The notes under the pieces: generated by a model
Databases searched by the model: none
The model's input: the letters and a program-made list of their open reading frames with translations, nothing else
What the model was told of the DNA's origin: nothing
In this document: piece by piece, positions 1-64,000 of the stretch
Position numbering within the stretch: the first letter of the stretch is position 1
How the letters are laid out: each line of letters begins with the position of its first letter
Made by a program: the position numbers and the translations under genes
From: a virus
Virus record (IMG/VR): IMGVR_UViG_3300044568_004364
Reading direction: 5' to 3' (one strand)
DNA: 64,000 nt

Positions 1-975
1 CCCAGCCAGCCTTCCTTTTAGTGAACTTAAATCAAATTTTCTTTTTCCGAGTACATCAAGAACTGCTTTAAAGTATTTCTTATATCCATTTCCCACGGTT
101 CTATATGAATTTTTCCCGTGGTAATTATTAACAACGTATGTTGCTAATGATTGTGTTGTTTTTTTATTGATAGCGGCAATTTCGTCTTCCAATGATTTTT
201 CTTCAAGAGTCTCTTCAGATGTTGACTCTAACTTTTCTTTGATTGGTGCCATTCTTTGATACTTGTCAGTATTTGGATATTTGCTACGAACAATTTCAAT
301 TGCTTTTTGCGCAATCATTTTTGTTTCTTTAGCACCATTTGGCTTCATGACTGCATCATACATTTTTTCCAGCAGTTTATAAATTTCTGGATAACGCTTA
401 TGGATTTCCTCGCGAGACACACGGAAGGATATGTTTGTAACATCAGTAAGTTTATTATCGGGGAGGTCAATAATGCTTTGTAATTCGTCAATAAGTACAG
501 CTGGTGTTAATGACTTATAACCACGAGCTTCATTTAATTTAGTGAGCGCGCTCAACACAAAATCGGAACTGCCAATCTTTCGTTGATTAAATGTGATCTT
601 TGTCTTTGGCAAGTCTTTTGCTTTGAATGTAATACTGTTTACGCCAATTTCAAGTACTCTTCCAAAGTTGGTATCATCACCAATGTTGAGAGTTGCTACT
701 TTCTTTACAATGTCAATTGTATTTTCATTTAGCGGTGCGCCAAGAGCTTTACGTGCTGCTTCTAAAATAGATTCTGTGTTTTCCATATTTGTATTTGATT
801 CTTTAAATAGGTCAAGACGAAGAGATGTTAGTGGAATAAGACTAGATCCAATACCACGAACGGCAAGACGTCCATCTTTCATCTTAACAACTTTTTCTTT
901 AAAGGTAAGAGGACCGTTATACCATACAACGATATCGCCAACCGTAAGAGTATTTATATCCTTTACCGCTGTCAT
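1..975 (-). CDS. Hypothetical late protein, runs off the window start
   Basis: Hand-translated open frame MTAVKDINTL...MENTESILEAARK... from ATG 975, behind TATAAATA at 981-988. Confidence 0.7.
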   Translation of the reverse strand, partial: MTAVKDINTLTVGDIVVWYNGPLTFKEKVVKMKDGRLAVRGIGSSLIPLTSLRLDLFKESNTNMENTESILEAARKALGAPLNENTIDIVKKVATLNIGDDTNFGRVLEIGVNSITFKAKDLPKTKITFNQRKIGSSDFVLSALTKLNEARGYKSLTPAVLIDELQSIIDLPDNKLTDVTNISFRVSREEIHKRYPEIYKLLEKMYDAVMKPNGAKETKMIAQKAIEIVRSKYPNTDKYQRMAPIKEKLESTSEETLEEKSLEDEIAAINKKTTQSLATYVVNNYHGKNSYRTVGNGYKKYFKAVLDVLGKRKFDLSSLKGRLAG

Positions 976-983
976 AAATCTAT

Positions 984-1679
984 TTATACTTTCTCATATT
1001 CAAAGAGTTCTGAAATATCAAGTATGCGACTAATCACGCCATTTCGCGGCATGCTTGCACGACAATGAAAGTGTCCACAGTAGTGTCGCTTAGCACCACA
1101 CTTCAATAGTAACTCGTCCACCTGCTTGCGCTCAACTTTTAACTCGTCCCATAGTGTAGGATCACGGTCAATAACCCATTGTATGCCATTCTTGTCTTGT
1201 GGACCAACCCAAGTTGGAGCGGTATGCGTGATAAGTACATCACACTCTGTTACTAGGTCTTCATCATAAGTCAATCTTTCACCGCTCCACCAACTACGAC
1301 CTGGGACTCGTTGCACGCGATCAATGCTAACCGCGCCACCTACAAACAAGAAGCATTCATCATTAATATTTAGCGTGCTATAGTCAGGCAATAACTTTAA
1401 GTTGTCATAAAGATGATCGCCGTTAAAATAACTAGGATCATCATGGTTGCCGCGTATAGCATACATCACAATGCCACGATTACTTAGCTCAGAGTCAATC
1501 ACACTCAACGATTTGCATTCGACTTTAGGATCCTCTCTAAAGCCAACACCAACATCTCCAACGTGTAATATAACAGCATCACGCAAACTTATGCGATCAA
1601 ACAAATGAAAGAGGCTACTCCACTCACCATGAGTGTCGCCAAGTAATAATAATCGGTCTGTCTTTATATTCGTATTCAT
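984..1679 (-). CDS. Calcineurin-like metallophosphoesterase
   Basis: GDTHG, VGD, GNHD, TH and GHFH motifs. Confidence 0.9.
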   Translation of the reverse strand: MNTNIKTDRLLLLGDTHGEWSSLFHLFDRISLRDAVILHVGDVGVGFREDPKVECKSLSVIDSELSNRGIVMYAIRGNHDDPSYFNGDHLYDNLKLLPDYSTLNINDECFLFVGGAVSIDRVQRVPGRSWWSGERLTYDEDLVTECDVLITHTAPTWVGPQDKNGIQWVIDRDPTLWDELKVERKQVDELLLKCGAKRHYCGHFHCRASMPRNGVISRILDISELFEYEKV

Positions 1680-1702
1680 AATCTTGTAGTTCTACATTTT
1701 CT

Positions 1703-1843
1703 TCAATAGTCATAAGCATATTCTAACACCTGCGCACGAACAGGGTTCCCAACAGAGTCCTCAACAGAGTCCTCAACAGAGTCCCCAACAGAGTTCCAAA
1801 CAGAGTTCCTAACAGAGTTCAATATTTTTTCTTCGGTAATCAT
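1703..1843 (-). CDS. SVxx-repeat microprotein (orphan copy)
   Basis: MITEEKILNSVRNSVWNSVGDSVEDSVEDSVGNPVRAQVLEYAYDY, paralog of 51711-51911. Confidence 0.7.
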   Translation of the reverse strand: MITEEKILNSVRNSVWNSVGDSVEDSVEDSVGNPVRAQVLEYAYDY

Positions 1844-1853
1844 AATAAAAAAT

Positions 1854-1933
1854 TGGCGCCCTGAAGAGGACTCGAACCTCCATTGACTCCGATTACGGTA
1901 CTACTGCTTAGAAGGCAGTTCCGGTATCAGGGC
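1854..1933 (-). tRNA. Atypical tRNA-Arg(TCT)-like RNA with no D arm and a long variable region
   Basis: Acceptor GCCCTGA/TCAGGGC+GCCA, loop CTTCTAA, T arm GGAGG-TTCGAGT-CCTCT. Confidence 0.6.
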
Positions 1934-1938
1934 AAAAT

Positions 1939-2025
1939 TGGTACCAATGGTGGGACTCGAACCCACACGCCCATAAGGACAACGGATTTTAAATCCGCGA
2001 CGTCTACCAATTCCGCCACATTGGC
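1939..2025 (-). tRNA. tRNA-Leu(TAA)
   Basis: Cloverleaf with long variable arm and encoded CCA. Confidence 0.95.
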
Positions 2026-2036
2026 ATGTGTTTTAT

Positions 2037-2282
2037 TTATAGCGACTTTAGCAACTCTACAATGAAAAGATCCGTTTCTGTTGCATCACGTTTAAGTTCA
2101 TCGGTTGACCATGTATGAGAACTAGTATATGTCTGTGTAACATATACTTTGTCATCACTAATAAAGTGTGAACAACTCCAATCATAACCACATTTTTTAA
2201 GTGCAGTATAAAATGATTCACGAGCAATTCGCATTCGTTCAGACTCTCCAATTTCAACAATTATTTCTCCTTTAATTTTCAT
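2037..2282 (-). CDS. Hypothetical protein
   Basis: ORF in the minus-strand operon. Confidence 0.6.
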   Translation of the reverse strand: MKIKGEIIVEIGESERMRIARESFYTALKKCGYDWSCSHFISDDKVYVTQTYTSSHTWSTDELKRDATETDLFIVELLKSL

Positions 2283-2288
2283 AATCTT

Positions 2289-2681
2289 TTATTCACATTT
2301 ACGTCCAACATAATCGCCTACAAATGTAGGAGAATCGCCATCATCAAATTCCAATATACGCTCACCAGCGTTTAGCTGTAATGGCAGTGCAGCCGCATCT
2401 TTCAGCGACATTTTCTTTGCACGCTTAGCGGCACGAGGCGCTTTTTTAGCAGCTCTTTCATTTCGCTTAGCTACCGCTGCTTTGAGTCGTTCAAGGTGTG
2501 CTGCTTTCTTAAGCTTAACTCCTTTGACCTTTGCTGCTTTTTTAGCAGCTCTTTCATTTCGCTTGGTTACAGCTGCTTTAAGGCGTTCACGACGTGCTGC
2601 TTTTTTAATTGCAATTGCCTTCTTTTTTTCGAGCTGTTCTGCCTTACGAGCAGCAGCTGTTTTTGATTTGATTTCCTTCAT
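2289..2681 (-). CDS. Lys/Ala/Arg-rich histone-H1-like early protein
   Basis: Internal repeat ERLKAAVxKRNERAAKKA twice; first gene behind an early promoter. Confidence 0.65.
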   Translation of the reverse strand: MKEIKSKTAAARKAEQLEKKKAIAIKKAARRERLKAAVTKRNERAAKKAAKVKGVKLKKAAHLERLKAAVAKRNERAAKKAPRAAKRAKKMSLKDAAALPLQLNAGERILEFDDGDSPTFVGDYVGRKCE

Positions 2682-2699
2682 AGTATTGGTTACGTGATT

Positions 2700-2756
2700 A
2701 TTATACACTAAAAAAGCACACTTGTAAAACTAAAAATGAAGAAAAATGCATTTTTT
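2700..2756 (-). promoter_or_regulatory. Early sigma70-type promoter with conserved upstream A/T block
   Basis: TTTACA-N17-TATAAT plus an AAAATGCATTTT block also seen at 48.4, 53.4 and 60.5 kb. Confidence 0.8.
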
Positions 2757-4494
2757 ATGATTTTTTTACGATTCGATCCATAAATGATGGTGAAAATAAG
2801 GTCTTATTGCTGCTGATAAACCCTTCGGCACGGCTGTCAAGAATGTATGTTATGCTCCAATCATCAGCGGAACGTGTTGTTCGTCCGCATGCTTGCTCGA
2901 GTGTTGATGCAGCTTCTCCTACATAAACATGATATGCAGTTTCATACCGCTTAGCGTTTAATGCACTACCCATGCTAGGATACGATATTTTCACGATGAT
3001 GTTAAAGCGCGCAGCATCACCTGATAGGTCAATTCCTGTTGTCAAGCTAGGTCCAATAAGAACCGCATCAGGCGCGCTATTATCCCAATCACTAAGTATG
3101 CTCATCTTTTCAACGGTGCCACGATATGGTACAAGCCTAAAGTAATGTCGTGATTCACGTGCGATCCTATCCATAATAACATTACTTGTGGTGTGTATAC
3201 AACCGCGTACACCTTTGTGTTCATCAAGTATACGATCAATCTCAGCAATGCATGCAGCCAATCCTTCATCCTGATTCTTATATGTTAGGTTAGCAACATC
3301 AAGACATACAATTGGACTGCGGCGACGATCCCAAGCGCTAGGTAAATTAAACACAACACTCTTTTCCTGTTCGCAGCCAAACCGCTGTATAAGCAGATGA
3401 GGTTGTAAGGTAGCGGACATATAGATTCTTACCTTGGAAAATTTCTTAAAGTGTCGCTGAAATAAGTGCGCATCATTAAGGTTATGATAACGCATTGCAC
3501 CATCTTGCGAACCGTCAACCACCATGCAATCATCGCCTGCTTCACTTATGATAGCTATATAATCTTCTACTTTACAATGGCGATCTTTAACGCCATCGCC
3601 CAATCGGAATAGCATTTTCACTTCACGCGGCAGCTTGTTCATTTGTTTTTTAAGCTTAGCAACATCTGCTTCATCAGCATCAAATAGTCGTGATATTGTA
3701 CCACCAATAAGTGTCGTTATTTGTTTCTTTAGCTCGCGTAATGAGCCTTCATATTCTGTTAATGCTTTTAAGTGAGCCTGTTTATCTTGACTGTTAGAGA
3801 GTCTAAATACCTTTCGTATTGCAGCTTCAACATCACGATATTGTATTTCTTCATAGTGAGCTGCAGACAGCATCATGTTTGTATTGCGCAGCCGCTCGAT
3901 ATAATCTAGCTCGACAGTGCATGCAAAATGATCTTCAATAATGTCAGGCAGCTTATGCGCTTCATCGCATATTACAAGATCACGTGGATGAAATGGTGGA
4001 TTAGCTCCAGATTCGCTCATCTTCTCGTAAACATAATTCATTTGCAGCAAGTAATAGCTGTAGTTAAAGATTGCGCGTGGACTCGCTTGTGCCGCAAGCC
4101 AACGCTGTAGGTATTCACAATTCTTTGCACACGGCATGCTTAGCGCCTCGCTGTTTGTCTTGCGCATAATCTTACACAATCCTAATGAGAACTTTTCGCC
4201 ATTCACGTGGCACTTATATGTATCAACGCCACAAACACTGGCAGCATCTCCATGAACATCACTATACTTTATGGTGTCTTCTTCATATTGTGCTTGCAGT
4301 GATTTTTCACTTGTCAATAAGTATGACAGCATGTTATGTTCTTGTGCTGCTCTCTTTGCGGTTTCTAGTGCAAGCAATCCTTTGCCACTACCTGTAGGTG
4401 CGCAAATAAAAATGTCGGTCTTGCCTTTGGCTATTGCGTCAAAGATTGCCTCAACTGTTGCAAGCTGCAACGGGCGGTATTCGAGTTTATGCAT
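2755..4494 (-). CDS. DinG/Rad3-like SF2 helicase
   Basis: APTGSGKG, DEAH, SAT and QACGRTTR motifs; Cys cluster after motif Ia. Confidence 0.85.
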   Translation of the reverse strand: MHKLEYRPLQLATVEAIFDAIAKGKTDIFICAPTGSGKGLLALETAKRAAQEHNMLSYLLTSEKSLQAQYEEDTIKYSDVHGDAASVCGVDTYKCHVNGEKFSLGLCKIMRKTNSEALSMPCAKNCEYLQRWLAAQASPRAIFNYSYYLLQMNYVYEKMSESGANPPFHPRDLVICDEAHKLPDIIEDHFACTVELDYIERLRNTNMMLSAAHYEEIQYRDVEAAIRKVFRLSNSQDKQAHLKALTEYEGSLRELKKQITTLIGGTISRLFDADEADVAKLKKQMNKLPREVKMLFRLGDGVKDRHCKVEDYIAIISEAGDDCMVVDGSQDGAMRYHNLNDAHLFQRHFKKFSKVRIYMSATLQPHLLIQRFGCEQEKSVVFNLPSAWDRRRSPIVCLDVANLTYKNQDEGLAACIAEIDRILDEHKGVRGCIHTTSNVIMDRIARESRHYFRLVPYRGTVEKMSILSDWDNSAPDAVLIGPSLTTGIDLSGDAARFNIIVKISYPSMGSALNAKRYETAYHVYVGEAASTLEQACGRTTRSADDWSITYILDSRAEGFISSNKTLFSPSFMDRIVKKS

Positions 4495-4536
4495 AAAATT
4501 ATTATAACATAAACTAGAAGAATGTAAATAAAAAAG

Positions 4537-4818
4537 TTACTTTTCGTGCAAGATATCAATAATACGCTTTTCTTCAGCCTTTAATGTTTCATATTCAACT
4601 CCTAGTTTTTTAGAGTCGGTATTAACTTTAAAAATACCATTGCTTGTCTCAAAGCCACCGCGATCTTCAATTTGAGATACGAGTTCTTTAAGACGTAGTT
4701 TAATCTTAACCAATCGTGAACCATATTCGCGCTTATCGGCGCTGTCTAGCGATTCGTTAATCATAGTGATTTCTTCAGGCGTAAAATAACTCCAAGATTT
4801 AGTAGATGACTCGCTCAT
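4537..4818 (-). CDS. Hypothetical protein
   Basis: ORF in operon. Confidence 0.6.
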   Translation of the reverse strand: MSESSTKSWSYFTPEEITMINESLDSADKREYGSRLVKIKLRLKELVSQIEDRGGFETSNGIFKVNTDSKKLGVEYETLKAEEKRIIDILHEK

Positions 4819-4828
4819 ACCATATTAT

Positions 4829-6298
4829 TTATTTTATTTTCATGCCAACTCGCACTGCATCAAACAGCGCAGTTGTATCTTTAAAGCTGCTTGGCACACC
4901 TTTTTTAAATGTTGCCATATCATTTGCTTTTGCAGCATCTCGCAATTTTGTTGAACTCATACCTGTTGCATCATCAGAGTCAGGATCGCGTTCAGTGTTA
5001 CTTACAACAGTAATACCGTCAACAAAATGATACTTATTGCTGCCGTTATAACGATTTAGGAGTTCTGTAAATCCTTCAACACGGTCACTGCCACATACAA
5101 GTGTTAATGCAGTATAACCTTTCTTATGTAGGTATACCACAGCATTAAGAACTGTTTTGATGTTAGGATCCTCTACAATATTCTTTGCATACTTTGGAAA
5201 AATCTTACGTAAAAAATCCATCTTAACTTCATAAGGCAACGGATTCTTTTTGGGATCTTGTGTTTGTGAAGAAAAGATTAGAAACTTTCGTCCAGCAGCA
5301 ACCTGCTCTAGTTTCTTAAAGAGGCTTTCGTGTCCAGTATTTGGTGGCTGAAAACGTCCAAACACCATTACTATTTCTTTCTTTTGTGCTTCAGCCAAAC
5401 GATCTTTAACCTTACTTGCTTTGAATGCTGGAGTAGTTACTTTAATATCTCTCCCGTTTATGGTAAGTACCAATCCTTCAATTTCAGGACCTAGCTTAAA
5501 CTTATCAAGGATTGACTCGTGATCCAATATGTATTCTGCAACTTCATCTTTAACACTCTGTATAATTGCACGTAGGTTTGCCTTAGCTTCACGATCATCT
5601 CGCTTAAGCGATTTTAGAGTCTCTTTAGCTTCTTTGCCCAAGCTAAGAATAGGATCAATCATGCCAGAGATATCAATGTCGCCTTTCATTGAAAGCGAAG
5701 GACTCATGACGCGTATGCGTTCATTTGAAGTGGCTATAATATCAGAAAGTATTCTCTCTTCATCTGGATGCGGAGCACCGTTGGAAGAATATACAACAGC
5801 ATGCGGAAATAGTGTTAGGTGCGAGCCCAACTTATTCTTATCATACTTTACAGTTACAAATGTAATACCATCATCATCCAATGCTGCCATCGGATTATAG
5901 AAAATTTCTGTAATAACTTTAACATCATTTGGTACAGCCTTCATTGCAGCCGAACTCATGATGTCATCAAACAAGTTATCATATTGCTGTGCTCTTAGGA
6001 GTGTCTCACCAGATGAGCCGCGTCCTTGTGCATATGTTGAGAATGCGCCACGATCAAAGACTGGTCCGCTGCGTGAACTCTCAAAAAACGGTTTGCCGTT
6101 TGCGTCGCGTCCAAAGCGTGCACCCAATCCATCAATCTTTAATGCAACCTTTAGGTTCTTTAGCTTGCCCCGCATTGCACCTGATATGCTGCGTACAAAT
6201 TCAATAAATTCAAGGTCGTTCATCTTTTGCAGATGCAACATATTTTGACGCGTTGTAGCGACAACCTCTTCAGTTAAGTATCTTTTAAATGATAACAT
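4829..6298 (-). CDS. Ligase-fold nucleotidyltransferase domain fused to a T4-like cytidyltransferase domain
   Basis: KIDG, EGLVL and KV motifs; C-terminal FGRFQPPNTGH, GSDR, MSSTKLR; start MLSFKRYLTEE. Confidence 0.75.
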   Translation of the reverse strand: MLSFKRYLTEEVVATTRQNMLHLQKMNDLEFIEFVRSISGAMRGKLKNLKVALKIDGLGARFGRDANGKPFFESSRSGPVFDRGAFSTYAQGRGSSGETLLRAQQYDNLFDDIMSSAAMKAVPNDVKVITEIFYNPMAALDDDGITFVTVKYDKNKLGSHLTLFPHAVVYSSNGAPHPDEERILSDIIATSNERIRVMSPSLSMKGDIDISGMIDPILSLGKEAKETLKSLKRDDREAKANLRAIIQSVKDEVAEYILDHESILDKFKLGPEIEGLVLTINGRDIKVTTPAFKASKVKDRLAEAQKKEIVMVFGRFQPPNTGHESLFKKLEQVAAGRKFLIFSSQTQDPKKNPLPYEVKMDFLRKIFPKYAKNIVEDPNIKTVLNAVVYLHKKGYTALTLVCGSDRVEGFTELLNRYNGSNKYHFVDGITVVSNTERDPDSDDATGMSSTKLRDAAKANDMATFKKGVPSSFKDTTALFDAVRVGMKIK

Positions 6299-6299
6299 T

Positions 6300-7400
6300 T
6301 TATTTGTATCCTTTGTAATATTCTGCACGCATATCATCAATAGCAGCACGGTCATATTGTGCTCCAATGATTTCGGTAAGTTTTAAGAATGCTGCCATCT
6401 TTTCGGCATTATCTCGTTCAGCATCACCACGATATAATCCTTGTGCGCCTTTTTCAAATAATATATTTGCAAATGCATTGATTAATCGTGTTTGTTCTGC
6501 TGGTGCAATATATTTCTTAATGAGTTCCGCTGCGCCAATAAACGAATCCATCATCTTCATATCCGCATCTGATGGCGTACGCTCAAAGAGTACTTTAAAG
6601 ATAACTTTAAGATCCGTAATATATGTTGATTCACTTGTTGGTATTTCACGATAGACATATAATCCATCCTGCATCATGTGTTTACCTACGCCATCTAGGA
6701 CTGGTGCTATTTTGGTGCGCAATCCATGCTGTACACTAAATGCAAGATCAGATGCTTTAATTTTCGTAGGTGTTTCTTTCTTACCTTTAAGAATGATAAT
6801 ATCACGCAGTGTTTTTGCAGATGCTGCTCTCATAATGTATTTATGAAACACACCTTTAATACCTGCTGTAATATCATTCCATGCAGATGAATGCGAGAAC
6901 ATGCTCCATGCTGTTGGTTTGCCATAAGCAAAGTCAACAAGTTCCATATCTACTTGAATGTTAATGCCAAACTCTGGGAAAGCCCAAAGCGTAATATATT
7001 GCCCCGCGCTTTTCTTAAATCCAATGAGTGAAGCATCACCAAAAGTTTTACCAGTTATGGCTTTAAGAAACTCGCCAAGGTTTTCATCTTGTATCTTATC
7101 AACCTGAGTATCTACATCGCCTACTGTATTCTTATACTTAGTAAATTCGGCTGTAGGAATTGCGCGGTTAAAAAAGTGGAATGCGCTGCCGCTAAGAAAC
7201 TCCTTGCTCTTAAAGAGTTCGCCACTCCATAATGGTAGTCCATACTTTTTCTTGTATGCTTTGTTAACTGCATCTAGTGTGCGGTCAATTTGCACCGTTA
7301 CACTATCACGGTTAATCTTTGTTAGGTCAATGCGATCTGCACCTTGGTCGCCCAACATTAAATTTCCGCCTTCAAGAATATATTGTTTAAATGATTTCAT
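6300..7400 (-). CDS. Pol-beta-superfamily nucleotidyltransferase-like protein
   Basis: SGS...GDVD...QVD motif; start MKSFKQYILE; late promoter at 7437-7444. Confidence 0.65.
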   Translation of the reverse strand: MKSFKQYILEGGNLMLGDQGADRIDLTKINRDSVTVQIDRTLDAVNKAYKKKYGLPLWSGELFKSKEFLSGSAFHFFNRAIPTAEFTKYKNTVGDVDTQVDKIQDENLGEFLKAITGKTFGDASLIGFKKSAGQYITLWAFPEFGINIQVDMELVDFAYGKPTAWSMFSHSSAWNDITAGIKGVFHKYIMRAASAKTLRDIIILKGKKETPTKIKASDLAFSVQHGLRTKIAPVLDGVGKHMMQDGLYVYREIPTSESTYITDLKVIFKVLFERTPSDADMKMMDSFIGAAELIKKYIAPAEQTRLINAFANILFEKGAQGLYRGDAERDNAEKMAAFLKLTEIIGAQYDRAAIDDMRAEYYKGYK

Positions 7401-7460
7401 GTGATTTTGTAGCCAATAACTTTACTCGTAATAATCTATTTATAATAGATGCAACTTAAA

Positions 7461-7549
7461 TGGCGGAAGCAGAGGGACTCGAACCCCCGAGGGCTTTATA
7501 GGCCCCAGCTGTTTTCAAGACAGTGTCCTCGACCAGCCGGACTACTTCC
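7461..7549 (-). tRNA. tRNA-Ser(TGA)
   Basis: Cloverleaf, long variable arm, GCCA end. Confidence 0.95.
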
Positions 7550-7558
7550 ATAAAATTT

Positions 7559-7635
7559 TGGTACACAGGGTGGGACTCGAACCCACAAAACCTTGCTTCT
7601 AAGGCAAGTACGTAAACCAATTCCGTCACCTGTGC
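7559..7635 (-). tRNA. tRNA-Leu(TAG) with short variable arm
   Basis: Loop CTTAGAA, CCA end. Confidence 0.9.
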
Positions 7636-7637
7636 AT

Positions 7638-7957
7638 TGGTGGAGACGACGGGAGTTGAACCCGTGTCCATGACGTGTGCGATTATACAATCTACAACTT
7701 ATTCTCATTTATTCAGACGAGACTCTTAGACACTTATCGTTGTGTCACGACAGCGTTATTCACAATGCTGTACAAATAGATACCGTTCGTGGTATCAACT
7801 ATCCTATGCCGTGCGAATGACAATATAGGAGTCATGTCATTCGACTCACTTAAGCAGCGAGAGCAAGTGTATTTTTGCCGTTTAGTTTTTTGACGAAGGG
7901 AGTCACCCGTGTGTTGCAATATAATCTCTCATGTCATGTCGAAACCATGACATCCCC
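7638..7957 (-). ncRNA. ssrA: tmRNA
   Basis: 5' GGGGATG...TTCGAC, 3' GGGTTCAACTCCC...CTCCACCA, tag frame GKNTLALAA* at 7850-7879. Confidence 0.93.
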
Positions 7958-7964
7958 ATTAAAA

Positions 7965-8528
7965 TTAATTATTTCGATTTTTCCAAACTTTTGCCGCGCG
8001 GAAAAGATGTGCTCCAACTTCATCATGCAGACGATCATCAAATCCCATTCCACCAAACCCGCCATAAATCATATAGTTTGATAGTGTGAAAAACAATTCT
8101 TCCAATTCATCTTCATCTATATCTTCTGCAGCTGCCATTATTTTACGAACAAGTGGATATGTTGGAGTTTTAAGAGCTTCATCAATTGTTTCTTCAACAA
8201 GATCTACTTTCTGATTTTTTTCAAAAGGAACTACGGTTGTATAGTTTCCAGCTTTTACACGTATGTTTACCAGTTTCCCAGGATGAGTTTTTGAATCCAT
8301 TGCGTCATCTGTCGCAATAACAGTATATGCTTTTGAGATGTCTACACCTTTTCCTGGGATTTTTAGATTTGCTTTAAAAGAGTCGCCCTTCTTAATGTCT
8401 TTTGCAATTTTAGTGTTGGACATTTCTTGGAGCTCAACTGTTTCATCTAATTGAGTGCATCCTGTTAAGATCTTTGTGGCCGCAGCTATAAGCGGATCGT
8501 TTTTAATGTTTGTGAAGTTTTCTTTCAT
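7965..8528 (-). CDS. Hypothetical late protein
   Basis: N-terminus ENFTNIKNDPL shared with the neighbouring gene. Confidence 0.7.
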   Translation of the reverse strand: MKENFTNIKNDPLIAAATKILTGCTQLDETVELQEMSNTKIAKDIKKGDSFKANLKIPGKGVDISKAYTVIATDDAMDSKTHPGKLVNIRVKAGNYTTVVPFEKNQKVDLVEETIDEALKTPTYPLVRKIMAAAEDIDEDELEELFFTLSNYMIYGGFGGMGFDDRLHDEVGAHLFRAAKVWKNRNN

Positions 8529-8536
8529 ATCTGTAT

Positions 8537-8827
8537 TTATTTATTTGGTCTTTTAGAAAAACGTTCTGCTGCTTTTTTAAGAAATAGCGCAGTTTCAATA
8601 TAATCATCATCTCCGTCGCGTTGGCCATTCCATTGAGTCATATATTCAAGACCATATAACAAATCTTCAAATTCCTTGGCGTCAAGCTTTGTAATTCCAG
8701 ATAGTAATTTAACTGCAGCTGGTGTTTTTGCTATACGTGAATCAGCTTCATGCAATTGACTGCCTATGATTTTTGCGGCGGCGGCTACAAGCGGATCGTT
8801 TTTAATGTTTGTAAAGTTTTCAGTCAT
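8537..8827 (-). CDS. Hypothetical late protein, partial paralog of 7965-8528
   Basis: Shared N-terminus; TATAAATA at 8841-8848. Confidence 0.7.
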   Translation of the reverse strand: MTENFTNIKNDPLVAAAAKIIGSQLHEADSRIAKTPAAVKLLSGITKLDAKEFEDLLYGLEYMTQWNGQRDGDDDYIETALFLKKAAERFSKRPNK

Positions 8828-8853
8828 ATTGTTATTTATCTATTTATAAAAAT

Positions 8854-8927
8854 TGGTAGCCCATGCTGGTATCGAACCAACTTCTCACGGGTCAAAGCCG
8901 TGTGCATTACCTTTATGCTAATGGGCA
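8854..8927 (-). tRNA. tRNA-Gln(TTG)
   Basis: Cloverleaf, CCA. Confidence 0.93.
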
Positions 8928-8929
8928 AT

Positions 8930-9004
8930 TGGAGTTGCGTGTGTGAATCGAACACACCAAGACGAGATTTGCAATCTCGCGCCTAACCATTTGGCTTACG
9001 CAAC
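8930..9004 (-). tRNA. tRNA-Cys(GCA)
   Basis: Cloverleaf, TCCA end. Confidence 0.93.
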
Positions 9005-9009
9005 AAAAA

Positions 9010-9099
9010 TGGCGGAGACAGCAGGATTTGAACCTGCGCAACCGATCAAGGTTGACTACTGTTTAGCAAACAGCTACATTACCACTCTGTCATATCTCC
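9010..9099 (-). tRNA. tRNA-Ser(GCT)
   Basis: Cloverleaf, long variable arm. Confidence 0.93.
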
Positions 9100-9102
9100 G
9101 TA

Positions 9103-9176
9103 TGGTAAGGGATGAAGGTAACGCTCCCTCGTATATTGCGTGTAAAGCAATCGTTCTACTTTTGAACTAATCCCCC
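9103..9176 (-). tRNA. tRNA-Val(TAC)
   Basis: Cloverleaf with non-canonical T loop AGCGTTA. Confidence 0.85.
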
Positions 9177-9276
9177 ATTATAAAAATTTGAAGGCCCGTT
9201 AACATCAACACTTTGGAGATATTGACATGCGAGTTCAACCGACGGGCCAAGCGGTTTAGACACCCTCTCGCAAAAA

Positions 9277-9288
9277 TGGTGCACTCTC
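9277..9288 (-). pseudogene. 3' fragment of disrupted tRNA-Arg(ACG)
   Basis: GAGAGTGCACCA pairs with the GCACTCT acceptor at 10279-10285. Confidence 0.8.
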
Positions 9289-9344
9289 AATTCATCAGTT
9301 TATTATATATTATGTACATTTATTTTAAATTATATAATACAAAA

Positions 9345-9419
9345 TGGTGGCCTGTTGAGGAATCGAACCTCAATTTGGAGTTTCGTAAACTCTCGTCTTA
9401 TCCATTGGACCAACAGGCC
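9345..9419 (-). tRNA. tRNA-Arg(ACG), intact copy inside the HNH insertion
   Basis: GGCCTGT/ACAGGCC+ACCA, loop TTACGAA. Confidence 0.9.
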
Positions 9420-9424
9420 TTTTT

Positions 9425-10198
9425 TTATTTATGTCTTCCAAATTTCCATCCATCAGGAGGTAATTCATTTTTTTCAATACGTGCAGATTTTGTTCCATTG
9501 TTAATCCAAACAGTATCAACACTTGAAAATTTCATATTACCAGAATCAATTTGTTTACGCATTCGAATTTTAGCCGAATCAGAAAGTTTTTTTCTAGTTT
9601 TTTTATCTAGTGTTTTACCTTTTCTATTTTTTATTTTTAATAAATGAAGACATTCAGATGAGCACGTTTTATATGTCTTAGAACATTTAAGCTTTAAAAA
9701 AGTACAATTACATATAACACATGTAAAAATTATTTCTATATTTTTCCACTTATTTCTTCCTAAAATCCATCCTTCTGGTATTTTGTCTTCTTTTAATATT
9801 TTTTTATTTTCTTGTAATTCAATATTGCACATCCAACGAGTTCCATATTGTGAATTGCACTCACCACTTTGAGAAATTTTCATACGTTTTGATGCCAATT
9901 TAGAGTGATGTTTTCGAATTTCTTCATACAGACGAGAATTCTTAATATAGGATATACTGCGCTCTTCACATCGCATCGCCATCATATGGCATGCATGAAT
10001 TGTTTGACTATTCTTATGAATCTTATAAAGAAGGATGTGGGCGATCCAATGTTCTCTTCCAGTTAAAACTACTAGATTAGAAGTATCATCAGATCCGCCC
10101 ATTGATTTCATCAAGATATGGTGCTTTTCAGTATATCCAGTTGCCGGATTATTTTGTCGATATGAAATTAGATTATCGTAAATACGTTGGTAGTTCAT
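9425..10198 (-). CDS. HNH homing endonuclease
   Basis: MNYQRIYDNLI...EKHHI...GGSD..NLV.LT.REH..AH; WINNG-type C-terminal repeats; late promoter at 10204-10211. Confidence 0.9.
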   Translation of the reverse strand: MNYQRIYDNLISYRQNNPATGYTEKHHILMKSMGGSDDTSNLVVLTGREHWIAHILLYKIHKNSQTIHACHMMAMRCEERSISYIKNSRLYEEIRKHHSKLASKRMKISQSGECNSQYGTRWMCNIELQENKKILKEDKIPEGWILGRNKWKNIEIIFTCVICNCTFLKLKCSKTYKTCSSECLHLLKIKNRKGKTLDKKTRKKLSDSAKIRMRKQIDSGNMKFSSVDTVWINNGTKSARIEKNELPPDGWKFGRHK

Positions 10199-10226
10199 AA
10201 ATGTATTTATACAAATGTGAACTTTA

Positions 10227-10285
10227 CGAACCCCGGACCTCACGGTTCGTAGCCGTGTGCTCTGATCCAGCTGAGCTAAGAGTGC
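10227..10285 (-). pseudogene. 5' part of disrupted tRNA-Arg(ACG), ending at GGTTCG
   Basis: GCACTCTTAGCTCAGCTGGATCAGAGCACACGGCTACGAACCGTGAGGTCCGGGGTTCG followed by unrelated DNA. Confidence 0.88.
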
Positions 10286-10342
10286 ATAAAAAAAAGACTG
10301 CAAGATGCAGCCTCTTTCCGTTAAAGTTATTCTTGTTAAGAT

Positions 10343-11035
10343 TTAAAATTTTGCGGCAACTTGTACTGCTTTAGCAATATCTTTGAATTTATTGTTATCA
10401 TCTGCTTTAATTAGCACACCTTCAGAACTAAATGAAGAATATTTTGACCAAGGCGTACTGCCATCACCTGTGTTTATGAGACCAGATGGTAACTTGACAA
10501 ATCTCTTTGCACCATCTTTATAAACTACGCAACCAGAACCACAATAGATCATGTCATTAACTGGCTGACCGTTTACTGCTTCAGCATCTTTATTATTTGC
10601 TTTAAGACCGCCGTCAATCATTGGCTCGCCAATACGATCTTCATTTGCAGCTAAAAAGCTATCATAATTGTGTGGTCCCTTTTTAGTCCAAACTGTAATA
10701 TTTGGATCAGATTGGCCACTTGCTTCGTGTAGCCCAGGCATTGCCAAAATAGCTTTCTTAAGATCACCAAGTTTAACCTTAGCACTAAAACCATCTTTAT
10801 CAATTAATCCACCCTTTACAGTCTTGTCTTTATATACAAGTTCGGAACCGTCAAAGTAAAGATTTTTTGAACCGCCAGTAGCAGCTTTAATCTTTGGATC
10901 CTTCACAAGATGCGTAATGATTTCAGTTTCACTCTCAAAGTCAGAGAGTGTTGAAGCGTCATTGAGTGTATATTCTTTCACTGCTGCTTCAGATAGCAAG
11001 AAATTCTTTGCGATGTTAATTAGACCGTCTTTCAT
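10343..11035 (-). CDS. Hypothetical late protein
   Basis: Start MKDGLINIAK behind TATAAATA at 11050-11057. Confidence 0.7.
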   Translation of the reverse strand: MKDGLINIAKNFLLSEAAVKEYTLNDASTLSDFESETEIITHLVKDPKIKAATGGSKNLYFDGSELVYKDKTVKGGLIDKDGFSAKVKLGDLKKAILAMPGLHEASGQSDPNITVWTKKGPHNYDSFLAANEDRIGEPMIDGGLKANNKDAEAVNGQPVNDMIYCGSGCVVYKDGAKRFVKLPSGLINTGDGSTPWSKYSSFSSEGVLIKADDNNKFKDIAKAVQVAAKF

Positions 11036-11069
11036 AATAGTTATATGTTTATTTATAATAATTGATTTT

Positions 11070-11145
11070 TGGCACGGAGAGTGAGAATCGAACTCACCCA
11101 ACAAGATTTGGAGTCTCGTTCGCCAGCCTTGGGACATGCCTCCGC
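11070..11145 (-). tRNA. tRNA-Trp(CCA)
   Basis: Loop CTCCAAA, GCCA end, irregular D arm. Confidence 0.85.
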
Positions 11146-11166
11146 ATAATCATATTTATAATAAAA

Positions 11167-11243
11167 TGGTACGCCCACTCGGATTCTAACCGAGGATCTA
11201 TCCATTATGAGTGGATTGCTTTGGAACGCTAAGCTATAGGCGT
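11167..11243 (-). tRNA. tRNA(CAT), probably Ile2
   Basis: Loop CTCATAA; 5' end ACGCCTATAGCT resembles the Ile(GAT) gene. Confidence 0.8.
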
Positions 11244-11253
11244 ATTTGAAAAT

Positions 11254-11333
11254 TGGTACTCCTGATGGGGGATTGAACCCATGACCTCCCACTTATAAGG
11301 CGGGTGCTCTGACCACGACTGAGCTACAGGAGC
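11254..11333 (-). tRNA. tRNA-Ile(TAT)
   Basis: Loop CTTATAA, ACCA end, bulged T stem. Confidence 0.8.
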
Positions 11334-11337
11334 ATTA

Positions 11338-11412
11338 TGGTCCACACTGACCGTAACGATCGGTCCTCTCAAGATTTTCAGTCTTGTGCTAATCCATCTC
11401 AGCTAAGTGTGG
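11338..11412 (-). tRNA. tRNA-Phe(GAA)
   Basis: Loop CTGAAAA, T loop ATCGTTA. Confidence 0.87.
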
Positions 11413-11419
11413 AGAAAGT

Positions 11420-11494
11420 TGGTAGACGTTCTGGGTAATGCTCCCAGTTCTCATGGTTAAAAGCCATGTGCTTCACTATTAAAGCTTAACGTCC
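11420..11494 (-). tRNA. tRNA-Lys(TTT)
   Basis: Loop CTTTTAA, T loop AGCATTA. Confidence 0.87.
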
Positions 11495-11498
11495 GTTA

Positions 11499-11575
11499 TG
11501 GTACGACTAGAAGGATTTGAACCTTCGACCCCAGCTTTATCAAAGCTGTGCTCTGACCATCTGAGCTATAGTCGT
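11499..11575 (-). tRNA. tRNA-Ile(GAT)
   Basis: Cloverleaf, CCA. Confidence 0.93.
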
Positions 11576-11585
11576 ATTAAAAAAG

Positions 11586-11658
11586 TGGAGATGACAGAAC
11601 TCGAATCTGCAACATCCTGCGTGCAAGGCAAGCGCTCTACCAATTGAGCTACATCCCC
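11586..11658 (-). tRNA. tRNA-Ala(TGC)
   Basis: G3:U70 acceptor; CCA not fully encoded. Confidence 0.9.
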
Positions 11659-11667
11659 TTTGAAGTT

Positions 11668-11746
11668 TGGTGGTTGTGATAGGATTTGAACCTATATACT
11701 TAGACTTATGAAATCTACTTCTTACCAAGTCGAAATTCACACAACC
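11668..11746 (-). tRNA. tRNA-Met(CAT), elongator-like
   Basis: Loop TTCATAA, ACCA end. Confidence 0.85.
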
Positions 11747-11754
11747 ATTGAAAA

Positions 11755-11832
11755 TGGTCAGAGAGGCAGGATTTGAACCTGCGTTGTTCCTAGTTCCAAA
11801 CTAGGTGTGTTAGACCGCTCCACCACCCTCTG
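11755..11832 (-). tRNA. tRNA-Pro(TGG)
   Basis: Cloverleaf, CCA. Confidence 0.93.
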
Positions 11833-11845
11833 ATAAAAATTAAGT

Positions 11846-11929
11846 TGAAACACTTCTGCAAGATATACATACTCTTCGTCCGAAGACTTCAGCCATCACG
11901 CTGGTGGAAGAGCCCGTCCCTATGTTTCA
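11846..11929 (-). ncRNA. Candidate structured RNA (three-way junction, UUCG tetraloop)
   Basis: TGAAACA/TGTTTCA, GCTCTTC/GAAGAGT, GTC-TTCG-GAC. Confidence 0.5.
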
Positions 11930-11952
11930 TGAGCCCGTTTAGGTAAATTAGA

Positions 11953-12025
11953 ACTAGACTGTAGATTGAAGCCTACACTTCTCACGTACTGTCGTGAGGT
12001 CCTTAACGCTTAGACGAAGTCTAGT
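11953..12025 (-). ncRNA. Degenerate tRNA-like RNA with 8-bp acceptor
   Basis: ACTAGACT/AGTCTAGT, CTCACG/CGTGAG, TGTAG/CTACA. Confidence 0.5.
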
Positions 12026-12029
12026 AAAT

Positions 12030-12193
12030 TGGATGACACACGCTGAAGTTTGAGAGGCAGAAATTTGTTCAAGTATCCGGTCTTGTCGAGATATTGTTTT
12101 GTTTCGGTCTAAAAGACTTACTCCGTAAATCCGCACTCGCAGTCACCCTCTCTTATGGTCTCGTAAATTACATCAGCTAGACCGTCTGTGTCA
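12030..12193 (-). ncRNA. CCA-ended ~164-nt non-tRNA RNA
   Basis: TGACACA/TGTGTCA+TCCA, GCTGA/TCAGC, GAGAGG/CCTCTC. Confidence 0.55.
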
Positions 12194-12197
12194 AAAT

Positions 12198-12271
12198 TGG
12201 TACGCCATGTGGGAGTCGAACCCACGCCTCGAACTTGGAAGGATCACGTGCTACCGTAACACTTATAGCGC
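12198..12271 (-). tRNA. tRNA-Gly(TCC)
   Basis: Cloverleaf, CCA. Confidence 0.9.
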
Positions 12272-12280
12272 TTTTGAAAA

Positions 12281-12356
12281 TGGCTCCCGAGGCACGACTC
12301 GAACGTGCAACATCTGAGTTAACAGCTCAGCGCATCTACCATTGAGCTACTCGGGA
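12281..12356 (-). tRNA. tRNA-Asn(GTT)
   Basis: Cloverleaf, GCCA. Confidence 0.93.
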
Positions 12357-12365
12357 GTTGAAAAT

Positions 12366-12530
12366 TGGTATGTCCATAGCATTGCGGCCTACGACTCACT
12401 TAGGACTGAAGCTAGCTACTGAAGATCGTAGCGATCTTTAATTATGATACACTGACATTATCTTCAGCACGGAATTTCAAGCCTGTATGCATACACATAT
12501 GCACCTAACTCACCGAATAGTATCATAATT
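12366..12530 (-). ncRNA. CCA-ended ~165-nt multi-hairpin RNA
   Basis: 11-bp AATTATGATAC/GTATCATAATT stem, TGCATA/TATGCA, AAGATCG/CGATCTT, ends ATACCA. Confidence 0.5.
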
Positions 12531-12535
12531 GAAAT

Positions 12536-12612
12536 TGGAGCCTCCTATCCGACTTGAACGGATAACCTGCTCATTACAAATGAGCTGCTACTGCCAATTG
12601 AGCTAAGGAGGC
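12536..12612 (-). tRNA. tRNA-Thr(TGT)
   Basis: Cloverleaf, TCCA. Confidence 0.93.
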
Positions 12613-12623
12613 ATTAAAGAAAG

Positions 12624-12720
12624 TGGATTTGAGCAGTCAGGTTGTCATCCTGATAGTGACTAGCCAGAGAATGGAGGAGTTGAACCTCCTTTTACTTAGT
12701 CCGAGTTCTCGCTGCTCAAA
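12624..12720 (-). ncRNA. CCA-ended RNA with an internal T arm
   Basis: TTTGAGCAG/CTGCTCAAA+TCCA; GGAGG-TTCAACT-CCTCC. Confidence 0.6.
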
Positions 12721-12722
12721 AA

Positions 12723-12798
12723 TGGTCCGCGGTCATGGACTTGCACCATATTCGCTGCCGTCACAAGGCAGGACATTACTACATATGCTAACCTCGGA
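12723..12798 (-). tRNA. tRNA-His(GTG)
   Basis: Loop TTGTGAC; U-1:A73 instead of G-1:C73. Confidence 0.85.
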
Positions 12799-12804
12799 AT
12801 AAAA

Positions 12805-12893
12805 TGGTGTACGCGGTTGGAATCGAACCAACGATGTTTCTGATGAGCAGGGTTACAGTCTGCCGCCACACAACCAACAGTAGCCTCACGTAC
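12805..12893 (-). tRNA. tRNA-Tyr(GTA)
   Basis: Cloverleaf, long variable arm. Confidence 0.9.
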
Positions 12894-12903
12894 TTTTGAA
12901 AAT

Positions 12904-12978
12904 TGGTACTGCCACGGGGAGTTGAACCCCGCTCTAATGGTTGAAAACCATTTGTCCTAACCGATAGACGATGGCAGC
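12904..12978 (-). tRNA. tRNA-Glu(TTC)
   Basis: Cloverleaf, CCA. Confidence 0.93.
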
Positions 12979-12992
12979 GTTGGAAAATTAGA

Positions 12993-13127
12993 TGAACATC
13001 AAGCGAAGCAAAATACGGAATCGAACCGTCCCTCCCGTTTTCACGACGGGCGCGCAAGCCATTACACAATAATTGCCATCTTTGACTCAAGGCCTGCAAG
13101 CCTCTCTTCTCAGAGTCTCGATGTTCA
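12993..13127 (-). ncRNA. RNA with a tRNA-like domain nested in an outer stem
   Basis: TGAACATCGAG/CTTGATGTTCA encloses a cloverleaf at 13007-13077. Confidence 0.6.
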
Positions 13128-13154
13128 CTTAACGAGAGTTGCAGCTCTCAAAAT

Positions 13155-13233
13155 TGGTCTCCTAGGTGAGAGTCGAACTCACAATATCACCGCCCCTTGA
13201 AGGCAGTCGCTTTGCCAGTTTGCGTACACGGAG
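13155..13233 (-). tRNA. tRNA-Leu(CAA) with short variable arm
   Basis: Loop TTCAAGG, ACCA end, two acceptor mismatches. Confidence 0.8.
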
Positions 13234-13479
13234 GATTGAAAAATTGTACGGTGTTTTCTTTGGATTCAGATCACCGAAATTCTGAATAATCATTGCATTC
13301 GTAATAGCTGCAGCGTTAACCACAGTTACAATAGTAACGAAATTAGTACTGCCACGGGGGAGTTGAAATGGGAGTGTACGCAGAACCTTCTACTGCAACA
13401 TGGGTTTGTAAGCCACTATCAACGCACGATACACTGGCATGCTGTTGGTATTCTCTCAATATGAATATTGAGATTAAAT

Positions 13480-13554
13480 TGGTTGCGGCGGGTGGGATTC
13501 GAACCCACGTGCACGGCTTATGAGACCGTTGAGTTACCTCTACTCTACCCCGCG
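13480..13554 (-). tRNA. Initiator-like tRNA-Met(CAT)
   Basis: CGCGGGG start, C1:A72 mismatch, AACCA end. Confidence 0.88.
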
Positions 13555-13913
13555 ATTGAAAATCTTAACTGTAACGGTATCACAGTCATGCTCCGATGGG
13601 ACTACCCATACTGTTGAAAATGTTCGGTCTTTTCTTTTACATCAGGCGACCGACACCCTGATGGCGTGCATATTATACGATATATGCAAACGAGTAAAAT
13701 TATTGACTACTCATAAAAACCTCGTTTATGATGACACCTATTTGTGCTCGCTTGGGCGTTTCAGGTACTCCCTCGTCATGAACCTTGAATTACTATTTAT
13801 ATATTGTTGAGATATTATATATACTTTTTTATGAAAGTAAATAACTTTTTTTCAACTTTTTTCTTGATCGGAACAGCTTCGATTTATTTACCGTTGCCGT
13901 TCGTTACGAGATT

Positions 13914-13942
13914 ATTATACACTATTTTTTGCGCAATGTAAA
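13914..13942 (-). promoter_or_regulatory. Early promoter of the tRNA cluster (late TATAAATA also at 13794-13801)
   Basis: TTTACA-N17-TATAAT. Confidence 0.75.
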
Positions 13943-13996
13943 TAACTTTATGCAAAAAAATGCATATTCCTATATTGTATATGGTGTAAAAGACGC

Positions 13997-14035
13997 AAAA
14001 AACCGCATCTAAGCACGCGGCCAGATGCGGTTTTT
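13997..14035. terminator. Bidirectional intrinsic terminator
   Basis: AAAAAACCGCATCT...AGATGCGGTTTTT. Confidence 0.75.
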
Positions 14036-14053
14036 ATGAAATATGAGATGACC

Positions 14054-14737
14054 TTATGAGTCTTTCTTAGATTTTTTGGCAGTCTTAGGAGTAGGCTGTG
14101 GTGCCGCTGAGGCAGCTTCTGCAGCCTCACGTGCTGCAGTGCGTGCCTCAAGACGTGTCATTACTTCGGCTGCAGTCATCCAAATGTCACGGTCTTCAAT
14201 CATATCTTTAATTTCAGCTTCACTCAAGAAGTCCGTATACATATCCTTAAAGAGACGTTCACTCCATCCACGCTCGTGAATTAAGCAGCTATACATCTCG
14301 CCACCTTTGCCCATTGTTTGTGAGCTATAGTTGTGAAACAAGAATACACTATGATCAGTAATCATATATTCATCTGCCATAAGGAAGATAAGAGTTGCTG
14401 CGCTCATGCATGCTCCTTCAACACTTGCAATGATATGCGCTTCCGTTTCAGATAGTGCTTGTAAGAATTGAATGGTTGTAAAGATGTTACCGCCTGGGCA
14501 ATTAATGTGAAGTTTAATTACATCAGTTGGGCGGCTATTACGTATATCATGAAACCAATCAACATATTCTGATGGGTCACCAATAGTATCACTAAGGTAA
14601 TATTCCTTTACTGCTCCATAGTCATTTGCATATGAATGCGTATTGTCAGGTTTGAATAGTTTGCCGAATAGTTCGGCGTTATTTTTATTTTTATTATTTT
14701 TATGCATGTCCGAATAGTTTACTTTTATTGTATTCAT
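14054..14737 (-). CDS. ClpP-family protease
   Basis: INCPGG, CMSAAT and LFH motifs; true start may be slightly downstream. Confidence 0.85.
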   Translation of the reverse strand: MNTIKVNYSDMHKNNKNKNNAELFGKLFKPDNTHSYANDYGAVKEYYLSDTIGDPSEYVDWFHDIRNSRPTDVIKLHINCPGGNIFTTIQFLQALSETEAHIIASVEGACMSAATLIFLMADEYMITDHSVFLFHNYSSQTMGKGGEMYSCLIHERGWSERLFKDMYTDFLSEAEIKDMIEDRDIWMTAAEVMTRLEARTAAREAAEAASAAPQPTPKTAKKSKKDS

Positions 14738-15416
14738 TTATTGTATCTATCAACCCAGGAACCCAGGTGTCTCTCTTCTCAACAAAAACGAGAGGCTCTG
14801 TTGAATTTTCAACGGCCATAAGTATTACTAGTTGTGGCACAGGTATACCAGTGCGTTCTTCAAACATGATTGCATATGCTGCAGCCTGCATGAAATAGCT
14901 CTGTATATGATCACGTGTCTTTACACGAGAGCTTGTCTTAAAGTCAACAATACTATGTTTACCATTAAATTTTGCAACAAGATCCACACGACCTGCAACG
15001 CCAAGATGATTGCTATAAAGAGGACATTCTTGTAGCACAACTTCATCAATGTTTGCGTCAATGATAGTTTGTATTGCGCCAAACATACCCTTCACGTGAG
15101 GCATTTCTTGAGGATCAAAATAGTGCTCTTCATTATTAAGATAACGCTCTGCAATGGTATGCATTGCAGTACCACGTGTTGCAGCATGCCGCATAACACG
15201 ATTTGCTTCTTCTTCGCCTACACGTGCGCGCCATTCACGTATACCATCCTTGCTAAGTACACTTAATACTGTTGTAATGCTAGGATAACGACGTCCGTCT
15301 GGTGTAACATATTGGCGTCCAGTTTTTCCAGTGACTGCATCAAGATCGTCATAATCTAGCTTAACAGGAGTGTGCTTGAAACATTTGCGAGCTATCTTCA
15401 TTTTAAATAGTCCCAT
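14700..15416 (-). CDS. PD-(D/E)XK exonuclease
   Basis: YPSITTVL, RGTAMH, GRVD, DFKT, Q..AY. Confidence 0.88.
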   Translation of the reverse strand: MGLFKMKIARKCFKHTPVKLDYDDLDAVTGKTGRQYVTPDGRRYPSITTVLSVLSKDGIREWRARVGEEEANRVMRHAATRGTAMHTIAERYLNNEEHYFDPQEMPHVKGMFGAIQTIIDANIDEVVLQECPLYSNHLGVAGRVDLVAKFNGKHSIVDFKTSSRVKTRDHIQSYFMQAAAYAIMFEERTGIPVPQLVILMAVENSTEPLVFVEKRDTWVPGLIDTINEYNKSKLFGHA

Positions 15417-15558
15417 TCAGTAAAGATATTACGGTGTGTTTCTTTGTTTTTGCGTGCATCTTCAAAGCGGCTATTCTTTTGCTTATATTTACGCGCACCT
15501 TCATCTACATTACGTTTATTACGATCTCGATTTTTTTTACCTTTTTTCATAAGTACTT

Positions 15559-15816
15559 TTATCGTGTTTCAATTTTACTTTGTCTTCCGCTACTCTTCTT
15601 AACCTTATTTAATACATCATTCCATCCGCTCCCTGCGCGTTGCAATACAGTCAACCCACCAGCATATGAAAGCGCCGGTGCGGCTATAGTTCGCATTACA
15701 CAATCGACGCATTTGCAATGTGGACAAGAATCTGCGCACGGCGCGTCACGAGAATCCAAAGGTAGCCTTAGATCCCATACGGCGGCACAACTCTTGCAGT
15801 TATATGAATATGTCAT
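15559..15816 (-). CDS. FmdB-like zinc-ribbon protein
   Basis: Y.Y.CxxC...CPxC. Confidence 0.75.
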   Translation of the reverse strand: MTYSYNCKSCAAVWDLRLPLDSRDAPCADSCPHCKCVDCVMRTIAAPALSYAGGLTVLQRAGSGWNDVLNKVKKSSGRQSKIETR

Positions 15817-15819
15817 ATT

Positions 15820-16263
15820 TTAAATTCCTAGGTCCGTGAATGCCTTTTTAACCAATGAAGGCGTAAGCGTCGAATATTTTTTAGTCAACGCTTTATCTTT
15901 CATAGCAATAAAAATCTCAGCATCCTTTTCACATACCTCTTCAAGCAGACGAATAAAGGACATCTCCTTTTTCATTTTAGGCCAACGTGGATTTCCTACA
16001 AGTAGTAATGGCAGCATATTAACATGTTTTTTCATTGACATGTGCATCATACCAGCTGGCGATGGATTAACCGTATATGGAGGAGCGCCTGCCGGCAAGT
16101 CAAAAACAATATCAGCTCTAAAGGCTGCTTGTAAGATTGTTTTTAATTCATAACTCTCATTCTCTTGTAGCAGCGCAATTCTATCTGCCTGTTTATCAGC
16201 AGTCTGCACGGCTTCAAATACCTCAAACGGTAATTTATTTACATTATTTTTTGCTGTTTTCAT
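15820..16263 (-). CDS. Conserved T4-like hypothetical protein
   Basis: LPAGAPPY...KKEMSFIRLLE...AMKDK, typical neighbour of rnh. Confidence 0.7.
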   Translation of the reverse strand: MKTAKNNVNKLPFEVFEAVQTADKQADRIALLQENESYELKTILQAAFRADIVFDLPAGAPPYTVNPSPAGMMHMSMKKHVNMLPLLLVGNPRWPKMKKEMSFIRLLEEVCEKDAEIFIAMKDKALTKKYSTLTPSLVKKAFTDLGI

Positions 16264-16274
16264 AATCTACATTC

Positions 16275-17144
16275 TTATTTATATGTGAAAAATTCTTCGG
16301 CACAATCTACCAACATATTACATCTTTTGGAGATAAGATAATTTAATACCTTACTGTTGGATTTTGCTGGTGCCGCGGCATAAGCTTCATTGATTTTTTG
16401 TACCACTTCATCAGGTATACACGATAAGTCAATGACACGTGAATTGCGAGAATAGTTACGATAGACGTCATCTGGCATAACGTCCCTAAGGTTGCCTTTT
16501 TTCAGTGCAGCATACCATTCATCAATCTTCTTAGCGCTTAATGGTTTTTGACGTCCACCGTCAACAAACACGCGATCTTCAGAGAGTACATTTGGTACAC
16601 CATCTCCGCTGTCCCCACGGAAGATATGTTCACATAGGTAACGATGTGGATTTGAGTCTGTAATTAGTTTTTTAGTCATTGGACTAAATTGAGTTACATT
16701 ATCATACTTTTGCAGCTGGATAAAATCTTTATCAGCGCTAATGATCATGACTGGTTCATAAGAACCAAACTCTTGTGTATTTTCAACAAGTGTTGCAATA
16801 ACATCATCGGCTTCTGCGTGTGGTGCACCAACAACACTATATGGCATATGCTCTATAATCTCATCACGTACTGTATTAATAATGCCAAAGATCATATCCC
16901 AATCTAATGGAGATGAGTCTCTATTCTTTTTGCGTGATGCCTTATATTCAGGATAATATTTTTTGCGCCAACTTCCACTGTCAACAGCGAGAATCATGCG
17001 TCCATACTTATCACGGTATTTGACATTATACATTCTCAAGCTATTGAGAATAATATGACGCATAAAATCTTCAGTAATATTTCCCCGCGCTGATTGAGAG
17101 AAGATTCCCGCAATAGCAATTCCGCTATAGTCTACAATTTGCAT
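16275..17144 (-). CDS. rnh: T4-type RNase H (5'-3' exonuclease)
   Basis: WRK..YPEYKA.R, EADD, SADKDF.QL, GDSGDGVPN. Confidence 0.93.
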   Translation of the reverse strand: MQIVDYSGIAIAGIFSQSARGNITEDFMRHIILNSLRMYNVKYRDKYGRMILAVDSGSWRKKYYPEYKASRKKNRDSSPLDWDMIFGIINTVRDEIIEHMPYSVVGAPHAEADDVIATLVENTQEFGSYEPVMIISADKDFIQLQKYDNVTQFSPMTKKLITDSNPHRYLCEHIFRGDSGDGVPNVLSEDRVFVDGGRQKPLSAKKIDEWYAALKKGNLRDVMPDDVYRNYSRNSRVIDLSCIPDEVVQKINEAYAAAPAKSNSKVLNYLISKRCNMLVDCAEEFFTYK

Positions 17145-17180
17145 ACGGTTTATTATATACTAATTTGCCTAGTTTGTAAA

Positions 17181-17615
17181 TCATTTTTTCCATAAATTTT
17201 TCACATGAGCGCTGTGTATTTTCACACCGATAAACTCATTGTAATAATCATCTGTCAATAGCACTTCTTTAGTGAATTGCCACTTTGCTTCAATATAAGA
17301 TAGTTCACCTTTTGCTTTACAAAACTCAAGTATTTCACGCCGAAAATCAGCTGGACGTTCATCAACCAAAAGCTTAACTTTTTCACTGCTGCCATAGTAC
17401 TTTGCCCAATCACTTTGAATAATGTCAATACGCTTTCGTTTTTGGCCTTTCAGCGGTGGACGTTTTCTTTTTGTAATTAACAGCTTTTTGCCGATATACT
17501 TTTTGCCGTTTAATACATCTGTAATTTCATAGATGAATCCAATGCAGCCTTCTGCAATTTTTAGTTCGGCATCTTCTTTAGTAAAAGTGTTATTTTGATA
17601 CGTCCATGGACTCAT
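17181..17615 (-). CDS. GIY-YIG-fold protein conserved in T4-like phages
   Basis: GFIYEIT...KKYIGKK...YYGSS. Confidence 0.75.
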   Translation of the reverse strand: MSPWTYQNNTFTKEDAELKIAEGCIGFIYEITDVLNGKKYIGKKLLITKRKRPPLKGQKRKRIDIIQSDWAKYYGSSEKVKLLVDERPADFRREILEFCKAKGELSYIEAKWQFTKEVLLTDDYYNEFIGVKIHSAHVKNLWKK

Positions 17616-17624
17616 ACGATTTAT

Positions 17625-17822
17625 TTATTCATCGTCTTCTGAGTCGCCTTCGGTGCCATACAAATGGTGTGTACCACAAAACGGGCAAAACTCTGGATAT
17701 AATTCATCGCGTTCTAGGTCGCCAAAATCGTCTTCATCGTCACAATAGTATTTGTCGTCATCATCGTCCCAAATAACTTCATATACATACTTGCATTTTG
17801 GGCATCTATTATTTTCGTTCAT
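17625..17822 (-). CDS. Small acidic zinc-finger protein
   Basis: CPKC...CPFCG. Confidence 0.7.
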   Translation of the reverse strand: MNENNRCPKCKYVYEVIWDDDDDKYYCDDEDDFGDLERDELYPEFCPFCGTHHLYGTEGDSEDDE

Positions 17823-17827
17823 TGTCT

Positions 17828-19480
17828 TTATGCTTCACATGTAGTGCAGGTTGTAATTGAACGTGCAAGTTCTTGTGAAGGATTTGTACCACGTTGATAA
17901 TACAAGCTCTTAATGCCGTTCTCCCAGGCAAAGATCATAAGTTCATTTACAAGCTTTGGCTTTGCATCAGATGAAATCATGATGTTTAAACTCTGCCCTT
18001 GGTCAATGTATGGTTGGCGTTGTGCAGCTTGAATAATAATATCCTTCTGAGAAATTTCGCCAAACGTTTTAAATACAGCGCGCTCTTCAGGAGTTAGTGT
18101 TGTTAAGTGTTGCACGCTGCCACCATGAACAAGTATATCTTTCCAAACATCAGATTTATCCAATCCTTTGCGCTGCAGCAATGTTTTAAGATAAGGATTC
18201 TTAAATGTGAATTTACCTTTGGCAAGATCCTTAACAAAGTAATTACTATTAAGCGGCTCAATACTTGGACTTACTTGTCCTAAGATAAAGCTGCTGCTTG
18301 TTGTAGGTGCAACCGCCAGTGTTGTTGTATTACGGCGCCCATAACCAACAAGCAACTCAGGCTCTCCATATAGTGTGGCAAGTTCCGTTGTTGCTGCATC
18401 GGCGTCTTCACGTATCTTACTCCAAATTTGAATGTTACGTGCTTGTGCTTCAATACTCTCAAATGCAACATCATTCTTTTGTAGGTAATTATGCCAACCT
18501 AGTACTCCTACGCCCAATGCACGTTGGCGTATTGCAAAATTACGTGGCGCGCTCATGTGAGCCATACCTTCGGTCTTGTCTATAAATTCCGTCATAACGG
18601 CATCCAAGAAATATACGAGTGTTTGTATGGCATCTGTCTGCGCAAGTTCGTCCCACAGCTCAAGGTTGAGGCTGCTAAGATTGCATACAAAACTTTCGTC
18701 GGCCGTTGTGCTTAGGAAAATTTCACTGCATAAGTTACTGGCATGAATAGTTTTACCTTTATCCTTATAAACCTGCGGTGCAGCATTGTTTGCGTTATCA
18801 CTAAAGAAAATGTATGGATATCCACTCTCAAATCGTTTCTTGATAACCTTGCCCCATACCGAACGTTTTTCTTTATCGCCCGCCTTCATTAAATTCATCC
18901 ATTCATCACTAACAGTAACGCCAATACTCATATTTTGTATCTTATGGCCTTCACCTCGAATTTTTAAAAATTCTTCAATATCTGGATGATCAATTGGTAG
19001 GTATGCCGCAAAGGAGCCACGTCGTACATTGCCTTGCGAGACAACATCCATAAGTCCTTCATACAGCTCCATAAAATGGACTGCACCAGTACTTGTTCCT
19101 CCGCTGTTAATAGGTGCGCCGCGTCCACGTACATCACCAAAGTATGCGCTTGTTCCTCCGCCATGCTTTGTCATCATTGCAATCTCAGCATATTTACTGC
19201 CAGCAATTTCTTCAAGCGAATCGCTAATATAACTGCCAAAGCAACTAATAGGTAACCCGCGCTTACGTCCAAAGTTGCTCCAGATTGGGCTGCTTAAAGA
19301 ATAATAACCAGCATGTAAGTAACCTAAAAATTTTGAGCCAAAGCCTTTAAGATTTAATAATTTCTCTGCATGCGCCGCAATATCAGCCATGCGCGCCTCA
19401 GGCGTTTCGCCTTCTACCAAATAGCCACGTTCAAGGAATTTTCTTGAATCGGCATTCAACCAATGTATTTGTTCATTCAT
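17828..19480 (-). CDS. nrdA: Class I ribonucleotide reductase alpha subunit, no ATP cone
   Basis: ISCF, SNLCSEI, APTTSSS, SLYY, C-terminal CTTC. Confidence 0.95.
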   Translation of the reverse strand: MNEQIHWLNADSRKFLERGYLVEGETPEARMADIAAHAEKLLNLKGFGSKFLGYLHAGYYSLSSPIWSNFGRKRGLPISCFGSYISDSLEEIAGSKYAEIAMMTKHGGGTSAYFGDVRGRGAPINSGGTSTGAVHFMELYEGLMDVVSQGNVRRGSFAAYLPIDHPDIEEFLKIRGEGHKIQNMSIGVTVSDEWMNLMKAGDKEKRSVWGKVIKKRFESGYPYIFFSDNANNAAPQVYKDKGKTIHASNLCSEIFLSTTADESFVCNLSSLNLELWDELAQTDAIQTLVYFLDAVMTEFIDKTEGMAHMSAPRNFAIRQRALGVGVLGWHNYLQKNDVAFESIEAQARNIQIWSKIREDADAATTELATLYGEPELLVGYGRRNTTTLAVAPTTSSSFILGQVSPSIEPLNSNYFVKDLAKGKFTFKNPYLKTLLQRKGLDKSDVWKDILVHGGSVQHLTTLTPEERAVFKTFGEISQKDIIIQAAQRQPYIDQGQSLNIMISSDAKPKLVNELMIFAWENGIKSLYYQRGTNPSQELARSITTCTTCEA

Positions 19481-19500
19481 AATCTAAATTTATATATCGC

Positions 19501-20505
19501 TTAAAACAAATCAAACAAATCGTCTTCGCTAAAGCTTTGGCCTTTTTTGCTATATTCCGTTGGGCGGCTATGGAAAAAGTCGGTCATGTTATTACCATGC
19601 AACTGCTCGTCAAACCAAAGAGTATCTTTTAGCAGTGTCTCATCGCATGTGAAAGGTTGTGCAAATCCAATTGCAACCATGCTTTCATTTATACGACTCT
19701 TGATAAACTCTTTAAGAATTGGTGCACTTAGTCCGTGTTCGTTTACGCCGTTAACCATCCAATCAACAATCTTGCTCTCAGCTTTAAATGCCTCGATTGC
19801 TTCACTTGCAATGCGCTCTTCAAGTTCAGCGTCAAAGAGTTCAGGATGCTCTTCACGTATGGTATTAATAATCTTAATACCAACAAGTGCATGAATATTT
19901 TCTTCATTGCGAGTATACTTAACTTGTTGGTCAGTATCTTTAAGCACATTCTTAAATGTAGCAAACCAATTAATTACATAAAATTGGCTAAAGAGACTTA
20001 CGTTTTCAACAAATAGAGTAAACAAGATAAGAGCATATAGGTATTGCTTTTTGCTATCCTTATAAAAACGGTGTGTATATTTCTTAAGATACTTAACTCG
20101 TCCTTGAATCCATTCCAGCTTGAGGTTCTCTTCAAAGATATCTTCAAGTTCAAGAACAGATAGCAACCGCTCATATGCGCTGTTATGAATAACTTCAATG
20201 TTGGCCATTACATAACCCAAGTCTTGTAGTGCAGGATGCGGCAAGTTTTCTCCAAGTTTTGCCCAGAATGTTTTTACCGCAACTTCAATTTGACCAACAG
20301 CACTCAATGTGCGTACAATAATCTCACGATATTGATCTGTTAATACGGTCTTGAATTGATGAACATCTGCACTAAAGTTAAATTCTTTATCTGTCCAAAA
20401 ACCATTATGCATGGCCTCAATGAATTGTTCAGTCCATGGATAATGGTTTGGTTTTCGTGAAATTTGTTCTTCAAAAATGCTGTGTTGTTTTGTCTCGTTA
20501 TTCAT
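19501..20505 (-). CDS. nrdB: Ribonucleotide reductase beta subunit
   Basis: EVIH..AY, EENIH, DFF..RPTEY. Confidence 0.95.
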   Translation of the reverse strand: MNNETKQHSIFEEQISRKPNHYPWTEQFIEAMHNGFWTDKEFNFSADVHQFKTVLTDQYREIIVRTLSAVGQIEVAVKTFWAKLGENLPHPALQDLGYVMANIEVIHNSAYERLLSVLELEDIFEENLKLEWIQGRVKYLKKYTHRFYKDSKKQYLYALILFTLFVENVSLFSQFYVINWFATFKNVLKDTDQQVKYTRNEENIHALVGIKIINTIREEHPELFDAELEERIASEAIEAFKAESKIVDWMVNGVNEHGLSAPILKEFIKSRINESMVAIGFAQPFTCDETLLKDTLWFDEQLHGNNMTDFFHSRPTEYSKKGQSFSEDDLFDLF

Positions 20506-20562
20506 AAATCGTAAAGCGTGTATACTATTATTATATACTAATAAAGTAAAATGTAAACAAGA

Positions 20563-20856
20563 TTATTTACGATTTTCATTCATAGCCCGACGGCGTATGC
20601 TACGCAATGCGCCATTATTTGAATCTCTCAAAATGACGGTATGTTTTGGATTTTTCTTTGCGTAATTATACAAGCTCTGTTGCTCGTCATCAGCCAAGTC
20701 TAGGTATTTACCCCAGCGCTCAAACTTATTACGACCTGTTTCGAAGCGTCGGAATATTTCAGATGGTACATTAAACAAGCGCCATGTAGCGCCTGTCTTT
20801 GGGTAATCTGATGGTGGCATCGCTACCGATGCGGTTGTCGTGTCTTCAGTTTTCAT
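20563..20856 (-). CDS. Conserved T4-like hypothetical protein
   Basis: GRNKFERWGKYL motif; operon context. Confidence 0.7.
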   Translation of the reverse strand: MKTEDTTTASVAMPPSDYPKTGATWRLFNVPSEIFRRFETGRNKFERWGKYLDLADDEQQSLYNYAKKNPKHTVILRDSNNGALRSIRRRAMNENRK

Positions 20857-21437
20857 TGAACAATATCATGTTGAGTAATTAGGATCCGTTGATGTGTTTT
20901 ATTGTGTGTTGCTGTATATACAGGTACGCCAAAAATAGTTCCGCATGGTGCAACATTTTCACTTATTGTTACCAGTGACTTTTTAAGAGCTAGGACTTCG
21001 CCTGTAAGTGGCAGCGCAACGTCATGACGTAATGTATAGCGCCCTGCACGTAAATGTTGATCTTCTGTCAGGTACCAACGTGATTCATTTAACGGCGCAG
21101 TATTGATATCAAATCCAGTAACTTCTAAAAGCGCCTTTGATAGCGCTTCATCCGATAATCCTGTCTTTTCTTTAATAAGATATAATGCAGCTAGGTATGA
21201 TGCAATTGTTGTTTTGCCAAAAGGTAGCTTATTTAGTAAGCGCTTAACATTAAATACAAGCTTATGAAATACATTATATTTACTGCGCTCTTCACTCGTT
21301 TCAGCCTTGCGTAATATATTACCTTGTGCATCTATCAATCCCAACTTATATGCACCCATTTTTTGCCATGGTGTAGTAAGCAAACGAAGAAATCGAAATG
21401 CATAAAATGTATCGGCGGCGCGTGTGAATAGTCCCAT
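20853..21437 (-). CDS. Conserved T4-like hypothetical protein
   Basis: FRFLRLLTTPW..AYKLGLID..GN, FHKLVFNVKRLL. Confidence 0.75.
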   Translation of the reverse strand: MGLFTRAADTFYAFRFLRLLTTPWQKMGAYKLGLIDAQGNILRKAETSEERSKYNVFHKLVFNVKRLLNKLPFGKTTIASYLAALYLIKEKTGLSDEALSKALLEVTGFDINTAPLNESRWYLTEDQHLRAGRYTLRHDVALPLTGEVLALKKSLVTISENVAPCGTIFGVPVYTATHNKTHQRILITQHDIVQ

Positions 21438-21441
21438 AAGT

Positions 21442-21810
21442 TTAGAGTGTTTGTAATTTCTTTACGATCAATAGATCAATAGGTATATTTATATATTCTC
21501 CTTTTGGAATGTAATTTAGGTAGAGTAGGAATGTTTTTAGTGCAGGCCAACATTCTTCATCAATACGATAAAAGCACATGCGTGTTGCAGCTTCAGGATA
21601 AAACATATTATAAAATATGATAAGGTGATTAAGTATGAGCCGCTCTTGTAGTATGTCTTTTTCAGTATATCGCCTTAGTAACTTACGTGCATACTTTAAA
21701 TGTGCGAGGTCAGCACTAAATTCGTCAAAGTCCAAACACTTTGGATTATTATAATGCTTAGCTGCATAAAGCATAAAGTTCTTATCATTCAAATCCGTCA
21801 ATAGATTCAT
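21442..21810 (-). CDS. Conserved T4-like hypothetical protein
   Basis: NFMLYAAKHYNNP.C, ERLILNH. Confidence 0.75.
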   Translation of the reverse strand: MNLLTDLNDKNFMLYAAKHYNNPKCLDFDEFSADLAHLKYARKLLRRYTEKDILQERLILNHLIIFYNMFYPEAATRMCFYRIDEECWPALKTFLLYLNYIPKGEYINIPIDLLIVKKLQTL

Positions 21811-21829
21811 ATTATAATTTATATGAATC

Positions 21830-22144
21830 TTATTGTGCCAGTAGGTCTGTCACCGATTTGCCTTTTTCCCAGAACTTGCAGCTCCAATAGCGTGCTTTCC
21901 ATTTTGGTCCTGGGGCATCATCGCAGCTATGACGTGCGCGGAAGTTTTTAAGACGTGCAGGATCATCACGTTTAATTTCCATATTAGGATCACCAAATCC
22001 AAGCTTGATTACATTGCCTTTATCATTGCGAACATATACATAAAATTTATGCTTATTGTCGTCGCTACGAAACGGCGCATTAAGTGTTACCTTACGCCCA
22101 TCGTATTCAGCCTCTTCGGAGATATATTCTTTAAAGCGCATCAT
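21830..22144 (-). CDS. Conserved phage protein
   Basis: FGDP...FRARHSC...ARYWSC; start MRFKEYISEE. Confidence 0.75.
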   Translation of the reverse strand: MMRFKEYISEEAEYDGRKVTLNAPFRSDDNKHKFYVYVRNDKGNVIKLGFGDPNMEIKRDDPARLKNFRARHSCDDAPGPKWKARYWSCKFWEKGKSVTDLLAQ

Positions 22145-23412
22145 ATAATTTGATACCAGTTTAGCAGTGCATTAAATGTAGAATTGGTTGCATCCGCAGC
22201 TATTGCTAATGTGTATACATCAGAAACACCTGCTTGAGTTCGACCTAATTGTAAAAATAAACTTCCCAAATTATCCAATTCTACTGATTCGCTGGCATTT
22301 GTAAGGAATCCGGATTTTACTATGGTTCCACCAGTCATAATTGAATCACTTATTGCAAATTCGGTAGTGACGCAATCTGGGTGAACAGTCCATGTAGGAG
22401 ATGTTGTAAAGGTTGCATTTTTTATTAGAGCCCATTGATATTTTTTATTTTGTTCAATAACAATAGAAACACCAGTAGGAATAATTATACCATCTAACTT
22501 AGACGATGATAAGCGAATTGATACAGCATTAAAGAATTTTCCTCGATCAGCAGTTGTCGCATTGGTTTGCCGTGTGACAAATACTGATGCCGACGATGCC
22601 TGACAATATGTAATTGATTCTGGGTTATAGCCACCCTCTGAAATAGCAGTGCTGCATATTTGTTTAAGTGTTCCACTAGCAGATCCTAAATTTTCAATTT
22701 CATATCGTATTGGCAGACATGCAGTTGTCATGTATGTCGTGGTGCGAACATTATCATTATGAAATACATGAGCGACAACAGGTTTACCGTGTACAATAAA
22801 TCCACAACGAACGTCGCCTACACCAAGCCATTCAATGTCAATCCAAAAAATATTAGACTTTGTAACGTCGAGTGTCACGTCTGAATAACCAGATCCATTA
22901 AATTTATCGCCGATCCATTCGCTTTGAGGTACACGAATTGTTGTACCTAAGCTTTGACTGCGAAGCACAAGGAAGTTTCCAGTGCCATCATTTTCTAAAT
23001 ATATTCCATTGTCATTACCAAAATAACCAACTCTTTGGCGTAGCCCAGTGACTGGAGTTGCCATAACAAAGGTTGACATAATGAGCAAACTTTTCCCAGG
23101 TTGATATGGCATTACCCGCTTTGACTCGCGAATGACCTTGCTGCCAGTTGTTGTTGTAACTGACATATTGATTGCACTCTCCGCAGAGACATGAGTGGTG
23201 CTTCCGCCAGACGCAGTTACAGTACTCCATTTATCATTTTCGGTATAACGATGTTGGCTTTCAAATAGCGTGAATGGTTCAGACACACGTAAACGTCCAA
23301 ATGCATCTACAAGAGCGCCACCTGGTGTAATTTGGTCTGATAGCATATTTACCTCGTAACGTGCACCTTGCCGCGTTAGAGTGTTAGTACTTGATATGTA
23401 TTGTGTAGGCAT
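22141..23412 (-). CDS. Probable virion structural (beta-rich) protein
   Basis: DAFGRLRVS, YQPGK, WLGVG, LPIRYEI motifs. Confidence 0.65.
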   Translation of the reverse strand: MPTQYISSTNTLTRQGARYEVNMLSDQITPGGALVDAFGRLRVSEPFTLFESQHRYTENDKWSTVTASGGSTTHVSAESAINMSVTTTTGSKVIRESKRVMPYQPGKSLLIMSTFVMATPVTGLRQRVGYFGNDNGIYLENDGTGNFLVLRSQSLGTTIRVPQSEWIGDKFNGSGYSDVTLDVTKSNIFWIDIEWLGVGDVRCGFIVHGKPVVAHVFHNDNVRTTTYMTTACLPIRYEIENLGSASGTLKQICSTAISEGGYNPESITYCQASSASVFVTRQTNATTADRGKFFNAVSIRLSSSKLDGIIIPTGVSIVIEQNKKYQWALIKNATFTTSPTWTVHPDCVTTEFAISDSIMTGGTIVKSGFLTNASESVELDNLGSLFLQLGRTQAGVSDVYTLAIAADATNSTFNALLNWYQII

Positions 23413-23490
23413 TTTTTTATTTACATTTTAAAATTATGTGGTATAATAATATAGATTCAATATAATACAACAACGTAATTTAAATACGCC

Positions 23491-24261
23491 TTAAGATTTG
23501 ATATTACGTTTTAAAGTATTAATCAATGATGAATCACCTGTAATTATTCCAACAAGTGACAGGAATGTATTCATGATTAGATCCTTTTGAGATGGTGTTA
23601 AAGTTTTGCCATCTTCAAGATTCTTAACAGCAAGAACCAAAGGTTGAATGTTTGTTTCATCTACCAGACCAACAGCTGCAAGCTGTTTAAACTTGGTATA
23701 GTCAACACTTTCATTGGTCATCTTGACATCGCCATATTCATATTCGCCATCATCAATATTAATATCGTATTTCTCGTCAACAGCAGTATATAATTCGTCA
23801 ACCGTTGCATAGATGTTTGAGATAGCCTTTACAATATCGTCATCAATATTTTCTTGATCTGAAATGCAATCATAAATCTCTTCAGTCATTTCTGTAATTT
23901 CATCAAGTAAAGCCAATGCTTCACCTACAGGATCGGTTTCCTCTGCGCCCTCTTTAATGCTGTTGCTGCGCTTTTGTAACTCCTTTACAATATCGTTAAC
24001 TTTTGCATATTTTAATGTACCTTCAATGTCAACCAATGAATATGGTTTGGACGCATTATCGGTAACTGCAACAAAGATGTCAGCATACTTGCCTGCTCTC
24101 ATTGGAAGACCATACAATTCGATAATGTTATCGACATTTGTATAGTAGGTGTTATTCCCAGGTTTAGCTGCTTTAAATCCAAGAGTCTTTAATACGCTCT
24201 TAAGTAATTTAATTTCGACTTCAGATGCCGATTCGTTTAGGATATCATTTAGTTTCTTCAT
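23491..24261 (-). CDS. Hypothetical late protein
   Basis: Long ORF in late operon. Confidence 0.7.
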   Translation of the reverse strand: MKKLNDILNESASEVEIKLLKSVLKTLGFKAAKPGNNTYYTNVDNIIELYGLPMRAGKYADIFVAVTDNASKPYSLVDIEGTLKYAKVNDIVKELQKRSNSIKEGAEETDPVGEALALLDEITEMTEEIYDCISDQENIDDDIVKAISNIYATVDELYTAVDEKYDINIDDGEYEYGDVKMTNESVDYTKFKQLAAVGLVDETNIQPLVLAVKNLEDGKTLTPSQKDLIMNTFLSLVGIITGDSSLINTLKRNIKS

Positions 24262-25268
24262 AGTGATTGAATATATTTATTATAAGTTTCTTTAAGTGTT
24301 ACGATTGACTCCATGTTTGGATTGAGCGATACAAATTCATGAATATGTTCTAGGTCGCAAGAACCTGTTGCAAGTGCAACAATTTTAATCTTACGTGCAG
24401 TCTCTAAGTCAACGGCTTCATCTAACTTATATTCTCCTTTTTTGAGTGTAAGATTAATAACATCGCCTTTTTTGTCGCTCTTTCTATGCTGAACATTAAT
24501 GCGCCCATCAGGAAACTTGTGAAAGATATTAGCTGTTTTTCCATGCAATATATTTCCCGGTGCTGTGATGGTTACAGTACCCATAGAATGAGTACCAGTA
24601 GCTTCATCGAGATTTGCGGATTCAGCATAATATTTTGGATCCAAGAAGTTGATCAAATCTGGGATTTTTGCGTCAACCGTAAATGCATCTGCTTTGTCCA
24701 CTGCCATTGAATATAGTTTTGGATTCATATTATATAAGGTAATCATTATAGATTGTCCTTTACGCAATGCCGGCATTTCCTTTCGCATTTTAGCAGCTGC
24801 ATCAAGCAGTTCTTCAACATCAATTTTTGGAACAGCTTCTTGTAAAGATTCTTCTTTTACAAGTTTACCGGAATTAATGTCATCTTGGTGATCATGGTAA
24901 TATTCACCACTGTATACAACTCCTCCATTTTTTGCAGCATATTCATACGCACCTTTTCTTGTTTTGAAAGGTTTGATTTTTGCTTTGGCGTCCTTATTGT
25001 AAACAACCCATGATTCACCATAAGCTTCTTCCATTTCAAAATATTCGCTGTATTTTTTGTATGCAGCTTTTATTTGATCCGTCGTATGTGAAGGATACAT
25101 CTTTTTGTGTTGAGCTTCAAACTCTTGATATGTTTTTTGTTTCATCTCGGTGTTAAATTGTTGTATGCGTTGCCCTGGGGTGTCCTTTATGTATTTATAT
25201 AATAGGCTAGGTGTACCTTCAAAGCCTGCGCCATATTCTTCATCAAGCTCCAAATTCATGTCCTGCAA
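24258..25268 (-). CDS. Hypothetical late multi-module protein
   Basis: Repeated L.EA sites and an internal KTYQEF motif. Confidence 0.7.
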   Translation of the reverse strand: MQDMNLELDEEYGAGFEGTPSLLYKYIKDTPGQRIQQFNTEMKQKTYQEFEAQHKKMYPSHTTDQIKAAYKKYSEYFEMEEAYGESWVVYNKDAKAKIKPFKTRKGAYEYAAKNGGVVYSGEYYHDHQDDINSGKLVKEESLQEAVPKIDVEELLDAAAKMRKEMPALRKGQSIMITLYNMNPKLYSMAVDKADAFTVDAKIPDLINFLDPKYYAESANLDEATGTHSMGTVTITAPGNILHGKTANIFHKFPDGRINVQHRKSDKKGDVINLTLKKGEYKLDEAVDLETARKIKIVALATGSCDLEHIHEFVSLNPNMESIVTLKETYNKYIQSL

Positions 25269-26226
25269 CTCTTTTCATTTGACGAGTAAATTCATCAAAG
25301 TCTGGTTTCTTTTTATAATATTTAATTGTTCGTGCATCGTCATCTTTACCTTTGATGCGCCAATCATAACCTGCACTTAAACGCTCAGGATCGGTTGTGC
25401 GCACTACACGGCGCTCATAACCATCTTCCCAGCTTTCTTCATAAATAACATCCTGTATAAAAAATTTAGTATGACCTCCAGTTTCAGAAATGCATGTTAT
25501 ATAGTTAGGCCCACGCTCTTTAATTGTATACGATAGCCCATCTTTTTTAGAAATGATTCTTTCGCCAATATTGTATATCTCGCCAGAGATATAACGTTCA
25601 CGTGTTTCACCTAAAGATTGGAATTGTATATGCTTGCGAAAACTATGGCTTTCCTTAAGGCCCATCCCAGTGCGCACTGCATTAAATAACTCTTTAACTT
25701 CCCCAAATGTTTTAGGGCATCCTTCAGCAAATGTCTTTAGGTCATTATTAGCAGCCGCATTACGTTGTACACTTTCATGTAGCGCTGATGGTGCTGGCAC
25801 TATTCGTATACCATCAGAAAATTTATAATAACCATGCACACCGCGTATACCATTATATGCATGCAGCTGTTGTTTAAATTCAACTATATGTTCAGTCCGT
25901 ACTAACATTGTTAGCTTTGTGTAACCCTCATTATAAGCTGATACCGCAACATCTACGGCATCTTTAATATTACAATCACGTATAATATTACGGCCATATT
26001 GTGGAAACATCTTGCGCATATACCGTATTTTATCATCATAGTTTAACGGGTGTTCTTCATACCCTTCAGTTTGAAATGAATATACACGAAGCGTTGCGCT
26101 CTTTTTAGAGTGTACACTTGCAGCATTAAGTAGTGCTTCATCGTGTATTGTTGGTGGATTAAACGAATCATATATCGCAACAAGTTCACGCGTCTTTTCA
26201 GTAATGTATCCTTTAAAGCTCTTCAT
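25243..26226 (-). CDS. Degenerate cytidyltransferase-like protein
   Basis: SFNPPTIHD, PL.Y..K..YMRKMFP; start MKSFKGYITE. Confidence 0.7.
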   Translation of the reverse strand: MKSFKGYITEKTRELVAIYDSFNPPTIHDEALLNAASVHSKKSATLRVYSFQTEGYEEHPLNYDDKIRYMRKMFPQYGRNIIRDCNIKDAVDVAVSAYNEGYTKLTMLVRTEHIVEFKQQLHAYNGIRGVHGYYKFSDGIRIVPAPSALHESVQRNAAANNDLKTFAEGCPKTFGEVKELFNAVRTGMGLKESHSFRKHIQFQSLGETRERYISGEIYNIGERIISKKDGLSYTIKERGPNYITCISETGGHTKFFIQDVIYEESWEDGYERRVVRTTDPERLSAGYDWRIKGKDDDARTIKYYKKKPDFDEFTRQMKRVAGHEFGA

Positions 26227-26231
26227 TATAA

Positions 26232-26720
26232 TTATTTTTTACGCTGAAAGCGAGCTGCATCTTTTGCGCGAACTTGCGGCAATAGGCGAGCTGCCAAACT
26301 CTTAATGATGGTCTTTTTACGTGCAAGTTGTTTTTCAACACCAGCACGTGCGCCAAAGGAAAGATCTCCTTTATTTTTTCCACCAGTTAGACGCTTTGTA
26401 ATTTCGGCGCGAGCTGCACGCAATGCACGTGCTTTTAATACTACGTTACTTGCACGGCGACGCAACGAGCGCGCACGGCCAATCCTAAGTGCAGACTTGT
26501 TGCGACGAAACGATGCGCGTCTAGCCATACGCTGTGCAGCTGTAAGTACTTCTTTAAGTTCAGGTGTGCTTTCATCAGTTTCAGCACCTTCATCAGCCAT
26601 GAACGGACCTTTCTTACGTTTGCGATATGCATTAATCATTAGGTCTAGCGGATCATAATCGTATGAACCGTCTGTTGGATCAACAGTCATTAGGTCTCGT
26701 AATCTTAGTGGTGTTTTCAT
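26232..26720 (-). CDS. Basic prohead-core-like protein
   Basis: EVLT..QRM.R followed by an Arg-rich helix. Confidence 0.55.
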   Translation of the reverse strand: MKTPLRLRDLMTVDPTDGSYDYDPLDLMINAYRKRKKGPFMADEGAETDESTPELKEVLTAAQRMARRASFRRNKSALRIGRARSLRRRASNVVLKARALRAARAEITKRLTGGKNKGDLSFGARAGVEKQLARKKTIIKSLAARLLPQVRAKDAARFQRKK

Positions 26721-26742
26721 CGTATAGTATATTTATATATAC

Positions 26743-27210
26743 TTAACCTTTCTTATGGTTTGCCCATAAGTCAGCATCACCAGTTGTTCGTGTTTTACCA
26801 CCAACTATAAAACTATTAACGCGTGCATACGCCCATTGAAATTGTCCTGCTCCCGGGCGATGCCCTGTTTTCCAAGCAGCCATTCCTCGATCAAATACTT
26901 GTTTAAGTATCCCATATGCAATTCCACTTTTTTCAGATTTAGTCTTTAGTCCAGCAAGTTGCGCTTCTTCATCGAGCGTTTGGTATTGATCAAAATCTAC
27001 AGATTCTTTACCATATTTTGCAGCATACGCTTTGGTATATTTGGAAGGAACTGTTTCAGCTGAGGCGTCACCGGGTGCAGGCTTGTATGCCGAAGGATCG
27101 TCATCGTCCTTTGATGCTTGACGATTAAATTGTGCAGCCCGACGTGCGCGTGTGCTCTTTGCAAGACCAGTATAATAGTCTTCATCTAAATATCTTTTAA
27201 AGCTTTTCAT
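26743..27210 (-). CDS. Conserved phage protein
   Basis: KPAPGD, RGMAAWKTGHRPG, WAYARVNSF; start MKSFKRYLDE. Confidence 0.75.
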   Translation of the reverse strand: MKSFKRYLDEDYYTGLAKSTRARRAAQFNRQASKDDDDPSAYKPAPGDASAETVPSKYTKAYAAKYGKESVDFDQYQTLDEEAQLAGLKTKSEKSGIAYGILKQVFDRGMAAWKTGHRPGAGQFQWAYARVNSFIVGGKTRTTGDADLWANHKKG

Positions 27211-27235
27211 ATGTATTGTTTAAATCCTATCATAT

Positions 27236-28288
27236 TTATTTTGCGTATATTCCAGAACCAACCTCTAGATAAAATTTAGCTTCATTTGCTTCTTCACGCA
27301 ATTTTGTTCTTATTTGAAAAATTGCTGCTTTTGTGTTCTTGTCGAGAAAAATCAAATTTGATCCTTTTACTTGTGCTATTAGTTTAACCGATTTTTTGAG
27401 TTTGTTAAAATAGTCTTGCGTGATTTCTTTTACAGCACCGCGTTGTATATCAATTACATCTGCCAAATCATCACCAAATATATTTTTGCCTAAAAAGTTT
27501 AATGCATTGAGCGTAAAACTTGGGCTATTACTATTAAGAAGTATTTTGTCTTTCAAGTCTTCATACATACTTCTAATAAGTGCAAATTTAGCTTTTTGCT
27601 CAACAGGACCAACAAACGACTTTGCGAGTCTAACATATTTTTCTTTTGCATCCCATTTTATATTAAGAGCTTCGGCAATGCCCAACATACCAAAGTATGG
27701 TGAAAGACTTGATACGGTAACCGATTCTGACTTCAACGAAAACGGAATATCACCAGATGTTATCTTTTTATTTCCGTTACGTGTTTGTGCATATATTGTT
27801 AATGTGACATCTCCTTTGATTTTTCCGCCTGAGGATTCTCCAGCAATACCATCAGCAATAACAATAATGTTTATGATATCTGCAGTTTTATTTTTTAAGA
27901 ATGTATTTATGGCAGCATCGGCACGACGGACAAATGCAGAATTTTGAACTGCCTTTATGAGCTGATCTATCTTCCTATCAATGTTTCCAATATCTTTTGA
28001 TGACCTATACAAGACATCATAATCTTTACCAAAAGCACCTTGTATAGATTTTGGTTTTAGTCTCATTTCAAATGAAACGTTAATAAAGTCAGGCATATTT
28101 TTTCCAACCTGACGTTTATTATTGGTCACTACATCATACTTAAATCTTCCTTTTGCAAAAACAGAGGTATCAATCTTAGTGCGAATTTGATTGAGTTTTT
28201 GTTTATCGACTTTTCCATATGCCAAGTACAAACTTAGAGCAATTGTAAAAATGCCTTCAATAACATCGCCTTCATTCAATTTGCCCAT
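27236..28288 (-). CDS. Hypothetical protein, possible PD-(D/E)XK endonuclease
   Basis: GDVIEG...KGDV...FSLK; own late promoter at 28298-28305. Confidence 0.5.
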   Translation of the reverse strand: MGKLNEGDVIEGIFTIALSLYLAYGKVDKQKLNQIRTKIDTSVFAKGRFKYDVVTNNKRQVGKNMPDFINVSFEMRLKPKSIQGAFGKDYDVLYRSSKDIGNIDRKIDQLIKAVQNSAFVRRADAAINTFLKNKTADIINIIVIADGIAGESSGGKIKGDVTLTIYAQTRNGNKKITSGDIPFSLKSESVTVSSLSPYFGMLGIAEALNIKWDAKEKYVRLAKSFVGPVEQKAKFALIRSMYEDLKDKILLNSNSPSFTLNALNFLGKNIFGDDLADVIDIQRGAVKEITQDYFNKLKKSVKLIAQVKGSNLIFLDKNTKAAIFQIRTKLREEANEAKFYLEVGSGIYAK

Positions 28289-28300
28289 TGTAATATATAT

Positions 28301-28726
28301 TTATAATTTCATAAACATCTTATATAGCAAGGCTTCCATACGCCGCGCTTCTTTTTCCCACGGGCGTGAATATTCGCATTCTTTACTCTTATAACGTACG
28401 CCATGCCATAGTTCATAATCTCCATGATAGACGAGTTCTTTAAGAGTAAATTGTTTTACGTGTACCAACTCATGAAAGAGCGTAAGTAAGAACTCTTTTG
28501 CGCATTGCACAAGATGTAAGTCAATATAATATGTATGTATATCAGTAGTACTATAGCATAATCCATAAGCGCCTTCCTTCTCTAACAGGTTGTTTGCGCA
28601 CTTAACGGTAAGGTATAGACATCTCTTGCGTGGTAACAATTCTTGTAGAGCAAATGTTATTGCTTTCTTTACTGTCGTTCGCAATTCAGGATCGTGTTTT
28701 AATCCATAGACACGTACTCTTATCAT
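28301..28726 (-). CDS. HExxH zinc metallopeptidase-like protein
   Basis: HELVHVKQ...PWEKEA. Confidence 0.8.
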   Translation of the reverse strand: MIRVRVYGLKHDPELRTTVKKAITFALQELLPRKRCLYLTVKCANNLLEKEGAYGLCYSTTDIHTYYIDLHLVQCAKEFLLTLFHELVHVKQFTLKELVYHGDYELWHGVRYKSKECEYSRPWEKEARRMEALLYKMFMKL

Positions 28727-28746
28727 ACAATATTAATTATAAACAA

Positions 28747-28778
28747 TTTTGGCGCTACCATTTCTGATAGCGCCAAAA
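28747..28778. terminator. Intrinsic terminator hairpin
   Basis: TTTTGGCGCTA...TAGCGCCAAAA. Confidence 0.65.
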
Positions 28779-28800
28779 TGAGTTGGGTTTTTAAAATCTC

Positions 28801-30330
28801 TTATGCGTAATCTTCAATCATACGCGCAAGTTCGCTATCTGGAATTTCAATACCAGCTGCAAGCGCGCCTGCTGACATATTCAATCCACGTGATAACTTA
28901 CGAAGGTTTGCGCTTTGCTTGCTCTTACCTTTGCGAAGTAATTCAACAACATGTAATCTTGATTTTTGGTCCAGTTTCATGCCGTCAGCCAATTCAATGG
29001 TGCCAACAATCTTCTCCATGAAATCATAAATTTCCATTTCGGTTGGATCGATGTTAATAATAAGTGCGCGTGTACGCAGCGCACCATCTGGATCCAATTT
29101 ATCCAAGCTCAAGTTGGAGATAAAGATAATCTTACCAGTAAATTCAAAGTAACGTGGGATTTGACCGTTATCGAGAATTTCTTCGTCTGTAAGATCTCCT
29201 TCAGGATCAACTACGTTTTTGCCCATCTTGTTCCATACGAGCTTACGTACCTTCTTAGTATCGGTTGCCGCTTTAAGAAGGTTACGTGCTTCTTGGTCGC
29301 CCAATGCATCGTCACTATCATCGAAGAATACAACTTCATTCTTATAACGGAACAACAAGCTATATAGTCCAGCAGCACTTGCGCTACCTGTATTCTTGAA
29401 GTAACCGTTACCATCTCTCAATCCAAGGTCGGCAAGAATCTTTTCTGTGGTGTGTGTTTTACCTACGCCGCCTTTACCAGATACAAACAGTGCATTGGAT
29501 GCGCCGTTTACTGTAAATTTAACAAGGCGCTCAAGATCTTGCAATTGCGCTTCAAAGGATAGGCGTGTACGTTGATTTTCAAGCTCGTCAATTTGAGCAT
29601 CTCCTTTATAGCGCTCTATTGAACTACCTTTGGTAATCTTACCTGTTACAATACCAACCTTTTGCAAGATTTCTTCTTTGCCGCTCTTAAGTGCTTTAAG
29701 ATCTTTATTAGAGCCAGCCCAGACATACTTGGTGCCTTGCTTGGTAATAAGATCTGGGTATTTCATTTCAAGCGCATCAAAAATCTTTACGCCTGAACTT
29801 TTAAATGCATTCCAAACTTTACCTTTGCTAAAAGAAGGGTCAACAATCATATCGACAATTTCGTCAAAGATTGTATCAAAGTCGTATTCAGCTGCCTCAT
29901 GCAATACGTTTTCATATAGCGGTACACCATCAGCAATAGTGCTAATAGATCCTAGTGATGGTGTGCCACTGCTAATAATGTCAGCAATCACTGGAAGTGT
30001 TTTTACAAGAGATACAGTTTGATCAAATTCAATGTGAAATGGCGCAGATGAGATACCATCCCAATAGTCAATACTCTCAAGGTTATTTAATCCTGCAGCT
30101 CCACTTTGTTTCCAGTTAAAACGTACGCTAAGTCCTTTACGCACTGCATAGAAACGTAATCCAAAACCAACACCGTTGGAATTTTGATATTGCTCTAGGC
30201 CTGGGTAGCGGAAGAAAACTTTACCAGTCTTCTTTTTAAGATAACGTGAAATAATGAATGCAGCTTTATTAACACCAGAGGTGGATAGCGCTTCGGATAG
30301 GTATTCTTTATAATGATTTAGGCTTGACAT
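28801..30330 (-). CDS. AAA/P-loop ATPase with N-terminal extension
   Basis: GKGGVGKT, VFFDDSD, IFISN; late promoter at 30336-30343. Confidence 0.85.
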   Translation of the reverse strand: MSSLNHYKEYLSEALSTSGVNKAAFIISRYLKKKTGKVFFRYPGLEQYQNSNGVGFGLRFYAVRKGLSVRFNWKQSGAAGLNNLESIDYWDGISSAPFHIEFDQTVSLVKTLPVIADIISSGTPSLGSISTIADGVPLYENVLHEAAEYDFDTIFDEIVDMIVDPSFSKGKVWNAFKSSGVKIFDALEMKYPDLITKQGTKYVWAGSNKDLKALKSGKEEILQKVGIVTGKITKGSSIERYKGDAQIDELENQRTRLSFEAQLQDLERLVKFTVNGASNALFVSGKGGVGKTHTTEKILADLGLRDGNGYFKNTGSASAAGLYSLLFRYKNEVVFFDDSDDALGDQEARNLLKAATDTKKVRKLVWNKMGKNVVDPEGDLTDEEILDNGQIPRYFEFTGKIIFISNLSLDKLDPDGALRTRALIINIDPTEMEIYDFMEKIVGTIELADGMKLDQKSRLHVVELLRKGKSKQSANLRKLSRGLNMSAGALAAGIEIPDSELARMIEDYA

Positions 30331-30360
30331 AAAACTATTTATATAGCATTATTTATAAAA

Positions 30361-30909
30361 TTACACATTTAAGCCACTCACTGCACGAGACTTTCGTCCA
30401 GAACTAAACGGCGTATTGGCCACAGGCGTGTTATCAGGCTCTGTTGAGATGTTTGCCATAGGATCACTAATATCATACAGTCTCATCTTTGGTAAATCAA
30501 TTCCAATAGTAAATCGCTTGTTGGTTGTTGGATCATTGTACCGATTCTTAAGTTGCTTAACCATAATTTGATTCATCTTGTCAAGTTGTTCGGTGCGAAT
30601 AAATGCAAGCATCAAATCGGCTGTTGCAGGTAGTCCAAAACTGTTTTTTGTTAAAATGCCGTTGCAGTAAAATAGGTTATCGCCTGAGGTTGAAATGTCT
30701 GTAGTTTCAACCTCACCAACATCCTCAATAGAAACAATAGGATCATTATAATTTAGGTTAAGATCACTTTTTGTATTCTTATCAATTTTTTCAGTTTCAA
30801 GCGCAATTAACATATCAGTTAATTCAAAAACATCGGTATGTTCGGACACCATACCCTTTGTGATAAGCTCATTTGCTTTAATTAGACAATATTCTTCAAG
30901 CGGTTGCAT
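30361..30909 (-). CDS. 41: gp41 helicase part 3: split intein-2 C fragment (30643-30909) plus C-terminal extein
   Basis: NLFYCNGILTKN|SFGLPATAD...KQLKNRYND. Confidence 0.9.
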   Translation of the reverse strand: MQPLEEYCLIKANELITKGMVSEHTDVFELTDMLIALETEKIDKNTKSDLNLNYNDPIVSIEDVGEVETTDISTSGDNLFYCNGILTKNSFGLPATADLMLAFIRTEQLDKMNQIMVKQLKNRYNDPTTNKRFTIGIDLPKMRLYDISDPMANISTEPDNTPVANTPFSSGRKSRAVSGLNV

Positions 30910-31957
30910 AGTATTTTTCTTTAATATTTTGTGTTATAGTATTTCTTTTTAATTCAAGATCTTCGTCCGACCATACAATGTATAAATCATGGCCGTACTG
31001 TTTAATAGTATTTTCTTTAATATGGTTATAAGCAAGGTTTTCTTCTTTAGATCCAAAGCCTTTCCACTCAGTTTCAGGACGCGCGTGCCAAAATGCACCA
31101 TTATATTCAATTGTTATTTTTAATGATTGAATCGTAAAATCATAAAAGAAGTTCATGCCATTATAATGATGCGCAAATTCTTTACTTCCGCGAATGCCCC
31201 AAAAGATATCATTTTTATTAACACCTAGTTTTCTAATACTTTTATAAAGCGGGATGAAAAATTTAAGTGATTCCTTTGAGCATTTGCCATTCACTGCAGT
31301 TGTGCCAAACCGTTCAATCAATGTAGCCTTTCGTTTTTCGTGCTGTGCTTTTAATTTAGTCGTACCTATATCAAACCCATATTTTTCAATATAATTTGCA
31401 TATGATAACTCAGATTTTATAGAAATTTGTTTTCTGAGAATTTCCGACTCGTTTAAATCATAGCCTCTAGCAATCCAATATTCAATACAATTGGGTAAAT
31501 ATTCTTTATAACTTAAGCTGTTCAATTTAAATTTATGATGCTTCTTCTTTGAGTTTTTACTTTGCAATTCAGAAACCTGCTTTTTGGCTTCTTCGGCAGA
31601 TAAGCCTTTAGCAATCCAATAAGTAATCGTAAAGCATGAATTAATATTTACCGCTTTGGGCCGCGCCGCGTATGTGGTTTTTAACTTTTTACCTGAGCCT
31701 AAGCCATGTCTAATATCCGCTTTACGATATTGATTATTAGATGAATTGTATTCTGTGAATAATGAAATATATGAATTTTCATTATTCATAAGTATGTCTT
31801 TAAACAATTCATATTTGCGCTTAAGGGACGATGATAGTTTTTTATGACCAATATATTCAGCTATAAATTGAATAAAATATTGTTTTTTATCATCAGGCAA
31901 TTTATTAATTATGTCACGTATGGGTTTTCTCTCTAATGGATCAGTAATAGCTATCAT
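30896..31957 (-). CDS. Free-standing Vsr/PD-(D/E)XK-type homing endonuclease
   Basis: YDF....ITIEYNGAFWH; YWIA.G repeats; late promoter at 31977-31984. Confidence 0.8.
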   Translation of the reverse strand: MIAITDPLERKPIRDIINKLPDDKKQYFIQFIAEYIGHKKLSSSLKRKYELFKDILMNNENSYISLFTEYNSSNNQYRKADIRHGLGSGKKLKTTYAARPKAVNINSCFTITYWIAKGLSAEEAKKQVSELQSKNSKKKHHKFKLNSLSYKEYLPNCIEYWIARGYDLNESEILRKQISIKSELSYANYIEKYGFDIGTTKLKAQHEKRKATLIERFGTTAVNGKCSKESLKFFIPLYKSIRKLGVNKNDIFWGIRGSKEFAHHYNGMNFFYDFTIQSLKITIEYNGAFWHARPETEWKGFGSKEENLAYNHIKENTIKQYGHDLYIVWSDEDLELKRNTITQNIKEKYYATA

Positions 31958-31988
31958 AAAATCTGTAGTATGATATTATTTATAATAA

Positions 31989-33167
31989 TTACATTTTGCC
32001 GAGTACAACAGATAGAATGTCTGAAACATTTAATCCGGTATTAACACTAATACGTTTAACATTCCCATTGTTTTTACATGGAAATACATGATCCTTCGAA
32101 ACAATTATTGATTTACCGCTTTCGGTTGTAATCTTTACACAATCTTTCATCTTATTATGATGCTTAAACATTACTGTTTTATATTCATCATTTGCAGTAA
32201 TTTGGTCACCTAGTTTAACTTCATCGAGTGTTTTAACTTGTCCATCACGCATAGTAACGGATTCAGTAATAGCAATACATTCACTTGTATCCGTAATTTC
32301 GATATCACTGCTGGAATATCCCGCTCTTGTAACTTGAGTTGCGCTCCAGATAGGAACATTAAATTCAACAGCCAATCCACGAATTTCTTCAGCAATACTT
32401 TTGATAAGACTATAAGTATTGACACTACCGCTCAATCCTTTCATGCGACTACTCGCGCAAATGTTTAGATAATCAATATAAATGATGTCTGGCTCAAACT
32501 TCTTTTTCAATTTGAGTTCAAGTAACAATGCGCGAAAGTGACCAACGTGTGCGCTCGCGGTTGGATATTCTTTGACAACAAGTTTACCTTTGGTTTTATC
32601 GCTAATACCTTTAACCTTTGTGTTGAATGATGCTTTAGTCAAGTCTTTTAATTGGTCAATACGAACATCAAAAAGATTGGCATCAATACGTTCTGCAATC
32701 TTTTCTTCAGCCATTTCCATTGTAATGTATAGTACATTACGACCTTGTGCCAATGCAGCGCTTGCCATGTGACACATACCTAAGCTCTTTCCGCAACCCG
32801 TATTATGTGAAGAAACACCATCAGTATAGTATCGGTGATTTTCATGCTCAACTTGAATATCAACGATTGGAATTTGCTTTCCTGTTTTTGTAACAATACC
32901 AATTTGGTATCCGTCTTCAGTCAGATATTGCTGTTTTTTAAGAACTAGATCTTTTGCATATTGCCAACCATCAATAGTTTCAAACAAGTGATTTTCATTG
33001 ACTCGAATAACTTTTCCGCTATTAAGCAATAAAACGTATTCTTCCCACATTCCTTTATCAACAAATGCTGATACGGGAACAAAACCATCGGGTGAATCTA
33101 CTTCTATTGTGTATCCTGCATTCAGGAGCTCTTCAATTTCTTTAATTTTAATAATTTTTTCGGTCAT
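31989..33167 (-). CDS. 41: gp41 helicase part 2: intein-1 C (32802-33167), helicase core, intein-2 N (31992-32279)
   Basis: GVSSHN|TGCGKS, YIDYL, SATQ, TDTSE|CIA...VSKDH. Confidence 0.92.
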   Translation of the reverse strand: MTEKIIKIKEIEELLNAGYTIEVDSPDGFVPVSAFVDKGMWEEYVLLLNSGKVIRVNENHLFETIDGWQYAKDLVLKKQQYLTEDGYQIGIVTKTGKQIPIVDIQVEHENHRYYTDGVSSHNTGCGKSLGMCHMASAALAQGRNVLYITMEMAEEKIAERIDANLFDVRIDQLKDLTKASFNTKVKGISDKTKGKLVVKEYPTASAHVGHFRALLLELKLKKKFEPDIIYIDYLNICASSRMKGLSGSVNTYSLIKSIAEEIRGLAVEFNVPIWSATQVTRAGYSSSDIEITDTSECIAITESVTMRDGQVKTLDEVKLGDQITANDEYKTVMFKHHNKMKDCVKITTESGKSIIVSKDHVFPCKNNGNVKRISVNTGLNVSDILSVVLGKM

Positions 33168-33220
33168 ATAAAGGTGTGATTTGTATAAATATAATGTTAG
33201 CTGGAACAGGAATCAATCTT

Positions 33221-34036
33221 ATGAAATTTTACGCTCGAATCTATTATAACATATGTAATGAAAATGTAAATAACAAAATTCATTATTGTAAAGGATCAAA
33301 CATACATAAACATCATATCATTCCACGACATGCGGGCGGCGGAGAAGATGAAAGTAATTTTACTTACCTTAGTATTAGACAGCATATAGCAGCACATTTC
33401 TTATTGTGGAAAATTCATGGTATGGTTAATGACCTACGATCAATGCATATGCTAGGAGCAAATTTAACATATGAACAAAGACGTATTGTTGGCAAATGGT
33501 GTTATGAGAATAAGATAGGAATGTTTTCAATTGGTAAGGAAGATCGAGCTGAAATTTCACGTAAAGGAATTAAGACACAAATTAAAAATAAATTAGGCAT
33601 TCACAATCCAGAAAACTTTTCAAAATTTGCATCACTTGGTGGAAAAGCTTCAATAATTTCGCCCAATAACCCATGGGCGTATTGGGCCTCAAAGGAAGGC
33701 CGCTCGAAGCGTGGACATATGGGAGGAAAATCACATATTGGTAAATTATGGATTCATAAAAACGATGTTATAACACGATGTCTTTATAATGAAATTCAAC
33801 AAAAAATTGATGAAGGATGGCAATACGGTATGAAAGATGGTGGAAAAGAATATGTGAATAACGGAGAAAAAACATTTCGTATTGAAACCAATAAGATATT
33901 TGAATTGCTTTTGCGTGGTTGGCAATTAGGAAAAGCACGCAATTACCAACCAGATCGCAAGCGGTCTAAGAAAGAATTTTCTTATGAATCCTTACTCGAA
34001 TTGGAGTCTCAGGGTGAACACAGCCGGCAAGAATAA
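33221..34036 (+). CDS. HNH homing endonuclease, antisense within the fractured helicase
   Basis: HKHHIIPRHAGG...N...L..RQH..AH; TATAAATA at 33184-33191. Confidence 0.9.
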   Translation: MKFYARIYYNICNENVNNKIHYCKGSNIHKHHIIPRHAGGGEDESNFTYLSIRQHIAAHFLLWKIHGMVNDLRSMHMLGANLTYEQRRIVGKWCYENKIGMFSIGKEDRAEISRKGIKTQIKNKLGIHNPENFSKFASLGGKASIISPNNPWAYWASKEGRSKRGHMGGKSHIGKLWIHKNDVITRCLYNEIQQKIDEGWQYGMKDGGKEYVNNGEKTFRIETNKIFELLLRGWQLGKARNYQPDRKRSKKEFSYESLLELESQGEHSRQE

Positions 34037-34607
34037 TATTAAGCGTCTTGCGTGGTATACCTCCGCCTGTAATAACATTAAACATATCAAGATCAAATGG
34101 TATCTTATCTTCGGTCTTATGATAAAATTCATAACGGCTTTCAGCATTCTCAAGGTAATCGTGTCCTACATTTGTATCAAAAGTGACGCTTAATGCTTTA
34201 CTTAATATAGTAGGAATTGAGCCTTCACTCTTTTCAAGATCTTTACCATCAATGATAGAGATTGACTCCATGATGGCAAGATATACTGCACGGTCCTTAC
34301 ACCATTTTTCGGTACTATCAATAATCCATTGCTCGTCAACCGTTAGGTGTTCTGATAATGCATTGATGTAATAGTTAACCTCGGCTGCATTGGCATTACG
34401 ACTAGCGTCAGACGCCTTATATTCAATACTTAATGCTGTACTGTTTGGCAGCTTATTATACTTGGTAATAAACTTTAAGATAGCCTCATATATAGTGCGA
34501 TGAATACCATCAAAATATTCAGGCTTTATGTGTGGCAGCGCTTTGCGACAAAATACTTCATTGTGTATAAGATTGTTAATGATTGTTGTTTCAAGATTTG
34601 TCTCCAT
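33966..34607 (-). CDS. 41: gp41 helicase part 1 plus 18-aa intein-1 N fragment (33969-34022)
   Basis: TEKWCKDRA, GHDY, KTLNIILAG|CVHPET. Confidence 0.92.
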   Translation of the reverse strand: METNLETTIINNLIHNEVFCRKALPHIKPEYFDGIHRTIYEAILKFITKYNKLPNSTALSIEYKASDASRNANAAEVNYYINALSEHLTVDEQWIIDSTEKWCKDRAVYLAIMESISIIDGKDLEKSEGSIPTILSKALSVTFDTNVGHDYLENAESRYEFYHKTEDKIPFDLDMFNVITGGGIPRKTLNIILAGCVHPETPIRVRIHKKILS

Positions 34608-34899
34608 GTTTTCCAATTTTGTATTCCTGATTTGTTAAGATATCGCACAAGACATCACCAGCAAAGTTTTTAAAGTCGGTGTCTGCGTTTAAGTCAATTA
34701 TATCAAAACACGCTGGTTTGTAAATAATTTTATAGTCAAAATTTAATTGACACTTATCATGTTTCACATCTTCATCTACGCTTATGGTACCATACTTATA
34801 TCGTATTCCATAGTACTTTGCGTTTGTGCATTGGATCCCACAAACATTTTGGTTTGCGGGATCGTCAATGAAAATATAGTCGCTTATTTCACTGGGCAT
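34591..34899 (-). CDS. Small protein at the gp40 position
   Basis: Synteny uvsX-x-41. Confidence 0.5.
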   Translation of the reverse strand: MPSEISDYIFIDDPANQNVCGIQCTNAKYYGIRYKYGTISVDEDVKHDKCQLNFDYKIIYKPACFDIIDLNADTDFKNFAGDVLCDILTNQEYKIGKHGDKS

Positions 34900-34904
34900 A
34901 TCCT

Positions 34905-35975
34905 TTATGCTTCGTCTTCGTGTAAGTCAACCATCGCGTCTTCGCTATCCGTAATCATGTCGCGTAAGCCAATGGTATACTTGTTCTTAATGTAATCTGC
35001 AAAATCAGTATTCTTAAATACGTTTTCCCAGAACTCTTTGGTCATGGTTGCAGCTTCACGCAATGAACCGCTAAGATCGGTTTTGGTTGCAGGGTTATGC
35101 GCAACATACCATCCGTTCTTTGGCTTCACTACATATCCAGCATCAACCGCAACAGCAAGTAATCCACTCCATTTTTCAATACCGCCTTTCCAACTTACAC
35201 TAATTGGAATCTTGCTCTTTTCTTTAACAAAGCGGCTCTTCTCTACATTGATTACAAAGTGATAGCCTTGAATTTCGGTACCATCTTTATCTTGTTGGCG
35301 ACCAATAATCCAAACATTGTCCGCACTATACATGATGCCAGTTCCACCGCTAACAATAGCTTTTGGGAACAAGCCAATTTCTTGATAGGTATGGTTGATT
35401 GCAAGCAAGCAAATGTTTTTCATTGTAAGGTATGGCGTAACCATACGGAACAATCCTTTAAGCGCTTTAGCACGTGTCATATCGGCCACGCTCTTTTCAT
35501 TCATTGCATCTTCAAGTTCTTTCTTACTTGCAAGGTTACCAACACTATCAATAACAATAATTACCTTATCTTTGCGCTCCATCTGCTCAAGCTGATTCAC
35601 AATATCAAACTTAAGTTCTTCAATGTTTTTAATAGGAATATGCAAGACACGCTTTGTGTCAATACCAAAGCTCTCAAAGTAACTCTGAGGACTGCCAAAT
35701 TCACTATCATAAAACATAAGACATGCATCGCTATGTTTCTTAAGATATGCACTTGCCATAAGTAGTGCAAAGCTGGTCTTAAAGTGTTTACTTGGACCTG
35801 CAAGTACTGTTAGTCCACTTGTTAATCCAGCATCAATGCTACCTCCAAGTGCAACATTAATCATTGGTACGCTTGTTGTAGTAATATCTTTCTCAGCATA
35901 AAATTCACTATCTGATAGGACATCCGCTTCTTTAATGCGGCAATTCTTTTTTAGTTTCTCTAGTATATTTGACAT
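34905..35975 (-). CDS. uvsX: RecA-like recombinase
   Basis: GPSKHFKT, YDSEFG, DMTRAK, SGGTG. Confidence 0.96.
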   Translation of the reverse strand: MSNILEKLKKNCRIKEADVLSDSEFYAEKDITTTSVPMINVALGGSIDAGLTSGLTVLAGPSKHFKTSFALLMASAYLKKHSDACLMFYDSEFGSPQSYFESFGIDTKRVLHIPIKNIEELKFDIVNQLEQMERKDKVIIVIDSVGNLASKKELEDAMNEKSVADMTRAKALKGLFRMVTPYLTMKNICLLAINHTYQEIGLFPKAIVSGGTGIMYSADNVWIIGRQQDKDGTEIQGYHFVINVEKSRFVKEKSKIPISVSWKGGIEKWSGLLAVAVDAGYVVKPKNGWYVAHNPATKTDLSGSLREAATMTKEFWENVFKNTDFADYIKNKYTIGLRDMITDSEDAMVDLHEDEA

Positions 35976-36017
35976 AATTTAATTTATTTTGTATAGTTAT
36001 TATATACGGTTTTTTCT

Positions 36018-37250
36018 TCAATGTAAATGGAAAAATGCATCGAGTGGCTCAGTATTTGACTCTTCTTTAACGGTTAGAGCGCTGCTGTATACCTGTGACT
36101 TGTTATTTTGTTTGACATATGAACTTGGTCCAAAGTCAGTTTGACCAGCTAGGTAAGCCATGATCCCACGCATCATATCCGCAGCGGTACTCACAGGTAC
36201 GTTTTGACATATATGATTAATCTTAGAGCGTGGATTATCACCAGCTAGGTTAAAGTCATCAGGCATTTTCATAATGCGCATACATTCACGAACGGTAACA
36301 AATCGTCCAGTATATGCATTAATCAAATAGTGTGGCTGCGCGCCAATGAGTGAAGGAATTTCACCTTTGCCCATTGTAATACCATGCGCCCAGTAACCTT
36401 TCCCATCTTCAAGTTTCTTTTGCATTGCAACTGCACGGTCAGCAAAACGATCATATCCTTTATTACGCATCCAATCAGCAACATCATATAGTGTGCCATC
36501 AAATCCACGATCAGATTCTACAATACAATTTGTTGACTTATTGATTTTGTTAAAGTAGTCCATGATTGTTTCCGATCCTGTCTTGTGCATGCAATAGCGG
36601 AGCCATGGGTTATCCATCGGATCATCGTTATTTCCGCGTATATTCATTGGATCATTTGGATCAATGGCACGTTCAAAGATACGTTCAACCGGCTCAAATT
36701 CACGACGGTGCCATGGGAATATTGGAGCGCGCTCACTGCGCGTAAAGAAGTAGAATGTACGCGGACGCTTTTGTGCAAGACCATGCAAGCGGCTTTCTGT
36801 ATAATACAAGTTAAGACTATAACCATAACGCTGCCCAATTTCATATAGGCGATCCGCTACAGGTGCGCCTGCACTCGTATATAGACGCGGCGCATTCTCT
36901 CCCCAAAATACTTTAGGTCCAATCTCACTCAATACATATTCTGCTGTGGTATATAACCAATCATTCACTGCACTATTTGCGCTGCTGCTTACGCTCAAGC
37001 TGCTAAGACCTGCGCATGGGCACACACTATTTACAACATCAACAGTTGATGGCTTATATGTTTTATCTTCATCGAGAAATACATAGTCACCAGTCCATCC
37101 ACGCTTTTCGCGAATGTATTGTATATAATGACTATCATTATTTTTAAACGGACTATAACTCAAGACATATTCTGGGAGCTGTCCATTTGTCGCTTCCATG
37201 ATTCCTAAACTCTCTCCGCCAATAAGCGGGATTATTGATGCATACTTCAT
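36018..37250 (-). CDS. C5 cytosine methyltransferase-like protein
   Basis: PC, ENAP, Q.R.R, TVRECMRIMK.PDDF; motif I atypical (IPLIGG). Confidence 0.75.
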   Translation of the reverse strand: MKYASIIPLIGGESLGIMEATNGQLPEYVLSYSPFKNNDSHYIQYIREKRGWTGDYVFLDEDKTYKPSTVDVVNSVCPCAGLSSLSVSSSANSAVNDWLYTTAEYVLSEIGPKVFWGENAPRLYTSAGAPVADRLYEIGQRYGYSLNLYYTESRLHGLAQKRPRTFYFFTRSERAPIFPWHRREFEPVERIFERAIDPNDPMNIRGNNDDPMDNPWLRYCMHKTGSETIMDYFNKINKSTNCIVESDRGFDGTLYDVADWMRNKGYDRFADRAVAMQKKLEDGKGYWAHGITMGKGEIPSLIGAQPHYLINAYTGRFVTVRECMRIMKMPDDFNLAGDNPRSKINHICQNVPVSTAADMMRGIMAYLAGQTDFGPSSYVKQNNKSQVYSSALTVKEESNTEPLDAFFHLH

Positions 37251-37253
37251 ATA

Positions 37254-38522
37254 TTAATTTATAATTGCTTTAAGGCTATTCATTGTAGTGCGATTTAGTA
37301 ATGTGCCATCGCGATGTTCTGTTGTGATCATATTCTTTAGGTTGGTTAAGAGTGTTTGATATGCGTCAGGGTTTTCTTCAAGAAAACTAATGCGCTTAAA
37401 CAACTCCTTACTATCTGGCACTCTCAAAAACTCAGGAGCCTTCAAGTTATTTTGTTCATCATATGTTGGATGTAAGAATGGTATGACGCCATGATTTATC
37501 AGTTCCCAAAACTTCATTGTAGTCCATCCCTTCTTAATGGGAATACAATATGAATATTTAACACGTGGTAATAGACGTTGTAACTCCTCATAGGGTAAAC
37601 TACCTTTAAAGCGAGAGTCATCCCCAATTGTTTCAGGATCCCACTTTCCATAAATCTCAACATCTTGTACACCATCAAGAATACTATTCTTTAGCATATC
37701 ATAGCGTGAAGGACGTCCTTCGTTTAATACTACAAGAAATGATACATCCTTTTCAACTGGCGGGGACTCAACTGTAGGCTCGTCATTAAAGAAACTATCA
37801 AGTGTGCACTCATCTGGCGCTGCCGGCGGTGGATCAATCAAATAGATTGTTTCCATTGATGCATACAAACATTCAAGTGGAAAACTATTTACCGTGTTAT
37901 CTTTATATGCAATACGATGCTTGTATTGTATGGTCTCGTTATATTGTGATAGGACTGCACCAGGCGCATGCATAATATCTTTAGCCATAAATGGAAAATA
38001 CCGCGGATCATTTACAATTAAAATGTATGGCACACGATATTCATTTAGGTATGATGCTAGCGGACCAGTGTAACATCCAATCATTTCAATAGGGGTTGAC
38101 TCCTGTGTTGGATTTTTCATTTGAGTGCAACGGTATGGAATATTCGTTGTTGCATTTGGTCCTGCAATAATGATTCCACCATCCATCTCTAATCCCGCAC
38201 GTTTTGATTCTGCAGCCCAGTGATCTACGTATGCAACACGACCACCTAGTTTTGTAACAGTGTGGTTCTTCTTAAAGTTTTTCCAACCTTCGCCCCAGAT
38301 ATCGTGTACATTACCGTGACGATTAATACGATTGCGCTCACGCTCATCCAAACGGCTATAGTCATTACTGCCTAGCAGGTAAAAGTTTACCTCAGGATTA
38401 TGATAAAAAAGGTTTTCGTAATATGTAGGAGCTTCATTATCTCCGCCAATAGAGCCCCATGACTTGCGATTAAACAAGATGCTCTTTCCTAACTTTCCAA
38501 CAAATATATTCATATTATCCAA
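37254..38522 (-). CDS. GT-B glycosyltransferase-like protein (T4 beta-gt position)
   Basis: NDPR, VEIYGKW, TMKFWE..GVIPF; position between uvsX and 42. Confidence 0.65.
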   Translation of the reverse strand: MDNMNIFVGKLGKSILFNRKSWGSIGGDNEAPTYYENLFYHNPEVNFYLLGSNDYSRLDERERNRINRHGNVHDIWGEGWKNFKKNHTVTKLGGRVAYVDHWAAESKRAGLEMDGGIIIAGPNATTNIPYRCTQMKNPTQESTPIEMIGCYTGPLASYLNEYRVPYILIVNDPRYFPFMAKDIMHAPGAVLSQYNETIQYKHRIAYKDNTVNSFPLECLYASMETIYLIDPPPAAPDECTLDSFFNDEPTVESPPVEKDVSFLVVLNEGRPSRYDMLKNSILDGVQDVEIYGKWDPETIGDDSRFKGSLPYEELQRLLPRVKYSYCIPIKKGWTTMKFWELINHGVIPFLHPTYDEQNNLKAPEFLRVPDSKELFKRISFLEENPDAYQTLLTNLKNMITTEHRDGTLLNRTTMNSLKAIIN

Positions 38523-39534
38523 TCTTTACGTTTTCAATGTTTATGTTGCTCATATATGTAGACGGCACAATTGCGCCGCGCGCTATTTCAGCTTCAAGGT
38601 AACATACGGTATCATCCAGTGCAACAGCAATGCTGTGTGTTGGCTCCCAGCCCAACCCCTTCGCTTTAGTGATATCAGCATAAATATCAAATGCTTCTCC
38701 GTTAATCTCTGGCATATATGTATAGGTGATTTCTTGTGGTATATCATAACCACGCTTGCGCAATACATCGCCTACAATAGAACCAATTTCAAGTAGGCTA
38801 TAACTTTCGCCACGCCCAAGATTATATGTTTCTCCAATGGTACGAGAGTCTTTCATTGCAAGTAAATGGAAACTATTAATATCATTCACGTGAATAAAGT
38901 CACGACGACGTGCGCCATCTCCAAATATGATTGGGTGATTGCCTGCCATAAGTCGTATTGCAAATCCTGCAAAGAGTGGCGGCACTGTGCGACGATAGTC
39001 TTGAATAGGACCTGCTACATTAAAGTAACGCAATGCTGTATATTCTAATCCTTTGGTGCGCGCATAACTCTCTGCCATAAGAGCAACACATGATTTGGAT
39101 GTACTATAGAATGTTGTGGGATCGCTTTGATCTTCACAAAATCCGTGCTGTGGTAATGCACAATTTTCATATACTGCACTTGTTTCTGAAAAGATAATTC
39201 TTGGGCAGCCATGCTCTAGGAGTGCATCAAATACATTCAATGAACCATAGACATTATTTAACAGCGCGCTTGCGGAGTCACGATGACAGTCATAAATGCT
39301 AACAAGTCCTGCAAAGTGGAATGTAACAGCTGGCTTGACGCGGCCCACATAGTCAAAAAGTGTTTCACGTGATGTGATATCTCCTTTGCAAAAATTCACA
39401 CGATCATGAACGGCTGGAATGTATGATCCTTGTGCAAGGTTATCATAAACATATACATCATGCCCTTCATCCAATAAGCTTGGGATTAAATTTGTACCGA
39501 CAAAACCGGCACCTCCTGTAATTAGTACTTTCAT
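38515..39534 (-). CDS. NAD-dependent sugar epimerase/dehydratase
   Basis: TGGAGFVG, YxxxK, RYFNVAGP, RDFIHV. Confidence 0.92.
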   Translation of the reverse strand: MKVLITGGAGFVGTNLIPSLLDEGHDVYVYDNLAQGSYIPAVHDRVNFCKGDITSRETLFDYVGRVKPAVTFHFAGLVSIYDCHRDSASALLNNVYGSLNVFDALLEHGCPRIIFSETSAVYENCALPQHGFCEDQSDPTTFYSTSKSCVALMAESYARTKGLEYTALRYFNVAGPIQDYRRTVPPLFAGFAIRLMAGNHPIIFGDGARRRDFIHVNDINSFHLLAMKDSRTIGETYNLGRGESYSLLEIGSIVGDVLRKRGYDIPQEITYTYMPEINGEAFDIYADITKAKGLGWEPTHSIAVALDDTVCYLEAEIARGAIVPSTYMSNINIENVKIG

Positions 39535-39540
39535 ATTGAG

Positions 39541-39999
39541 TTATATATTGCTTGTGTTGCTTACACGTGTTCTTAGTTCTGTTGTGCTAAATGAATGGCG
39601 TCGTTTGTTATAATGTATTGGACACAGCCCAACGCCAGTATGATCCGTGCCTTTATATTCTTCACCAACAATACGTATGTCAGGATTGATTGTCATAATC
39701 ATATCCACAAGATCTTTTTCAGTTTCAAATGGAATGATTTCGTCAACATACTTACAGCTAGCAAGCTGTGTGTATCGCTCAAAGGCGCTTTGTATTGGTT
39801 TATTTTTTGTATCTGGACGATCACTCGTTGGATCAACTAGTAATCCAACAATAAGATAGTCGCATAACTGTTTTGACTCCATAAGCATAACATTATGACC
39901 TGCATGAAACAAGTCAAATGTTGAGCAAGTGAATCCAATCTTTACTTCATGTGGCTCCTTGCCAATACGTTCGGCAACTGATTTTCTATCAAAGAACAT
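39541..39999 (-). CDS. TagD-like (glycerol-3-phosphate) cytidylyltransferase
   Basis: FDLFHAGH, RRHSFSTT. Confidence 0.88.
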   Translation of the reverse strand: MFFDRKSVAERIGKEPHEVKIGFTCSTFDLFHAGHNVMLMESKQLCDYLIVGLLVDPTSDRPDTKNKPIQSAFERYTQLASCKYVDEIIPFETEKDLVDMIMTINPDIRIVGEEYKGTDHTGVGLCPIHYNKRRHSFSTTELRTRVSNTSNI

Positions 40000-41032
40000 T
40001 TAATTCTGCTGTTATAAGGTTAAGTATATTTGTACGAGAAGATTCAGGCGCATATGGTAATGCACGACAATATTGACCAAGAGCGTGTGCGCGTATTAGA
40101 GCAGCGTCCAATCCCGAATGAGCTACAACTTCAGATGTTGAGACACGCTCATATCCAAACATACCTATGCTTGCATAATATTTAGATATGTCGAGTACCC
40201 AACTGCTGTATAGCGTTGAGTCATTAATAGGATCAATAAATGCAGGAACATCGCTCTCACACGAATTTTTGCCCATGATATTACTGACAGAGCAATCTCC
40301 ATGGCCAAATGTGTATGGCGTGCTTTTCATTGCATGCTGCAATATGTTCTTAATCTTTTCAACTTGTAGCGGTTGCAAATATTTCATAGCACGTGCAGTG
40401 CAACGCTCTACATAACGTGCAGGATCAGAGTCTCCTTGTAGTGCAGGATGGTTAGAAAATGAGCGTATAACATTTACAACACTATAGACACTTCCATTAT
40501 ATTCTGGCAACATATCCATGCGAATAGTATCACCAATAATGTTGTGAATGTATGGCGTATTATATCCTAAGTCTTTTGCATGTTCATACCATCCTATTGC
40601 ACTATGACTGTTGCCTGCAGTCTTATAGACGCAATCTGTTACACGATCATAATAGACGCTTGCTCCGCTCCAGCCTGCATTCAAGTCAATACGATCAAAC
40701 TTTTCTACAAATTGTTCTGGTGTAATACCCTTATCATCAATGTAATATGCCGCAAGTTTCTTTTGAAACGAAAGCGTATGATAACAAACATCGTGCGCAA
40801 CCAACCAACTCTCAATTTGATTCCGATACTTAAGATCGGCTGCATCGCAATCTCCATTGCAAGATAGCTGCCCACGTGCAGTGACAATATGAATTGTCCA
40901 ACCGCAATGATATAATTCATTTAGTTTAGAGATTAATGATGTGTTGGGTTTAGCATGCTCCCAGTCACGATTGAATGTTATTGCAATCGTATCATCATAA
41001 TCCACAACAAGTGTAGTAGTATGCGAACTCAT
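39989..41032 (-). CDS. HAD phosphatase fused to an APH-like kinase domain
   Basis: VDYDDT, TARG, YIDDK; GWSGA, HGD....N, FIDP. Confidence 0.8.
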   Translation of the reverse strand: MSSHTTTLVVDYDDTIAITFNRDWEHAKPNTSLISKLNELYHCGWTIHIVTARGQLSCNGDCDAADLKYRNQIESWLVAHDVCYHTLSFQKKLAAYYIDDKGITPEQFVEKFDRIDLNAGWSGASVYYDRVTDCVYKTAGNSHSAIGWYEHAKDLGYNTPYIHNIIGDTIRMDMLPEYNGSVYSVVNVIRSFSNHPALQGDSDPARYVERCTARAMKYLQPLQVEKIKNILQHAMKSTPYTFGHGDCSVSNIMGKNSCESDVPAFIDPINDSTLYSSWVLDISKYYASIGMFGYERVSTSEVVAHSGLDAALIRAHALGQYCRALPYAPESSRTNILNLITAELNVL

Positions 41033-41053
41033 ATGAGTGTATCTATAGCATTA

Positions 41054-41386
41054 TTATTTGCTTCTGTTTAAGAAGTCACGATTAGTGTCTTGTCCATCAA
41101 TACCGCCACGGCACCATGCTACGAGAAAGCTTGAATAATTAATCAAGTCTTTACCGCTATCTTCAATGCTCTCAAAGTTGGGTACATAATCAGGATCGCT
41201 TTCCATTGCTTCAATTACGCTATACATACGCAAGACTTTCGCTTGAATAATATCAAGGATACTTGCGGCACCGCGAGGATAATAGTCAGCCTGACGAATG
41301 CGGCTATGTGGGTTTTGATAGTCATTACTTTTCTTAAGCTGCAATTCAGCGCACTCTTCAAGAACTATAATTGATTGTTTCTTCAT
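41054..41386 (-). CDS. Nucleotide-modification-associated small helical protein
   Basis: KKSNDY...KVLR...ESIEDS..DLINY. Confidence 0.65.
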   Translation of the reverse strand: MKKQSIIVLEECAELQLKKSNDYQNPHSRIRQADYYPRGAASILDIIQAKVLRMYSVIEAMESDPDYVPNFESIEDSGKDLINYSSFLVAWCRGGIDGQDTNRDFLNRSK

Positions 41387-41429
41387 GTTGTTATATTATA
41401 CGGTTTGTGATGAATTGTAAATGGAAAAG

Positions 41430-42092
41430 TTATGCATGTGCGATATATTTTTCAATCATGCTGTAATGCCGCTCATATACGTGCAAGCTGCCCACTTGCC
41501 ATGTGATATTCCCAGCTGGGACACCTAGGTCAGCTGCCAGTTGCTGCAAGACATACAGCTGCCATGCATAGTCATTGCGATATCCGAAGACCACATCATT
41601 GCTCCGCATCTGCACAACAGCATGGAGCGCGCCATTACGCTGCAAGTATTGTACTGCATTAGTACAAATAAAGTCACTCATGCCGTCGGCGCAATATTCT
41701 GTTTGTATACTAGGGCGTGTGTAAATCATAATTGCACGACGTGAAAACGGATTATTTCTTAGCTCTGCAAGTGCTGAATCATATTGACTTTTGTTTTCTG
41801 CACTATAGACAAGGTAACCATAGTTACTATTAATAAGTCCTTCACGCGATGCTACGCTTTCCCAAATCTTTGGAGTGACACCTGGGATGTCTGCTACTCT
41901 CAAGCTTTGTGATAGGTACCATTCCAATTCACGTTGGATATAGTCATCATTAGGTTCGCCAAAGATTGCGGGTTCATCAGCCATAAAGCTAGCACCAACA
42001 AGTTCAATTGTGCTACCGCCATTCTTATCAAGCACAAAGTCACGGTCTTTATATGCTTGTATAAAATAATCTCTAAGGTTTGCTACATTCAT
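41430..42092 (-). CDS. 42: dCMP hydroxymethylase (gp42-like)
   Basis: DFICTNAVQY...MRSNDVVFGYRND with Asp at the dCMP-specificity position; SLHVYERH. Confidence 0.88.
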   Translation of the reverse strand: MNVANLRDYFIQAYKDRDFVLDKNGGSTIELVGASFMADEPAIFGEPNDDYIQRELEWYLSQSLRVADIPGVTPKIWESVASREGLINSNYGYLVYSAENKSQYDSALAELRNNPFSRRAIMIYTRPSIQTEYCADGMSDFICTNAVQYLQRNGALHAVVQMRSNDVVFGYRNDYAWQLYVLQQLAADLGVPAGNITWQVGSLHVYERHYSMIEKYIAHA

Positions 42093-42463
42093 GCGAAAAT
42101 AATGTTACGAATATCAATTAGTTGTTTAAGGTGAAAACCGTCTTGTTCATGTAATTCAACTGAATACGATGTGTATTCATCAAGGCTATCTTCAAGATCG
42201 GATATGATAATCTTGTCAAGCAACTTTGGACGGTCAAATTTAATATATGTATAGACATCAGATACTGCATCATGTACATTGTGACCACCTTCGGTGGAAT
42301 CGCAAACGGTTTCTTCAAGGAAACTTTTATCTTCAACCAATGAAACAACTCTAGAAAACATCTGTTCCTGTAACAGATTTTCGCCATATTCTTTTTTCTT
42401 TTTTGCAGATACCATTGCTGATAGTCTACCCATTAATGTATCGGTTTGTATTGTACTTTCCAT
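42089..42463 (-). CDS. Hypothetical protein
   Basis: First gene behind the promoter at 42471-42498. Confidence 0.6.
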   Translation of the reverse strand: MESTIQTDTLMGRLSAMVSAKKKKEYGENLLQEQMFSRVVSLVEDKSFLEETVCDSTEGGHNVHDAVSDVYTYIKFDRPKLLDKIIISDLEDSLDEYTSYSVELHEQDGFHLKQLIDIRNIIFA

Positions 42464-42568
42464 ATAGATTATTATATCAAAAAAATCGAAAATGTAAATA
42501 ACTTTTTTAGAAAAAAAGAGAGCAAAGATGACTCCCTGCTCTCTTAAAAGTGGTGCTATAGTTAGCGC

Positions 42569-43318
42569 TTATGCCTCGAGAATATTCACAATGAATTTAA
42601 GTATTTTCGAACGTACAATTTCGGAATAGCTAAACTTAAACGTGTGTATACCATTTTCACGGCACTCAGCGGTATCAAATTTGTTATATACTTCAGCATA
42701 ACCTGATAGTTTACCAATGTCAGTTTGCTTTAGGTCACCGCATATAACATAACGAGTATTCTTACCAAATCGTGTTAGGATTGTAACAATTTCAGATTTG
42801 GTCATGTTTTGAATTTCATCAATAATTACAAAGGAATCGTTGAATGTTAAGCCGCGTGCAAAGTTTACTGGTATAGCTTGCAGCACACCATTTGCTTTGA
42901 GGTATTGCGCAGTAGATTCATCTGTTATCTCTCGAACCTTTTCAATGAGTGGCATTGCATAAGGCCCAAACTTGTCATCAATTTCACCTGGGAGTAACCC
43001 AATACTGCGGCTGGCGCTTTCCACCACACTGCGTATATAAATGATTTGTTTTGTGCGCTTTTCTTTAAATGTTTCGAGCGCTGCTAATACTGCAATGTAA
43101 CTCTTTGCTGTGCCGGCGCTGCCGTCAACAAATACGATATTTGAGCTCTCATCTTTACAACATTCATAAAATGCGCGATGCTTTTCATTAAAATGAAATG
43201 GCTTTTTAATGCGTATGTTATAATTAAAGTTTTCAGCCAATGATTTTTCAATGCTTTCATCGTGTTGATTGACTGCTGGCTTCCTTGGTTTGCGTGTGGT
43301 TGTAGTTTTTGCTTTCAT
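42569..43318 (-). CDS. phoH: PhoH-family ATPase
   Basis: GSAGTAKS, GLLPG, RGLTF, DEIQN, TRFG, GD..Q.D. Confidence 0.92.
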   Translation of the reverse strand: MKAKTTTTRKPRKPAVNQHDESIEKSLAENFNYNIRIKKPFHFNEKHRAFYECCKDESSNIVFVDGSAGTAKSYIAVLAALETFKEKRTKQIIYIRSVVESASRSIGLLPGEIDDKFGPYAMPLIEKVREITDESTAQYLKANGVLQAIPVNFARGLTFNDSFVIIDEIQNMTKSEIVTILTRFGKNTRYVICGDLKQTDIGKLSGYAEVYNKFDTAECRENGIHTFKFSYSEIVRSKILKFIVNILEA

Positions 43319-43394
43319 ATACATAAAGAAAAAAGCCAAGGTATGTAATATACCTTGGCTCTCGTTAAATTTGTTGTTTTCCAGTGCACTATTG

Positions 43395-43631
43395 TTAATT
43401 GCCGTTTCCAATAATGATTGCTCTCCGATAGCTATAGTCGCTGTGATACTTTTCACCACGACCAGTGAGTATTCCCTCTTTAAACTGATATGTTACACCG
43501 TCACTTAGTGTTATCGTCTCGGGTGTATATAGCTGTGAGGAGTTGAGTCTTTCGTTTGATTCTTTTTGATAATCTCTCCAAGCGCAACTTACTGGCAGGA
43601 GAACCATCAGCGGCCAAACGATCAATTTCAT
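43395..43631 (-). CDS. Lipoprotein, o-spanin-like
   Basis: MKLIVWPLMVLLPVSC lipobox; overlaps the upstream membrane ORF out of frame. Confidence 0.55.
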   Translation of the reverse strand: MKLIVWPLMVLLPVSCAWRDYQKESNERLNSSQLYTPETITLSDGVTYQFKEGILTGRGEKYHSDYSYRRAIIIGNGN

Positions 43632-43734
43632 CTTCAAGTTCATCAATTTCGTTTTCACGTTTATTTTTAAGGTATTCAGCATATTGATTTGCAAGCGCTG
43701 TTATGGCAAGCAATAGTGCAGTAAAGACGTTCAT
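43501..43734 (-). CDS. i-spanin-like protein
   Basis: N-terminal hydrophobic helix plus coiled coil. Confidence 0.5.
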   Translation of the reverse strand: MNVFTALLLAITALANQYAEYLKNKRENEIDELEDEIDRLAADGSPASKLRLERLSKRIKRKTQLLTAIYTRDDNTK

Positions 43735-43735
43735 C

Positions 43736-43933
43736 TTACTTTTTTACACCTGTATCTTTTGCCTTGCCGATATTAAGAGCAATAAAATCAATTACAGCAT
43801 AAACCTTTGCAAGTTTAGTCCCAGGGGCTGGTGTTGGTGTAATGCTTGCAATTGCACTAGCTAATGATACCGCAGCAGTCACTACAGCAAACCATGGGTA
43901 ATTTTGGATTAGAGTTACGAGTTGTTCAATCAT
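43736..43933 (-). CDS. Holin-like membrane protein
   Basis: Hydrophobic helix, TPTP, ALNIGKAK; late promoter at 43971-43978. Confidence 0.55.
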   Translation of the reverse strand: MIEQLVTLIQNYPWFAVVTAAVSLASAIASITPTPAPGTKLAKVYAVIDFIALNIGKAKDTGVKK

Positions 43934-44087
43934 ATGTTTTTGTGGTTATTTGAGAATGATTTCTCAAACATATTTATACAAAAGCACAGCTTAATAGTCA
44001 CCATTTATTGATCGCCAAATTACGTCAACCAGCTTGATTAGCAGAATGGCGCACATGACCCACATCCAACCTTCAGAGACTGTAAAA

Positions 44088-46010
44088 TCAAATTTCATAG
44101 TTTATATATTGGTGCTCTAAGAGCGTATTGTTGAGAATTGACTTTAATTCAAAACCGCCGACGAATGGAACATTACCACCAATTGTGTTTATAATATTGC
44201 GTGGAACATTACTCAATGCTTTATGCAAAGGGTCATCATCGACGTGATCTGCAACATTCTTTTTTAAAGCAACACGCAAAAAATCAACATCACGCCACAC
44301 CGTGTTCCAAACACAAACTTCAATTGATTGCTTTGTCATATTCATAATCCTTTATCGCAATGCTAACTGAGTCATAAACTGAGCCATAAACTGAGTCTCT
44401 AACTGAGTCATAAACTGAGCCCCAAACTGAGACATAAACTGAGCCATGTACTGAGTCACGGACTGAGTTATTAACTGAGTCCCAAACTGAGCCGCTAACT
44501 GAGTTACAAACTGAGCTATATACTTCCTTTTCAATATTCATATTCTTGTATTGCAATGTCAACAGTGTTCCTAACTGAGTTACGAACTGAGCCCCAAACT
44601 GAGTTCCAAACTGAGTTAATAACTGAGATATTAACTGAGTCATAAACTGCACTATATATTTCCTTTTCAATATTCATACTCCCTTAGTGTAATATTAACA
44701 GAGTTCCTAACTGAGTCACTAACTGAGATACCAGCTGAGTTCCTAACTGAGTTCCTAACTGAGTCATGAACTGAGCCCCAAACTGAGACCCAAACTGAGC
44801 CATAAACTGAGCCATGTACTGAGTCACGGACTGAGTTATTAACTGAGTCATCTATTTCCTTTTCAATATTCATACTCTTCTATTTCACTCCGCAAATTGT
44901 CATCAACTGAGTCCCAAACTGAGACAAAAACTGAGTCATAAACTGAGTTATAAACTGAGTTATAAACTGAGTTATAAACTAAGTTACGAACTGAGCTACG
45001 AACTGAGCTACGAACTGAGTCATAAACTGCACTATATATTTCCTTTTCAATATTCATACTCCCTTAGTGTAATATTAACAGAGCTCTCAACTGAGCCATA
45101 AACTGAGACATAAGCTGAGACATTAACTGAGTCATGTACTGAGTTCCTAACTGAGTCCCAAACTGAGCCATGTACTGAGTCACTAACTGAGTCATAGACT
45201 GAGTCATAGACTGAGTCATAAACTATCTTACGAAGTGAGACATCAACTGAGCGATTAACTGAGTCATCGACTGAATAATATATTTCCTTTTTAATATCCA
45301 TACTCTGCTATGTGTGCTGCTAAATTATTGTACCGCCCAGCATCTCCTATAGAATCCTGAAACGAGTTACGAACACTATTATAAAGCGATATTGTTGGTA
45401 GGGTACCTGTTATTCTATCACCATTATCCAAAACATACTCCCATGTTGCAGACCATAGCTCTTGCCGCAAATCTTGTTTAATATCCATATTCTTTTATTT
45501 CACTCTTTATATTAATACCAACAGAAATGCCAACTGAACCAGCAACAGGCTGAGTGACCTTGCTACCAATCGTGGTGATAGGTAATATATGAACAGAATT
45601 ATATACTGTATCAAAAACTGAGCTACTAACTGATCTATTAACTGAGTTATTAACTGAGCCATCTATTTCCTTTTTAATATTCGTATTCATATTCTTTTAT
45701 TGTAATGTCAACAGTGTTCCAAACTGAGTTACGAACTGAGCCGCTAACTAAGTTCCAAACTGAGCTACGAACTGAGCTACGAACTGAGTCATAAACTGCA
45801 CTATATACTTCCTTTTCAATATTCATATTCTTTTACTGCAGCGTTAACAGAGCTCTCAACAGAGCTCTCAACTGAGCCATAAACTGAGATATCAACTGAG
45901 TCATAAACTGAGTTATTAACTGAGTCCCAAACTGAGCCGCTAACTGATTTTTCGACTGAGTTATTAACTGAGTCATAAACTGAGGTATATATTACCTTTT
46001 CAATATTCAT
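44088..46010 (-). repeat. Array of ~10 chained SVxx microprotein ORFs (45816-46010, 45674-45826, 45478-45690, 45291-45488, 45047-45301, 44863-45057, 44667-44873, 44531-44677, 44320-44541, 44088-44345)
   Basis: 12-bp unit TCAGTTnnnRnC; EYEY-stop overlaps MNIEKE start. Confidence 0.88.
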
Positions 46011-46014
46011 ACAA

Positions 46015-46054
46015 CAAAAAAGCGAGGAGCTTATTATAATACAAACTCCTCGCT
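46015..46054 (-). terminator. Intrinsic terminator between the DUF6745-like pair and the SVxx array
   Basis: AGCGAGGAG...CTCCTCGCT followed by a T run. Confidence 0.7.
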
Positions 46055-46074
46055 ATATCTATTTGTGTTAAAGC

Positions 46075-46407
46075 TTAGTCGCGAACTGCTCGCATGTTTT
46101 GTGCAAAGTGATCATACTCTTGTTGAATGCCAACTTCCCATACACCAGGAGGCATAGCGATAGCATCGTGACGATTAGCATGCACGCAACGCACCTGAGT
46201 AGGTTTAGAGTTGCGAATGAATGTACGATCGCCAGAGCGAAACACTTTAGTGCCTGCTACCATATCAACGACATGGTGATTGCCAGTCGTCTCACTGTCT
46301 GCAATAATATGCAGATCGTTGTTAGTAGGCTTAATTTCAACTGCATCTGCTGGCAGTTCTGCGGGGAACAACATGGCTTCGCCATGGAGGATTACGTTTG
46401 GTTTCAT
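46075..46407 (-). CDS. Conserved His-motif partner of DUF6745-like proteins
   Basis: HGE, ETTGNHH, H..H, PPG.W.V..QQEY...VRD. Confidence 0.7.
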   Translation of the reverse strand: MKPNVILHGEAMLFPAELPADAVEIKPTNNDLHIIADSETTGNHHVVDMVAGTKVFRSGDRTFIRNSKPTQVRCVHANRHDAIAMPPGVWEVGIQQEYDHFAQNMRAVRD

Positions 46408-46448
46408 ATCTATATTATAGTTTACTGTTTGTTAATTGCTAGGATTAT

Positions 46449-47429
46449 TTATGCGATTGTAGAGATGATCATATCACGTCCACCTAGACGTTGTTTGATT
46501 GCACTCACTAGATCTTTACAGTCTGGCGATACACCTTCAAAGTGGAAGATACTAGTAGTCTGATTGACCATGCTGAGATATGGCGCACTAGACAAGCCAT
46601 CAAAGATTGCTTCCATATCCCAGAGCTCGTATTGACTCTTGACCCACCACTCATATTCAGCACCAGTATAGTTCTGATAGGTATCAAGCAATTTGCCTAA
46701 GCTCTTGAAGCGTTCGATACCAGCCTTGCGCACAAACTCAGCTTTCACGTCAGCGTTTTGAATAGTCTTGTAGTACTCAAGATCCAACTTCTCTTCAGGA
46801 GTCACGGCAATATACTCTGGCACACGAACACCGTTGAGGGAATAGACCTTAAGGTCACCACGACCAGCATAAGTTAGCGCAGCTCCGCCATCACGATGCA
46901 AGCGATTCTCTTCATTGAGGAAGATTTCAGTAGGCTTCTCGCACACAATGGTATATTCTTCCATAGGGTAGATACAGCCAAGTTGCGCCGTTGCTTCCCA
47001 TGTCTTATACTTAGCGTAGAGCTCAGCGTCTACCTCCACCCCAACTTCTTCAAACATAAAGTCATAGAAGGAGAAGGTTGCAGCGAAGAATGAGCCACTC
47101 TGCCATGGGAGTTGTGCAGCGGGAATATCATACTTCTTAGTATTGCCATTGAAGACACTATCAAGCTCAGCATTCAAATTTTCAAAGCTTACATTAAAGT
47201 TGCTCAAGAGGTGACACGCAGCCCAAGCCTCCAATGGATTGTCAAGAATAATCAGCGGCACATCTACAGGACGGTTAATGAGCGCGCGATACTGATCAAC
47301 TGTCTTCTTGGTTCGAGTAGGATCAAGACGAGCAGTATCAGTACCAACCGCAATCCATTTTGCGACATATTCGGGCATCTTAGCTTCTTGCTCAGGAGTG
47401 AGCTTATCAATTTTTTGTTTTTCTGACAT
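46449..47429 (-). CDS. DUF6745-like protein
   Basis: KLTPEQEA...W; CEKP...RLHRDGGAA.TY...LNGVRVP...NA.VK. Confidence 0.7.
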   Translation of the reverse strand: MSEKQKIDKLTPEQEAKMPEYVAKWIAVGTDTARLDPTRTKKTVDQYRALINRPVDVPLIILDNPLEAWAACHLLSNFNVSFENLNAELDSVFNGNTKKYDIPAAQLPWQSGSFFAATFSFYDFMFEEVGVEVDAELYAKYKTWEATAQLGCIYPMEEYTIVCEKPTEIFLNEENRLHRDGGAALTYAGRGDLKVYSLNGVRVPEYIAVTPEEKLDLEYYKTIQNADVKAEFVRKAGIERFKSLGKLLDTYQNYTGAEYEWWVKSQYELWDMEAIFDGLSSAPYLSMVNQTTSIFHFEGVSPDCKDLVSAIKQRLGGRDMIISTIA

Positions 47430-47507
47430 AGTATGTTTATTTGTGAGAGTTTTCTGCATCGCGAAGAATGAAGATTAATACGAAAATTAGTATGATTGCA
47501 ATCATAG

Positions 47508-47699
47508 TTAGTATGCTTCAGAGTTGCTCATGCTTTTAAGATTAATACTTGGACGCTTGAGATATGTTTTGTTACGAATGTATTGATTAGCCTTTGCTTT
47601 TGGCTTGAATTGTACATCAGATACATCAACGCTTTTCACAGCTCCAAAACGGACTGACCAATTGCTTTTAACGACTTGTGTTTGTGTGTTTGTGTTCAT
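47508..47699 (-). CDS. Hypothetical early protein
   Basis: Behind the promoter at 47721-47749. Confidence 0.55.
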   Translation of the reverse strand: MNTNTQTQVVKSNWSVRFGAVKSVDVSDVQFKPKAKANQYIRNKTYLKRPSINLKSMSNSEAY

Positions 47700-48338
47700 A
47701 GTGATATTTGTTACAGATTTATTATATACGGTTAGTGTGAGTTTGTAAAATAAAAAATGAATCTTTTATCTTAGGAAATTTTGTCCCGGGAGATCACACG
47801 CGTGTGATCTCCCGGGACGAGGTAACCACACCTGAAATTTTATTTTCTCCAAGAGAAGCACATTCACGCAATCCTTGAAGATAACTTTCATAATTATTTT
47901 CGTTTAGGAAAGGATGCGCTGCTGAACCCAGTTCCAAGTAGCATATTCCGCTTGTAGAGTTCATCAGCAATTTGCCGCTCGATCCATGACTGTGATTTGA
48001 AAATGTTTGCTCCATACTTTGGTTGTTTGCGTTTGAATGTTAGCTTAATTTTTTGCAGGATTCGTCGGATCATATTATGCGCGTTGTTATTTTGTTAGGT
48101 GTTTTACTCCAATCATGTAGCATTCAGCTTTTGTATTTGCAAAGGCGCTAAGCTCAATTTCATTGCCATCTATGATGGTGATTTGCCATTGAGGCTTTCC
48201 GCCAATGACAGCTGCCGAATTTGAAACGGTGATTGTCATCGAGCCATAGGTGTTTGTGTAATATCCTCTCGATATCTTGTTTAAGTTAAGAGTAACGGTG
48301 TGGATATTCATAAACTGTGTGGTACTGGCTACAAGATT

Positions 48339-48396
48339 ATTATACACTAAAAAACGCTGCTTGTAAATAAAAAAATGAAGAAAAATGCATTTTTTT
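48339..48396 (-). promoter_or_regulatory. Early promoter
   Basis: TTTACA-N17-TATAAT plus conserved upstream block. Confidence 0.8.
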
Positions 48397-48731
48397 CACA
48401 AAAAATCGTTTGAGGCGTCTCCAAGAGCATCATGCCGCGGACTTTTCTGCAATTCGTTCTTTAGTTCACCATAGGTGCGAGCTTCACTGGTGAATGCATT
48501 GTGGATGAGATCATTTATATTAAACGATAATTGAGCAACCTCGTTTTCATTTTCATCAAAGATAGAAGCATAGCCTGCGCATGGATTTTCAACATCCAAA
48601 AAGTCAAATGCATAGTGCATCATTACACAACCACAACTATCTCTATAATGATTGTGCGCCATATTCACTGCGCGTTCATCATCTTGTGAGATGATATAGT
48701 TTCGCAGTTCTTCAAATGTTATTTTTTCCAT
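48396..48731 (-). CDS. Hypothetical protein
   Basis: ORF in operon. Confidence 0.6.
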   Translation of the reverse strand: MEKITFEELRNYIISQDDERAVNMAHNHYRDSCGCVMMHYAFDFLDVENPCAGYASIFDENENEVAQLSFNINDLIHNAFTSEARTYGELKNELQKSPRHDALGDASNDFL

Positions 48732-49104
48732 TGTGTATTTTTATTTGTGTGTTATGAAAGGAGGCAGCCTCAACAATCCAAAAGAGGCCATTATCGTCAA
48801 GATTAAATCTTTCGGTTATATTGTTGAGCAGCTCATATGAGGAGCTCATGCGCACAGCCTCGGCAATTTGAAAACATTCGGATGGCAGCCGAATCATGTC
48901 ACGTTTGTTAATTTTTACAGTGTTCATATTCTCTTATTTCGCTGATGATTGAAGCTCGTACTTGAAAGTCAACAGGATACCAAACATCGGTGTGTAAGGA
49001 GCTAGGAAGATTACTAGCAGACAATCCGTCAATGCAAACACCGCTAAATGCATATAGCAAGTCGTTTAAGATGGATGATCCTGCTATTTCATATTTGATG
49101 TTCA

Positions 49105-49422
49105 TCATAGTTTACACTTTAAATCATAAGCATTTTTAACGCCCTCTGGTAATGGGATTCTCACCTCCTTATCAATACTCTGAATAACATCAGCCTCATC
49201 AACAATAACCGTGATACGTCCAGTGTAGCTGTCAAGAGTCACCATGCCTGTTGAGACACGAATTGCTGTTGGCTCTAATGATAGGACATAAGCGAGTGCA
49301 ATGTCATTCCATACTTTGCCATAGAGTTCAGGCAAAACACAAACATTTGTGTATGAATAGATGTCCTCCTTTTGAGGCACTGCATGATGATATACTTTAA
49401 AATCTTCTGGTTTATTTTTCAT
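49105..49422 (-). CDS. Peptidase-inhibitor I78-like protein
   Basis: IRV..GMVTLD....RITV.VD...I pattern. Confidence 0.5.
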   Translation of the reverse strand: MKNKPEDFKVYHHAVPQKEDIYSYTNVCVLPELYGKVWNDIALAYVLSLEPTAIRVSTGMVTLDSYTGRITVIVDEADVIQSIDKEVRIPLPEGVKNAYDLKCKL

Positions 49423-49428
49423 ATTTTA

Positions 49429-49641
49429 TTAAAATTCAACGGGATAAAGAATGACTGCCCATCCAGCTTTACTTCCACACTCTGGACAATCACAATGCGC
49501 AAATTCATAATGTTCGCGAGGACAACTTTCAACAACTCCGAGTCTTACGGTTTCATCTGTATCTTCAAACTCTGAGTCGCAATGTCGACATGTTCCACGC
49601 CAGATTCTTTTGTGTTTATTACCCGCTTTGATTAGTTTCAT
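49429..49641 (-). CDS. Small zinc-ribbon protein
   Basis: CxxC...CPEC. Confidence 0.6.
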   Translation of the reverse strand: MKLIKAGNKHKRIWRGTCRHCDSEFEDTDETVRLGVVESCPREHYEFAHCDCPECGSKAGWAVILYPVEF

Positions 49642-49874
49642 AATTGACCTTCTTTACCAAAGACTAAATTCATTAAACGTATTTGGTCAGTTGCTTCTTG
49701 TATTTCTACAGAATCTATCACGACATCATCTTGATCACAAACACGAAAACGATAAGGCTGCGCATTTGCCAATTCTACAATCGGCATGAGATAACGACGA
49801 TAATCACCCCTCGTCCATGTTACTCCACCATCATCAGAATATTCGTAATAATAAAATTTATGTTTCATAGTTGT

Positions 49875-50255
49875 TTAAGTATTTCCAAATTCGTCGTAAT
49901 ATAAATCCCCGCACGGTCCACCACCGTGCCACACTCCTGCACCATTCGGATAAACAGTATGAGCTTCCCATACATCACCATATTTGTGGTAGATACGGGT
50001 GCCTATTTCTGCTCCAGTGGCATCACAAACAGGTGAGCCATGATCTTTAGGTCGACTATCATAATGGGCTTTATAATAAGCATCATACTCTTTTTGTGAT
50101 TGTTCAATAAATCTACGAGCGCGAGGAGACAATGGTTTCTCAACCTGATCTTCACTAAACAATGGAGTGCCATCATTCATTCGAGCTATTGCCTTCTCGC
50201 CTTTGAGAATTTTATAACCGCGTTGCGACCATTCATTAAAGCTGCGAAGTTCCAT
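49875..50255 (-). CDS. Hypothetical protein with ArdC-like N-terminal motif
   Basis: SFNEW...G..I.KGEKA...LF..DQV. Confidence 0.55.
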   Translation of the reverse strand: MELRSFNEWSQRGYKILKGEKAIARMNDGTPLFSEDQVEKPLSPRARRFIEQSQKEYDAYYKAHYDSRPKDHGSPVCDATGAEIGTRIYHKYGDVWEAHTVYPNGAGVWHGGGPCGDLYYDEFGNT

Positions 50256-50308
50256 ATTTCTTATATTGTCGAATGTTCCAAATGATTAGTGGAATGTGAA
50301 TGCAAAGA

Positions 50309-51067
50309 TTAATTGCCGCATAGCTCCCTAGCCTCCAAAATGAGCTCTGCCGCAAGATTTTCGTTAAAATCATAGCGCAATTTGCTGCCGTCCATGACAA
50401 GATTTAGCTCCGCAAAGCTATCAGATACCAGCTTCTCAAGAGTCTCACAGGTGTATGATGATGGATTTGTTTTGATGTCAAGCAGCAGCATATGAAACTC
50501 TGTTCCAAAATCCGCAACATTTACCACATACTCTCCAGATTCAAAAAAGCGTTTACCCACTTCACATAGCCGTAAGATTTGAACAAAGTTCTTTGGAGAA
50601 AAGCCATAGTGTTGCACCGCATCTTTGCGCTTGCCGCCAAGACGACCACTGCGCTCACCCGTTGCAAGTTTTAATTCGCTATAGACATAACCGCGCAAGC
50701 TATTTTTCAAAACTTCAGTGTTGATTAAGCTATAGCGAAGATGATATAATTCAATCATAAACTTAGAACGATAAGTGAATGACTCCAATGGAGCAAACAA
50801 TATTTCCATGACTTGAGTATTGCTCTTGCGCAGCAATGACATATAATGGCCAATCTCATAATATGTTGCGTCGTGTGGTGAGTTTGTAACAATATTTGTG
50901 ATTGTATGTAACCCACTCTTATGCAGGGGAGCGCGTGCAACAAAGAGACCGCGATAGTCAACATCAGAGTCAGCTGTCGCCAATCCATAAAGATTGCTAC
51001 CACCTACAAGACTGCACAATAGACTAGAGTCATATTTGATAAAACTAAGATGTTCTTGGATATTCAT
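50309..51067 (-). CDS. Pol-beta-family nucleotidyltransferase (NrdC.11-like)
   Basis: GSNLYGL....SDVDYRG, N....EILF. Confidence 0.85.
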   Translation of the reverse strand: MNIQEHLSFIKYDSSLLCSLVGGSNLYGLATADSDVDYRGLFVARAPLHKSGLHTITNIVTNSPHDATYYEIGHYMSLLRKSNTQVMEILFAPLESFTYRSKFMIELYHLRYSLINTEVLKNSLRGYVYSELKLATGERSGRLGGKRKDAVQHYGFSPKNFVQILRLCEVGKRFFESGEYVVNVADFGTEFHMLLLDIKTNPSSYTCETLEKLVSDSFAELNLVMDGSKLRYDFNENLAAELILEARELCGN

Positions 51068-52053
51068 ATTTTTCCTTCGTTATAATTCTTCTTACTTCAA
51101 GAGCTATATCCCCACAAAGTATATTGTCAATTTTGAATCCTATCGAATCATATACGCTAGTGCTTATGTATGGTGTGGTTTGATCTGCTGCTGTTTGTCT
51201 ACATTCACTCTGTACACACTTCCACACATGCTCATACAGAGCTTCATTTATTGCGTATCCTATATTCATATTCTACTATTGTAGCGTTAACTGTGTTCAT
51301 AACTGAGTTCATAACTGAGTTCCAAACAGAGCGATGTATTGAGTTCCAAACTGAGATATCAACTGAGTCATAAACTGAGTTATTAACTGAGTCCCAAACT
51401 GAGCCGCTAACTGATTTTTCGACTGAGAGATCTATTTCCCGTTTAATATCCATATTCTTTCATTGTAGCGTTAACAGAGTTCTCAACTGAGCTCTCAACT
51501 AAGTTCCAAACTGAGCCATGTACTGAGCTCCAAACTGAGTTACTAACCGAGTCTCTAACTGAGCTACGAACAGAGACATGTACTGAGACATGTACTAAGC
51601 TATGTACTGAGTCCCAAACAGAGTCCCAAACAGAGTCCCAAACAGAGACCCCAACAGAGACCCCAACAGAGTTCCAAACAGAGACCCAAACAGATTTCAA
51701 TATTTTTTCTTCAGTAGTCATAATTATATTCTAGCATCTGCGCATTAACAGAGTCCCTAACAGAGACCCTAACAGAGTTCCAAACAGAGTTCCAAACAGA
51801 GACCCCAACAGAGTCCCAAACAGAGTTCCAAACAGAGTTCCCAACAGAGACCCCAACAGAGACCCCAACAGAGACCCAAACAGATTTCAATATTTTTTCT
51901 TCAGTAGTCATAATTATATTCTAACATTTGAGCATTAACAGAGTCCCTAACAGAGTCATAGACTGAGCCATGTACTGAGTCACTAACTGAGCCATAAACT
52001 GAGCCCCAAACAGAGACATTAACTGAGAGATTTATTTTATCGTTAATATTCAT
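51045..52053 (-). repeat. Second array of 5 chained SVxx microprotein ORFs (51901-52053, 51711-51911, 51443-51721, 51244-51453, 51045-51269)
   Basis: 12-bp unit TCWGTTnnnRnC with overlapping stop/start junctions. Confidence 0.88.
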
Positions 52054-52055
52054 AT

Positions 52056-52367
52056 TCAATCCCAGTTCCAGCGGTTACCACTTTTTGTTGGAGCGTCAAG
52101 CGGAATAGCGTCATAGTCGGCGACATTCAATGCATCGCGAGTTGCTGCACGATTCTTACTGTTATGCTCGTCCTTTGTGCTTTGATTAATATTAGTTGCA
52201 CGCTTATTGTCATGCGTATAGCAACGTGCCAATTCAATAAGCTTACGAGGCGTATATTCTTTGTAATCACTCCAGCTAAAATGGAGAACATTGAAGTTAC
52301 CGGAGTCGAGCTTGACTACTTTCCACTTGTTACGCTTAATGATTTGTATTGCTTCAGACGTGTTCAT
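52056..52367 (-). CDS. Hypothetical protein
   Basis: ORF in early operon. Confidence 0.6.
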   Translation of the reverse strand: MNTSEAIQIIKRNKWKVVKLDSGNFNVLHFSWSDYKEYTPRKLIELARCYTHDNKRATNINQSTKDEHNSKNRAATRDALNVADYDAIPLDAPTKSGNRWNWD

Positions 52368-52379
52368 AATTATATGATA

Positions 52380-52670
52380 TTAGTGTTTGTTTGTTCGAGC
52401 TGCTTGTTTGCGACCACCGCGAGAGCGAGAGCATTGAGCATAGTCAGACCAGTTGGCAAGCTTACTCTCCCAGCGCAACAAGTCGCGGCAAGCAGCTCCA
52501 ATATGCGCCTTGCCTCGGCAGCGATTCTCAGCATTGAGCGCTCCATTCAGGAATACTCGGCAACCATAGACTCCTCCACCAAGGTGAGTAACCTTAACAG
52601 TGTGCTCGACGTGACGTTGCATTATGCGAATCGGAGAGATGTGTTGCCAGAATGTGTAGTGTGGTGTCAT
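52380..52670 (-). CDS. Hypothetical protein
   Basis: Repeated leader upstream of the ATG. Confidence 0.6.
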   Translation of the reverse strand: MTPHYTFWQHISPIRIMQRHVEHTVKVTHLGGGVYGCRVFLNGALNAENRCRGKAHIGAACRDLLRWESKLANWSDYAQCSRSRGGRKQAARTNKH

Positions 52671-52693
52671 AATGATATTGTATCAGAGTTCGT

Positions 52694-52942
52694 TTAATCT
52701 TTGAGTGCTTTGAGTGCTTTGAGTGCTGCATCGTTGTTGCTGAATGTTCCAACTGGAGTGACGAATGCTCCATAGTTGGCAAGTATCTCAGCATGCTTAA
52801 CATAGTGAGTTACCTGACCATTGCGGACACGGAAGCCAATCCAGCGAGCTTGATACACTCCATCCTTTTTAGTCTTAGCCTTCTCTTGAATGAAGAGACG
52901 ATTGGCTTGGTTGAGCTGGCCGTAGAAAATGTGTTCTTTCAT
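52694..52942 (-). CDS. Hypothetical protein
   Basis: Repeated leader upstream of the ATG. Confidence 0.6.
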   Translation of the reverse strand: MKEHIFYGQLNQANRLFIQEKAKTKKDGVYQARWIGFRVRNGQVTHYVKHAEILANYGAFVTPVGTFSNNDAALKALKALKD

Positions 52943-52964
52943 AATGATATTGTATCGGAGTTAG

Positions 52965-53198
52965 TTACCAACTTGCTGCAGTTTGGTAGCCGCATTCATA
53001 TTTGAATTTAGCGTAATCGCGAATGAAGTCTTCAAAGCTATCATAGCGCGCACACCATTCAAAAGACTTACCGTGGACACGTGAGTAAAAACAATCATAA
53101 TCCTCAACATTACACATCCGTTCGACTGTGTGGGAGATGCTCTCAATTGCAGCGATACGTTTAAGGATCGCGATTTCTTCAGGAGTTACTTTGGTCAT
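52965..53198 (-). CDS. Hypothetical protein
   Basis: Repeated leader upstream of the ATG. Confidence 0.6.
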   Translation of the reverse strand: MTKVTPEEIAILKRIAAIESISHTVERMCNVEDYDCFYSRVHGKSFEWCARYDSFEDFIRDYAKFKYECGYQTAASW

Positions 53199-53396
53199 AA
53201 TGATATTGTATCAGAGTTCGTTTAGCCGCGGTACTTCAAACGGATGAAGACATCTTTGTTGTCTTCCATGATATCAGCGAGCAGCTTCATGCAGTAGTCA
53301 ACCCAAGCCTCTTGAGTGATCTCGCCTCTTTGAACGGCGGCGAACATTTCGTAGTATTCTTTATTATCGGTCATGATGTGATTTGGTTACAAGATT

Positions 53397-53456
53397 ATTC
53401 TACCACAAAAATGCACACTTGTAAATAAAAAAATGCGAAAAAATGCATTTTTTTCA
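53397..53456 (-). promoter_or_regulatory. Early promoter
   Basis: TTTACA-N17-TAGAAT plus conserved upstream block. Confidence 0.8.
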
Positions 53457-53482
53457 CAAAAATACTCCTTGGGGAGACTTTT

Positions 53483-53710
53483 TTAGTCCTTGATGCGCCG
53501 TGGGCCACGCAGTGGACGAGGCGGTAGCTGTTCTTCAATGTAGCGACATGCCGCAGAGCTTAAGACTTCATCTCCGCAAGAGTCACACTTATGAACAGGC
53601 ACATTCTCCACAACATAGTTTTGTCCTTCGACCGTTTTGTCGAACTTCTGATATTCGACACGCAGAGTGCCGTCGCAATCAAAGCAAGGGATGTCTTGTA
53701 AATGTTTCAT
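53483..53710 (-). CDS. YgiT-type zinc-finger protein
   Basis: CxxC...VENVP..KCxxCG. Confidence 0.75.
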   Translation of the reverse strand: MKHLQDIPCFDCDGTLRVEYQKFDKTVEGQNYVVENVPVHKCDSCGDEVLSSAACRYIEEQLPPRPLRGPRRIKD

Positions 53711-53842
53711 AATTTTCGTCGTCTTCAAGTCTAACAGATGATTGGATCAAGCTTTCGTGTAGTATCTCGTTGCCTTCATCATCATATTCGTATCTTTCCC
53801 AATATCCACATTCGTCATCACCAATTTGATTTTCCATGGTAG

Positions 53843-54187
53843 TTACTGAGGTTTGGGCGTGGTCGGAGTGGCGCTCTCGCCGCGTGCCTCACCTTGTGCG
53901 TTCGGCTCAGAATAAAGGTCATCCAGTTCGCCGTGATCGGGGCAGTAGTAATACGGCTTACCGTCCCGCCAGTTGATCGAGGACTCCACACAGCACACGG
54001 GGCAGAGATTGCGCGGGTATGCCGTGCCGATCATGTCTTCGCAGCGACAATGCCACTCGTCCAGTTCGTGGTATTTTGCCCATGCTTCCATCACTGGTTG
54101 AGCCACCGCAAGAAGCCGAACAAGTCGCGGCAGATCAACCGCCTTGTTGCTGGTGTTTTGGGTATCGTTTGGCAATTCAGAGTTCAT
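53843..54187 (-). CDS. Cassette-borne Cys-rich hypothetical protein
   Basis: Both termini translated from attC arms. Confidence 0.65.
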   Translation of the reverse strand: MNSELPNDTQNTSNKAVDLPRLVRLLAVAQPVMEAWAKYHELDEWHCRCEDMIGTAYPRNLCPVCCVESSINWRDGKPYYYCPDHGELDDLYSEPNAQGEARGESATPTTPKPQ

Positions 54188-54240
54188 TGGTGTTTTGGTC
54201 GTTTGTTTGGTTGTAGATCGGCGGTGTCTGCGCTGTGGCG

Positions 54241-54438
54241 TTAGCCAAGAAATTCCTCGGGGCGGATGATGTTTTCACCAGGGTCATCGCTTCCGCAGTG
54301 GCAGCAGACATACCCGTTTCGGATTACTCGCCCGCAATGGTCGCATTCGACCAGTTCGGGGCATTCCCCGATTACGGTTTCCATGAGTTGTGCAAGCCAT
54401 TGGCGGCTACCTGTTTTTAGTTTGCGGAGTTTCTTCAT
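54241..54438 (-). CDS. Cassette-borne zinc-finger microprotein
   Basis: CDHCG...CCHCG; stop codon lies in the R' core. Confidence 0.65.
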   Translation of the reverse strand: MKKLRKLKTGSRQWLAQLMETVIGECPELVECDHCGRVIRNGYVCCHCGSDDPGENIIRPEEFLG

Positions 54439-54604
54439 AATTCGTAAGAGGCTAACAAGTGAATGCTGGCAACGGCGGGAAGTTGCCTGTTTGGTTTATT
54501 CGGAGTCCAGCGCCCGCCGCGCCAGATCTTTGTCGTTCGGCAGAGAACTCGCAGCCTTGCTATTTTCTCTTCTCTGTTTTTGTCTGTCATTTCTTCGAGA
54601 CCAG

Positions 54605-54802
54605 TCATGAGTTTATTTCAGTTGTTCTATGGTCTCCGCAATAGCACCAATGATACCTCATGGGGGTTCTTTTCCCGATAATGATTGTGCATCCGAGATT
54701 CCATTTGTGGACGTGTCCTTTTTGAATGCTTTTCTTGTTAGACCTTCCGTTTCTTCGCTGACGACGTATCTTTGTGATTGTTTTCTTGAGGTGTTGGTTC
54801 AT
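54605..54802 (-). CDS. Cassette-borne basic His/Cys microprotein
   Basis: HVHKW...CYCG. Confidence 0.55.
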   Translation of the reverse strand: MNQHLKKTITKIRRQRRNGRSNKKSIQKGHVHKWNLGCTIIIGKRTPMRYHWCYCGDHRTTEINS

Positions 54803-54870
54803 TTTATTGTTTGTTGTTCCGAACATTCCGCATCAAGCAACGCTGGGCGTGCCTGTGCTTGGCTGTTGTG

Positions 54871-55230
54871 CTAATAAAGGTTCTCGCTGAACAGCCGCTC
54901 GCCATCGCCCCCGCAGCGTCGACGGACTTGGTTCTGATCGACGGCGACGATCCACGCTTCTTCACGGGTCATCCAGTCCCCGAACTGATCCACGAATCCT
55001 TGATCCCATGCTTTGAAGTCGTGACCCATAGCATTGGCTTGCACCCTCATGAGCTTGTCCCAGTGCCGAGCACCGCAGATGATTAGCAGCTTGTTCACAC
55101 GGTGCCGATTAGCAGCGCATACCACGCGGCGAGGGGTCTTTGTGTAGTCGGGCTTCCACTCGGGTTCGGAAGAAGCACCACAAGACGGTGAGCCCAACGA
55201 ATCGGGCGGTGGAGTTGGTTTTGTATTCAT
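54871..55230 (-). CDS. Cassette-borne conserved phage protein
   Basis: VVCAAN..GARH...QGFVDQFG..MTREEA...LFSENLY. Confidence 0.75.
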   Translation of the reverse strand: MNTKPTPPPDSLGSPSCGASSEPEWKPDYTKTPRRVVCAANRHRVNKLLIICGARHWDKLMRVQANAMGHDFKAWDQGFVDQFGDWMTREEAWIVAVDQNQVRRRCGGDGERLFSENLY

Positions 55231-55895
55231 GATCTTTTCTCGCCCGATTCGTGGGCTACCTCGACGTTAGCTCCAATAATCGGCCATCCCATATCAGCCA
55301 CAAGACTCTCGGCCTCCTCCTTAGTTGGTAGCGCATCCATCCAGAATCCGTCCTCCAACGTAATCGCCCACTGGACATCTCCCGTCTCGTCGGTTTCGTA
55401 TATTTCCACGGGTTCCCCTGCTCGTCGAATCGCCTCCTTGTATCCCGTGGGACATTCCTTGAGGAACCGAATCGCCCAAGAAGAGCTAACAAGGTGGTCG
55501 AGGACAACGGGCGGGGCGGTGTGTGTCGAAGTTTCCATGTGCTTAGAGAGTTTATGAGGTATCGGAGTGGCGCTTTCCGCCCGTGCCTCACCTTGATCGT
55601 TCGCCAAAGAAACAAGAACGTCCCCGTGGCAGGCTTGCGGAGCGCACCAGCACCCCAACACTTTTCCGCGCAGTTCATGCAGCGCAGCCATGAGATGCGG
55701 TTGAGTTACTACCCATTCACGGTATTTTCGGATCACGGTTTCCCGGTCGCCGTCCTTCCCAATCTCAAACGGGTTTCCCCATTTCGACGGCCTGCCGATA
55801 CACACGTCATGCTTCGACCGTTTGCAGTGAACCACAAATGGCGAACAAGGCGGTGGAGGACAACAGCCTCCCGTTGGGTCTTTTGGTGTATTCAT
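55227..55895 (-). CDS. DUF4326-like protein fused in frame through an attC to the next cassette ORF (second start at 55538)
   Basis: IGRPSKWGNPF...LRGKVLGCWCAPQACHGDVL. Confidence 0.8.
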   Translation of the reverse strand: MNTPKDPTGGCCPPPPCSPFVVHCKRSKHDVCIGRPSKWGNPFEIGKDGDRETVIRKYREWVVTQPHLMAALHELRGKVLGCWCAPQACHGDVLVSLANDQGEARAESATPIPHKLSKHMETSTHTAPPVVLDHLVSSSWAIRFLKECPTGYKEAIRRAGEPVEIYETDETGDVQWAITLEDGFWMDALPTKEEAESLVADMGWPIIGANVEVAHESGEKRS

Positions 55896-56170
55896 GATTT
55901 TTTGTCGGGACTCTGTAAGTCACCTTGGGCGTTGTGCTGAATAAATTCGTGCGGGAACTCCTCGCTGAATCCGTAGTGTTCCCTGAACTCTTCCCCCGTC
56001 ATCGGATCGTTTCTTGCAGCCATCAATCCGTCTGTGGTATCAACCGTTCTCAGGACATATCTGCGTTCCATCCTGTTGCGGTCGATAGTGACCACAAAAG
56101 GCCACCCGTCAAAATCAACGGCACAACAAGCCGCATCACGCAACCCGCTGGAAGTCTGTTCTTTATTCAT
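55892..56170 (-). CDS. Cassette-borne hypothetical protein
   Basis: Start and stop inside attC loops. Confidence 0.6.
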   Translation of the reverse strand: MNKEQTSSGLRDAACCAVDFDGWPFVVTIDRNRMERRYVLRTVDTTDGLMAARNDPMTGEEFREHYGFSEEFPHEFIQHNAQGDLQSPDKKS

Positions 56171-56474
56171 GGTTTTGAGTGGGCGGGTGCGTGTGCTTTG
56201 CGTTCGGCAGCGATGCCATCACATCGACGTTCGGTGAAGAAATTACAACGAGCACGCCACACAGTCCCGCCATCCATCCAACGGACAGTCCGAGGGCAGC
56301 AGCGCACCATGCAACTAAGTCAGCATGACCGCCTAGCCCGTATGTGAATACAGTGATTCCACTGAGCAAGGGCGTGCAGATTAGCGAAGCCGCTAGGTTA
56401 TTCCAAACACACCGAACAAGTCGCTCCTGAGCAACCGCGCCCGCCGTGTTATTTGAGTCTGATTCTGTTTTCAT
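56163..56474 (-). CDS. Cassette-borne two-TM membrane protein
   Basis: Two hydrophobic segments. Confidence 0.6.
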   Translation of the reverse strand: MKTESDSNNTAGAVAQERLVRCVWNNLAASLICTPLLSGITVFTYGLGGHADLVAWCAAALGLSVGWMAGLCGVLVVISSPNVDVMASLPNAKHTHPPTQNHE

Positions 56475-56510
56475 ATTGTTGTAAATTGAACATGTCGATA
56501 CAGAACACGG

Positions 56511-56777
56511 CTATTGCCGCTCCTGATCTTGCCTGTTCGGCAGACAATTATTACATTTGGGCTTTCCACTAAAAACACGCCACCCAGCAGACCACGCCTG
56601 TTCCACGCATTCAGCCTTGGTCTTACAGTAAAACCCCTCACCACCGCACCCGCTTTGGCAGAAGATTCGCCACTCACGCATTGTTCCTCCATTGTAATCT
56701 TTGAAGGTTAAGTGCGGAATCAAAGAAGCCGAACAATTCGTGAGAGGCAACGCCTCGGAGTCTGTTGGTGTATTCAT
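56511..56777 (-). CDS. Cassette-borne zinc-finger protein
   Basis: C.SGC...GW...CNNC. Confidence 0.6.
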   Translation of the reverse strand: MNTPTDSEALPLTNCSASLIPHLTFKDYNGGTMREWRIFCQSGCGGEGFYCKTKAECVEQAWSAGWRVFSGKPKCNNCLPNRQDQERQ

Positions 56778-56782
56778 AGTCG

Positions 56783-57088
56783 TTATTGGCGTGCCTCCAC
56801 AGAGGCGTTCGCTGAATCGTAATTGCGGAACTCTGGAGTGCCGCGCCAGTTCCATTCGCGGTAGGTTTCATCAGCACCCACGGGGCAGTTGAGCCACATG
56901 CAGGAGTAGCAAGGTTCCTCGACGTGGACATGCGCCCAAAGACCTCCGTAGAGGCGACGATACCACTCATGGTTCCCAAGAAAACATGCAAACCAGCCCC
57001 AGCGAACAAGGCGGCGCATCCATTCGGTCCAAATGGCTTGGCGAGATTTGACGCTCTTTAGTGTTTCAACTCGTTCTTCGCTGATCAT
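56783..57088 (-). CDS. Cassette-borne Trp-rich hypothetical protein
   Basis: RRLVR and NASVEAR segments derive from attC arms. Confidence 0.6.
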   Translation of the reverse strand: MISEERVETLKSVKSRQAIWTEWMRRLVRWGWFACFLGNHEWYRRLYGGLWAHVHVEEPCYSCMWLNCPVGADETYREWNWRGTPEFRNYDSANASVEARQ

Positions 57089-57283
57089 AATATAAGTTTA
57101 ATGTTAACCCCAAAGAATTGATTTCATAAGTTCCCAACGCTGACGAAGCAATTCGGTATATTCAAATAGTTGATCTTCGTCGAGACACTCAATATTGTTC
57201 AATTCGCGAATACGTTTTTCAATAAGATTAAATTCAATTTCTTCGTTGATCATAATATATAGTGTTATTTGAGTTACGAGTTC

Positions 57284-57664
57284 TTAGAGCAGATTTTGTT
57301 CCATATATTCCTCACATGTGGGAATAGTGTTTCGGTATTGCTGCAGATCGGCAATAAGCATATCCAGTGATTCTCTGTTATGCATCTCAGGTGTGTTTAG
57401 GCAAAGATCTACAAATTTTAAAATTTGTTCCGAGATTTCTTCGTGTGAAGGGAGAGAGCAATACGCCACGATGAAGAAGTCTTCTTCCTTGCATTCGAGT
57501 GTATCATTTGCACCAGTCAAGCCAAAGCAGTAATTATTCCAAGGACATTTGATGTTCCAATATTCCTCTCCGCCTTTCTCGAAAAGAGTTACGACATATG
57601 CCGTGGTGCCCCAATGAACGGTTTTGCCTTCACGAACTGCTTGCTTAATTTCTGATAGATTCAT
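57284..57664 (-). CDS. Hypothetical early protein
   Basis: MNLSEIKQAV..GKTVHW; first gene behind a promoter. Confidence 0.65.
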   Translation of the reverse strand: MNLSEIKQAVREGKTVHWGTTAYVVTLFEKGGEEYWNIKCPWNNYCFGLTGANDTLECKEEDFFIVAYCSLPSHEEISEQILKFVDLCLNTPEMHNRESLDMLIADLQQYRNTIPTCEEYMEQNLL

Positions 57665-57686
57665 AATGTGGTTTGGTTACATGATT

Positions 57687-57715
57687 ATTCTACCATAAAA
57701 ACACATACTTGTAAA
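57687..57715 (-). promoter_or_regulatory. Early promoter upstream of the cassette array
   Basis: TTTACA-N17-TAGAAT. Confidence 0.78.
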
Positions 57716-57742
57716 ACAAAAAATGATGAAAATGTGAAAAAA

Positions 57743-57776
57743 GTGAAAAACCTATAGATACGTATAGGTTTTTCAC
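57743..57776. terminator. Long hairpin, probable terminator
   Basis: GTGAAAAACCTATA...TATAGGTTTTTCAC. Confidence 0.6.
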
Positions 57777-57800
57777 TCTGTAAAAACCGCCTAAAACGGC

Positions 57801-58457
57801 TTAATGATGATCAATTGCAGCTTTTTTTCGGCCTGAGAGAATGGTGTCCACCTCTTCAACCGTGAAAAATGCACTCTTGTTATATGAGAGAGTGTTTTCA
57901 ATTCCACAATCAAGGATCGGCCCGTAAATGTCATGTACACTGTGATGTGCATTAATACCTTTGAGCGAGCCATGGCTATGTCCACAGAGTGTAACTGCAC
58001 CGCGGCCTAGCTCAGGCCATACAAGCGGACACATATGTGTAAGATAGTAACGACGTGAGTCAACATGCAGCATCGCAGAGTCTCCAAGCATTGTCACATT
58101 GTGAGTAATCCGCAGCGGATAAATTTCACAGCTCTTATATTCATCAGGCAGTGCTGCATCATAAAGCTGTTTAACACCGCTGTTATGATTACCCCAGACC
58201 ATAAGTGTTTCGCATTTAAGGCTACGAACAAGTTCAGCAATAGAGTCTGGTCCGATACTCAAACCAACATCGCCCAATACCACAAGCAGGTCATCGCTGT
58301 GCAGTGTCTCCAATTGGTCAATGAGCCATAGTGCATGCTCACGTGCGCTGTTGAATCCGCGTTTGGCATAGACAAAATCTTTATCATGGCCAAAATGCAG
58401 GTCACTGCAAAACTTGATGTTGTGATAGTCTTTACGATTTTTCTTAATTCGAATCAT
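57801..58457 (-). CDS. Calcineurin-like metallophosphoesterase
   Basis: SDLHFGH, LGD, GNH, GHSH. Confidence 0.9.
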   Translation of the reverse strand: MIRIKKNRKDYHNIKFCSDLHFGHDKDFVYAKRGFNSAREHALWLIDQLETLHSDDLLVVLGDVGLSIGPDSIAELVRSLKCETLMVWGNHNSGVKQLYDAALPDEYKSCEIYPLRITHNVTMLGDSAMLHVDSRRYYLTHMCPLVWPELGRGAVTLCGHSHGSLKGINAHHSVHDIYGPILDCGIENTLSYNKSAFFTVEEVDTILSGRKKAAIDHH

Positions 58458-58713
58458 GATTATTTTTCATTAGGATTGTACAATGGTTTAAGCGCCGACT
58501 AAATTCAGCGCGTGTCAATGGAGCTTCAAGTGGTGTATCATCCATGCGCCATCCGTCAGGATCTATGATTGCAGAGACATGCTCAAACTCAGAATCTTTC
58601 AACCATTGCTCTGCAGTCTTCTTTGCGAAGATAGCATCCCAGCCATCGCGATAGCTTTGAGTCGCCACACGAGATGCGATGCTATCTCCAGTAATATCAT
58701 TTTTAGTTGCCAT
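58444..58713 (-). CDS. Hypothetical protein
   Basis: KNDITGD..Y..GWD.IF and IDPDGW motifs. Confidence 0.65.
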   Translation of the reverse strand: MATKNDITGDSIASRVATQSYRDGWDAIFAKKTAEQWLKDSEFEHVSAIIDPDGWRMDDTPLEAPLTRAEFSRRLNHCTILMKNNHDSN

Positions 58714-59812
58714 AATTTTCTAATAGAGTAAGCATTGCATTTTTAAGTTGACGCTCTTCAATGGTCTTGCCAACGAAGAGAGTGAATGCCAATCCACTGC
58801 GCCAATCAGGATAATTCGCTTGCACAAGCAGCGCAAAGTTCTTACGATAGTCTGCTGCAGTGGAGTCATGGGTTGAATGATATACAGAGATGAAGCGGAG
58901 CAGTTCACGATGCGCAGCTTCAAACTCGTGATATGCCGATACTATAGCATGCATTTCATCGCTAATCTTTTCTGCAATCTCGTAGTCAAGAGTAGACTCA
59001 ACATACTTATAAAAGGCTTCAACACTAGCATATCGTTCAGGCGCTGCAAGCCATAAGTCAAGTACATTCTTAACACCCTTCACACCAGTTGCAACACGAT
59101 GCAACATTAGATAGGCTTCGGCCTTAATCTTTTTCATTGTCTGAAAGTCAGGTGAATAGATCACTACACCTTCTTTGCCAGTCCATGCTTCAACATCACG
59201 GATACATTCTTCAATGCTGCTATAATAATATGGAGTTGGTCGTGGTACATCGAGCAAAAATGAGACGACATCAACATTAGCTTGAGTCATATATTCTGCA
59301 GTATCGTTTGCCACAGCGCCAAGCATAGTGAGAGTCGGCTCGTCATGCTCCCGCAAGACAATGATATTTGAAGGAGTAGTCCATTCAAAGAGCAAGCTCC
59401 ATTCTTTCAAGTATGGATTAATCTTGTCAAAGACTCGTGGATATTTACTCATTAGGACTTCAATCTCGTGTCCGTTTGGCAATTGGCGTGCGTCAACAGT
59501 ACCACGAGTGCGAACAATAAGCTCATCCTTATAGCGCGAAACAATAAGCAAGCTACCATCCATCTTGTGACGTGCTTGTATTGGCCATGAAGAATCCCAA
59601 GGTTGAAAGTCTGGCTTTTCGCCATAGTTCACAAACTTGCCAAAGCCTTGAGAGACAACAGCACCATCAGATACACGGACAATTGCACTACGATAGCGTG
59701 CATTGCCGTCATTCCATGTGGTACCCATATCATTTGGAGTCACGAGAAAAAAGTCTTCTTTTAGTGCACCAATCTTGACTGGCTTGATATTAAATTCTTC
59801 AGAGTTGATCAT
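58703..59812 (-). CDS. rnlA: T4 Rnl1-like RNA ligase
   Basis: KFVNYGE, KMDGSL, FEW, EGVV, KIK. Confidence 0.88.
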   Translation of the reverse strand: MINSEEFNIKPVKIGALKEDFFLVTPNDMGTTWNDGNARYRSAIVRVSDGAVVSQGFGKFVNYGEKPDFQPWDSSWPIQARHKMDGSLLIVSRYKDELIVRTRGTVDARQLPNGHEIEVLMSKYPRVFDKINPYLKEWSLLFEWTTPSNIIVLREHDEPTLTMLGAVANDTAEYMTQANVDVVSFLLDVPRPTPYYYSSIEECIRDVEAWTGKEGVVIYSPDFQTMKKIKAEAYLMLHRVATGVKGVKNVLDLWLAAPERYASVEAFYKYVESTLDYEIAEKISDEMHAIVSAYHEFEAAHRELLRFISVYHSTHDSTAADYRKNFALLVQANYPDWRSGLAFTLFVGKTIEERQLKNAMLTLLENYGN

Positions 59813-60416
59813 AGTATGTAGGAGATTAGAGTGATGATTGCGGAGACTAGGGTTAGAGATAAAGCACATGCTTTAATATATTCTGTGCGAAGGACGTCAG
59901 CATAGCGACGATTGCGATTGCCTTTAAGATTAAGGCCTAGAGCTTTTCTACGAAGTATATCAGTGTTCATAATTTTTACGGCAGAGTGTTCGTTTTTCTT
60001 TTTTCTTTTTGTCAGTGTAAGAGACCACAGGCGGAGCAAAAAGATGACGTGCCAATTTGCGCAATGCGATTGGGCTATAGTCAAATGTTTTGGTTTTGAT
60101 CTTTTTCATATAAAGGTAATTAGGCGGCTAGTGTTGCTTTGTAACACTCATCGCTTACGCGCATGGCGAGTTCATCACCATCGCAGAAGCACACTCCAGA
60201 TGAGCGGCAAATTCCATCCTTGTCGATCCATTCTTTTCCAAGAATGTATTGATCTTTTCCGTTGTGATTTTTTCCGTTATAAACAAAAACGCATATTCTA
60301 TATAAGCCTTGTTCAAGACTTAAGACTTGGCCTACTTTGCAGTCAGAGATTTTGACTTCTTCGAGTGCGGGACGAGTGGTGGTGAATTTGTATTGGATCA
60401 TATTGGTTACAGATTT

Positions 60417-60483
60417 ATTATACACCAAACCGTGCTGCTTGTAAAACAAAAAATGAAGAAAAATGCAAAAAAATGCATTTTTC
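60417..60483 (-). promoter_or_regulatory. Early promoter
   Basis: TTTACA-N17-TATAAT plus conserved upstream block. Confidence 0.8.
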
Positions 60484-60715
60484 TCCAAAAACTGCCGTTT
60501 TTCTATGTTTTTTAGTCTCCGAGTGATTCTGGAGTTGTTGTCCAATCTAACGGAAGGTGTTTAATGTCTTCAGCTTCATACCAACGTAACGGTGATTGTG
60601 AATGCATATATCCTTGATTCTTTGCATTGATGTCACTCTTATCCATAGCGCTATTGATTTGAACTATGCGCCAATCGTTTGTGTCAACGAGATAATATGT
60701 ACTCATGGTTTTTAT

Positions 60716-61201
60716 TTATAGCGTTTTGATTTTTACAATGACTCTGCTGCCGGCAAAAATTGTTTTGATGATCTTAAAGATTGTTGACCAATCTCCGCGA
60801 GCAAGACCTGCTCCAATCTTTGGCATTTGTATTACTCTATAGCCGTCAGTCTCTGCTTTACGACGTAGCGCCTGCAGACAGCGAAAAAGAGAATCTGTTT
60901 GCAATGGCGTTGGATTATATCTTGAATGATAGACTCCTGCCATTGCAAACATGTTCACCACCGTGATGTCCTGAGCAGCATCAACACATTGTATTGATCC
61001 TAATAATTCTTCAGGTCGATCTTCGTATGCCTTGCAGCGTTTTAAATAATAACGTTCTATCTCTGGCCAACGACGTGATATCGCAAGCACAAAGCCAGCT
61101 CCCCAGAGTCCGCGATTATTCACAACATGCGCGAGCAGTGTGGGTACACCAGCTTCACAGTTGCATGCATCACCAGCGGAGAGTATAACGTTATCTGTCA
61201 T
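60716..61201 (-). CDS. Macro-domain (ADP-ribose) protein
   Basis: GD, HVVN..G.WGAGF, MPKIGAGLARG. Confidence 0.88.
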   Translation of the reverse strand: MTDNVILSAGDACNCEAGVPTLLAHVVNNRGLWGAGFVLAISRRWPEIERYYLKRCKAYEDRPEELLGSIQCVDAAQDITVVNMFAMAGVYHSRYNPTPLQTDSLFRCLQALRRKAETDGYRVIQMPKIGAGLARGDWSTIFKIIKTIFAGSRVIVKIKTL

Positions 61202-61379
61202 AATATTTTAGTTTTTGCCGTTTCCGCCATATGTCTTACGACGGCGTTTTTTGCTGTTAGGATTGTCCCAGCTTGTATCGCAGTTGGATCCTGCAAATAC
61301 TTTAGTTCCACCATTATTCTGGTCCTTCTTGCTAGCATAGCCAGCTGCTCGTGCTTGTCTTGTATTTTTGTTCATAAGT

Positions 61380-61643
61380 TTATTTGCTTTCTTTAAAGAT
61401 GACTTGTCCTTCAACCAAACCTAAGTCCGACTTTTCGCTAAATGTTGATGTTTCGGGATTTTCATTTTCACGCAGAGGACGAGTCAAATACCATAGCTGT
61501 TCATTCTTCCATGTGACATTCATGAGTTTTGTATTTGCCGGCAAGTCAACTGTCATGCTTCCGCCATATGATTTTGCTCTTTGATTTTCCGTGCACGAAA
61601 AGGATGCGCACGCCAATAGTGTATATATTAGGTATTTCTTCAT
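61380..61643 (-). CDS. Phage lipoprotein
   Basis: Signal ending FSC; RAK.YGG, TWK...LWYLTRP. Confidence 0.75.
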   Translation of the reverse strand: MKKYLIYTLLACASFSCTENQRAKSYGGSMTVDLPANTKLMNVTWKNEQLWYLTRPLRENENPETSTFSEKSDLGLVEGQVIFKESK

Positions 61644-61646
61644 AAT

Positions 61647-62282
61647 TTAAATTTTACATTGATGTCCATGTCCTCTAAACTCTCCGCAGTGCAAACAATT
61701 GGAAAGGTTAAGCTCTCCCTTGTTCCAATATTTGTTCCAAGGGAAAAGTGTTGTTTTTATCTCCTCAAGCGGGGAGTTTTCAACCCATGCATCTTGCCAA
61801 CGAATTGCTTCACGTCGCGCTTCAGTGATATCTTCACTTTGTTTTTTGAGTAATAACAATGCGTGTTGTAAAGCAAGCTCTGCGCTATATTCATTTGAAT
61901 AGACATAATCTGCCAATTGTTGCAATGTCATTGGTGTCTTCACTCGCTCTGAAATAGTATGAGTCAAGCTGCTCAAGCTATTTTGTTTAACTGTGCCACA
62001 TATGCCTTCAAAGGCAGCACGTGCTCCATTATACTCATGTCTGAGATTTAGAATTTCATTGTTTGCTTCGGCTAATTTTTGTGTCAGCTCATCGATCTGA
62101 TGTTGCATACTCTGCATTTGTAAATATGTCGCAAAATCAATTGAGGAAGTGTCCGATGCAAACGGTCCAAACTCACTATCAACATGATCATACTCATCTT
62201 GGAGTGGATCTTTTGACCAATCCTTGATTGGTCGATTTAGCATTTCTTCTAGTTGTTTTTTACCATCTAATCGTTCACTCAT
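61647..62282 (-). CDS. Coiled-coil hypothetical protein
   Basis: Start MSERLDG behind GGAGG. Confidence 0.65.
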   Translation of the reverse strand: MSERLDGKKQLEEMLNRPIKDWSKDPLQDEYDHVDSEFGPFASDTSSIDFATYLQMQSMQHQIDELTQKLAEANNEILNLRHEYNGARAAFEGICGTVKQNSLSSLTHTISERVKTPMTLQQLADYVYSNEYSAELALQHALLLLKKQSEDITEARREAIRWQDAWVENSPLEEIKTTLFPWNKYWNKGELNLSNCLHCGEFRGHGHQCKI

Positions 62283-62571
62283 ATATCCTCCTTTCACGGC
62301 GGGATTTAATAGGTTTGCGCACAATCCACATTGCTGATCCCAAAGGCCACCAAAGTTGCCAGTATCGAGCAGAGCCATTAGCGCCACCACCCATGCAAGT
62401 AAATGTACTAAGAGTTCCGCGATGGATGTCCATGGTTAATCTTCCTACTGTGAAGCGGATCAATCTCTTGCCCCAAAAGCAAACATTGATCCACGAACAT
62501 CCGTATGTTCTTCGATCCATCTCAGCACTGTTTGGATTATGTATCGGGCATATCGTTGTTTTTCCATTCAT
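62275..62571 (-). CDS. Hypothetical protein
   Basis: Coupled to neighbours, GGAGG SD. Confidence 0.5.
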   Translation of the reverse strand: MNGKTTICPIHNPNSAEMDRRTYGCSWINVCFWGKRLIRFTVGRLTMDIHRGTLSTFTCMGGGANGSARYWQLWWPLGSAMWIVRKPIKSRRERRIYE

Positions 62572-62978
62572 GATTCACCTCCTTTCACGGCGGCAATAAG
62601 TGCCTCTCTCGACAAATCAGGTTGCGACCATGGCAATTCAGGCAGTGGAGGGACTCTCCCACCTGCATACATTTCTCCGACAACCTGCAACTGGTCGCGC
62701 AATATCTCAGCGCATTCCCGCGCCTCTGCAAGCTCGCGTTCGAGCTTCTCGCGCTCCGTTGTTTCCTCAGCGAGTGCTTTCGTTAAGTCGCCAATCATCT
62801 CAGGTAGATTCTCCACCGTGTGCGTTGGGACATACCCGACTGGCATGATTGATAGGCACTGCTTTAGGATATTCCGCGCTTCGGTAAGTTCGTGTTCTAT
62901 CACTTGGATGTGGTCATACATGGTGCGCTTATACACTTGGTCTGGCATTCGTGCATCTGTTATCGGTGTCTCACTCAT
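62568..62978 (-). CDS. Coiled-coil hypothetical protein
   Basis: MSETPITDA, EL.EAR repeats. Confidence 0.65.
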   Translation of the reverse strand: MSETPITDARMPDQVYKRTMYDHIQVIEHELTEARNILKQCLSIMPVGYVPTHTVENLPEMIGDLTKALAEETTEREKLERELAEARECAEILRDQLQVVGEMYAGGRVPPLPELPWSQPDLSREALIAAVKGGES

Positions 62979-63384
62979 GGCTCCCTCCTTCCGCTGTGAC
63001 TAGGGCATCTCTTAGTATTTGTTGATCTTCATATGTGAAATACGTGGTTGTTTCCTCTCCTTCTTCAAGAGTCCAGTCAACATCAAACCGCTCCAAAGCC
63101 TCAACCAATATATCGCGTTGACTTTGATATTCAATCGCCCTAAGTTGGCTTACATTTGCACTATTTAGTGCGGCAGTAATTATCCCGTTAAGATTTTCTA
63201 TTTCTTTTCGAGCCTCAACGAGTTTGCCCAACAATTTGCCTACTTCTTTCTCAAGATCGTGTCGCATTGCTGCGCTACACATGCCACTCAACGAATATTT
63301 TGTATGACCAAGTTCTGCCATGATTTTCTCTGCCTCGCGAACATACCCAAGAGCCTCTGTTGTTTTATCATCAAATGTAATCAT
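62971..63384 (-). CDS. Coiled-coil hypothetical protein
   Basis: L.EAR, QRD.L.EAL. Confidence 0.65.
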   Translation of the reverse strand: MITFDDKTTEALGYVREAEKIMAELGHTKYSLSGMCSAAMRHDLEKEVGKLLGKLVEARKEIENLNGIITAALNSANVSQLRAIEYQSQRDILVEALERFDVDWTLEEGEETTTYFTYEDQQILRDALVTAEGGSHE

Positions 63385-63926
63385 TGTGCTCCTCCTGCTT
63401 CTTTATGTCTTTCGTTCAAAAAGTGTTTTACAATATCGGCAAAAATATCTTCATCGCTATTGTCACCCATATAGTCTTCAACTTTAAGATAGTGAGTCCG
63501 CGGATTAATGCCCATGAGTGTAGTCTTTTCATCATTCCACATTGGCAGCAAATTGTCAATGAGTACATTATTCTTATTTGCATAAGGATGCGGATTCACA
63601 ATTTTGTCAACGCCATACAAACTCTGTAAGCGAATGCTATACTTTTGCATCGTCTCACGCGAAAAGATGTCTTCATCTGAGAAGCCCCATTCCGCCAAGC
63701 GTGAAATTTCCCTAGCATAGTCAAAACTAGCAGCGGTCAAGATGTGAACATTTTCTTCACCAACAAGTGTGCGACTATATTGGATTAGCGCCTTCGAGCA
63801 TGGACGCACACAAGTAAAATACTCCTCGCCGCCGTCTAAACGAAAGTGTATGTTATGTTTATATAGTTTTGATTCATAAGTGCGGCTATGAATCAATGTT
63901 TCATCAATGTCCCAGAATATTTTCAT
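63381..63926 (-). CDS. HAD-family (FCP1-like) phosphatase
   Basis: WDIDETL, RP, LTAA, LIDN. Confidence 0.8.
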   Translation of the reverse strand: MKIFWDIDETLIHSRTYESKLYKHNIHFRLDGGEEYFTCVRPCSKALIQYSRTLVGEENVHILTAASFDYAREISRLAEWGFSDEDIFSRETMQKYSIRLQSLYGVDKIVNPHPYANKNNVLIDNLLPMWNDEKTTLMGINPRTHYLKVEDYMGDNSDEDIFADIVKHFLNERHKEAGGAQ

Positions 63927-64000
63927 AAGTAGTGTTGTGTTAGGAAAGATCAATTGTAATGCCTTTGTCAAAATTTACAAAGACGCGATAGTCGGATGGA

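Follow-up and report, generated by a model that had tools for sequence, protein, structure and literature searches.

In this study, we describe a 937-bp segment that lies within the T loop of a tRNA-Arg(ACG) gene of a large phage. The segment carries a gene for a predicted homing endonuclease of the HNH type and a complete tRNA-Arg(ACG) of divergent sequence. Judged by sequence comparison, it is likely to be a mobile 'tRNA-swap' homing cassette, in which a Mob-like HNH gene sits in the T loop of the target and is accompanied by a replacement tRNA-Arg(ACG). We present the exact borders of the insertion, its empty sites and the polymorphism of the alleles, a layout that recurs in related phages, the match of anticodons between broken and complete tRNA and the modular build of the protein. 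Homing endonuclease genes are thought to persist in essential genes only by means of self-splicing introns or inteins, or else to sit beside genes. The cassette would represent a third strategy, in which the gene is broken and a substitute is delivered.

The window, i.e. the whole stretch of 64,000 nucleotides that was analysed, belongs to an IMG/VR contig of 100.8 kb (IMGVR_UViG_3300044568_004364) with a completeness of about 51%. Its DNA recurs across many lake-water runs, and we therefore assign it to a large phage of freshwater origin. T4-like traits of the phage are the TATAAATA words ahead of its genes and a gp63-like RNA ligase. Its tRNA array on the minus strand comprises some 25 tRNA genes and a tmRNA (ARAGORN, Rfam). 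Among GenBank phages, megablast found no close relative of the region and blastn returned only tRNA and HNH pieces; for the family of contig L004, which carries a related cassette, GenBank phages likewise gave no close relative.

Anatomy of the insertion

All features discussed here are encoded on the minus strand. Of the resident tRNA-Arg(ACG), which is bacterial in appearance, a 5' part of 59 nt extends from 10285 to 10227; it breaks off past the T-loop TTCG, between positions 57 and 58 of the tRNA. This dead fragment scores 25.1 bits in Rfam (gathering score 29) and is not called by ARAGORN. It is followed by the left end of the insert (10226..10212), a conserved 15-nt word, (T)AAAGTTCR, which resembles another half T loop and was defined by alignment A1 and the junctions of 18 cassettes. 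The sequence continues with TATAAATA (10211..10204), a predicted late promoter of the T4-type consensus, located 5 nt 5' of the start codon of the HNH endonuclease gene (10198..9425), an open reading frame of 257 aa. After a gap of five bases comes the cargo, a complete tRNA-Arg(ACG) of 75 nt with encoded CCA (9419..9345), detected by ARAGORN and with 54.8 bits by Rfam. An AT-rich spacer of 55 nt (9344..9290), missing from intact alleles, forms the right end of the insert. Finally, a 13-nt 3' remnant of the resident tRNA-Arg (9289..9277) comprises the last T-stem bases, the acceptor strand, the discriminator A and CCA, and does not differ from the corresponding part of the intact gene on contig L079. 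The insert between the tRNA halves thus covers 9290-10226 (937 bp), of which 28 nt, 5 nt and 55 nt are non-coding.

These borders largely agree with the sequence-only reading of this DNA. A 59-nt 5' part of a tRNA-Arg(ACG) ending at 10227 had been recognised there, and both the sequence and the intact alleles bear this out. The 3' end had been placed at 9277-9288 (12 nt); its location holds, but by the intact alleles it extends over 9289..9277 and 13 nt. Similarly, a loss of about 7 nt of the T arm had been proposed, and a loss there is, but comparison with the intact alleles reduces it to 6 nt (AATCCC), located in T loop and stem. The late promoter word, the HNH gene and the complete, divergent tRNA-Arg(ACG) that had been reported between the halves are all present, the cargo sharing 60% identity with the resident tRNA in its unbroken form.

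Concerning the decoding capacity of the phage, the cargo is the sole tRNA-Arg(ACG) on the 100.8-kb contig (ARAGORN); since the contig is only about 51% complete, a further tRNA-Arg could be encoded elsewhere in the genome. Exact-pattern scans of IMG/VR yielded no second copy of the cargo, and the tRNA-Arg(ACG) genes in the loci that we fetched are all at most 73% identical to it.

Filled and empty alleles at two tRNA genes

Intact alleles of the split gene were sought by exact-word scans of IMG/VR and of JGI/ENA metagenome contigs. An unbroken tRNA-Arg(ACG) in the same flanks is present on four contigs (L079, L077, L078 and L002), and hence the relatives with an intact allele, which the sequence-only reading had proposed to look for, do exist. 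The background of L079 is near-identical to the window on both sides, including a terminator hairpin upstream and, downstream, an element of roughly 100 nt followed by tRNA-Val and tRNA-Ser. L077 and L078 have the intact gene without this downstream element. The 5' fragment of the window equals the same 59 nt of the intact genes in L079, L077 and L078 and is 1 nt off in L002, whose intact gene has one changed base in each half. Because four relatives have the whole gene in the same flanks, the 937-bp segment is confirmed as an insertion into the tRNA-Arg gene and is neither an intron nor an assembly artefact. The empty alleles and the content of the insert together substantiate the earlier claim that the insertion breaks a tRNA and brings along a complete one with the same anticodon.

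The source being a metagenome contig, one might think of an assembly chimera of two phage strains. This is practically negligible as an explanation, since the same junctions are found on contigs from several samples and studies. The identical HNH protein is encoded on 14 contigs, L080 and L081 stem from other samples, and the gene order of L080 is that of the window. Both junctions are bridged without differences by contigs of four further lake or freshwater runs (2017-2024). In these four runs, the filled allele alone was seen and no joint that skips the insert, so that no sample showed both alleles side by side; this does not imply that the empty allele is absent from them.

An intron, or a split tRNA whose halves are joined as RNA, might be suspected, as the insert is flanked by the two ends of a single tRNA, which lie on one strand, and as tRNA genes are well-known sites of group I introns (PMC2330249). 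However, six nucleotides of the T arm are absent as compared to the four intact alleles, and a search of positions 7000-14000 against the intron RNA families of Rfam gave no match at E values up to 1. Splicing therefore cannot rebuild the tRNA, and the description of the element as intron-less holds. Moreover, the non-coding 28 nt, 5 nt and 55 nt are too little for a ribozyme core, the break lies in the T loop and not, as for a group I intron, in the anticodon loop, and most sister cassettes are without a 3' half. We regard joining of the halves as barely conceivable.

The window also holds the reciprocal state at a second tRNA gene. Directly after the tmRNA, it encodes an intact tRNA-Leu(TAG) (7559..7635, minus strand; alignments A3 and A4). 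L082, a relative of the phage with the same tmRNA tag, has in this place the tmRNA, a fragment of tRNA-Leu(TAG), an HNH gene, a different complete tRNA-Leu(TAG) and tRNA-Ser. The first 59 nt of the tRNA-Leu(TAG) of the window are the fragment that precedes the HNH gene of L082, and the break is again after TTCG. Since the fragment-type tRNA-Leu is whole at the same place, the window represents the empty site for the cassette of L082. Filled and empty alleles hence occur at two loci, at tRNA-Arg (filled in the window, empty in L079, L077, L078 and L002) and at tRNA-Leu(TAG) (filled in L082, empty in the window).

L002 contains only the cargo-type tRNA-Leu; the HNH gene is absent, and the tRNA is preceded by the spacer which in L082 extends from the HNH stop codon to the cargo. 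Either the endonuclease and the fragment have been lost from L002, or this state is the source of the cargo. As the cargo of L082 is the resident tRNA-Leu of L002, we also considered the reverse reading, in which the HNH gene brings the fragment along and the complete tRNA had been resident. It was rejected because the window holds the fragment-type tRNA-Leu intact and because the empty sites of tRNA-Arg hold the fragment-type gene.

A modular endonuclease in a recurrent layout

The protein encoded in the insert matches PHROG 655 'homing endonuclease' over residues 1-231 (E 3.8e-42). By tblastn it hits 972 phage records, many of them annotated as homing endonuclease or mobB, and is 39-47% identical over the first 150 residues to T4-type Mob and to homing endonucleases of Vibrio and Rhizobium phages. 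Pfam scores stay below cut-off (HNH_5, 19.6 bits versus 27.5; HNH, 16.3 versus 21.4). In alignment A2, which has 54 sequences and the protein of the window as its first row, H26/H27 are nearly invariant, and N41, H50 and H54 are invariant. A GIY-YIG catalytic domain was not found, the protein being of the HNH type. From these data we classify it as a predicted free-standing HNH homing endonuclease resembling T4 Mob.

The N-terminal nuclease domain of the protein spans ~150 aa; the C-terminal domain, which contains a cluster of four cysteines, is variable. A large protein database contains at least 250 homologues (E<=1e-10), most of them 60-82% identical across the first 60% of the protein only, which indicates that the C-terminal 100 residues are variable. 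An AlphaFold model has a mean pLDDT of 89. Foldseek retrieved nothing for this model at E<=0.001 and only weak Cas9-HNH and McrA rows, VIA-align gave helical matches only (Z up to 6.1), and a profile search of PDB sequences with the protein was without a match.

Genomic neighbourhoods were obtained for six homologues traced by protein look-up and for 15 further IMG/VR cassettes. Each examined homologue above about 50% identity (50-82%) is located in a tRNA array at the same T-loop position. Upstream of each of them there is a 5' tRNA fragment ending in the T loop and then the common left-end word, and the late-promoter word or a one-base variant occupies the same spot in nearly all related cassettes. 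On the 3' side, a complete tRNA lies 0-20 nt away or overlaps the gene, often over the stop codon. An ORF of the GIY-YIG type beside tRNA-Arg in L004 was considered as a case of the same layout and rejected, as a recognisable tRNA fragment is absent upstream of it.

The cargo matches the fragment in 16 of the 17 readable cassettes, which cover 11 anticodons; the match is of the anticodon itself or, in L090, of the amino acid. For these assignments, fragment anticodons were read directly from the sequence, and four cargo tRNAs missed by ARAGORN were found by Rfam. Fragment and cargo are Arg-ACG in the window and in L092, the variant L090 reading GCG, which is still Arg. They are Val-TAC in L004, L094, L099 and L103, Leu-TAG in L082 and L089, Leu-TAA in L085, Gln-TTG in L083, Lys-TTT in L087, Gly-GCC in L097, Thr-CGT in L101, Tyr-GTA in L104, Trp-CCA in L098 and Arg-TCT in L095. 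The sole mismatch is L093, with a Phe fragment and a Gly-like cargo; in L105, the HNH gene is frameshifted and the fragment unreadable. As the arrays of such phages hold 25-35 different tRNAs, the agreement of the anticodons cannot be due to chance, even when independence is granted only to the 11 anticodon types.

In every cassette, cargo and fragment are dissimilar in sequence, and as the two are never close, the cassettes are not local duplications. Some of the cargo tRNAs lack a D arm and are of unusual design, and the T loop of the cargo tRNAs in general is often canonical. In the Val pair L094 and L099, the cargo tRNAs are related to each other. For the tRNA-Val fragment of L004 a scan for an intact version returned just six contigs, all filled.

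A rather unlikely alternative is a generic cutter of the T-psi-C motif like SegB of phage T4, with landing by microhomology and with a cargo that is dragged flanking DNA, of which the survivors with the same anticodon were selected. The recognition sequence of SegB is GGTTCRANTCC, and several tRNA genes are cut by this enzyme (PMC2330249). The junctions offer some points in favour of such an enzyme. The left junctions are all at one universal T-loop position, and each is followed by a second T-loop-like word, which sometimes co-varies with the first. The right junctions differ from case to case: 6 nt are lost in the window, and the 3' part is wholly lost in L082, whereas in L104 the two halves of the tRNA-Tyr are retained and 11 bp of the T arm are duplicated, one copy lying on either side of the insert. 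Behind the other cassettes, a 3' remnant was found only in L104. The mismatched cargo of L093 also speaks for this alternative. On the other hand, a generic cutter would endanger the other 20-30 tRNA genes of the phage as well as the cargo with its often canonical T loop. The empty-site alleles, furthermore, lack a second tRNA-Arg next to the target, which argues that the cargo arrived together with the enzyme.

What speaks further against a generic cutter is that the C-terminal domain tracks the type of the target tRNA and the nuclease domain does not. We cut 17 proteins at the position of residue 152 of the protein of the window and compared identities by label permutation. C-terminal identity is 25.1% between proteins with the same target amino acid versus 14.1% between those with different ones (p=0.0002), a signal to which common descent of same-type cassettes, rather than selection for specificity, may contribute. 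The corresponding N-terminal values are 64.0% and 63.9% (p=0.5). Accordingly, in its N-terminal part the protein of the window is closest to the Leu enzyme of L082 from the same phage group (82%), and in its C-terminal part to the Arg-ACG enzyme of L090 (39%). Similarity between the target fragments of the window and L090 is largely confined to the T loop and to a 10-nt word around the anticodon loop. The two cargo tRNAs are unrelated in design, and each departs from the 10-nt word at two or three positions.

On this basis we propose as a hypothesis that the C-terminal domain reads the tRNA-specific anticodon arm and the nuclease domain acts 20-25 bp away in the T loop. Such a two-part enzyme fits the anticodon-loop word that is common to both targets and altered in both cargos, and may be likened to I-TevI and I-HmuI, which are modular homing endonucleases.

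Proposed cycle and relation to known systems

Three lines of evidence lend strong comparative support to the functional part of the homing reading: the layout recurs in 16 of 17 cassettes, a sister cassette has its empty site in the window, and the C-terminal domain follows the target. We infer the following cycle. In a mixed infection, the enzyme would bind the intact allele of a relative and nick or cut it in the T loop or close by. The variable C-terminal domain would probably read a tRNA-specific part, which may be the anticodon arm some 20-25 bp off. Recombinational repair would copy the cassette out of the carrier genome. The carrier itself would be immune, as its target is split into 59 nt and 13 nt that lie 937 bp apart with 6 nt lost, and the cargo tRNA gene would escape recognition through its differing sequence. 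The cargo, if expressed, charged and used as predicted, would take over the decoding that the insertion has destroyed. Later loss of endonuclease and fragment would turn the cargo into the new resident, resulting in isoacceptor turnover in phage tRNA arrays.

In a different account, the tRNA replacement is adaptive and the endonuclease a mere vehicle: the cargo evades a tRNA-cutting defence or decodes better, and the HNH enzyme may by now be inactive. Phage tRNAs can indeed counter tRNA-cleaving defences, and tRNA-Tyr amplified by SegB rescues phage T6 from Septu (PMC13096335). The consistent divergence of the cargo tRNAs, some of them without a D arm, and the retention of the cargo-type tRNA-Leu alone in L002 are in line with such an account. 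But the HNH reading frame and the catalytic positions are intact in the window and in nearly all cassettes, and neither the constant insertion point in the T loop nor the target-linked C-terminal domains are explained by it. As the whole explanation, we give it little credence; it is compatible with the homing reading rather than opposed to it.

Beyond the window, cassettes of this kind look like a general route by which endonuclease genes enter tRNA genes and replace them, with at least ten other tRNA types affected. Whether they make up a widespread, modular and retargetable class, with a recombining 5' module and a target-setting 3' module, and are the main driver of isoacceptor turnover and mosaicism, is a tentative proposal on which we lean slightly to the negative. 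If it is true, the 5' module would consist of the late promoter and the conserved HNH nuclease domain and would recombine freely inside a phage lineage, and the 3' module would consist of the variable C-terminal domain for one tRNA type and the immune cargo with the same anticodon. Endonuclease-free replaced alleles would be left behind, as in L002, and tRNA variants, including those without a D arm, may spread and escape host defences that cut tRNA. Confirmation of the homing cycle would help to explain the mosaic tRNA arrays of large phages, their tRNA fragments and duplicate isoacceptors and the frequent annotation of endonuclease genes beside tRNAs. The cassettes also provide a natural set of related nucleases with C-terminal domains apparently tuned to different 70-nt targets, which is useful for studying how specificity of DNA recognition evolves.

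Among known systems, the closest is T4 SegB. This enzyme is of the GIY-YIG type, its gene lies between two tRNA genes, and it recognises the T-psi-C motif and cuts the tRNA genes of relatives (PMC2330249). It spreads together with its flanking tRNA genes (PMC2330249; PMC13096335). The cassette of the window resembles it as a selfish endonuclease in the tRNA array of a T4-like phage, SegB acting at T-psi-C and displacing the tRNA markers of a rival. In contrast to SegB, the enzyme of the window is of the HNH type, and its gene lies inside a tRNA gene (between positions 57 and 58) instead of between whole ones. A broken target fragment and a dedicated replacement with the same anticodon have not been described for SegB, and recognition by SegB is degenerate across many tRNA genes, whereas the C-terminal domain of the family studied here varies with the tRNA type.

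MobA-E belong to the same protein family as the enzyme of the window; they are free-standing, have late-type promoters and in some cases lie within a host gene whose function is kept by an accompanying trick. In phage Aeh1, mobE reportedly splits nrdA, and mobA is said to accompany the bypass element of gene 60. In such cases the split gene is kept working by two-piece proteins or ribosomal bypass, while the window abandons the split gene and delivers a second copy, the target here being an RNA gene. A mobE cassette with nrdB/I-TevIII has also been described (PMC2790892), and T4 Mob enzymes have been reported to nick DNA rather than to cut both strands (PMC13096335). Intronless homing is attributed to SegF and others (cited in PMC13096335). 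As in intronless homing and in the homing of introns and inteins, the insertion is present or absent between close relatives and is predicted to disrupt the recognition site and so to protect the carrier. Unlike the intergenic intronless elements, it is located within a gene, and unlike introns and inteins, which restore the gene by splicing, it is predicted to restore function by substitution.

In the literature that our search reached, to which most subscription journals did not belong, no description of this architecture was found. New here are a subfamily whose break point is constant and lies in the T loop, a pair of filled and empty sites that are reciprocal within one phage group and the link between C-terminal domain and target.

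Related cassettes are also present in two cultured phages of Vibrio alginolyticus, VB_VaC_SRILMA and TDDLMA (PP083314, PP083315), with an HNH protein 47% identical over the nuclease domain. The records annotate only a 'homing endonuclease' and tRNA-Thr, the layout itself being undescribed there. As in the window, a tRNA-Thr(TGT) fragment and the HNH gene are followed immediately by a complete tRNA-Thr(TGT); unlike in the window, the fragment stops in the anticodon arm. With these phages in culture, the idea is directly testable.

Junctions of the HNH cassettes

At the left junctions of all cassettes, a similar word of 5-7 nt follows 3-4 nt past the broken half of the T loop. Such a junction, with its repeated T-loop-like word, lies at 10212-10230 (minus strand) in the window, where tRNA-Arg(ACG) is split, and just upstream of position 1501 in both L101 and L087, two loci with related cassettes in tRNA genes. 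The two words are identical in L087 and in L082, a sister cassette in tRNA-Leu(TAG), and in L101 both words carry the same rare base. The second word may have arisen by templated duplication, or it may belong to the site of the enzyme. In L104, a cassette in tRNA-Tyr with both tRNA halves kept, 11 bp of the T arm occur twice, once to each side of the insert (1455-1465 and 2437-2447); here, therefore, the target was duplicated, not deleted.

Cargo tRNAs and related genes in cultured phages

Three related cassettes carry, as the complete tRNA after the HNH gene (cargo), a tRNA-Arg lacking the D arm (L090, 2732-2808; L092, 2232-2308; L095, 2152-2229). These cargo tRNAs are recognized by Rfam with scores of 29-34 bits, are missed by ARAGORN and contain a D-loop-like word inside a long variable region. 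The anticodon is GCG in L090 as compared to ACG in L092.

HNH genes related to that of the window are also found in cultured phages. In Vibrio phage VB_VaC_SRILMA (PP083314.1, 71539-72360 of the record), a tRNA-Thr(TGT) fragment that breaks off within the anticodon arm lies upstream of the gene, and a complete tRNA-Thr(TGT) lies downstream of it. The related HNH gene of Rhizobium phage LG08 has a tRNA-Asn behind it, with no clear-cut tRNA fragment in front.

Further RNA elements of the tRNA array

Immediately 3' of the old tRNA-Arg 3' end, about 100 nt of the window (9177-9276, minus strand) make up a structured element, in which a loop word of 7 nt base-pairs with another word lying some 50 nt downstream. 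An Rfam search of this region of the window gave no family matching the element. Among the relatives with an unbroken tRNA-Arg(ACG), it is found in L079 and in L002, the latter with two compensatory changes within the loop-word pairing; it is missing from L077 and L078, where tRNA-Val directly follows tRNA-Arg.

Three more tRNAs of the window, all on the minus strand, are called by Rfam and missed by ARAGORN: 9106-9176, readable as a tRNA-Val(TAC) whose T loop is non-canonical, 11423-11494 and 11674-11741. The array ends with a phage-encoded tmRNA (7638-7957, minus strand; 93.8 bits; tag GKNTLALAA). The same tmRNA is present in L082, there followed by the sister cassette.

Other endonuclease genes

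In the L004 array, a GIY-YIG-like ORF (1227-1895) lies between tRNA-Met and tRNA-Arg(ACG). Upstream of the ORF, no tRNA fragment was found. The array contains another tRNA-Arg(ACG) as well, and its tRNAs for Asn and Ser are duplicated. The L105 cassette, whose HNH gene (about 1468-2226) is frameshifted near its start and which retains no clear tRNA fragment, looks like a decaying copy. A second, distant HNH paralogue (33230-33466, plus strand; 39% over 75 aa) is located outside the tRNA array of the window.

Follow-up and report, generated by a model that had tools for sequence, protein, structure and literature searches.

The locus described here raises the question of why a row of mini-genes coding for xSVx repeats lies beside a DUF6745-like gene that has no repeat of its own. 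The initial annotation proposed that a variable tract, internal to many DUF6745-like proteins, had been externalised into interchangeable trans-acting subunits, leaving a scaffold, a metal-binding partner and a peptide library. The window, that is, the whole stretch of 64,000 nucleotides that was analysed, belongs to a 100,774-base IMG/VR virus record with an estimated completeness of about 51%. T4-like traits of the record are a PhoH gene and 23 tRNA genes, and those of its relatives are rIIB, Rnl1, ThyX and DNA ligase. Every gene around the pair and the array is carried by the minus strand (Table 1).

Table 1. Features of the locus, given as positions in the window
Feature	Position	Strand	Basis or remark
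DUF6745 gene, tract-less form	46449-47459	-	336 aa; Pfam PF20530 and phrog_31813 matches
Partner gene	46075-46407	-	110 aa; partner profile, conserved His/Glu/Asp
Terminator-like hairpin and T-run	46054-46021	-	Terminator scan; between pair and array
Promoter-like site TAGATA-17-TATAAT, weak	46061-46033	-	-10 is TATAAT in upper part of hairpin
Main array: nine overlapping mini-genes, eight with xSVx period-4 repeats	44320-46010	-	ORF/repeat scan
Second array: four SVxx mini-genes	51244-52059	-	3.8 kb upstream of pair
Lone SVxx mini-gene	1703-1900	-	44 kb from pair

The gene order first proposed was confirmed: the DUF6745 gene, identified by its Pfam match, and its partner with conserved His residues are separated by 41 nt and precede the main array, and a terminator-like hairpin with TATAAT in its apical part lies downstream of the partner stop codon (46075) and ahead of the start of the first array gene (46010). 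The terminator scan gave the hairpin 14 pairs with G-T allowed; its G+C-rich core, GCGAGGAG/CTCCTCGC, is followed by the T-run TTTTTTGTTGT. Promoter-like sites in the stretch numbered 5 versus 5.2 in shuffles and were thus not in excess. The best of them, TTTACA-17-TATAAT (11/12), lies at 47721-47749 (-), and a 63-aa ORF downstream of it (47508-47699, -) precedes the DUF6745 gene. Elsewhere in the window, ARAGORN called a tmRNA (tag GKNTLALAA*) and an overlapping permuted tmRNA at 7365-7957 (-), inside the tRNA block at 1939-13553 that holds the 23 tRNA genes.

Concerning the identity of the larger protein, sequence comparison makes the window gene a true DUF6745 member. Residues 157-252 match Pfam PF20530 with E=2.3e-8 and 34 bits, above the gathering score of 27 bits, and the Pfam assignment of the initial annotation therefore holds; a six-frame PF20530 search of the phage's own record gave 34.6 bits, and phrog_31813 was matched with E=1.8e-8. 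The relatedness is full-length, since the alignments to many homologs span residues 14-336 and so take in the N-terminal region that the Pfam model does not cover. One search returned 284 homologs with E<=0.001, and an exhaustive HMMER search 3358 relatives in the representative library. The AF2 model (pLDDT 95) is helical in its N-terminal part and alpha/beta in its C-terminal part. H188, K245, R250 and E308 were invariant in the first alignment of homologs; across 91 sequences, K245 and E308 are still invariant and H188 is near-invariant. In BFVD, the best viral fold match of the model was the DUF6745 protein of Microcystis phage Ma-LMM01 (E=9.4e-17).

Searches beyond the family gave little. 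PDB sequence profiles and Foldseek against the PDB returned no match for the DUF6745 protein, and the best hit of a VIA wide fold search (Z 4.4) was within noise. A search for longer fused forms of DUF6745 found none, and the long homologs that were scanned carried no informative extra domain. When the region and the two proteins were run through megablast and tblastn, none of 50,697 phage records matched. NCBIfam gave no match for either window protein, and PADLOC gave none for both window proteins and Ma-LMM01 gp174/gp175; the PADLOC matches of one tract-bearing homolog, P0238, stem from its low-complexity tract. Another tract-bearing homolog, P0136, had as its sole tblastn match in the phage record collection gene 38 of Mycobacterium phage prophiGD102-1 (MW584211.1, 16936-17808), a prophage of Mycobacterium abscessus.

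The firmest result of this study is that DUF6745 and a small beta protein rich in His, Asp and Glu form a conserved two-gene module, which is spread over many phage lineages, prophages and bacterial MAGs. With a profile built from 53 partner sequences out of the fetched loci, the partner was found on the same strand as DUF6745 in 81/85 phage loci and in all 20 bacterial MAG loci searched. It lay within 200 nt of DUF6745 in 67 of 80 phage loci, and was downstream in 64 and upstream in 16. The MAG hosts of the pair include Clostridia, Muribaculaceae, Melainabacteria, Saccharibacteria, Planctomycetota, Elusimicrobia and Marinacidobacterales.

The partner measures about 110 aa and carries the motifs H..GE, GNHH or GHxH, RH or HEEH, and EYD..R.V.D. 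H45, H80, D99 and D110 are invariant, H8, E39 and E97 are near-invariant, and the AF2 model (pLDDT 91) is a small all-beta protein. From the conserved His, Glu and Asp residues, metal binding by the partner is a fair guess. The window partner matches phrog_27831 weakly (E=2.8e-4), and 23 of the 53 partner homologs match the same family, with a best E of 2.1e-12. No Pfam family, PDB sequence match or Foldseek match was found for it, nor a cupin or other known metal-binding fold (best VIA Z 3.6, within noise), and the ESM Atlas returned only unnamed viral clusters. A Rosetta-stone fusion was ruled out, as no natural fusion of partner and DUF6745 was found in about 105 loci and 268 proteins.

Two observations concern the arrangement of the pair. 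Split pairs were found only in the clade with free arrays, and in the close relative L002/L003 a gene for a 387-aa DUF723 protein (10977-12140, opposite strand) lies between DUF6745 and partner, which looks like a selfish insertion that split the pair. One Marinacidobacterales MAG (L210, L214-L219, L222) holds at least eight near-identical, scattered pairs of partner and tract-bearing DUF6745, as if the pair were a rider on a multicopy mobile unit.

The internal tracts that the initial annotation ascribed to many DUF6745-like proteins do exist. A period-4 tract was present in 33 of 150 representatives (50% clustering, best 150 of the 3358-relative search), in 26 of the 67 distinct phage loci that could be called clearly, and in most bacterial MAG copies. 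The tract types are SV, QV, KV, NL, NI, QL, QI and AV, with units such as SQVx, DSVx, DKVx, DNLx, ENIx, SQIx, SQLx and SAVx. Alignment of the homologs places every tract at one and the same insertion site, after about residue 75-90, bounded by a helix ending near residue 90 and a conserved P[YW]xxG motif near residue 120; there the tract occupies a loop of the N-terminal helical part and runs for 3-68 units. The window protein itself lacks a tract, as had been stated. Its residues at this site (about 92-119; helix 92-103, then loop, in the AF2 model) amount to approximately 25 non-repeat residues that include one DSVF unit. Among its 120 nearest homologs (52-91% identical) no clear SV tract was found, and one homolog has a single SV pair four residues apart. 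A pentapeptide-repeat protein (PF00805) was considered and rejected because the period is 4, not 5, and because neither the mini-proteins nor the scanned long tract-bearing homologs gave a match to this Pfam family.

The units of the tract, [Q/N/S/K][V/I/L][R/G/W..][S/D/A/N], have two constant residues and two that vary far beyond synonymous sites. In both internal and free repeats, the hydrophobic residue is mostly followed by an NGG codon. Within internal tracts, Gly was coded by GGG in 96/99 cases versus 25% elsewhere in the same genes, and Arg by AGG/CGG in 136/150 cases versus 32% elsewhere in the same genes. Along the 12-nt unit, the within-tract entropy was 0.07, 0.09, 0.15, 0.04, 0.01, 0.12, 1.12, 0.65, 0.29, 0.58, 0.80 and 0.13 bits, and the profile of the free genes has the same shape. 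As the entropy at nucleotides 7, 8, 10 and 11 (0.58-1.12 bits) is several-fold above that at the third codon positions (0.12-0.29 bits), the variation is confined to four of the 12 nucleotides, namely the first two positions of two codons, and is several-fold above that of synonymous positions. The NGG rule was seen with hardly an exception in the internal tracts of L038-L085 and the free genes of L004-L074, with synonymous third positions frozen and first positions free. We read this pattern as the result of diversifying selection that acts on two exposed residues in each unit, with slippage or conversion keeping the units alike. It leaves a slight residual chance that a targeted mutator writes the variation; a diversity-generating retroelement as that mutator was rejected, because the adenines of the constant Q/N codons are invariant and no reverse transcriptase (RVT_1) was found in the 100-kb record, which is 51% complete.

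The free repeats of the window comprise thirteen xSVx period-4 mini-ORFs (eight in the main array, four in the second, one alone). The main-array genes code for 48-84 aa, the last for about 70 aa from its MNIE start, and the ninth member is non-repeat; the mini-proteins have an MNIEKE.. head and an ..EYEY tail. At the junctions, GAATATGAATATTGA codes both for the ..EYEY* end of one mini-gene and for the MNIE.. start of the next. These junctions are conserved at the DNA level in the main array of the window, in L006 (11239-16015) and in L002 (12842-19035), and relatives keep the termini around wholly non-repeat middles. The arrays of L006 and L002 consist mostly of non-repeat members that have only the MN[IF].. 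head and the ..[EK]Y[ED][YF] tail in common.

For the comparison of free and internal repeats, units were anchored on the hydrophobic residue (1158 internal and 736 free units). The internal units read [Q/N/S/K][V/I/L][R/G/W/E][S/D/A/N] and the free ones [S/Q][V/L/I][W/R/G/Y][D/N/S], with residue frequencies correlated at r=0.62, 0.94, 0.80 and 0.72 over the four positions. The window mini-proteins are 49-60% identical to SV-type internal tracts, and free mini-proteins occur in SV, QV and QL flavours in different phages, parallel to the internal types. At the level of sequence, free mini-proteins and internal tracts are thus the same kind of repeat, and in this clade of T4-like lake phages a three-turn helix has replaced the tract. 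The free mini-genes of the clade code for 50-95 aa and adjoin the module or are embedded in it. They separate the two genes of the pair in L005, L021 and L031, where they are SV-type, and in L006, where there are thirteen of them; they abut the pair in the window, L046, L012, L014, L032 and L043.

The free arrays go with tract-less genes, and the two forms of the repeat are nearly exclusive. From 80 viral loci and five metagenome loci, 67 remained after the removal of duplicates, truncated genes and borderline tracts. Two of these had both a tract and free genes, 24 a tract and no free genes, 22 free genes and no tract, and 19 neither (Fisher p=1.7e-4). The two exceptions are L061, whose repeat is an RLM-type mixed-period one and not xSVx-like, and L080; the first-pass free matches beside the tract-bearing genes of L050, L080 and L082 were period-2 repeats. 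With a mini-protein profile applied to whole records, no free arrays were detected in two complete tract-bearing genomes, and as a positive control the same profile detected the internal tracts of relatives. A DNA pattern scan of viral contigs with (TCAGT N7)x4 returned mostly unrelated perfect repeats rich in Thr, Glu and Asp.

The predicted co-occurrence of repeat-less homologs with free SVxx ORFs is borne out as an association, but a phylogenetically clustered one. In the tree of the C-terminal domain, nearly all free arrays fall into one 40-row clade (support 99), and independent contrasts were not significant (median p of 1, sign test), because two rows with different tract states seldom have different free-array states. 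The tract-bearing members inside the free-array clade (L038, L039, L051) have no free genes, and L074 represents a second, distant lineage in which a tract-less gene occurs with free QV-type arrays. The complete tract-less genomes G002 (230 kb) and G003 (297 kb) gave no free arrays with the same profile, and a scan of all 162 kb of Ma-LMM01 gave no period-4 genes. These three tract-less pairs without free repeats show that a tract-less gene needs no free arrays, and, since some complete genomes keep the pair with a tract neither in cis nor in trans, the tract is not essential.

How, then, are the arrays to be explained? We propose that the tract serves the core as a recognition or decoy surface and that the mini-proteins supply this surface in trans, a reading to which we give a little less than an even chance. 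The tract would be a diversifying surface acting with the conserved core, the mini-proteins would be exchangeable subunits that bring the variable surface to the DUF6745-partner core, and the target of the arms race would probably be a host factor met during phage DNA replication. The labels 'scaffold', 'metal-binding' and 'trans-acting' that had been attached to the pair and the mini-proteins denote putative roles. Externalisation of the tract is supported insofar as the free genes are the same repeat, are associated with tract-less genes and are embedded in the module; the independent contrasts, the three complete genomes without repeats and the many non-repeat array members do not favour it. 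A more specific form, which we consider rather unlikely, is split combinatorial recognition, in which a DUF6745-partner core active at replication would take any one of at least 12 helical mini-proteins with two residues per unit under diversifying selection; these specificities would make up a heritable library with which the phage meets fast-evolving host factors, and the fused forms of other phages would be the single-specificity version.

The main rival to the trans-subunit reading is that the mini-genes are independent offshoots, whose repeat DNA was copied from the DUF6745 gene or arose in parallel, and which form a family of small genes, early or middle, that expands by itself and acts alone. 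The position of the mini-genes near the pair would then reflect their place of origin and the hyperplastic nature of the region. SVxx genes found also 4 kb and 44 kb from the pair agree with such an origin, as do the long arrays in relatives, whose non-repeat members keep the same termini, the tract-less pairs that have no arrays at all, and the restriction of the association largely to one clade. Yet in four loci the pair is interrupted by inserted mini-genes, next to tract-bearing genes there are practically no free arrays, and L074 shows the same combination in a second lineage; we regard independent offshoots as somewhat unlikely.

Two further readings are less likely than the offshoots. 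By analogy with RiPPs, the repeats might be core peptides modified by the DUF6745 C-terminal domain, the His-rich partner or both, with enzyme and substrate fused in most lineages and split here. The invariant or near-invariant polar residues of DUF6745 (K245, E308, H188) and of the partner (H8/H45/H80/E97/D99) would suit an enzyme, fused and split layouts both occur, and the mini-genes stand in tandem rows with a conserved head and tail. This relation is nevertheless improbable, as the tract is inside a folded helical region and not a free tail, its units follow directly on one another with neither spacer nor cleavage motif, the neighbourhood shows no protease or exporter, no fold match to a peptide-modifying enzyme was found (BURP cyclase, Z only 2.4), and the pair persists without any repeat. 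Most improbable of all is that the 12-nt repeats act at the nucleic-acid level, as DNA or RNA, with the fixed GG of each unit as one conceivable means and the reading frames secondary, or that a targeted mutator such as a diversity-generating retroelement writes the variation. The GG is indeed kept even where it is synonymous, and only four of 12 nucleotides vary; against this, frames with conserved starts and stops are open in every lineage, the pattern is codon-phased, with first and second positions varying and the third quiet, and the invariant adenines and the reverse transcriptase search described above point the same way.

In a literature search, no paper was found that names DUF6745, PF20530 or tetrapeptide repeats in phage. 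The gene is a plain DUF6745 member, and together with its partner it corresponds to gp174/gp175 of Ma-LMM01. The papers searched describe neither the obligate partner, nor the hypervariable tract at a single site and its codon signature, nor the series of fused, split and absent forms. DUF6745 and its partner form a widespread, expressed module of phages and bacterial MAG contigs without a solved fold relative. The tetrapeptide tract is among the clearest signs of codon-level diversification visible by plain counting, and diversification of this sort is usually the mark of an interface between host and parasite. With its fused, split and absent forms, the repeat offers a natural experiment on its own role, and the trans-subunit idea, if true, would amount to a novel means by which a virus maintains a specificity library.

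Among known systems, the tract-bearing DUF6745 proteins of phages, prophages and MAGs (for example P0238, P0166, L055-L057, L208, L214-L219) belong to the same family and have the same adjacent partner, and the identity of their SV-type tracts to the window mini-proteins was given above; they differ in carrying the repeat in cis (3-68 units) with no free mini-genes nearby. Diversity-generating retroelements resemble the present case in concentrating variation at a small number of codon positions in an accessory gene of a phage, whereas here there is no reverse transcriptase in the record, no adenine-specific pattern and no identified template repeat. The repeat-variable diresidues of TAL effectors and the leucine-rich repeats of lamprey VLRs likewise combine a constant framework with two fast-varying residues per unit and a variable unit number. 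The likeness is an analogy, as the unit here is only 4 aa long and there is no relation in sequence or fold. In burpitide and borosin pathways, enzyme and substrate occur fused or split.

The same two-gene module as in the window is present in Microcystis phage Ma-LMM01, where a six-frame profile search matched gp174 (BAF36265.1) to PF20530 with E=1.2e-15, and gp175 matched the partner profile with E=4.3e-14. Like the window protein, gp174 is tract-less, but it has a non-repeat insert of about 60 aa at the tract site, its partner lies just upstream, and its 162-kb genome has no period-4 mini-gene anywhere. The pair is located not beside mini-gene arrays but inside a DNA polymerase/UDG cluster, with uracil-DNA glycosylase on one side and DNA polymerase and exonuclease genes on the other. 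In the Ma-LMM01 infection transcriptome, gp174 and gp175 are middle genes of cluster 2, subclass B5, rising from 0 to about 11.6-12.6 log2 units, and the same middle class contains UDG, UvsW, UvsX and a RecD-like helicase (PMC5780444, main text and supplementary file 4). Tract-bearing copies in smaller phages have genes for primase, exonuclease, ligase, replication initiator, DnaB, RecT and SbcC as neighbours. From the middle transcription in Ma-LMM01 and these gene neighbourhoods it follows that the module is expressed, and in the company of DNA replication and repair genes. Cultured Ma-LMM01 with Microcystis, a host rich in defence genes, is one setting in which the core that it has in common with the window can be tested.

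Follow-up and report, generated by a model that had tools for sequence, protein, structure and literature searches.

A GC-rich island in a T4-like phage from lake water is, in our judgement, likely to be a genuine integron-type cassette array of the CALIN kind, made up of ten cassettes, nine full aadA-like attC sites and two half sites, with an IntI-type recombinase acting in trans. The window, i.e., the whole stretch analyzed here, is 64,000 nt of IMG/VR record IMGVR_UViG_3300044568_004364, which in total comprises 100,774 bp with ~39% GC and has a CheckV completeness of 51%. The island (~53840-57060, 3.2 kb) has a GC content of 51-55% versus ~39% elsewhere, 12-16 points over the backbone, and is the sole GC-rich stretch of this kind across the 100,774-bp record. 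It is located in the hyperplastic early region, which differs between relatives (15 kb here versus 5.4 kb in the related phage L001).

Organization of the array

A sequence-only reading of this DNA had described a GC-rich island with attC-form hairpins and listed ten GTTnnnn and ten nnnnAAC 7-mers. The island was confirmed, all 20 7-mers occur at the positions listed, and nine full hairpins of 54-132 nt were identified. In a correction to that reading, the seventh site closes at GTTCGGC 56202-56208 rather than at 56229. The features are given below, with scores from R2, a covariance model made from the phage hairpins only.

53831-53906 (+): left half site (a0); loop remnant, L' arm and R' core GTTCGGC; R''/L'' arm absent
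53901-54240 (+): cassette 1; body 53907-54114, attC 54115-54246 (132 nt); cores GTTCGGC/GCCGAAC perfect; R2 57.2 bits
54187 to 53843 (minus): cassette 1 ORF, 114 aa, Cys-rich; loop ATG 66 nt upstream of R'', stop 57 nt beyond R'
54241-54535 (+): cassette 2; body 54247-54449, attC 54450-54541 (92 nt); cores GTTAGCC/GGCTAAC perfect; R2 43.6 bits
54438 to 54241 (minus): cassette 2 ORF, 65 aa, zinc-ribbon-like; ATG in body, stop TAA in core
54536-54865 (+): cassette 3; body 54542-54817 of low GC (41%), short attC 54818-54871 (54 nt); core match 6/7, bulge geometry canonical; R2 20.7 bits, E 0.05
54826 to 54605 (minus): possible cassette 3 ORF, 73 aa
54866-55266 (+): cassette 4, T4_Y16D-family gene; attC 55175-55272 (98 nt), R'' mutated to GCACCAC
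55230 to 54871 (minus): cassette 4 ORF, 119 aa; PF26092 / phrog_839
55267-55599 (+): cassette 5; body 55273-55483, attC 55484-55605 (122 nt); cores GTTAGCT/AGCTAAC perfect; R2 31.3 bits
55538 to 55227 (minus): cassette 5 ORF, 103 aa; loop ATG at 55538, stop overlapping the next start (ATGA)
55600-55931 (+): cassette 6, DUF4326 gene; attC 55840-55937 (98 nt)
From ATG 55895 (minus): cassette 6 ORF, PF14216 (E 5e-28), phrog_464; without an in-frame stop of its own, it reads on into cassette 5 as an ORF of 222 aa
55932-56202 (+): cassette 7; body 55938-56120, attC 56121-56208 (88 nt); cores GTTGTGC/GCACAAC perfect; R2 64 bits
56170 to 55892 (minus): cassette 7 ORF, 92 aa
56203-56229 (+): 27-bp mini-unit between R' cores GTTCGGC (56202) and GTTCGGT (56229); contains a small CGATG/CATCG hairpin, may be the remnant of an empty or decayed cassette
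56230-56535 (+): cassette 8; body 56236-56410, degenerate attC 56411-56541 (131 nt); cores GTTCGGT/ACCGAAC perfect
56474 to 56163 (minus): cassette 8 ORF, 103 aa, hydrophobic, probably a membrane protein
56536-56807 (+): cassette 9; body 56542-56727, attC 56728-56813 (86 nt); cores perfect
56777 to 56511 (minus): cassette 9 ORF, 88 aa, Cys-rich
56808-57088 (+): cassette 10 and right half site; body 56814-57000, R'' AGCGAAC 57001-57007, L'' to ~57030; cores perfect, no L'/R' arm; GC drops over 57020-57080
57088 to 56783 (minus): cassette 10 ORF, 101 aa; low-GC leader up to ATG 57088

The array thus ends in a half site on either side: the left retains only loop, L' and R', the right (57001-~57030) only R'' and L''. 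From 53831 on, a0 has ~80% identity to the right half of site 55484-55605. The GC content jumps at 53840, the left edge of the island, and the loop ATG of a0 (53835-53837, minus strand) is now the start of a low-GC phage ORF (53679-53837).

Complementary cores

The cores that flank each gene are perfect reverse complements in 8 of the 10 cassettes and match at 6/7 positions in the other two. When cores were shuffled among cassettes, a mean of 1.3 perfect pairs was obtained, and none of 200,000 shuffles reached eight. Within a single hairpin the two cores agree at 2-6 of 7 positions, and such a weaker match within the hairpin than across the body is predicted by recombination at G|TT. Complementary cores around each body mark a cassette that was once circularized and re-inserted at G|TT; the sequence-only reading had likewise taken them as a signature of recombination at G|TT. 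GTT is present in all ten R' cores and AAC in nine of ten R'' cores (the exception is CAC). The variable positions follow GTT-C/A/G-G/T-G/C-Y, not GTTRRRY.

Structure of the hairpins

The + strand corresponds to the attC top strand. Read 5' to 3', it has R'' (nnnnAAC) and a 5-nt unpaired spacer, then three base pairs, a bulge, six base pairs and a bulged A; stem and loop follow, and the 3' arm closes on R' (GTTnnnn). In cassette 7 the canonical stem reads GCA, bulged T, CACGC, bulged A, ACCCGC, with GCGGGTGCGTGTGC as the partner strand. Extrahelical bases, which an attC site should carry, are found together with this spacer and layout in six or more of the nine sites, always in the 5' arm of the + strand, and other loci show the same pattern. 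The hairpin at 56411-56541 folds, but it is degenerate and was missed by R2 at E<=1. Over 39 sites, in an alignment that was fitted to the model, 93.7% of cells are paired, compared with 64.8% for shuffled and 33-41% for slid controls; in the same fitted alignment, covariation is seen at 12 of the 13 L-helix pairs, and both partners change in 15 of 18 pairs.

R2 matches attC_aadA1 (43.8 bits, E 2e-7) and attC_aadA2 (41.9 bits), both on the coding strands. In its own record it has 7-8 matches, every one inside the island and on the + strand; with the further sites these lie within 3.2 kb and without intI nearby, an arrangement (at least two attC, no intI) that defines a CALIN. Outside the island R2 matched nothing in the record, and it likewise matched nothing in five related phages or 364 kb of bacterial loci; no attC match was found beside 23 bacterial DUF4326 homologues. 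R2 also misses the attC of dfrA12, gcuF, aac, ereA and arr; the resemblance is thus confined to a single attC subtype. A search of Rfam gave no match for the hairpins. The attC-type identity claimed initially is supported by the bulge layout, the core signature and the R2 matches to attC_aadA1 and attC_aadA2.

Reversed polarity and starts inside attC

Every ORF of the array is antisense to the attC top strand, i.e., encoded on the bottom strand, with polarity calibrated on aadA1 and aadA2. The R2 matches in phage loci are likewise all on the strand antisense to the genes. The canonical arrangement of an ORF encoded on the attC top strand and followed by attC does not occur here.

For 8 of the 10 ORFs the ATG lies within an attC loop. 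The sequence-only reading had mentioned neither the antisense polarity nor these starts. In these cassettes the loop provides the ATG and a leader of 14-27 residues that reads through L''/R'' into the body, and bodies served by a loop ATG have no start codon of their own. The stop usually comes from the next hairpin, often as an ATGA overlap. Transcription may proceed from phage promoters to the right of the row, with translation by coupling. A promoter scan, limited to a sigma-70-type consensus, returned five sites in 4.4 kb versus 4.1 expected, none in a hairpin; the sole promoter-like site inside the array is at 54590-54562.

Cargo and sharing among phage-like contigs

The cargo was initially thought to be phage-like, and for the identifiable genes this is the case: they belong to the phage families T4_Y16D / phrog_839 and DUF4326 / phrog_464. 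The T4_Y16D body was also found in contigs L002, L006, L007 and L011, and its attC in L006 and L011. Gene and attC occur together in three contigs (the window, L006 and L011), each time with other neighbors and with a break at GTT at either end; the sequences diverge directly after GTT (TTAGCT, TTCGGC, TTATGT). In L002, L007, L015 and L016 the hairpin beside a shared body differs, thus body and hairpin are not strictly linked. The DUF4326 body occurs elsewhere with at least eight different leaders and at least eight different tails.

Hairpins 78-94% identical to array sites adjoin other genes in L015 and L016. Among them are a 92%-identical copy of the cassette 2 hairpin beside a different gene in L016 and 92-94% identical copies of the cassette 9 hairpin flanking other genes in the T4-like contig L015. 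The same cassettes recur with different neighbors in phage-like contigs of 38-60% GC, and the array is part of a cassette pool common to such contigs from freshwater metagenomes. It appears that integron-style cassettes are a form in which some phages trade accessory genes.

Breakpoints and recombinase search

In lake metagenome contigs, one junction joins two GTT cores and omits cassettes 4-6, and cassette 10 has a different neighbor on the same phage flank. Many other natural breakpoints are at or near R'' (54449, 56727, 55169, 54807, 56105), and in a chimera in L016 the breakpoint is inside a hairpin arm. Hairpin interiors and gene bodies thus reassort also at the R'' side and within hairpins, and these breaks are not accounted for by classical bottom-strand IntI chemistry. 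The expectation that relatives would break at G|TT therefore holds only in part: G|TT breaks occur, yet so do R''-side and in-hairpin breaks. The outer borders of the island are within hairpin loops, at start codons, not at G|TT or at attI, which suggests that the block entered by another route. Of the capture and reordering by a host IntI that the sequence-only reading had proposed, reassortment in nature is borne out by the T4_Y16D contexts and the skipped cassettes 4-6; capture by IntI and the role of a host enzyme stay proposals.

PF00589 and TIGR02249 have no match in the 100.7-kb record (51% complete), and no tyrosine recombinase was found there; the initial observation of no integrase in view extends over this record. 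Nothing was found by tblastn with IntI1 in any array-bearing locus examined, and PF00589 has no match in five related T4-like records, three of which are at least 90% complete. Also not found beside the array, in this 51%-complete record, are intI, attI and Pc. IntI action on this phage is accordingly an inference.

An IntI-type tyrosine recombinase that acts on folded attC DNA and is supplied in trans probably generated and mobilized the cassettes. A host integron integrase would be the simplest source, as none is encoded in the record or in related near-complete T4-like genomes. Entry of the block into this genome may have been a non-IntI event in hairpin loops, and later exchanges on the R'' side and inside hairpins may reflect top-strand recombination or short-homology recombination by phage machinery.

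We tentatively propose a broader reading, which could well prove too broad. Freshwater phages may keep their own reverse-polarity cassette pool, in which attC is both a recombination site and a translation-start module (ATG, leader and the stop of the preceding gene). Bodies and hairpins would reassort at both cores, implying either use of both DNA strands or a non-IntI enzyme. Units would pass between ~39% GC T4-like myoviruses and unrelated phages of ~57-60% GC, the pool would include even an RNA gene, a tmRNA, and no phage-borne integrase would take part.

Alternative explanations

It is possible, though we doubt it, that the hairpins descend from attC but that the modules are moved today by the phage's own recombination machinery with no integrase, in a manner resembling PeSL shuffling. 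Its substrates would be extruded cruciforms or brief conserved segments, with core plus AAGnCG to one side and GCGTT plus core to the other. Breakpoints on both hairpin sides and within hairpins are consistent with this, as are island borders in loops at start codons, the variation of the hyperplastic region between relatives and the lack of a recombinase in the record and in three T4-like relatives of 90% completeness or more. However, homology-driven exchange leaves unexplained the complementarity of the four variable core bases across each body, and also the one-sided bulges and stem covariation kept over 39 sites. Promoter-like sites in hairpins are not above chance, which also speaks against this explanation.

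Alternatively, the phage, or the GC-rich phages of the pool, may encode a cassette recombinase of their own outside the sequenced part, a small Xer-like tyrosine recombinase being a candidate. The 51% completeness of the record allows for this, but we think it unlikely given the negative PF00589 searches of the 100.7 kb and the five relatives, and the negative tblastn results with IntI1 in array-bearing loci.

Very unlikely, in our view, is the uptake by illegitimate recombination, once, of a bacterial chromosomal integron block that is now a static passenger without cassette dynamics in phages. The elevated GC content and the borders inside hairpins rather than at G|TT would fit such an origin. 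Its identifiable cargo is nevertheless of phage protein families, all cassettes are antisense and so would not be expressed from the Pc of a bacterial integron, and the 23 bacterial DUF4326 homologues lack adjacent attC matches. Moreover, cassettes and hairpins are shared with several phage-like contigs in other contexts, and population variants break at cores.

An assembly chimera of a GC-rich bacterial fragment and a phage contig, which the sharp GC step at both borders might suggest, is extremely improbable, because independent Logan contigs of other runs cross the left border (53581-54273, 53300-53954) and the right border (56732-57149, 56807-57126 and 56932-57284, three runs) without differences, and the stretch is present in at least 20 lake-water runs from 2017-2024, with bridging contigs from 2017, 2020 and 2024.

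Comparison with known systems

Clusters of attC that bound small cassettes in lytic phage genomes, with no intI nearby, have been described, and five of six tested phage attC recombine with attI1 through IntI1 (Qi et al., 2023, Front Microbiol, PMC9892861). The array is like these clusters in its attC-bounded small cassettes, lytic phage carrier and lack of intI nearby. It differs in having ten cassettes in a T4-like phage and cassettes that recur in other phage-like contigs; new relative to that study are the antisense ORFs, the 8 of 10 starts in attC loops and the identifiable cargo of phage protein families.

Similarity to aadA-type class 1 attC (attC_aadA1 of R100/Tn21, and attC_aadA2) extends to the AAC/GTT R box and the 5-6-nt unpaired spacer, which in cassette 9 is the same AATTC as in attC_aadA1. 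The succession of 3 bp, bulge, 6 bp and bulged A is also that of attC_aadA1, with bulges on the top-strand 5' arm, and R2 scores the two aadA sites at 42-44 bits. In R100, however, attC comes after the ORF and on its coding strand, whereas the phage genes are encoded on the bottom strand. The phage loops are longer (sites of 54-132 nt) and contain ATG and stop signals, and the variable bases are not RRRY.

Sedentary chromosomal integrons such as the Vibrio superintegron also have long arrays, small cassettes mostly of unknown function and related attC. Some chromosomal integron cassettes are inverted too. Here the whole array is inverted, the carrier is a lytic phage, a search for intI, attI and Pc was negative, and the genes must be expressed from the array's far end.

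PeSL modular shuffling, reportedly described in T4-type phages by Arbiol et al. in 2010, is said to exchange modules between phages and to involve an early promoter plus stem-loop that acts by homology. Common to both are small accessory ORFs in the hyperplastic early region that are bracketed by repeated stem-loops. In contrast to PeSL, the hairpins here have attC geometry and G|TT core complementarity, and no promoter signal above chance.

Integrons have been treated as bacterial devices, and phage attC clusters were reported only once before, in the form of short arrays interpreted as a means of moving bacterial cassettes. The cassettes here appear built for phage life: their coding polarity suits read-through transcription from the phage, their starts lie inside the recombination site, and units are common to very different lake phages. 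Should an integrase act on them, site-specific exchange of cassettes would be a mechanism of rapid accessory-gene turnover in T4-like hyperplastic regions and would tie phage evolution to integron activity in the host. If none does, attC-shaped hairpins would be used by another recombination system. Either way, the array provides natural material on attC strand choice and on how cassettes arise.

Setting of the array in the phage genome

The window lies within a single, linear virus record of 100,774 bp (IMG/VR) with a CheckV completeness of 51%. Its genes include those for a helicase, ribonucleotide reductase and an Rnl1-like RNA ligase, and one virion protein shares 42% identity with its counterpart in T4-like cyanophages (e.g., S-RIM8). 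Nearly all genes are carried on the minus strand. Only one stretch of the record has a GC content of 51–55%, compared with ~39% for the genome. Features of this region are:

~53840–57060: GC-rich island of ten cassettes (numbered left to right) and nine attC-type hairpins
42463–57801 (L001:10657–16052 in a closer relative): hyperplastic small-ORF region with conserved genes on both flanks
54542–54817: body of cassette 3, 41% GC compared with 48–57% in the other nine bodies
57739–57882, minus strand: weak Rfam match to tsr25 (28 bits, under the gathering score), covering a strong terminator-like hairpin just beyond the array

The relative, L001, is syntenic on both sides; its intervening variable region is 5.4 kb, compared with 15 kb here, and has no island. 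Searches of a phage collection with the region (megablast and blastn) returned no match. The GC content of the cassette 3 body, unlike that of the other nine, suggests that the cassette pool mixes units of differing origin. The tsr25 match is probably only a terminator.

We rejected an assembly artefact because at least 20 lake-water metagenome runs, dated 2017 to 2024, contain the stretch and both borders are crossed without difference by Logan contigs from runs other than the likely source (left, 53581–54273 and 53300–53954; right, 56732–57149, 56807–57126 and 56932–57284). Contig cover is absent over parts of the island in runs X21 and X24, gaps that carry no weight as absence.

Core signature and identity of the hairpins

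The sequence-only reading had named twenty 7-mers as GTT cores and their reverse complements, and all are found in the window where it placed them. Its pair count also holds: of the ten body-bracketing pairs, eight are perfectly reverse-complementary and the other two agree at 6/7 positions. Dealing the same cores at random among the cassettes yields 1.3 perfect pairs on average, and eight were never reached in 200,000 shuffles. The two cores within one hairpin match at only 2–6 of 7 positions. Closer complementarity across a body than within a hairpin is the trace expected of recombination at G|TT: the TTnnnn bases at the head of each cassette formerly paired with that cassette's own R″.

The hairpins can be compared with a known attC. 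On the aadA1 coding strand of plasmid R100, attC_aadA1 reads R″ (TCTAAC), the spacer AATTC, then GTT and AAGCCG separated by a bulged C, and a bulged A before CGCCGC, followed by the loop, the return arm, the spacer TCAAGC and R′ (GTTAGAT). This layout recurs on the plus strand in at least six of the nine window sites (5-nt spacer, 3 bp, bulge, 6 bp, bulged A within CAAC), where all bulges lie on the 5′ arm. The site at 56728 shares the identical AATTC spacer.

An Rfam scan of the island matched nothing relevant. Rfam has no attC family, so we made a covariance model from the phage hairpins alone. MAFFT gave structurally inconsistent hairpin alignments, which were dropped; the model was therefore seeded from one site with a hand-set structure and then iterated. 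A scanner for AAC...GTT hairpins was used only to display arm geometry, as it is noisy at low thresholds and misses a site with a mutated core.

The model has seven matches in the whole record, all on the plus strand and within the island, and none in five related T4-like records or in 364 kb of bacterial DNA. It does match attC_aadA1 of R100 at 43.8 bits (E 2e-7) and, at 41.9 bits, attC_aadA2 of a Klebsiella plasmid, in both cases on the coding strand directly past the resistance ORF. It does not match the attC of dfrA12, gcuF, aac(6′), ereA2, arr or aac(3). Thus, the likeness is to the aadA subtype rather than to attC in general. In 39 sites collected by the model, 93.7% of cells are paired (64.8% when shuffled, 33–41% with slid partners) and 12 of 13 inner-helix pairs vary on both sides, values somewhat inflated because the alignment is fitted to the model. 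Exact-pattern scans of viral and genome contigs for one hairpin subtype found nothing.

Reversed polarity and predicted gene expression

In a textbook cassette, the attC top strand is the coding strand. Here, the attC top strand is the plus strand and every ORF is on the minus strand. In eight of the ten cassettes the ORF starts at an ATG in the hairpin loop, 43–81 nt upstream of R″, and continues through L″ and R″ to the body. Neither the T4_Y16D body nor the DUF4326 body (cassettes 4 and 6) has a start codon of its own; ordinary members of these families start ~20 residues later. The core is read in two frames: its G is the first base of a codon in cassettes 1, 5, 8 and 10, and the second in cassettes 4, 6, 7 and 9. 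Seven ORFs stop in the next hairpin, 24–66 nt past R′, and several of these stops overlap the following start as ATGA. No promoter-like sites above chance were found in the hairpins. From these features, we infer that the array would be expressed by read-through transcription from the phage side with coupled translation.

Cassette 6 has no in-frame stop and continues into cassette 5; a single 222-aa frame (55227–55895, minus strand) spans the hairpin and joins DUF4326 to the protein of the next cassette. This frame could be a natural fusion, or the junction between the two cassettes may have lost its stop.

In all other loci compared, model matches are also antisense to the genes, and thus reversed polarity belongs to the cassette pool, not only to this array. 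A scan of 10,705 phage genomes identified 17 integrase-less attC clusters, each with at least two predicted attC, and five of six tested phage attC sites showed IntI1-dependent recombination (Qi et al., 2023, PMC9892861). Two of those arrays are described as oriented like typical bacterial arrays, whereas every ORF in the window array is antisense to the attC top strand. We found no report in the literature of attC arrays in T4-like phages, or of reversed cassettes that start inside attC.

Cassette mobility

The T4_Y16D body (PF26092; phrog_839) occurs at 79–96% nucleotide identity in five contexts beyond the window.

Contexts of the T4_Y16D gene beyond the window
L002–L005: phage-like contig of 57% GC and three shorter contigs with the same gene (96% identity)
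L006: 9.7 kb, 57% GC, 16 model matches
L007: T4-like contig of ~40% GC with its own GC-rich islet
L011: 55–60% GC

Scanning with the edges of this cassette found one metagenome contig, L011, and nothing among viral contigs. In a five-way alignment, similarity of all copies begins exactly at GTTGTGC on one side. On the other, the window, L006 and L011 have a common attC and diverge right past its GTT (TTAGCT, TTCGGC and TTATGT). This is one G|TT-bounded cassette in three different arrays. L002 and L007 have unrelated hairpins past GCACAAC-AAG.

Copies of the DUF4326 body carry at least eight distinct leaders and eight distinct tails. In L016 (60% GC, phage-like), the hairpins next to it are one 92% identical to the second site of the window and one that is chimeric between the sixth and eighth sites; its flanking hairpins in L015 (38% GC, T4-like) are 92–94% identical to the ninth site. 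Lake contigs add further evidence. One junction joins the GTT at 54865 with the core at 55931, skipping cassettes 4–6, and one contig keeps cassette 10 and the phage flank intact and differs before 56807. Loose ends of lake contigs cluster on the R′ side at 54537, 54867 and 54869, and on the R″ side at 54449, 56727, 55169, 54807 and 56105.

Judged from these junctions, G|TT is a point of cassette reassortment in nature. By the same comparisons, the R″ side is a further such point for hairpin interiors and bodies, with breaks occasionally falling inside an arm.

L011 (Ga0194063_10011086) also contains, at 3166–3586, a complete tmRNA gene (RF00023, 121 bits; 3182–3552, minus strand) between two attC-type hairpins (3075–3172 and 3580–3701). 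The flanking cores, GTTATGT and ACAGAAC, match at 6/7 positions, and the polarity is that of the protein-coding cassettes. An RNA gene appears to have been packaged as a cassette.

Array borders and the source of recombination

The hairpin at the left end of the array is reduced to its loop, L′ and R′; the sequence becomes homologous to the fifth site at 53831, at an ATG that now serves a low-GC phage ORF. Only R″ and L″ are retained at the right end. We did not identify an attI at the array. No tyrosine recombinase was found in the 100.7 kb of the 51%-complete record, in the array-bearing loci compared, or in the five related T4-like records (three at least 90% complete), which also lack hairpins of the array type.

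Core complementarity, one-sided bulges and G|TT-bounded recurrence suggest that the cassettes were formed and mobilised by an enzyme of the IntI type. Homology-based shuffling would not produce complementarity of variable bases across a body. The simplest reading is that a host integrase acting in trans would supply the enzyme; less probably, a recombinase may be encoded by the part of the genome that lies outside the record, or by the GC-rich phages. The loop borders, R″-side breaks and chimeric hairpins require something beyond IntI-type action, possibly top-strand recombination or short-homology recombination by phage machinery.

The phage-family cargo (where identifiable), reversed polarity, start codons within attC and lack of attC matches beside the bacterial homologues argue that this pool evolves within phages, not within bacterial integrons.

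Bacterial homologues

To look for a bacterial origin, we examined 23 genomic loci that encode DUF4326 homologues (from Terrimicrobiaceae, Planctomycetota and others); none has an attC match. On a Terrimicrobiaceae MAG contig (L098:6560–7100), a DUF4326 gene with 88% identity to cassette 6 retains a hairpin-type leader and the GTTCGCC core, but its downstream core has decayed (GTCGAAA). The model finds no attC at this locus, which resembles a fossil cassette on a contig assigned to a bacterial bin.

A bacterial T4_Y16D homologue, P0055, was rejected as an array member; it adjoins an RNA-ligase/phosphatase gene. In bacterial chromosomes (L012–L014:7545–10297), a T4_Y16D homologue directly follows a fused kinase-phosphatase-RNA-ligase gene, and in the window a phosphoesterase gene and the Rnl1-like RNA ligase gene (57801–59869) lie ~0.7–1.6 kb from the array. 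These arrangements hint that T4_Y16D works with RNA repair.

Follow-up and report, generated by a model that had tools for sequence, protein, structure and literature searches.

Akkermansiaceae-type attC sites in a phage genome island with predicted cassette genes on the bottom strand

Integron cassettes are textbook examples of self-contained, promoterless sense genes, and the integrase is said to be strand-selective in order to keep them so. The window analysed here, 64,000 nucleotides from a 100.8 kb record (about 51% complete) of a large, lytic-type phage, holds an island at 53.84–57.03 kb that raises the question of how genes can lie antisense to a row of attC sites and still form a readable operon. 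A sequence-only reading had placed the sites on the + strand and every cassette ORF on the − strand, with the attC loops as start and stop junctions. The explanation that we favour, and consider probable as a whole, is that phages carry Akkermansiaceae-type attC sites with reversed, bottom-strand cassettes, and that the present block was taken up whole. The R'' box of S4 and the stems of S6 and S8 are weak and were counted against it (Table 1).

The island is a 3.2 kb block of 51–55% GC within DNA of 39% GC, and the step is sharp. It comprises nine complete attC sites and two half-sites (S0 and S10), all with the top strand on +. The island satisfies the definition of a CALIN, a cluster of attC sites lacking an integron integrase: two or more sites are required on the same strand in a span of no more than 4 kb, with no integrase close by (PMC4889954), and the + strand here carries nine in 2.7 kb. 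The requirements of a complete integron were not met, as no match to PF00589 or TIGR02249 was found in the 100.8 kb record; since this is only about half complete, a phage-encoded integrase cannot be excluded. Nor was intI found in five related phage contigs. The tyrosine recombinases of two related contigs were rejected as candidates, being generic enzymes rather than integron integrases (TIGR02249 score of 22 bits against a cut-off of 265 bits).

An abrupt change in GC content within a metagenomic record could also betray an assembly chimera in which the GC-rich block is foreign to the phage. This possibility hardly deserves credence: seven independent assemblies from different samples were 99.95–100% identical over the parts of the island that each covered, one or both junctions with phage genes were covered in five of the seven, and both junctions with phage DNA are in frame. 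The whole island was spanned by two of the assemblies (L078 and L079). Apparent gain or loss of cassettes between these assemblies was dismissed, the differences in gene content stemming from different gene calling on identical DNA. No match to the island with 14 kb of flank was obtained by blastn among 50,697 phage records.

Table 1. Positions in the window of attC sites, predicted genes and promoter-like elements of the island and its surroundings
Feature	Position	Strand	Remarks
S0, half attC	53838..53906	+	loop remnant, L' arm, R' at 53900-53906; left end of island; homologous to right half of S5
S1, attC	54115..54246	+	132 nt, long loop; loop ATG 54187; TAA of next gene in R'
S2, attC	54450..54541	+	92 nt; loop without ATG; spanned by 57-aa bridging ORF
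S3, attC	54818..54871	+	54 nt, short type; ATG overlaps R''; TAG stop at R'
S4, attC	55175..55272	+	98 nt; degenerate R'' (CAC for AAC); loop ATGA 55227-55230; z = -3.6
S5, attC	55484..55605	+	122 nt; three extra-helical bases; loop ATG 55538; without stop
S6, attC	55840..55937	+	98 nt, weakened stem; ATGA junction 55892-55895
S7, attC	56121..56208	+	88 nt; loop ATG 56170; upstream stop 8 nt inside next ORF; 73.9 bits
S7b, orphan L'/R' remnant	56215..56235	+	second GTT box; its R' matches R'' of S8
S8, attC	56411..56541	+	131 nt, irregular stem; loop ATG 56474; upstream stop 56511; z = -3.5; 20.4 bits
S9, attC	56728..56813	+	86 nt; loop ATG 56777; upstream stop 5 nt before ATG; 65.1 bits
S10, half attC	57001..57030	+	R'' and left arm only; right island end, fused to AT-rich phage-type gene start
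Zinc-ribbon-like gene, 114 aa	53843..54187	-	body 91-93% identical in L020/L021
Cys-rich gene, 65 aa	54241..54438	-	entirely within own cassette; weak Pfam hints only
Bridging ORF, 57 aa	54435..54608	-	spans S2; ATGA overlap at each end
Basic ORF, 73 aa	54605..54826	-	lower-GC cassette; weak phrog_276 match
phrog_839 / T4_Y16D family gene, 119 aa	54871..55230	-	phrog_839 8e-33, residues 24-118; precomputed PF26092 match
Fusion ORF, 222 aa	55227..55895	-	DUF4326 cassette plus S5-cassette gene; DUF4326 5e-28, residues 22-95
Cassette gene, 92 aa	55892..56170	-	homologues 63-96% identical; tail diverges past Asn codon
Hydrophobic cassette gene, 103 aa	56163..56474	-	supported by context only
Cys-rich cassette gene, 88 aa	56511..56777	-	mechanical ORF from 56855; weak phrog_926 match
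Cassette gene, 101 aa	56783..57088	-	phage-derived N-terminus; seven homologues share body
Early-type promoter-like site, upstream copy	57687..57715	-	preceded by stem-loop
Second copy of promoter element	53397..53425	-	with upstream copy flanks 4.3 kb module holding the island

As judged from their geometry and strand, the repeats are genuine attC sites with the top strand on +. In canonical sites, two or three bases are extra-helical (positions 16, (20) and 23/24, the first and last 6 bp apart) and belong to the bottom-strand arm opposite AAC, the spacers measure 5–6 nt and the loop is variable (Nivina et al. 2016, PMC5027507). The phage sites consist of a 7-nt R'', a 5-nt spacer and a stem bulged at index 3 and 10/11, which corresponds to attC positions 16 and 23/24; 6 bp separate the first and last bulge, 5–7 nt precede R', and the loops range from about 3 to 85 nt. 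Bulges occur at these indices in seven of the nine sites (S6 and S8 are irregular), S1 being bulged at index 3, 8 and 11, and 11 of 12 stem pairs covary. Of the box consensus (RYYYAAC for R'', GTTRRRY for R'), the GTT of R' is kept throughout (9/9) and the AAC of R'' in all but S4 (8/9), while the purine/pyrimidine pattern is loose. The R' of each site is unlike the R'' of its own site and matches the R'' of the following site, with 6/6 identity in eight of ten successive pairs and 5/6 in the other two. The orphan S7b resembles what a cassette would leave behind on its loss.

The strand of the sites is decisive for the whole question, as cassettes would be of the ordinary sense type if the sites were read on −. 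The R'' and R' boxes are symmetric and complementary hexamers flank a body in either reading, which leaves room for such a misassignment; it is nevertheless almost certainly wrong. All sites scored have their extra-helical bases on the + strand arm that bears 5'-AAC-3'. A rule-based scan, used here since an earlier energy-based hairpin scanner was too noisy, found seven of the nine sites on + and none on − in the island, with one weak match elsewhere in the record, and a covariance model matched eight sites on + and nothing else in the window. The identical rule gave arrays pointing away from intI and ordinary sense cassettes in three controls, namely the intI-linked arrays L038 and L053 and the CALIN of phage TJE1. 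Finally, the unit shared between arrays (see below) is a body with its attC on the 3' side of the top strand. The antisense orientation thus withstood three independent tests: the position of extra-helical bases, the sense orientation of control integrons and the top-strand moving unit. When orientation was compared between arrays of this attC family, bacterial arrays in Akkermansiaceae had sense and antisense cassettes at 46:1 and phage arrays at 1:11, and the reversed layout was common to related temperate phage contigs.

All ten ORFs of the island are tightly packed on −, as had been claimed. They lie on the bottom strand of the attC sites and cross cassette boundaries, so that the canonical arrangement of a promoterless top-strand ORF before its own attC is not realized. 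Minus-strand coding is directly supported for five of them, and for the others by context. The five are the DUF4326 and phrog_839/T4_Y16D genes with their family matches, the latter of which is also represented in 14 other phage contigs; the genes of 92 and 101 aa, which have homologues; and the zinc-ribbon-like gene, which differs from its counterparts in L020 and L021 by 1/1/11 and 2/2/21 substitutions at the three codon positions. A tblastn match alone was rejected as evidence of coding, given that the antisense frames of real genes also match, if at lower identity (71–83% against 91–93%). The GC content of codon positions did not separate the strands, and a classifier based on ORF length left many short cassettes ambiguous because these are open on both strands. 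No stop interrupts the reading frame across S5, and two cassettes are consequently fused in frame there; a separate start of the S5-cassette gene at 55538 is possible and is used by some public gene calls.

The minus-strand ATGs at 54187, 55230, 55538, 55895, 56170, 56474 and 56777 all fall within unpaired attC loops, and the stop/start overlaps (ATGA) at 55227–55230 and 55892–55895 are present as described; further overlaps outside loops occur at 54435–54438 and 54605–54608. By position, the proposal that loops serve as start sites fits seven ORFs with a loop ATG but not the remaining three of the ten: 54438 is separated from R'' of S2 by 12 nt, the ATG at 54826 overlaps the R'' box of S3, and 57088 lies in a phage-derived leader. 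The ATGs at 55538 and 56777 are Met codons within ORFs that, called mechanically, would be longer. Across a non-redundant set of 26 sites from the family, loop ATGs were in frame with the gene at 22:3 (p = 2e-8), and the crossover AAC of R' was read as a codon (phase 0) in 22 of 26 (phases 22/1/3; p = 1e-7), while the phase at R'' was uniform (8/9/8). The p-values for loop frame and R' phase overstate independence because the sites are related by descent.

Genuine starts could instead lie within the cassette body, at a GTG, TTG or ATG after R'', leaving the site-encoded leaders and tails untranslated or as incidental read-through in stop-poor, GC-rich DNA. The leaders are outside conserved domains, and family matches begin only at residue 22 or 24; starts just after R'', such as the GTG before the DUF4326 domain, are for that reason not excluded. 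In addition, the 65-aa gene begins outside its attC and no Shine-Dalgarno sequence was found before the loop starts. Body starts are all the same improbable in view of the 22 in-frame loop ATGs out of 25. Stops of upstream genes also cluster at or beside loop ATGs, and five or more attC types show ATGA overlaps; most loops of bacterial sites of the same family have no bottom-strand ATG at the homologous place; and public gene calls in other phages begin at loop ATGs with 4-nt overlaps. The use of loop ATGs for initiation, and translational coupling between the genes, are inferred from these statistics and not from expression, ribosome or protein data.

The nature of the mobile unit may be seen from a methylase cassette common to two related arrays (L026 7939–8513 and L028 6790–7364), which is 96% identical over 575 nt. 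Both of its ends are exactly at G|TT, its neighbours differ on each side, and the C-terminal tails of the two genes differ. The unit moving between arrays reads TT-body-own attC-G on the top (+) strand. The same break is found at the left end of the island, where the similarity of L020 and L021 to the next cassette begins at 53898/53899, the G|TT of S0. That C-termini are borrowed from the neighbouring site had been suggested from stereotyped terminal peptides (LPRLVR, LDHLVS, ERLVR, NAQGEAR, NDQGEAR, NVEVAH and NASVEAR), all of which are in the translations. This idea is borne out by the zinc-ribbon-like gene, the 101-aa gene and the methylase of related phages, in which a constant body is followed by unrelated tails beginning directly after the Asn codon formed by the crossover AAC. 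Homologues of the 101-aa gene differ also in their heads, before R''.

An alternative with more to commend it is that the hairpins now act only as gene junctions at the RNA level and as patches of homology for general phage recombination, with no integron integrase acting in phages; their attC features would be a legacy of bacterial sites, with the reversed polarity and phase bias resulting from selection on translation alone. The lack of intI in the record and the five related contigs, the UvsX-like recombinase encoded by the phage, and island ends that are half-sites joined at gene starts all speak for this. So does the occurrence of one attC core with different bodies on both sides; variation of the body next to R'' is not explained by the canonical reaction unless one attC type is used again and again in making cassettes. 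We regard this alternative as unlikely, although it cannot be neglected. Selection on an RNA hairpin would not preserve a match of R' to the next R'' rather than to its own; nor does it account for a shared 575-nt unit with both ends at G|TT, for a phase that is fixed at R', where crossover canonically occurs, but free at R'', or for the extra-helical bases retained at positions 16 and 23/24. Integron integrases recombine attC sites at G|TT with a preference for the bottom strand. Exchange of these cassettes by such an enzyme remains an inference all the same, for which the G|TT ends and the neighbourhood of an intI fragment are indirect evidence only.

The fragment in question adjoins sites of this attC family in L053, and the family appears native to the chromosomal integrons of Akkermansiaceae (Verrucomicrobiota). 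Matches to the model R1 were obtained in 36 of 61 Akkermansiaceae genomes, in a single one of the 41 genomes from a Lysobacterales family, and in none of the control loci (216 kb). S4 is 80–83% identical to sites in L015–L019 and S5 84% identical to a site in L015, and the S5 type is also present in an Akkermansiaceae array (L041). Host assignment rests on metagenome bins. A Lysobacterales host was considered and rejected: the bin with one phage-like contig has its own integron of a different attC type, and that family otherwise lacks the attC family described here. The contig was probably placed in the wrong bin, and the host idea was therefore moved to Akkermansiaceae.

At both ends the island is joined to phage genes. 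The loop ATG of S0 (53837–53835, −) now begins an AT-rich phage ORF, and the end at S10 has a 21-nt repeat (D4) in common with the start of the next phage gene. The promoter-like site that had been placed at 57715–57687 on − exists, and it is one of two copies of a stem-loop with early promoter, about 85% identical, between which the module lies. In a relative (L040) the module is missing and its two flanks are joined directly. The arrangement fulfils the definition of a PeSL (promoter-early stem-loop) module of T4-type phages, a variable block with a stem-loop and early promoter on either side. The block was probably acquired whole, a judgement based on its half-site ends, the absence of the module in L040 and the lack of a tyrosine recombinase or IntI in the record; nothing shows assembly in place. 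Most likely, the 3.2 kb would have been taken from GC-rich temperate phages by recombination that is not site-specific, and it would now ride in the module flanked by promoter repeats, with transcription inferred to start from the early promoter. Shuffling of PeSL modules in T4-type phages (Arbiol et al. 2010; Comeau et al. 2014; PMC2839356; PMC4122927) is similar in that a module between such copies is missing in a relative, and it explains the placement of the module but not the attC architecture inside it. A search for a Gp23-type capsid gene gave nothing, and neither did its control, so the only grounds for the designation T4-like are UvsX, RNA ligase, ribonucleotide reductase and the promoter elements.

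Within the proposed mechanism, a cassette would begin with the TT of the R' before it, continue with the body and close with the G of the R' that belongs to it. The tail and stop of whatever gene is upstream would be encoded in the cassette's L' arm and one half of the loop, and its loop ATG would open a short leader through L'' and R'' into a body without stop that ends at the crossover AAC as Asn. The neighbouring attC would then provide the last residues and the stop, usually beside or overlapping the next loop ATG. The geometry and strand of the attC sites, minus-strand coding, in-frame loop ATGs, a phase-lock at R' only, the shared G|TT-ended cassette and the tail swaps after Asn can be read from the DNA itself, while cassette exchange by a host integron integrase and re-initiation of ribosomes in the loop are inferred. 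Nearly all bodies reach the crossover in one phase, so that any cassette order would give a continuous, closely packed operon; the earlier suggestion that a new order remains readable fits the 22 of 26 sites locked at R' and the uniform phase at R''.

In a wider view, phages of Akkermansiaceae-type hosts may keep a cassette class of their own, reversed, stopless and phase-locked at AA|C, so that the host integrase could reshuffle early genes (methylases and small takeover genes) while the operon stays intact. Such cassettes would pass between phages, both temperate ones and a large lytic one, and the chromosomal integrons of bacteria. The chances of this being correct seem to us evenly balanced. 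The cassette set has opposite polarity, with gene ends supplied by the neighbouring site and reading phase fixed at the crossover, which would make the integron reaction an in-frame gene shuffler for phages, akin to exon shuffling. It would also connect a recombination system of bacteria with the diversity of phage early genes, in which anti-restriction methylases occur in runs. The attC type may serve as a host clue for uncultured phages, and the island is a manageable system in which to study how genes and attC sites become joined.

The reversed layout, with genes running from loop to loop antisense to attC, was not found in the literature searched. Jacquier et al., in Mol Microbiol in 2009, reportedly observed that attC hairpins affect the translation of downstream cassettes, in top-strand RNA and for sense cassettes. 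What the two have in common is the idea that a following gene is controlled in its expression by translation across an attC hairpin; here, however, it is the bottom-strand RNA that holds start and stop inside the loop. The CALINs of phages (Qi et al. 2023, PMC9892861) resemble the island in being rows of attC without integrase in lytic-type phage, and methylase cassettes, noted there, are frequent in the related phage arrays. The published arrays are described as typical, and the sense gene of TJE1 has a stop in R'', whereas all genes of the present island are on the bottom strand, typically start in a loop and mostly lack a stop of their own. Sedentary chromosomal integrons, Vibrio-type superintegrons and those of Akkermansiaceae alike, have a uniform attC type. 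The Akkermansiaceae integrons have the attC family in common with the phage, each genome holding many copies, and show an adjoining intI fragment and R'/R'' chaining, but differ in their sense cassettes and in loops that mostly lack the bottom-strand ATG. Compared with canonical attC (PMC5027507), box order, spacers, extra-helical positions, variable loop and the conserved last T on the bottom strand are alike. The loops of the phage sites differ in containing a conserved start codon, and the first extra-helical base on the bottom strand, usually G in canonical sites, is often C, A or T.

The 100.8 kb virus record that holds the window (completeness estimated at about 51%) carries nearly all of its large ORFs on the minus strand and encodes a UvsX-like recombinase, a DnaB-like helicase, a ribonucleotide reductase and a T4-type RNA ligase. 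Since a T4-type capsid gene was not found in the record and the control of the capsid search was silent, support for the label "T4-like" is only partial. A block in which the GC content is 51–55%, against about 39% outside, holds nine complete imperfect hairpins (S1–S9) and two half-sites (S0 at the left end and S10 at the right), and ten minus-strand ORFs pack this block with almost no spacing. One cassette body has a GC content far below that of neighbouring bodies, and the very basic 73-aa ORF that it codes for has only a weak PHROG match.

Coordinates of features in the window and in related contigs
Feature	Sequence	Position	Remark
GC-rich block	window	53.84–57.09 kb	
Stem-loop and early-promoter copies	window	53370–53510 and 57660–57800	flank the 4.3 kb module
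57-aa ORF	window	54435–54608	minus strand
Cassette body of low GC content	window	54542–54817	73-aa ORF
ATGA overlaps	window	55227–55230 and 55892–55895	
Frame fused across a whole attC	window	55227–55895	
Second GTT box with short L′-like arm	window	56209–56235	after S7
Frame fused across a whole attC	related phage-like contig L021	4521–5267	
Five methyltransferase genes	IMGVR_UViG_3300049811_000320 (L028)	6737–10166	
Gene past the last attC	JBGSRM010000193.1 (L041)	1656–2795	Akkermansiaceae

Read on the plus strand, each site consists of a 7-nt box ending in AAC (R″), a 5-nt spacer, a stem, a loop of highly variable length, the return stem, a spacer of 5–7 nt and a box starting with GTT (R′). 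Two or three bases on the 5′ arm, at stem index 3 and 10/11, are unpaired, which is the published attC geometry, in which the extra-helical bases lie on the arm bearing 5′-AAC-3′ in the top strand (PMC5027507). The final one of these bases is invariably an A on the plus strand, corresponding to the conserved T of the bottom strand. Each site has an R′ that complements the R″ of the next site and not its own R″, as expected of cassettes circularising at G/TT. Compensatory changes were found in 11 of 12 stem pairs in an alignment of 14 sites, and a covariance model built from this alignment yielded eight plus-strand sites in the window, with no further match in the 64 kb and none in 216 kb of control loci. 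The island repeats are thus attC sites with the plus strand as top strand, and the bulge arm and the model matches bear out the orientation proposed in the sequence-only reading. As controls, the strand rule was also run on three arrays that are known or clear. In a Lysobacterales integron with a complete intI gene alongside (487 bits), the array was directed away from intI and the ORFs were sense with stops at R″. The array of an Akkermansiaceae contig next to an intI fragment gave the same pattern, leading away from intI and with sense ORFs that stop at R″, and in phage TJE1, for which a CALIN has been published, the methylase gene likewise came out sense with its stop in R″.

The same reading had placed every cassette ORF antisense to attC, and five minus-strand ORFs gained support from a family match, homologues or substitution pattern. 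The N-terminal half of a 222-aa ORF matched DUF4326 (5e-28), a 119-aa ORF matched phrog_839 (8e-33) as well as T4_Y16D in precomputed annotation, and conserved homologues exist for ORFs of 92 and 101 aa. When a zinc-ribbon gene was compared with its copies in two further phage contigs, most differences fell at the third codon position (1/1/11 and 2/2/21 by position), with synonymous to non-synonymous changes of 9:3 and 20:4 in these two comparisons. The long plus-strand ORFs of the block had no family match, and their tblastn matches, where present, were lower in identity than those of the minus frame. Family matches, substitution pattern and homologues are together evidence that the predicted minus-strand ORFs of the block are real genes.

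All seven start codons that had been assigned to the sites from the sequence alone are ATG codons in unpaired attC loops, and the two ATGA overlaps reported with them are present. The position of the preceding stop varies: at S7 it falls within the next ORF (8 nt in), at S9 and S0 it precedes the ATG by 5 nt, and S5 lacks a stop, so that two cassettes are joined in frame. Read-through of a whole attC in frame, fusing two cassette genes, occurs in two unrelated arrays, that of the window and that of L021. Three ORFs start outside loops (54438, 54826 and 57088). The 57-aa ORF spans the entire S2 and has an ATGA overlap with each neighbour; it has the look of a spacer frame by which translation runs uninterrupted through a site lacking a loop ATG. 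As the loop starts have no Shine-Dalgarno sequence and the conserved domains do not include the site-encoded leaders, translation of some genes may begin after R″, either in addition or exclusively. Phage gene starts in the region (for example 57088, 53837 and 57253) similarly lack a Shine-Dalgarno sequence and have A/T-rich leaders ahead, which may hint at the initiation mode of the host.

About a dozen GC-rich virus contigs, located by searching with cassette proteins and attC motifs, share these attC types. They are phages, as terminase, portal, helicase or Cro-like regulator genes show, and gene and attC keep the same relative orientation in all of them. In another temperate phage the public gene calls begin in loops with 4-nt overlaps. 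Crossover takes place canonically at R′, where any cassette body must fit any neighbour, whereas R″ lies inside the cassette and its head and body travel together. Among 26 non-redundant sites, the loop ATG was in frame with the downstream gene in 22 of 25 (p = 2e-8) and the AAC of R′ was read as a codon by the incoming gene in 22 of 26 (p = 1e-7), against a phase distribution of 8/9/8 at R″; as the sites are related by descent, these p-values are generous. This asymmetry is of the kind predicted by integron recombination and speaks at once for the assigned strand, for genuine translation through the junction and for exchange at R′. Initiation at the loops and integrase action on the sites are inferred from sequence, without expression or ribosome data. 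CALINs in phages are on record (PMC9892861), and reversed cassettes with a loop start and without a stop of their own were not described in the literature covered by a full-text search.

A 575-nt methylase cassette is common to the arrays of two related phage contigs (L026 and L028) and is 96% identical between them, the similarity running from the G/TT of differing upstream sites to the G/TT of the cassette's own site. The C-terminus of the protein is ETSGGTP in one array and AEVSHGDGSATPTTQKS in the other. The zinc-ribbon gene has three distinct tails following Pro-Asn, and the 101-aa gene at least six following Ala-Asn. As judged by sequence comparison, the shared cassette and the variable tails are direct cases of exchange. 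L028 also carries five successive DNA methyltransferase genes, three N6_N4-type and two Methyltransf_11/25-type; reversed attC sites hold both outer junctions of the run and all three that separate the first four genes.

At the left end of the block only the loop and right arm of a site remain, and their ATG has become the start codon of an AT-rich phage ORF; at the right end only R″ and the left arm are left, connected to a gene start of phage type that recurs 165 nt upstream. The second GTT box after S7 matches the R″ of S8, and it looks as though a cassette had been deleted there and left a scar. Together with four AT-rich small ORFs the island forms a 4.3 kb module between two approximately 85% identical copies of a stem-loop and early promoter, and a relative with flanking genes about 75% identical (L040) joins the flanks directly and has none of the module. 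The promoter-flanked module and the relative lacking it fit module shuffling of the PeSL type (PMC2839356). That the island could be an assembly chimera was excluded by seven independent assemblies, 99.95–100% identical over the parts covered, of which two cover the whole island and five include a junction with phage genes. The longest contigs with the island reach 171 kb. At the DNA level the zinc-ribbon cassette and its counterpart in a lambda-like contig are 94% identical, so the putative transfer looks recent. No integrase was found in the incomplete record.

The covariance model matched 36 of 61 sampled Akkermansiaceae genomes, with a maximum of 67 sites per genome. In 41 genomes of one Lysobacterales family the sole match was a phage-like contig with terminase-like genes (JADKCY010000019.1), and the attC family was not found in the remaining 40; this contig is probably a phage contig in the wrong bin. 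Cassette orientation, counted with a crude ORF-length classifier, was 46 sense, 1 antisense and 24 ambiguous in Akkermansiaceae arrays versus 1 sense, 11 antisense and 16 ambiguous in phage arrays (Fisher p = 5e-10, sites related by descent). The comparison of orientation bias with bacterial arrays suggested earlier thus separates the two groups, 46:1 against 1:11. The lone antisense bacterial cassette carries an S5-like attC with a loop start, and the loop ATG of most phage sites is missing at the homologous position in most aligned bacterial sites. Immediately past the last attC of one Akkermansiaceae array lies a gene whose product, judged only by eye from the translation, resembles an IS200-type or REP-associated tyrosine transposase.
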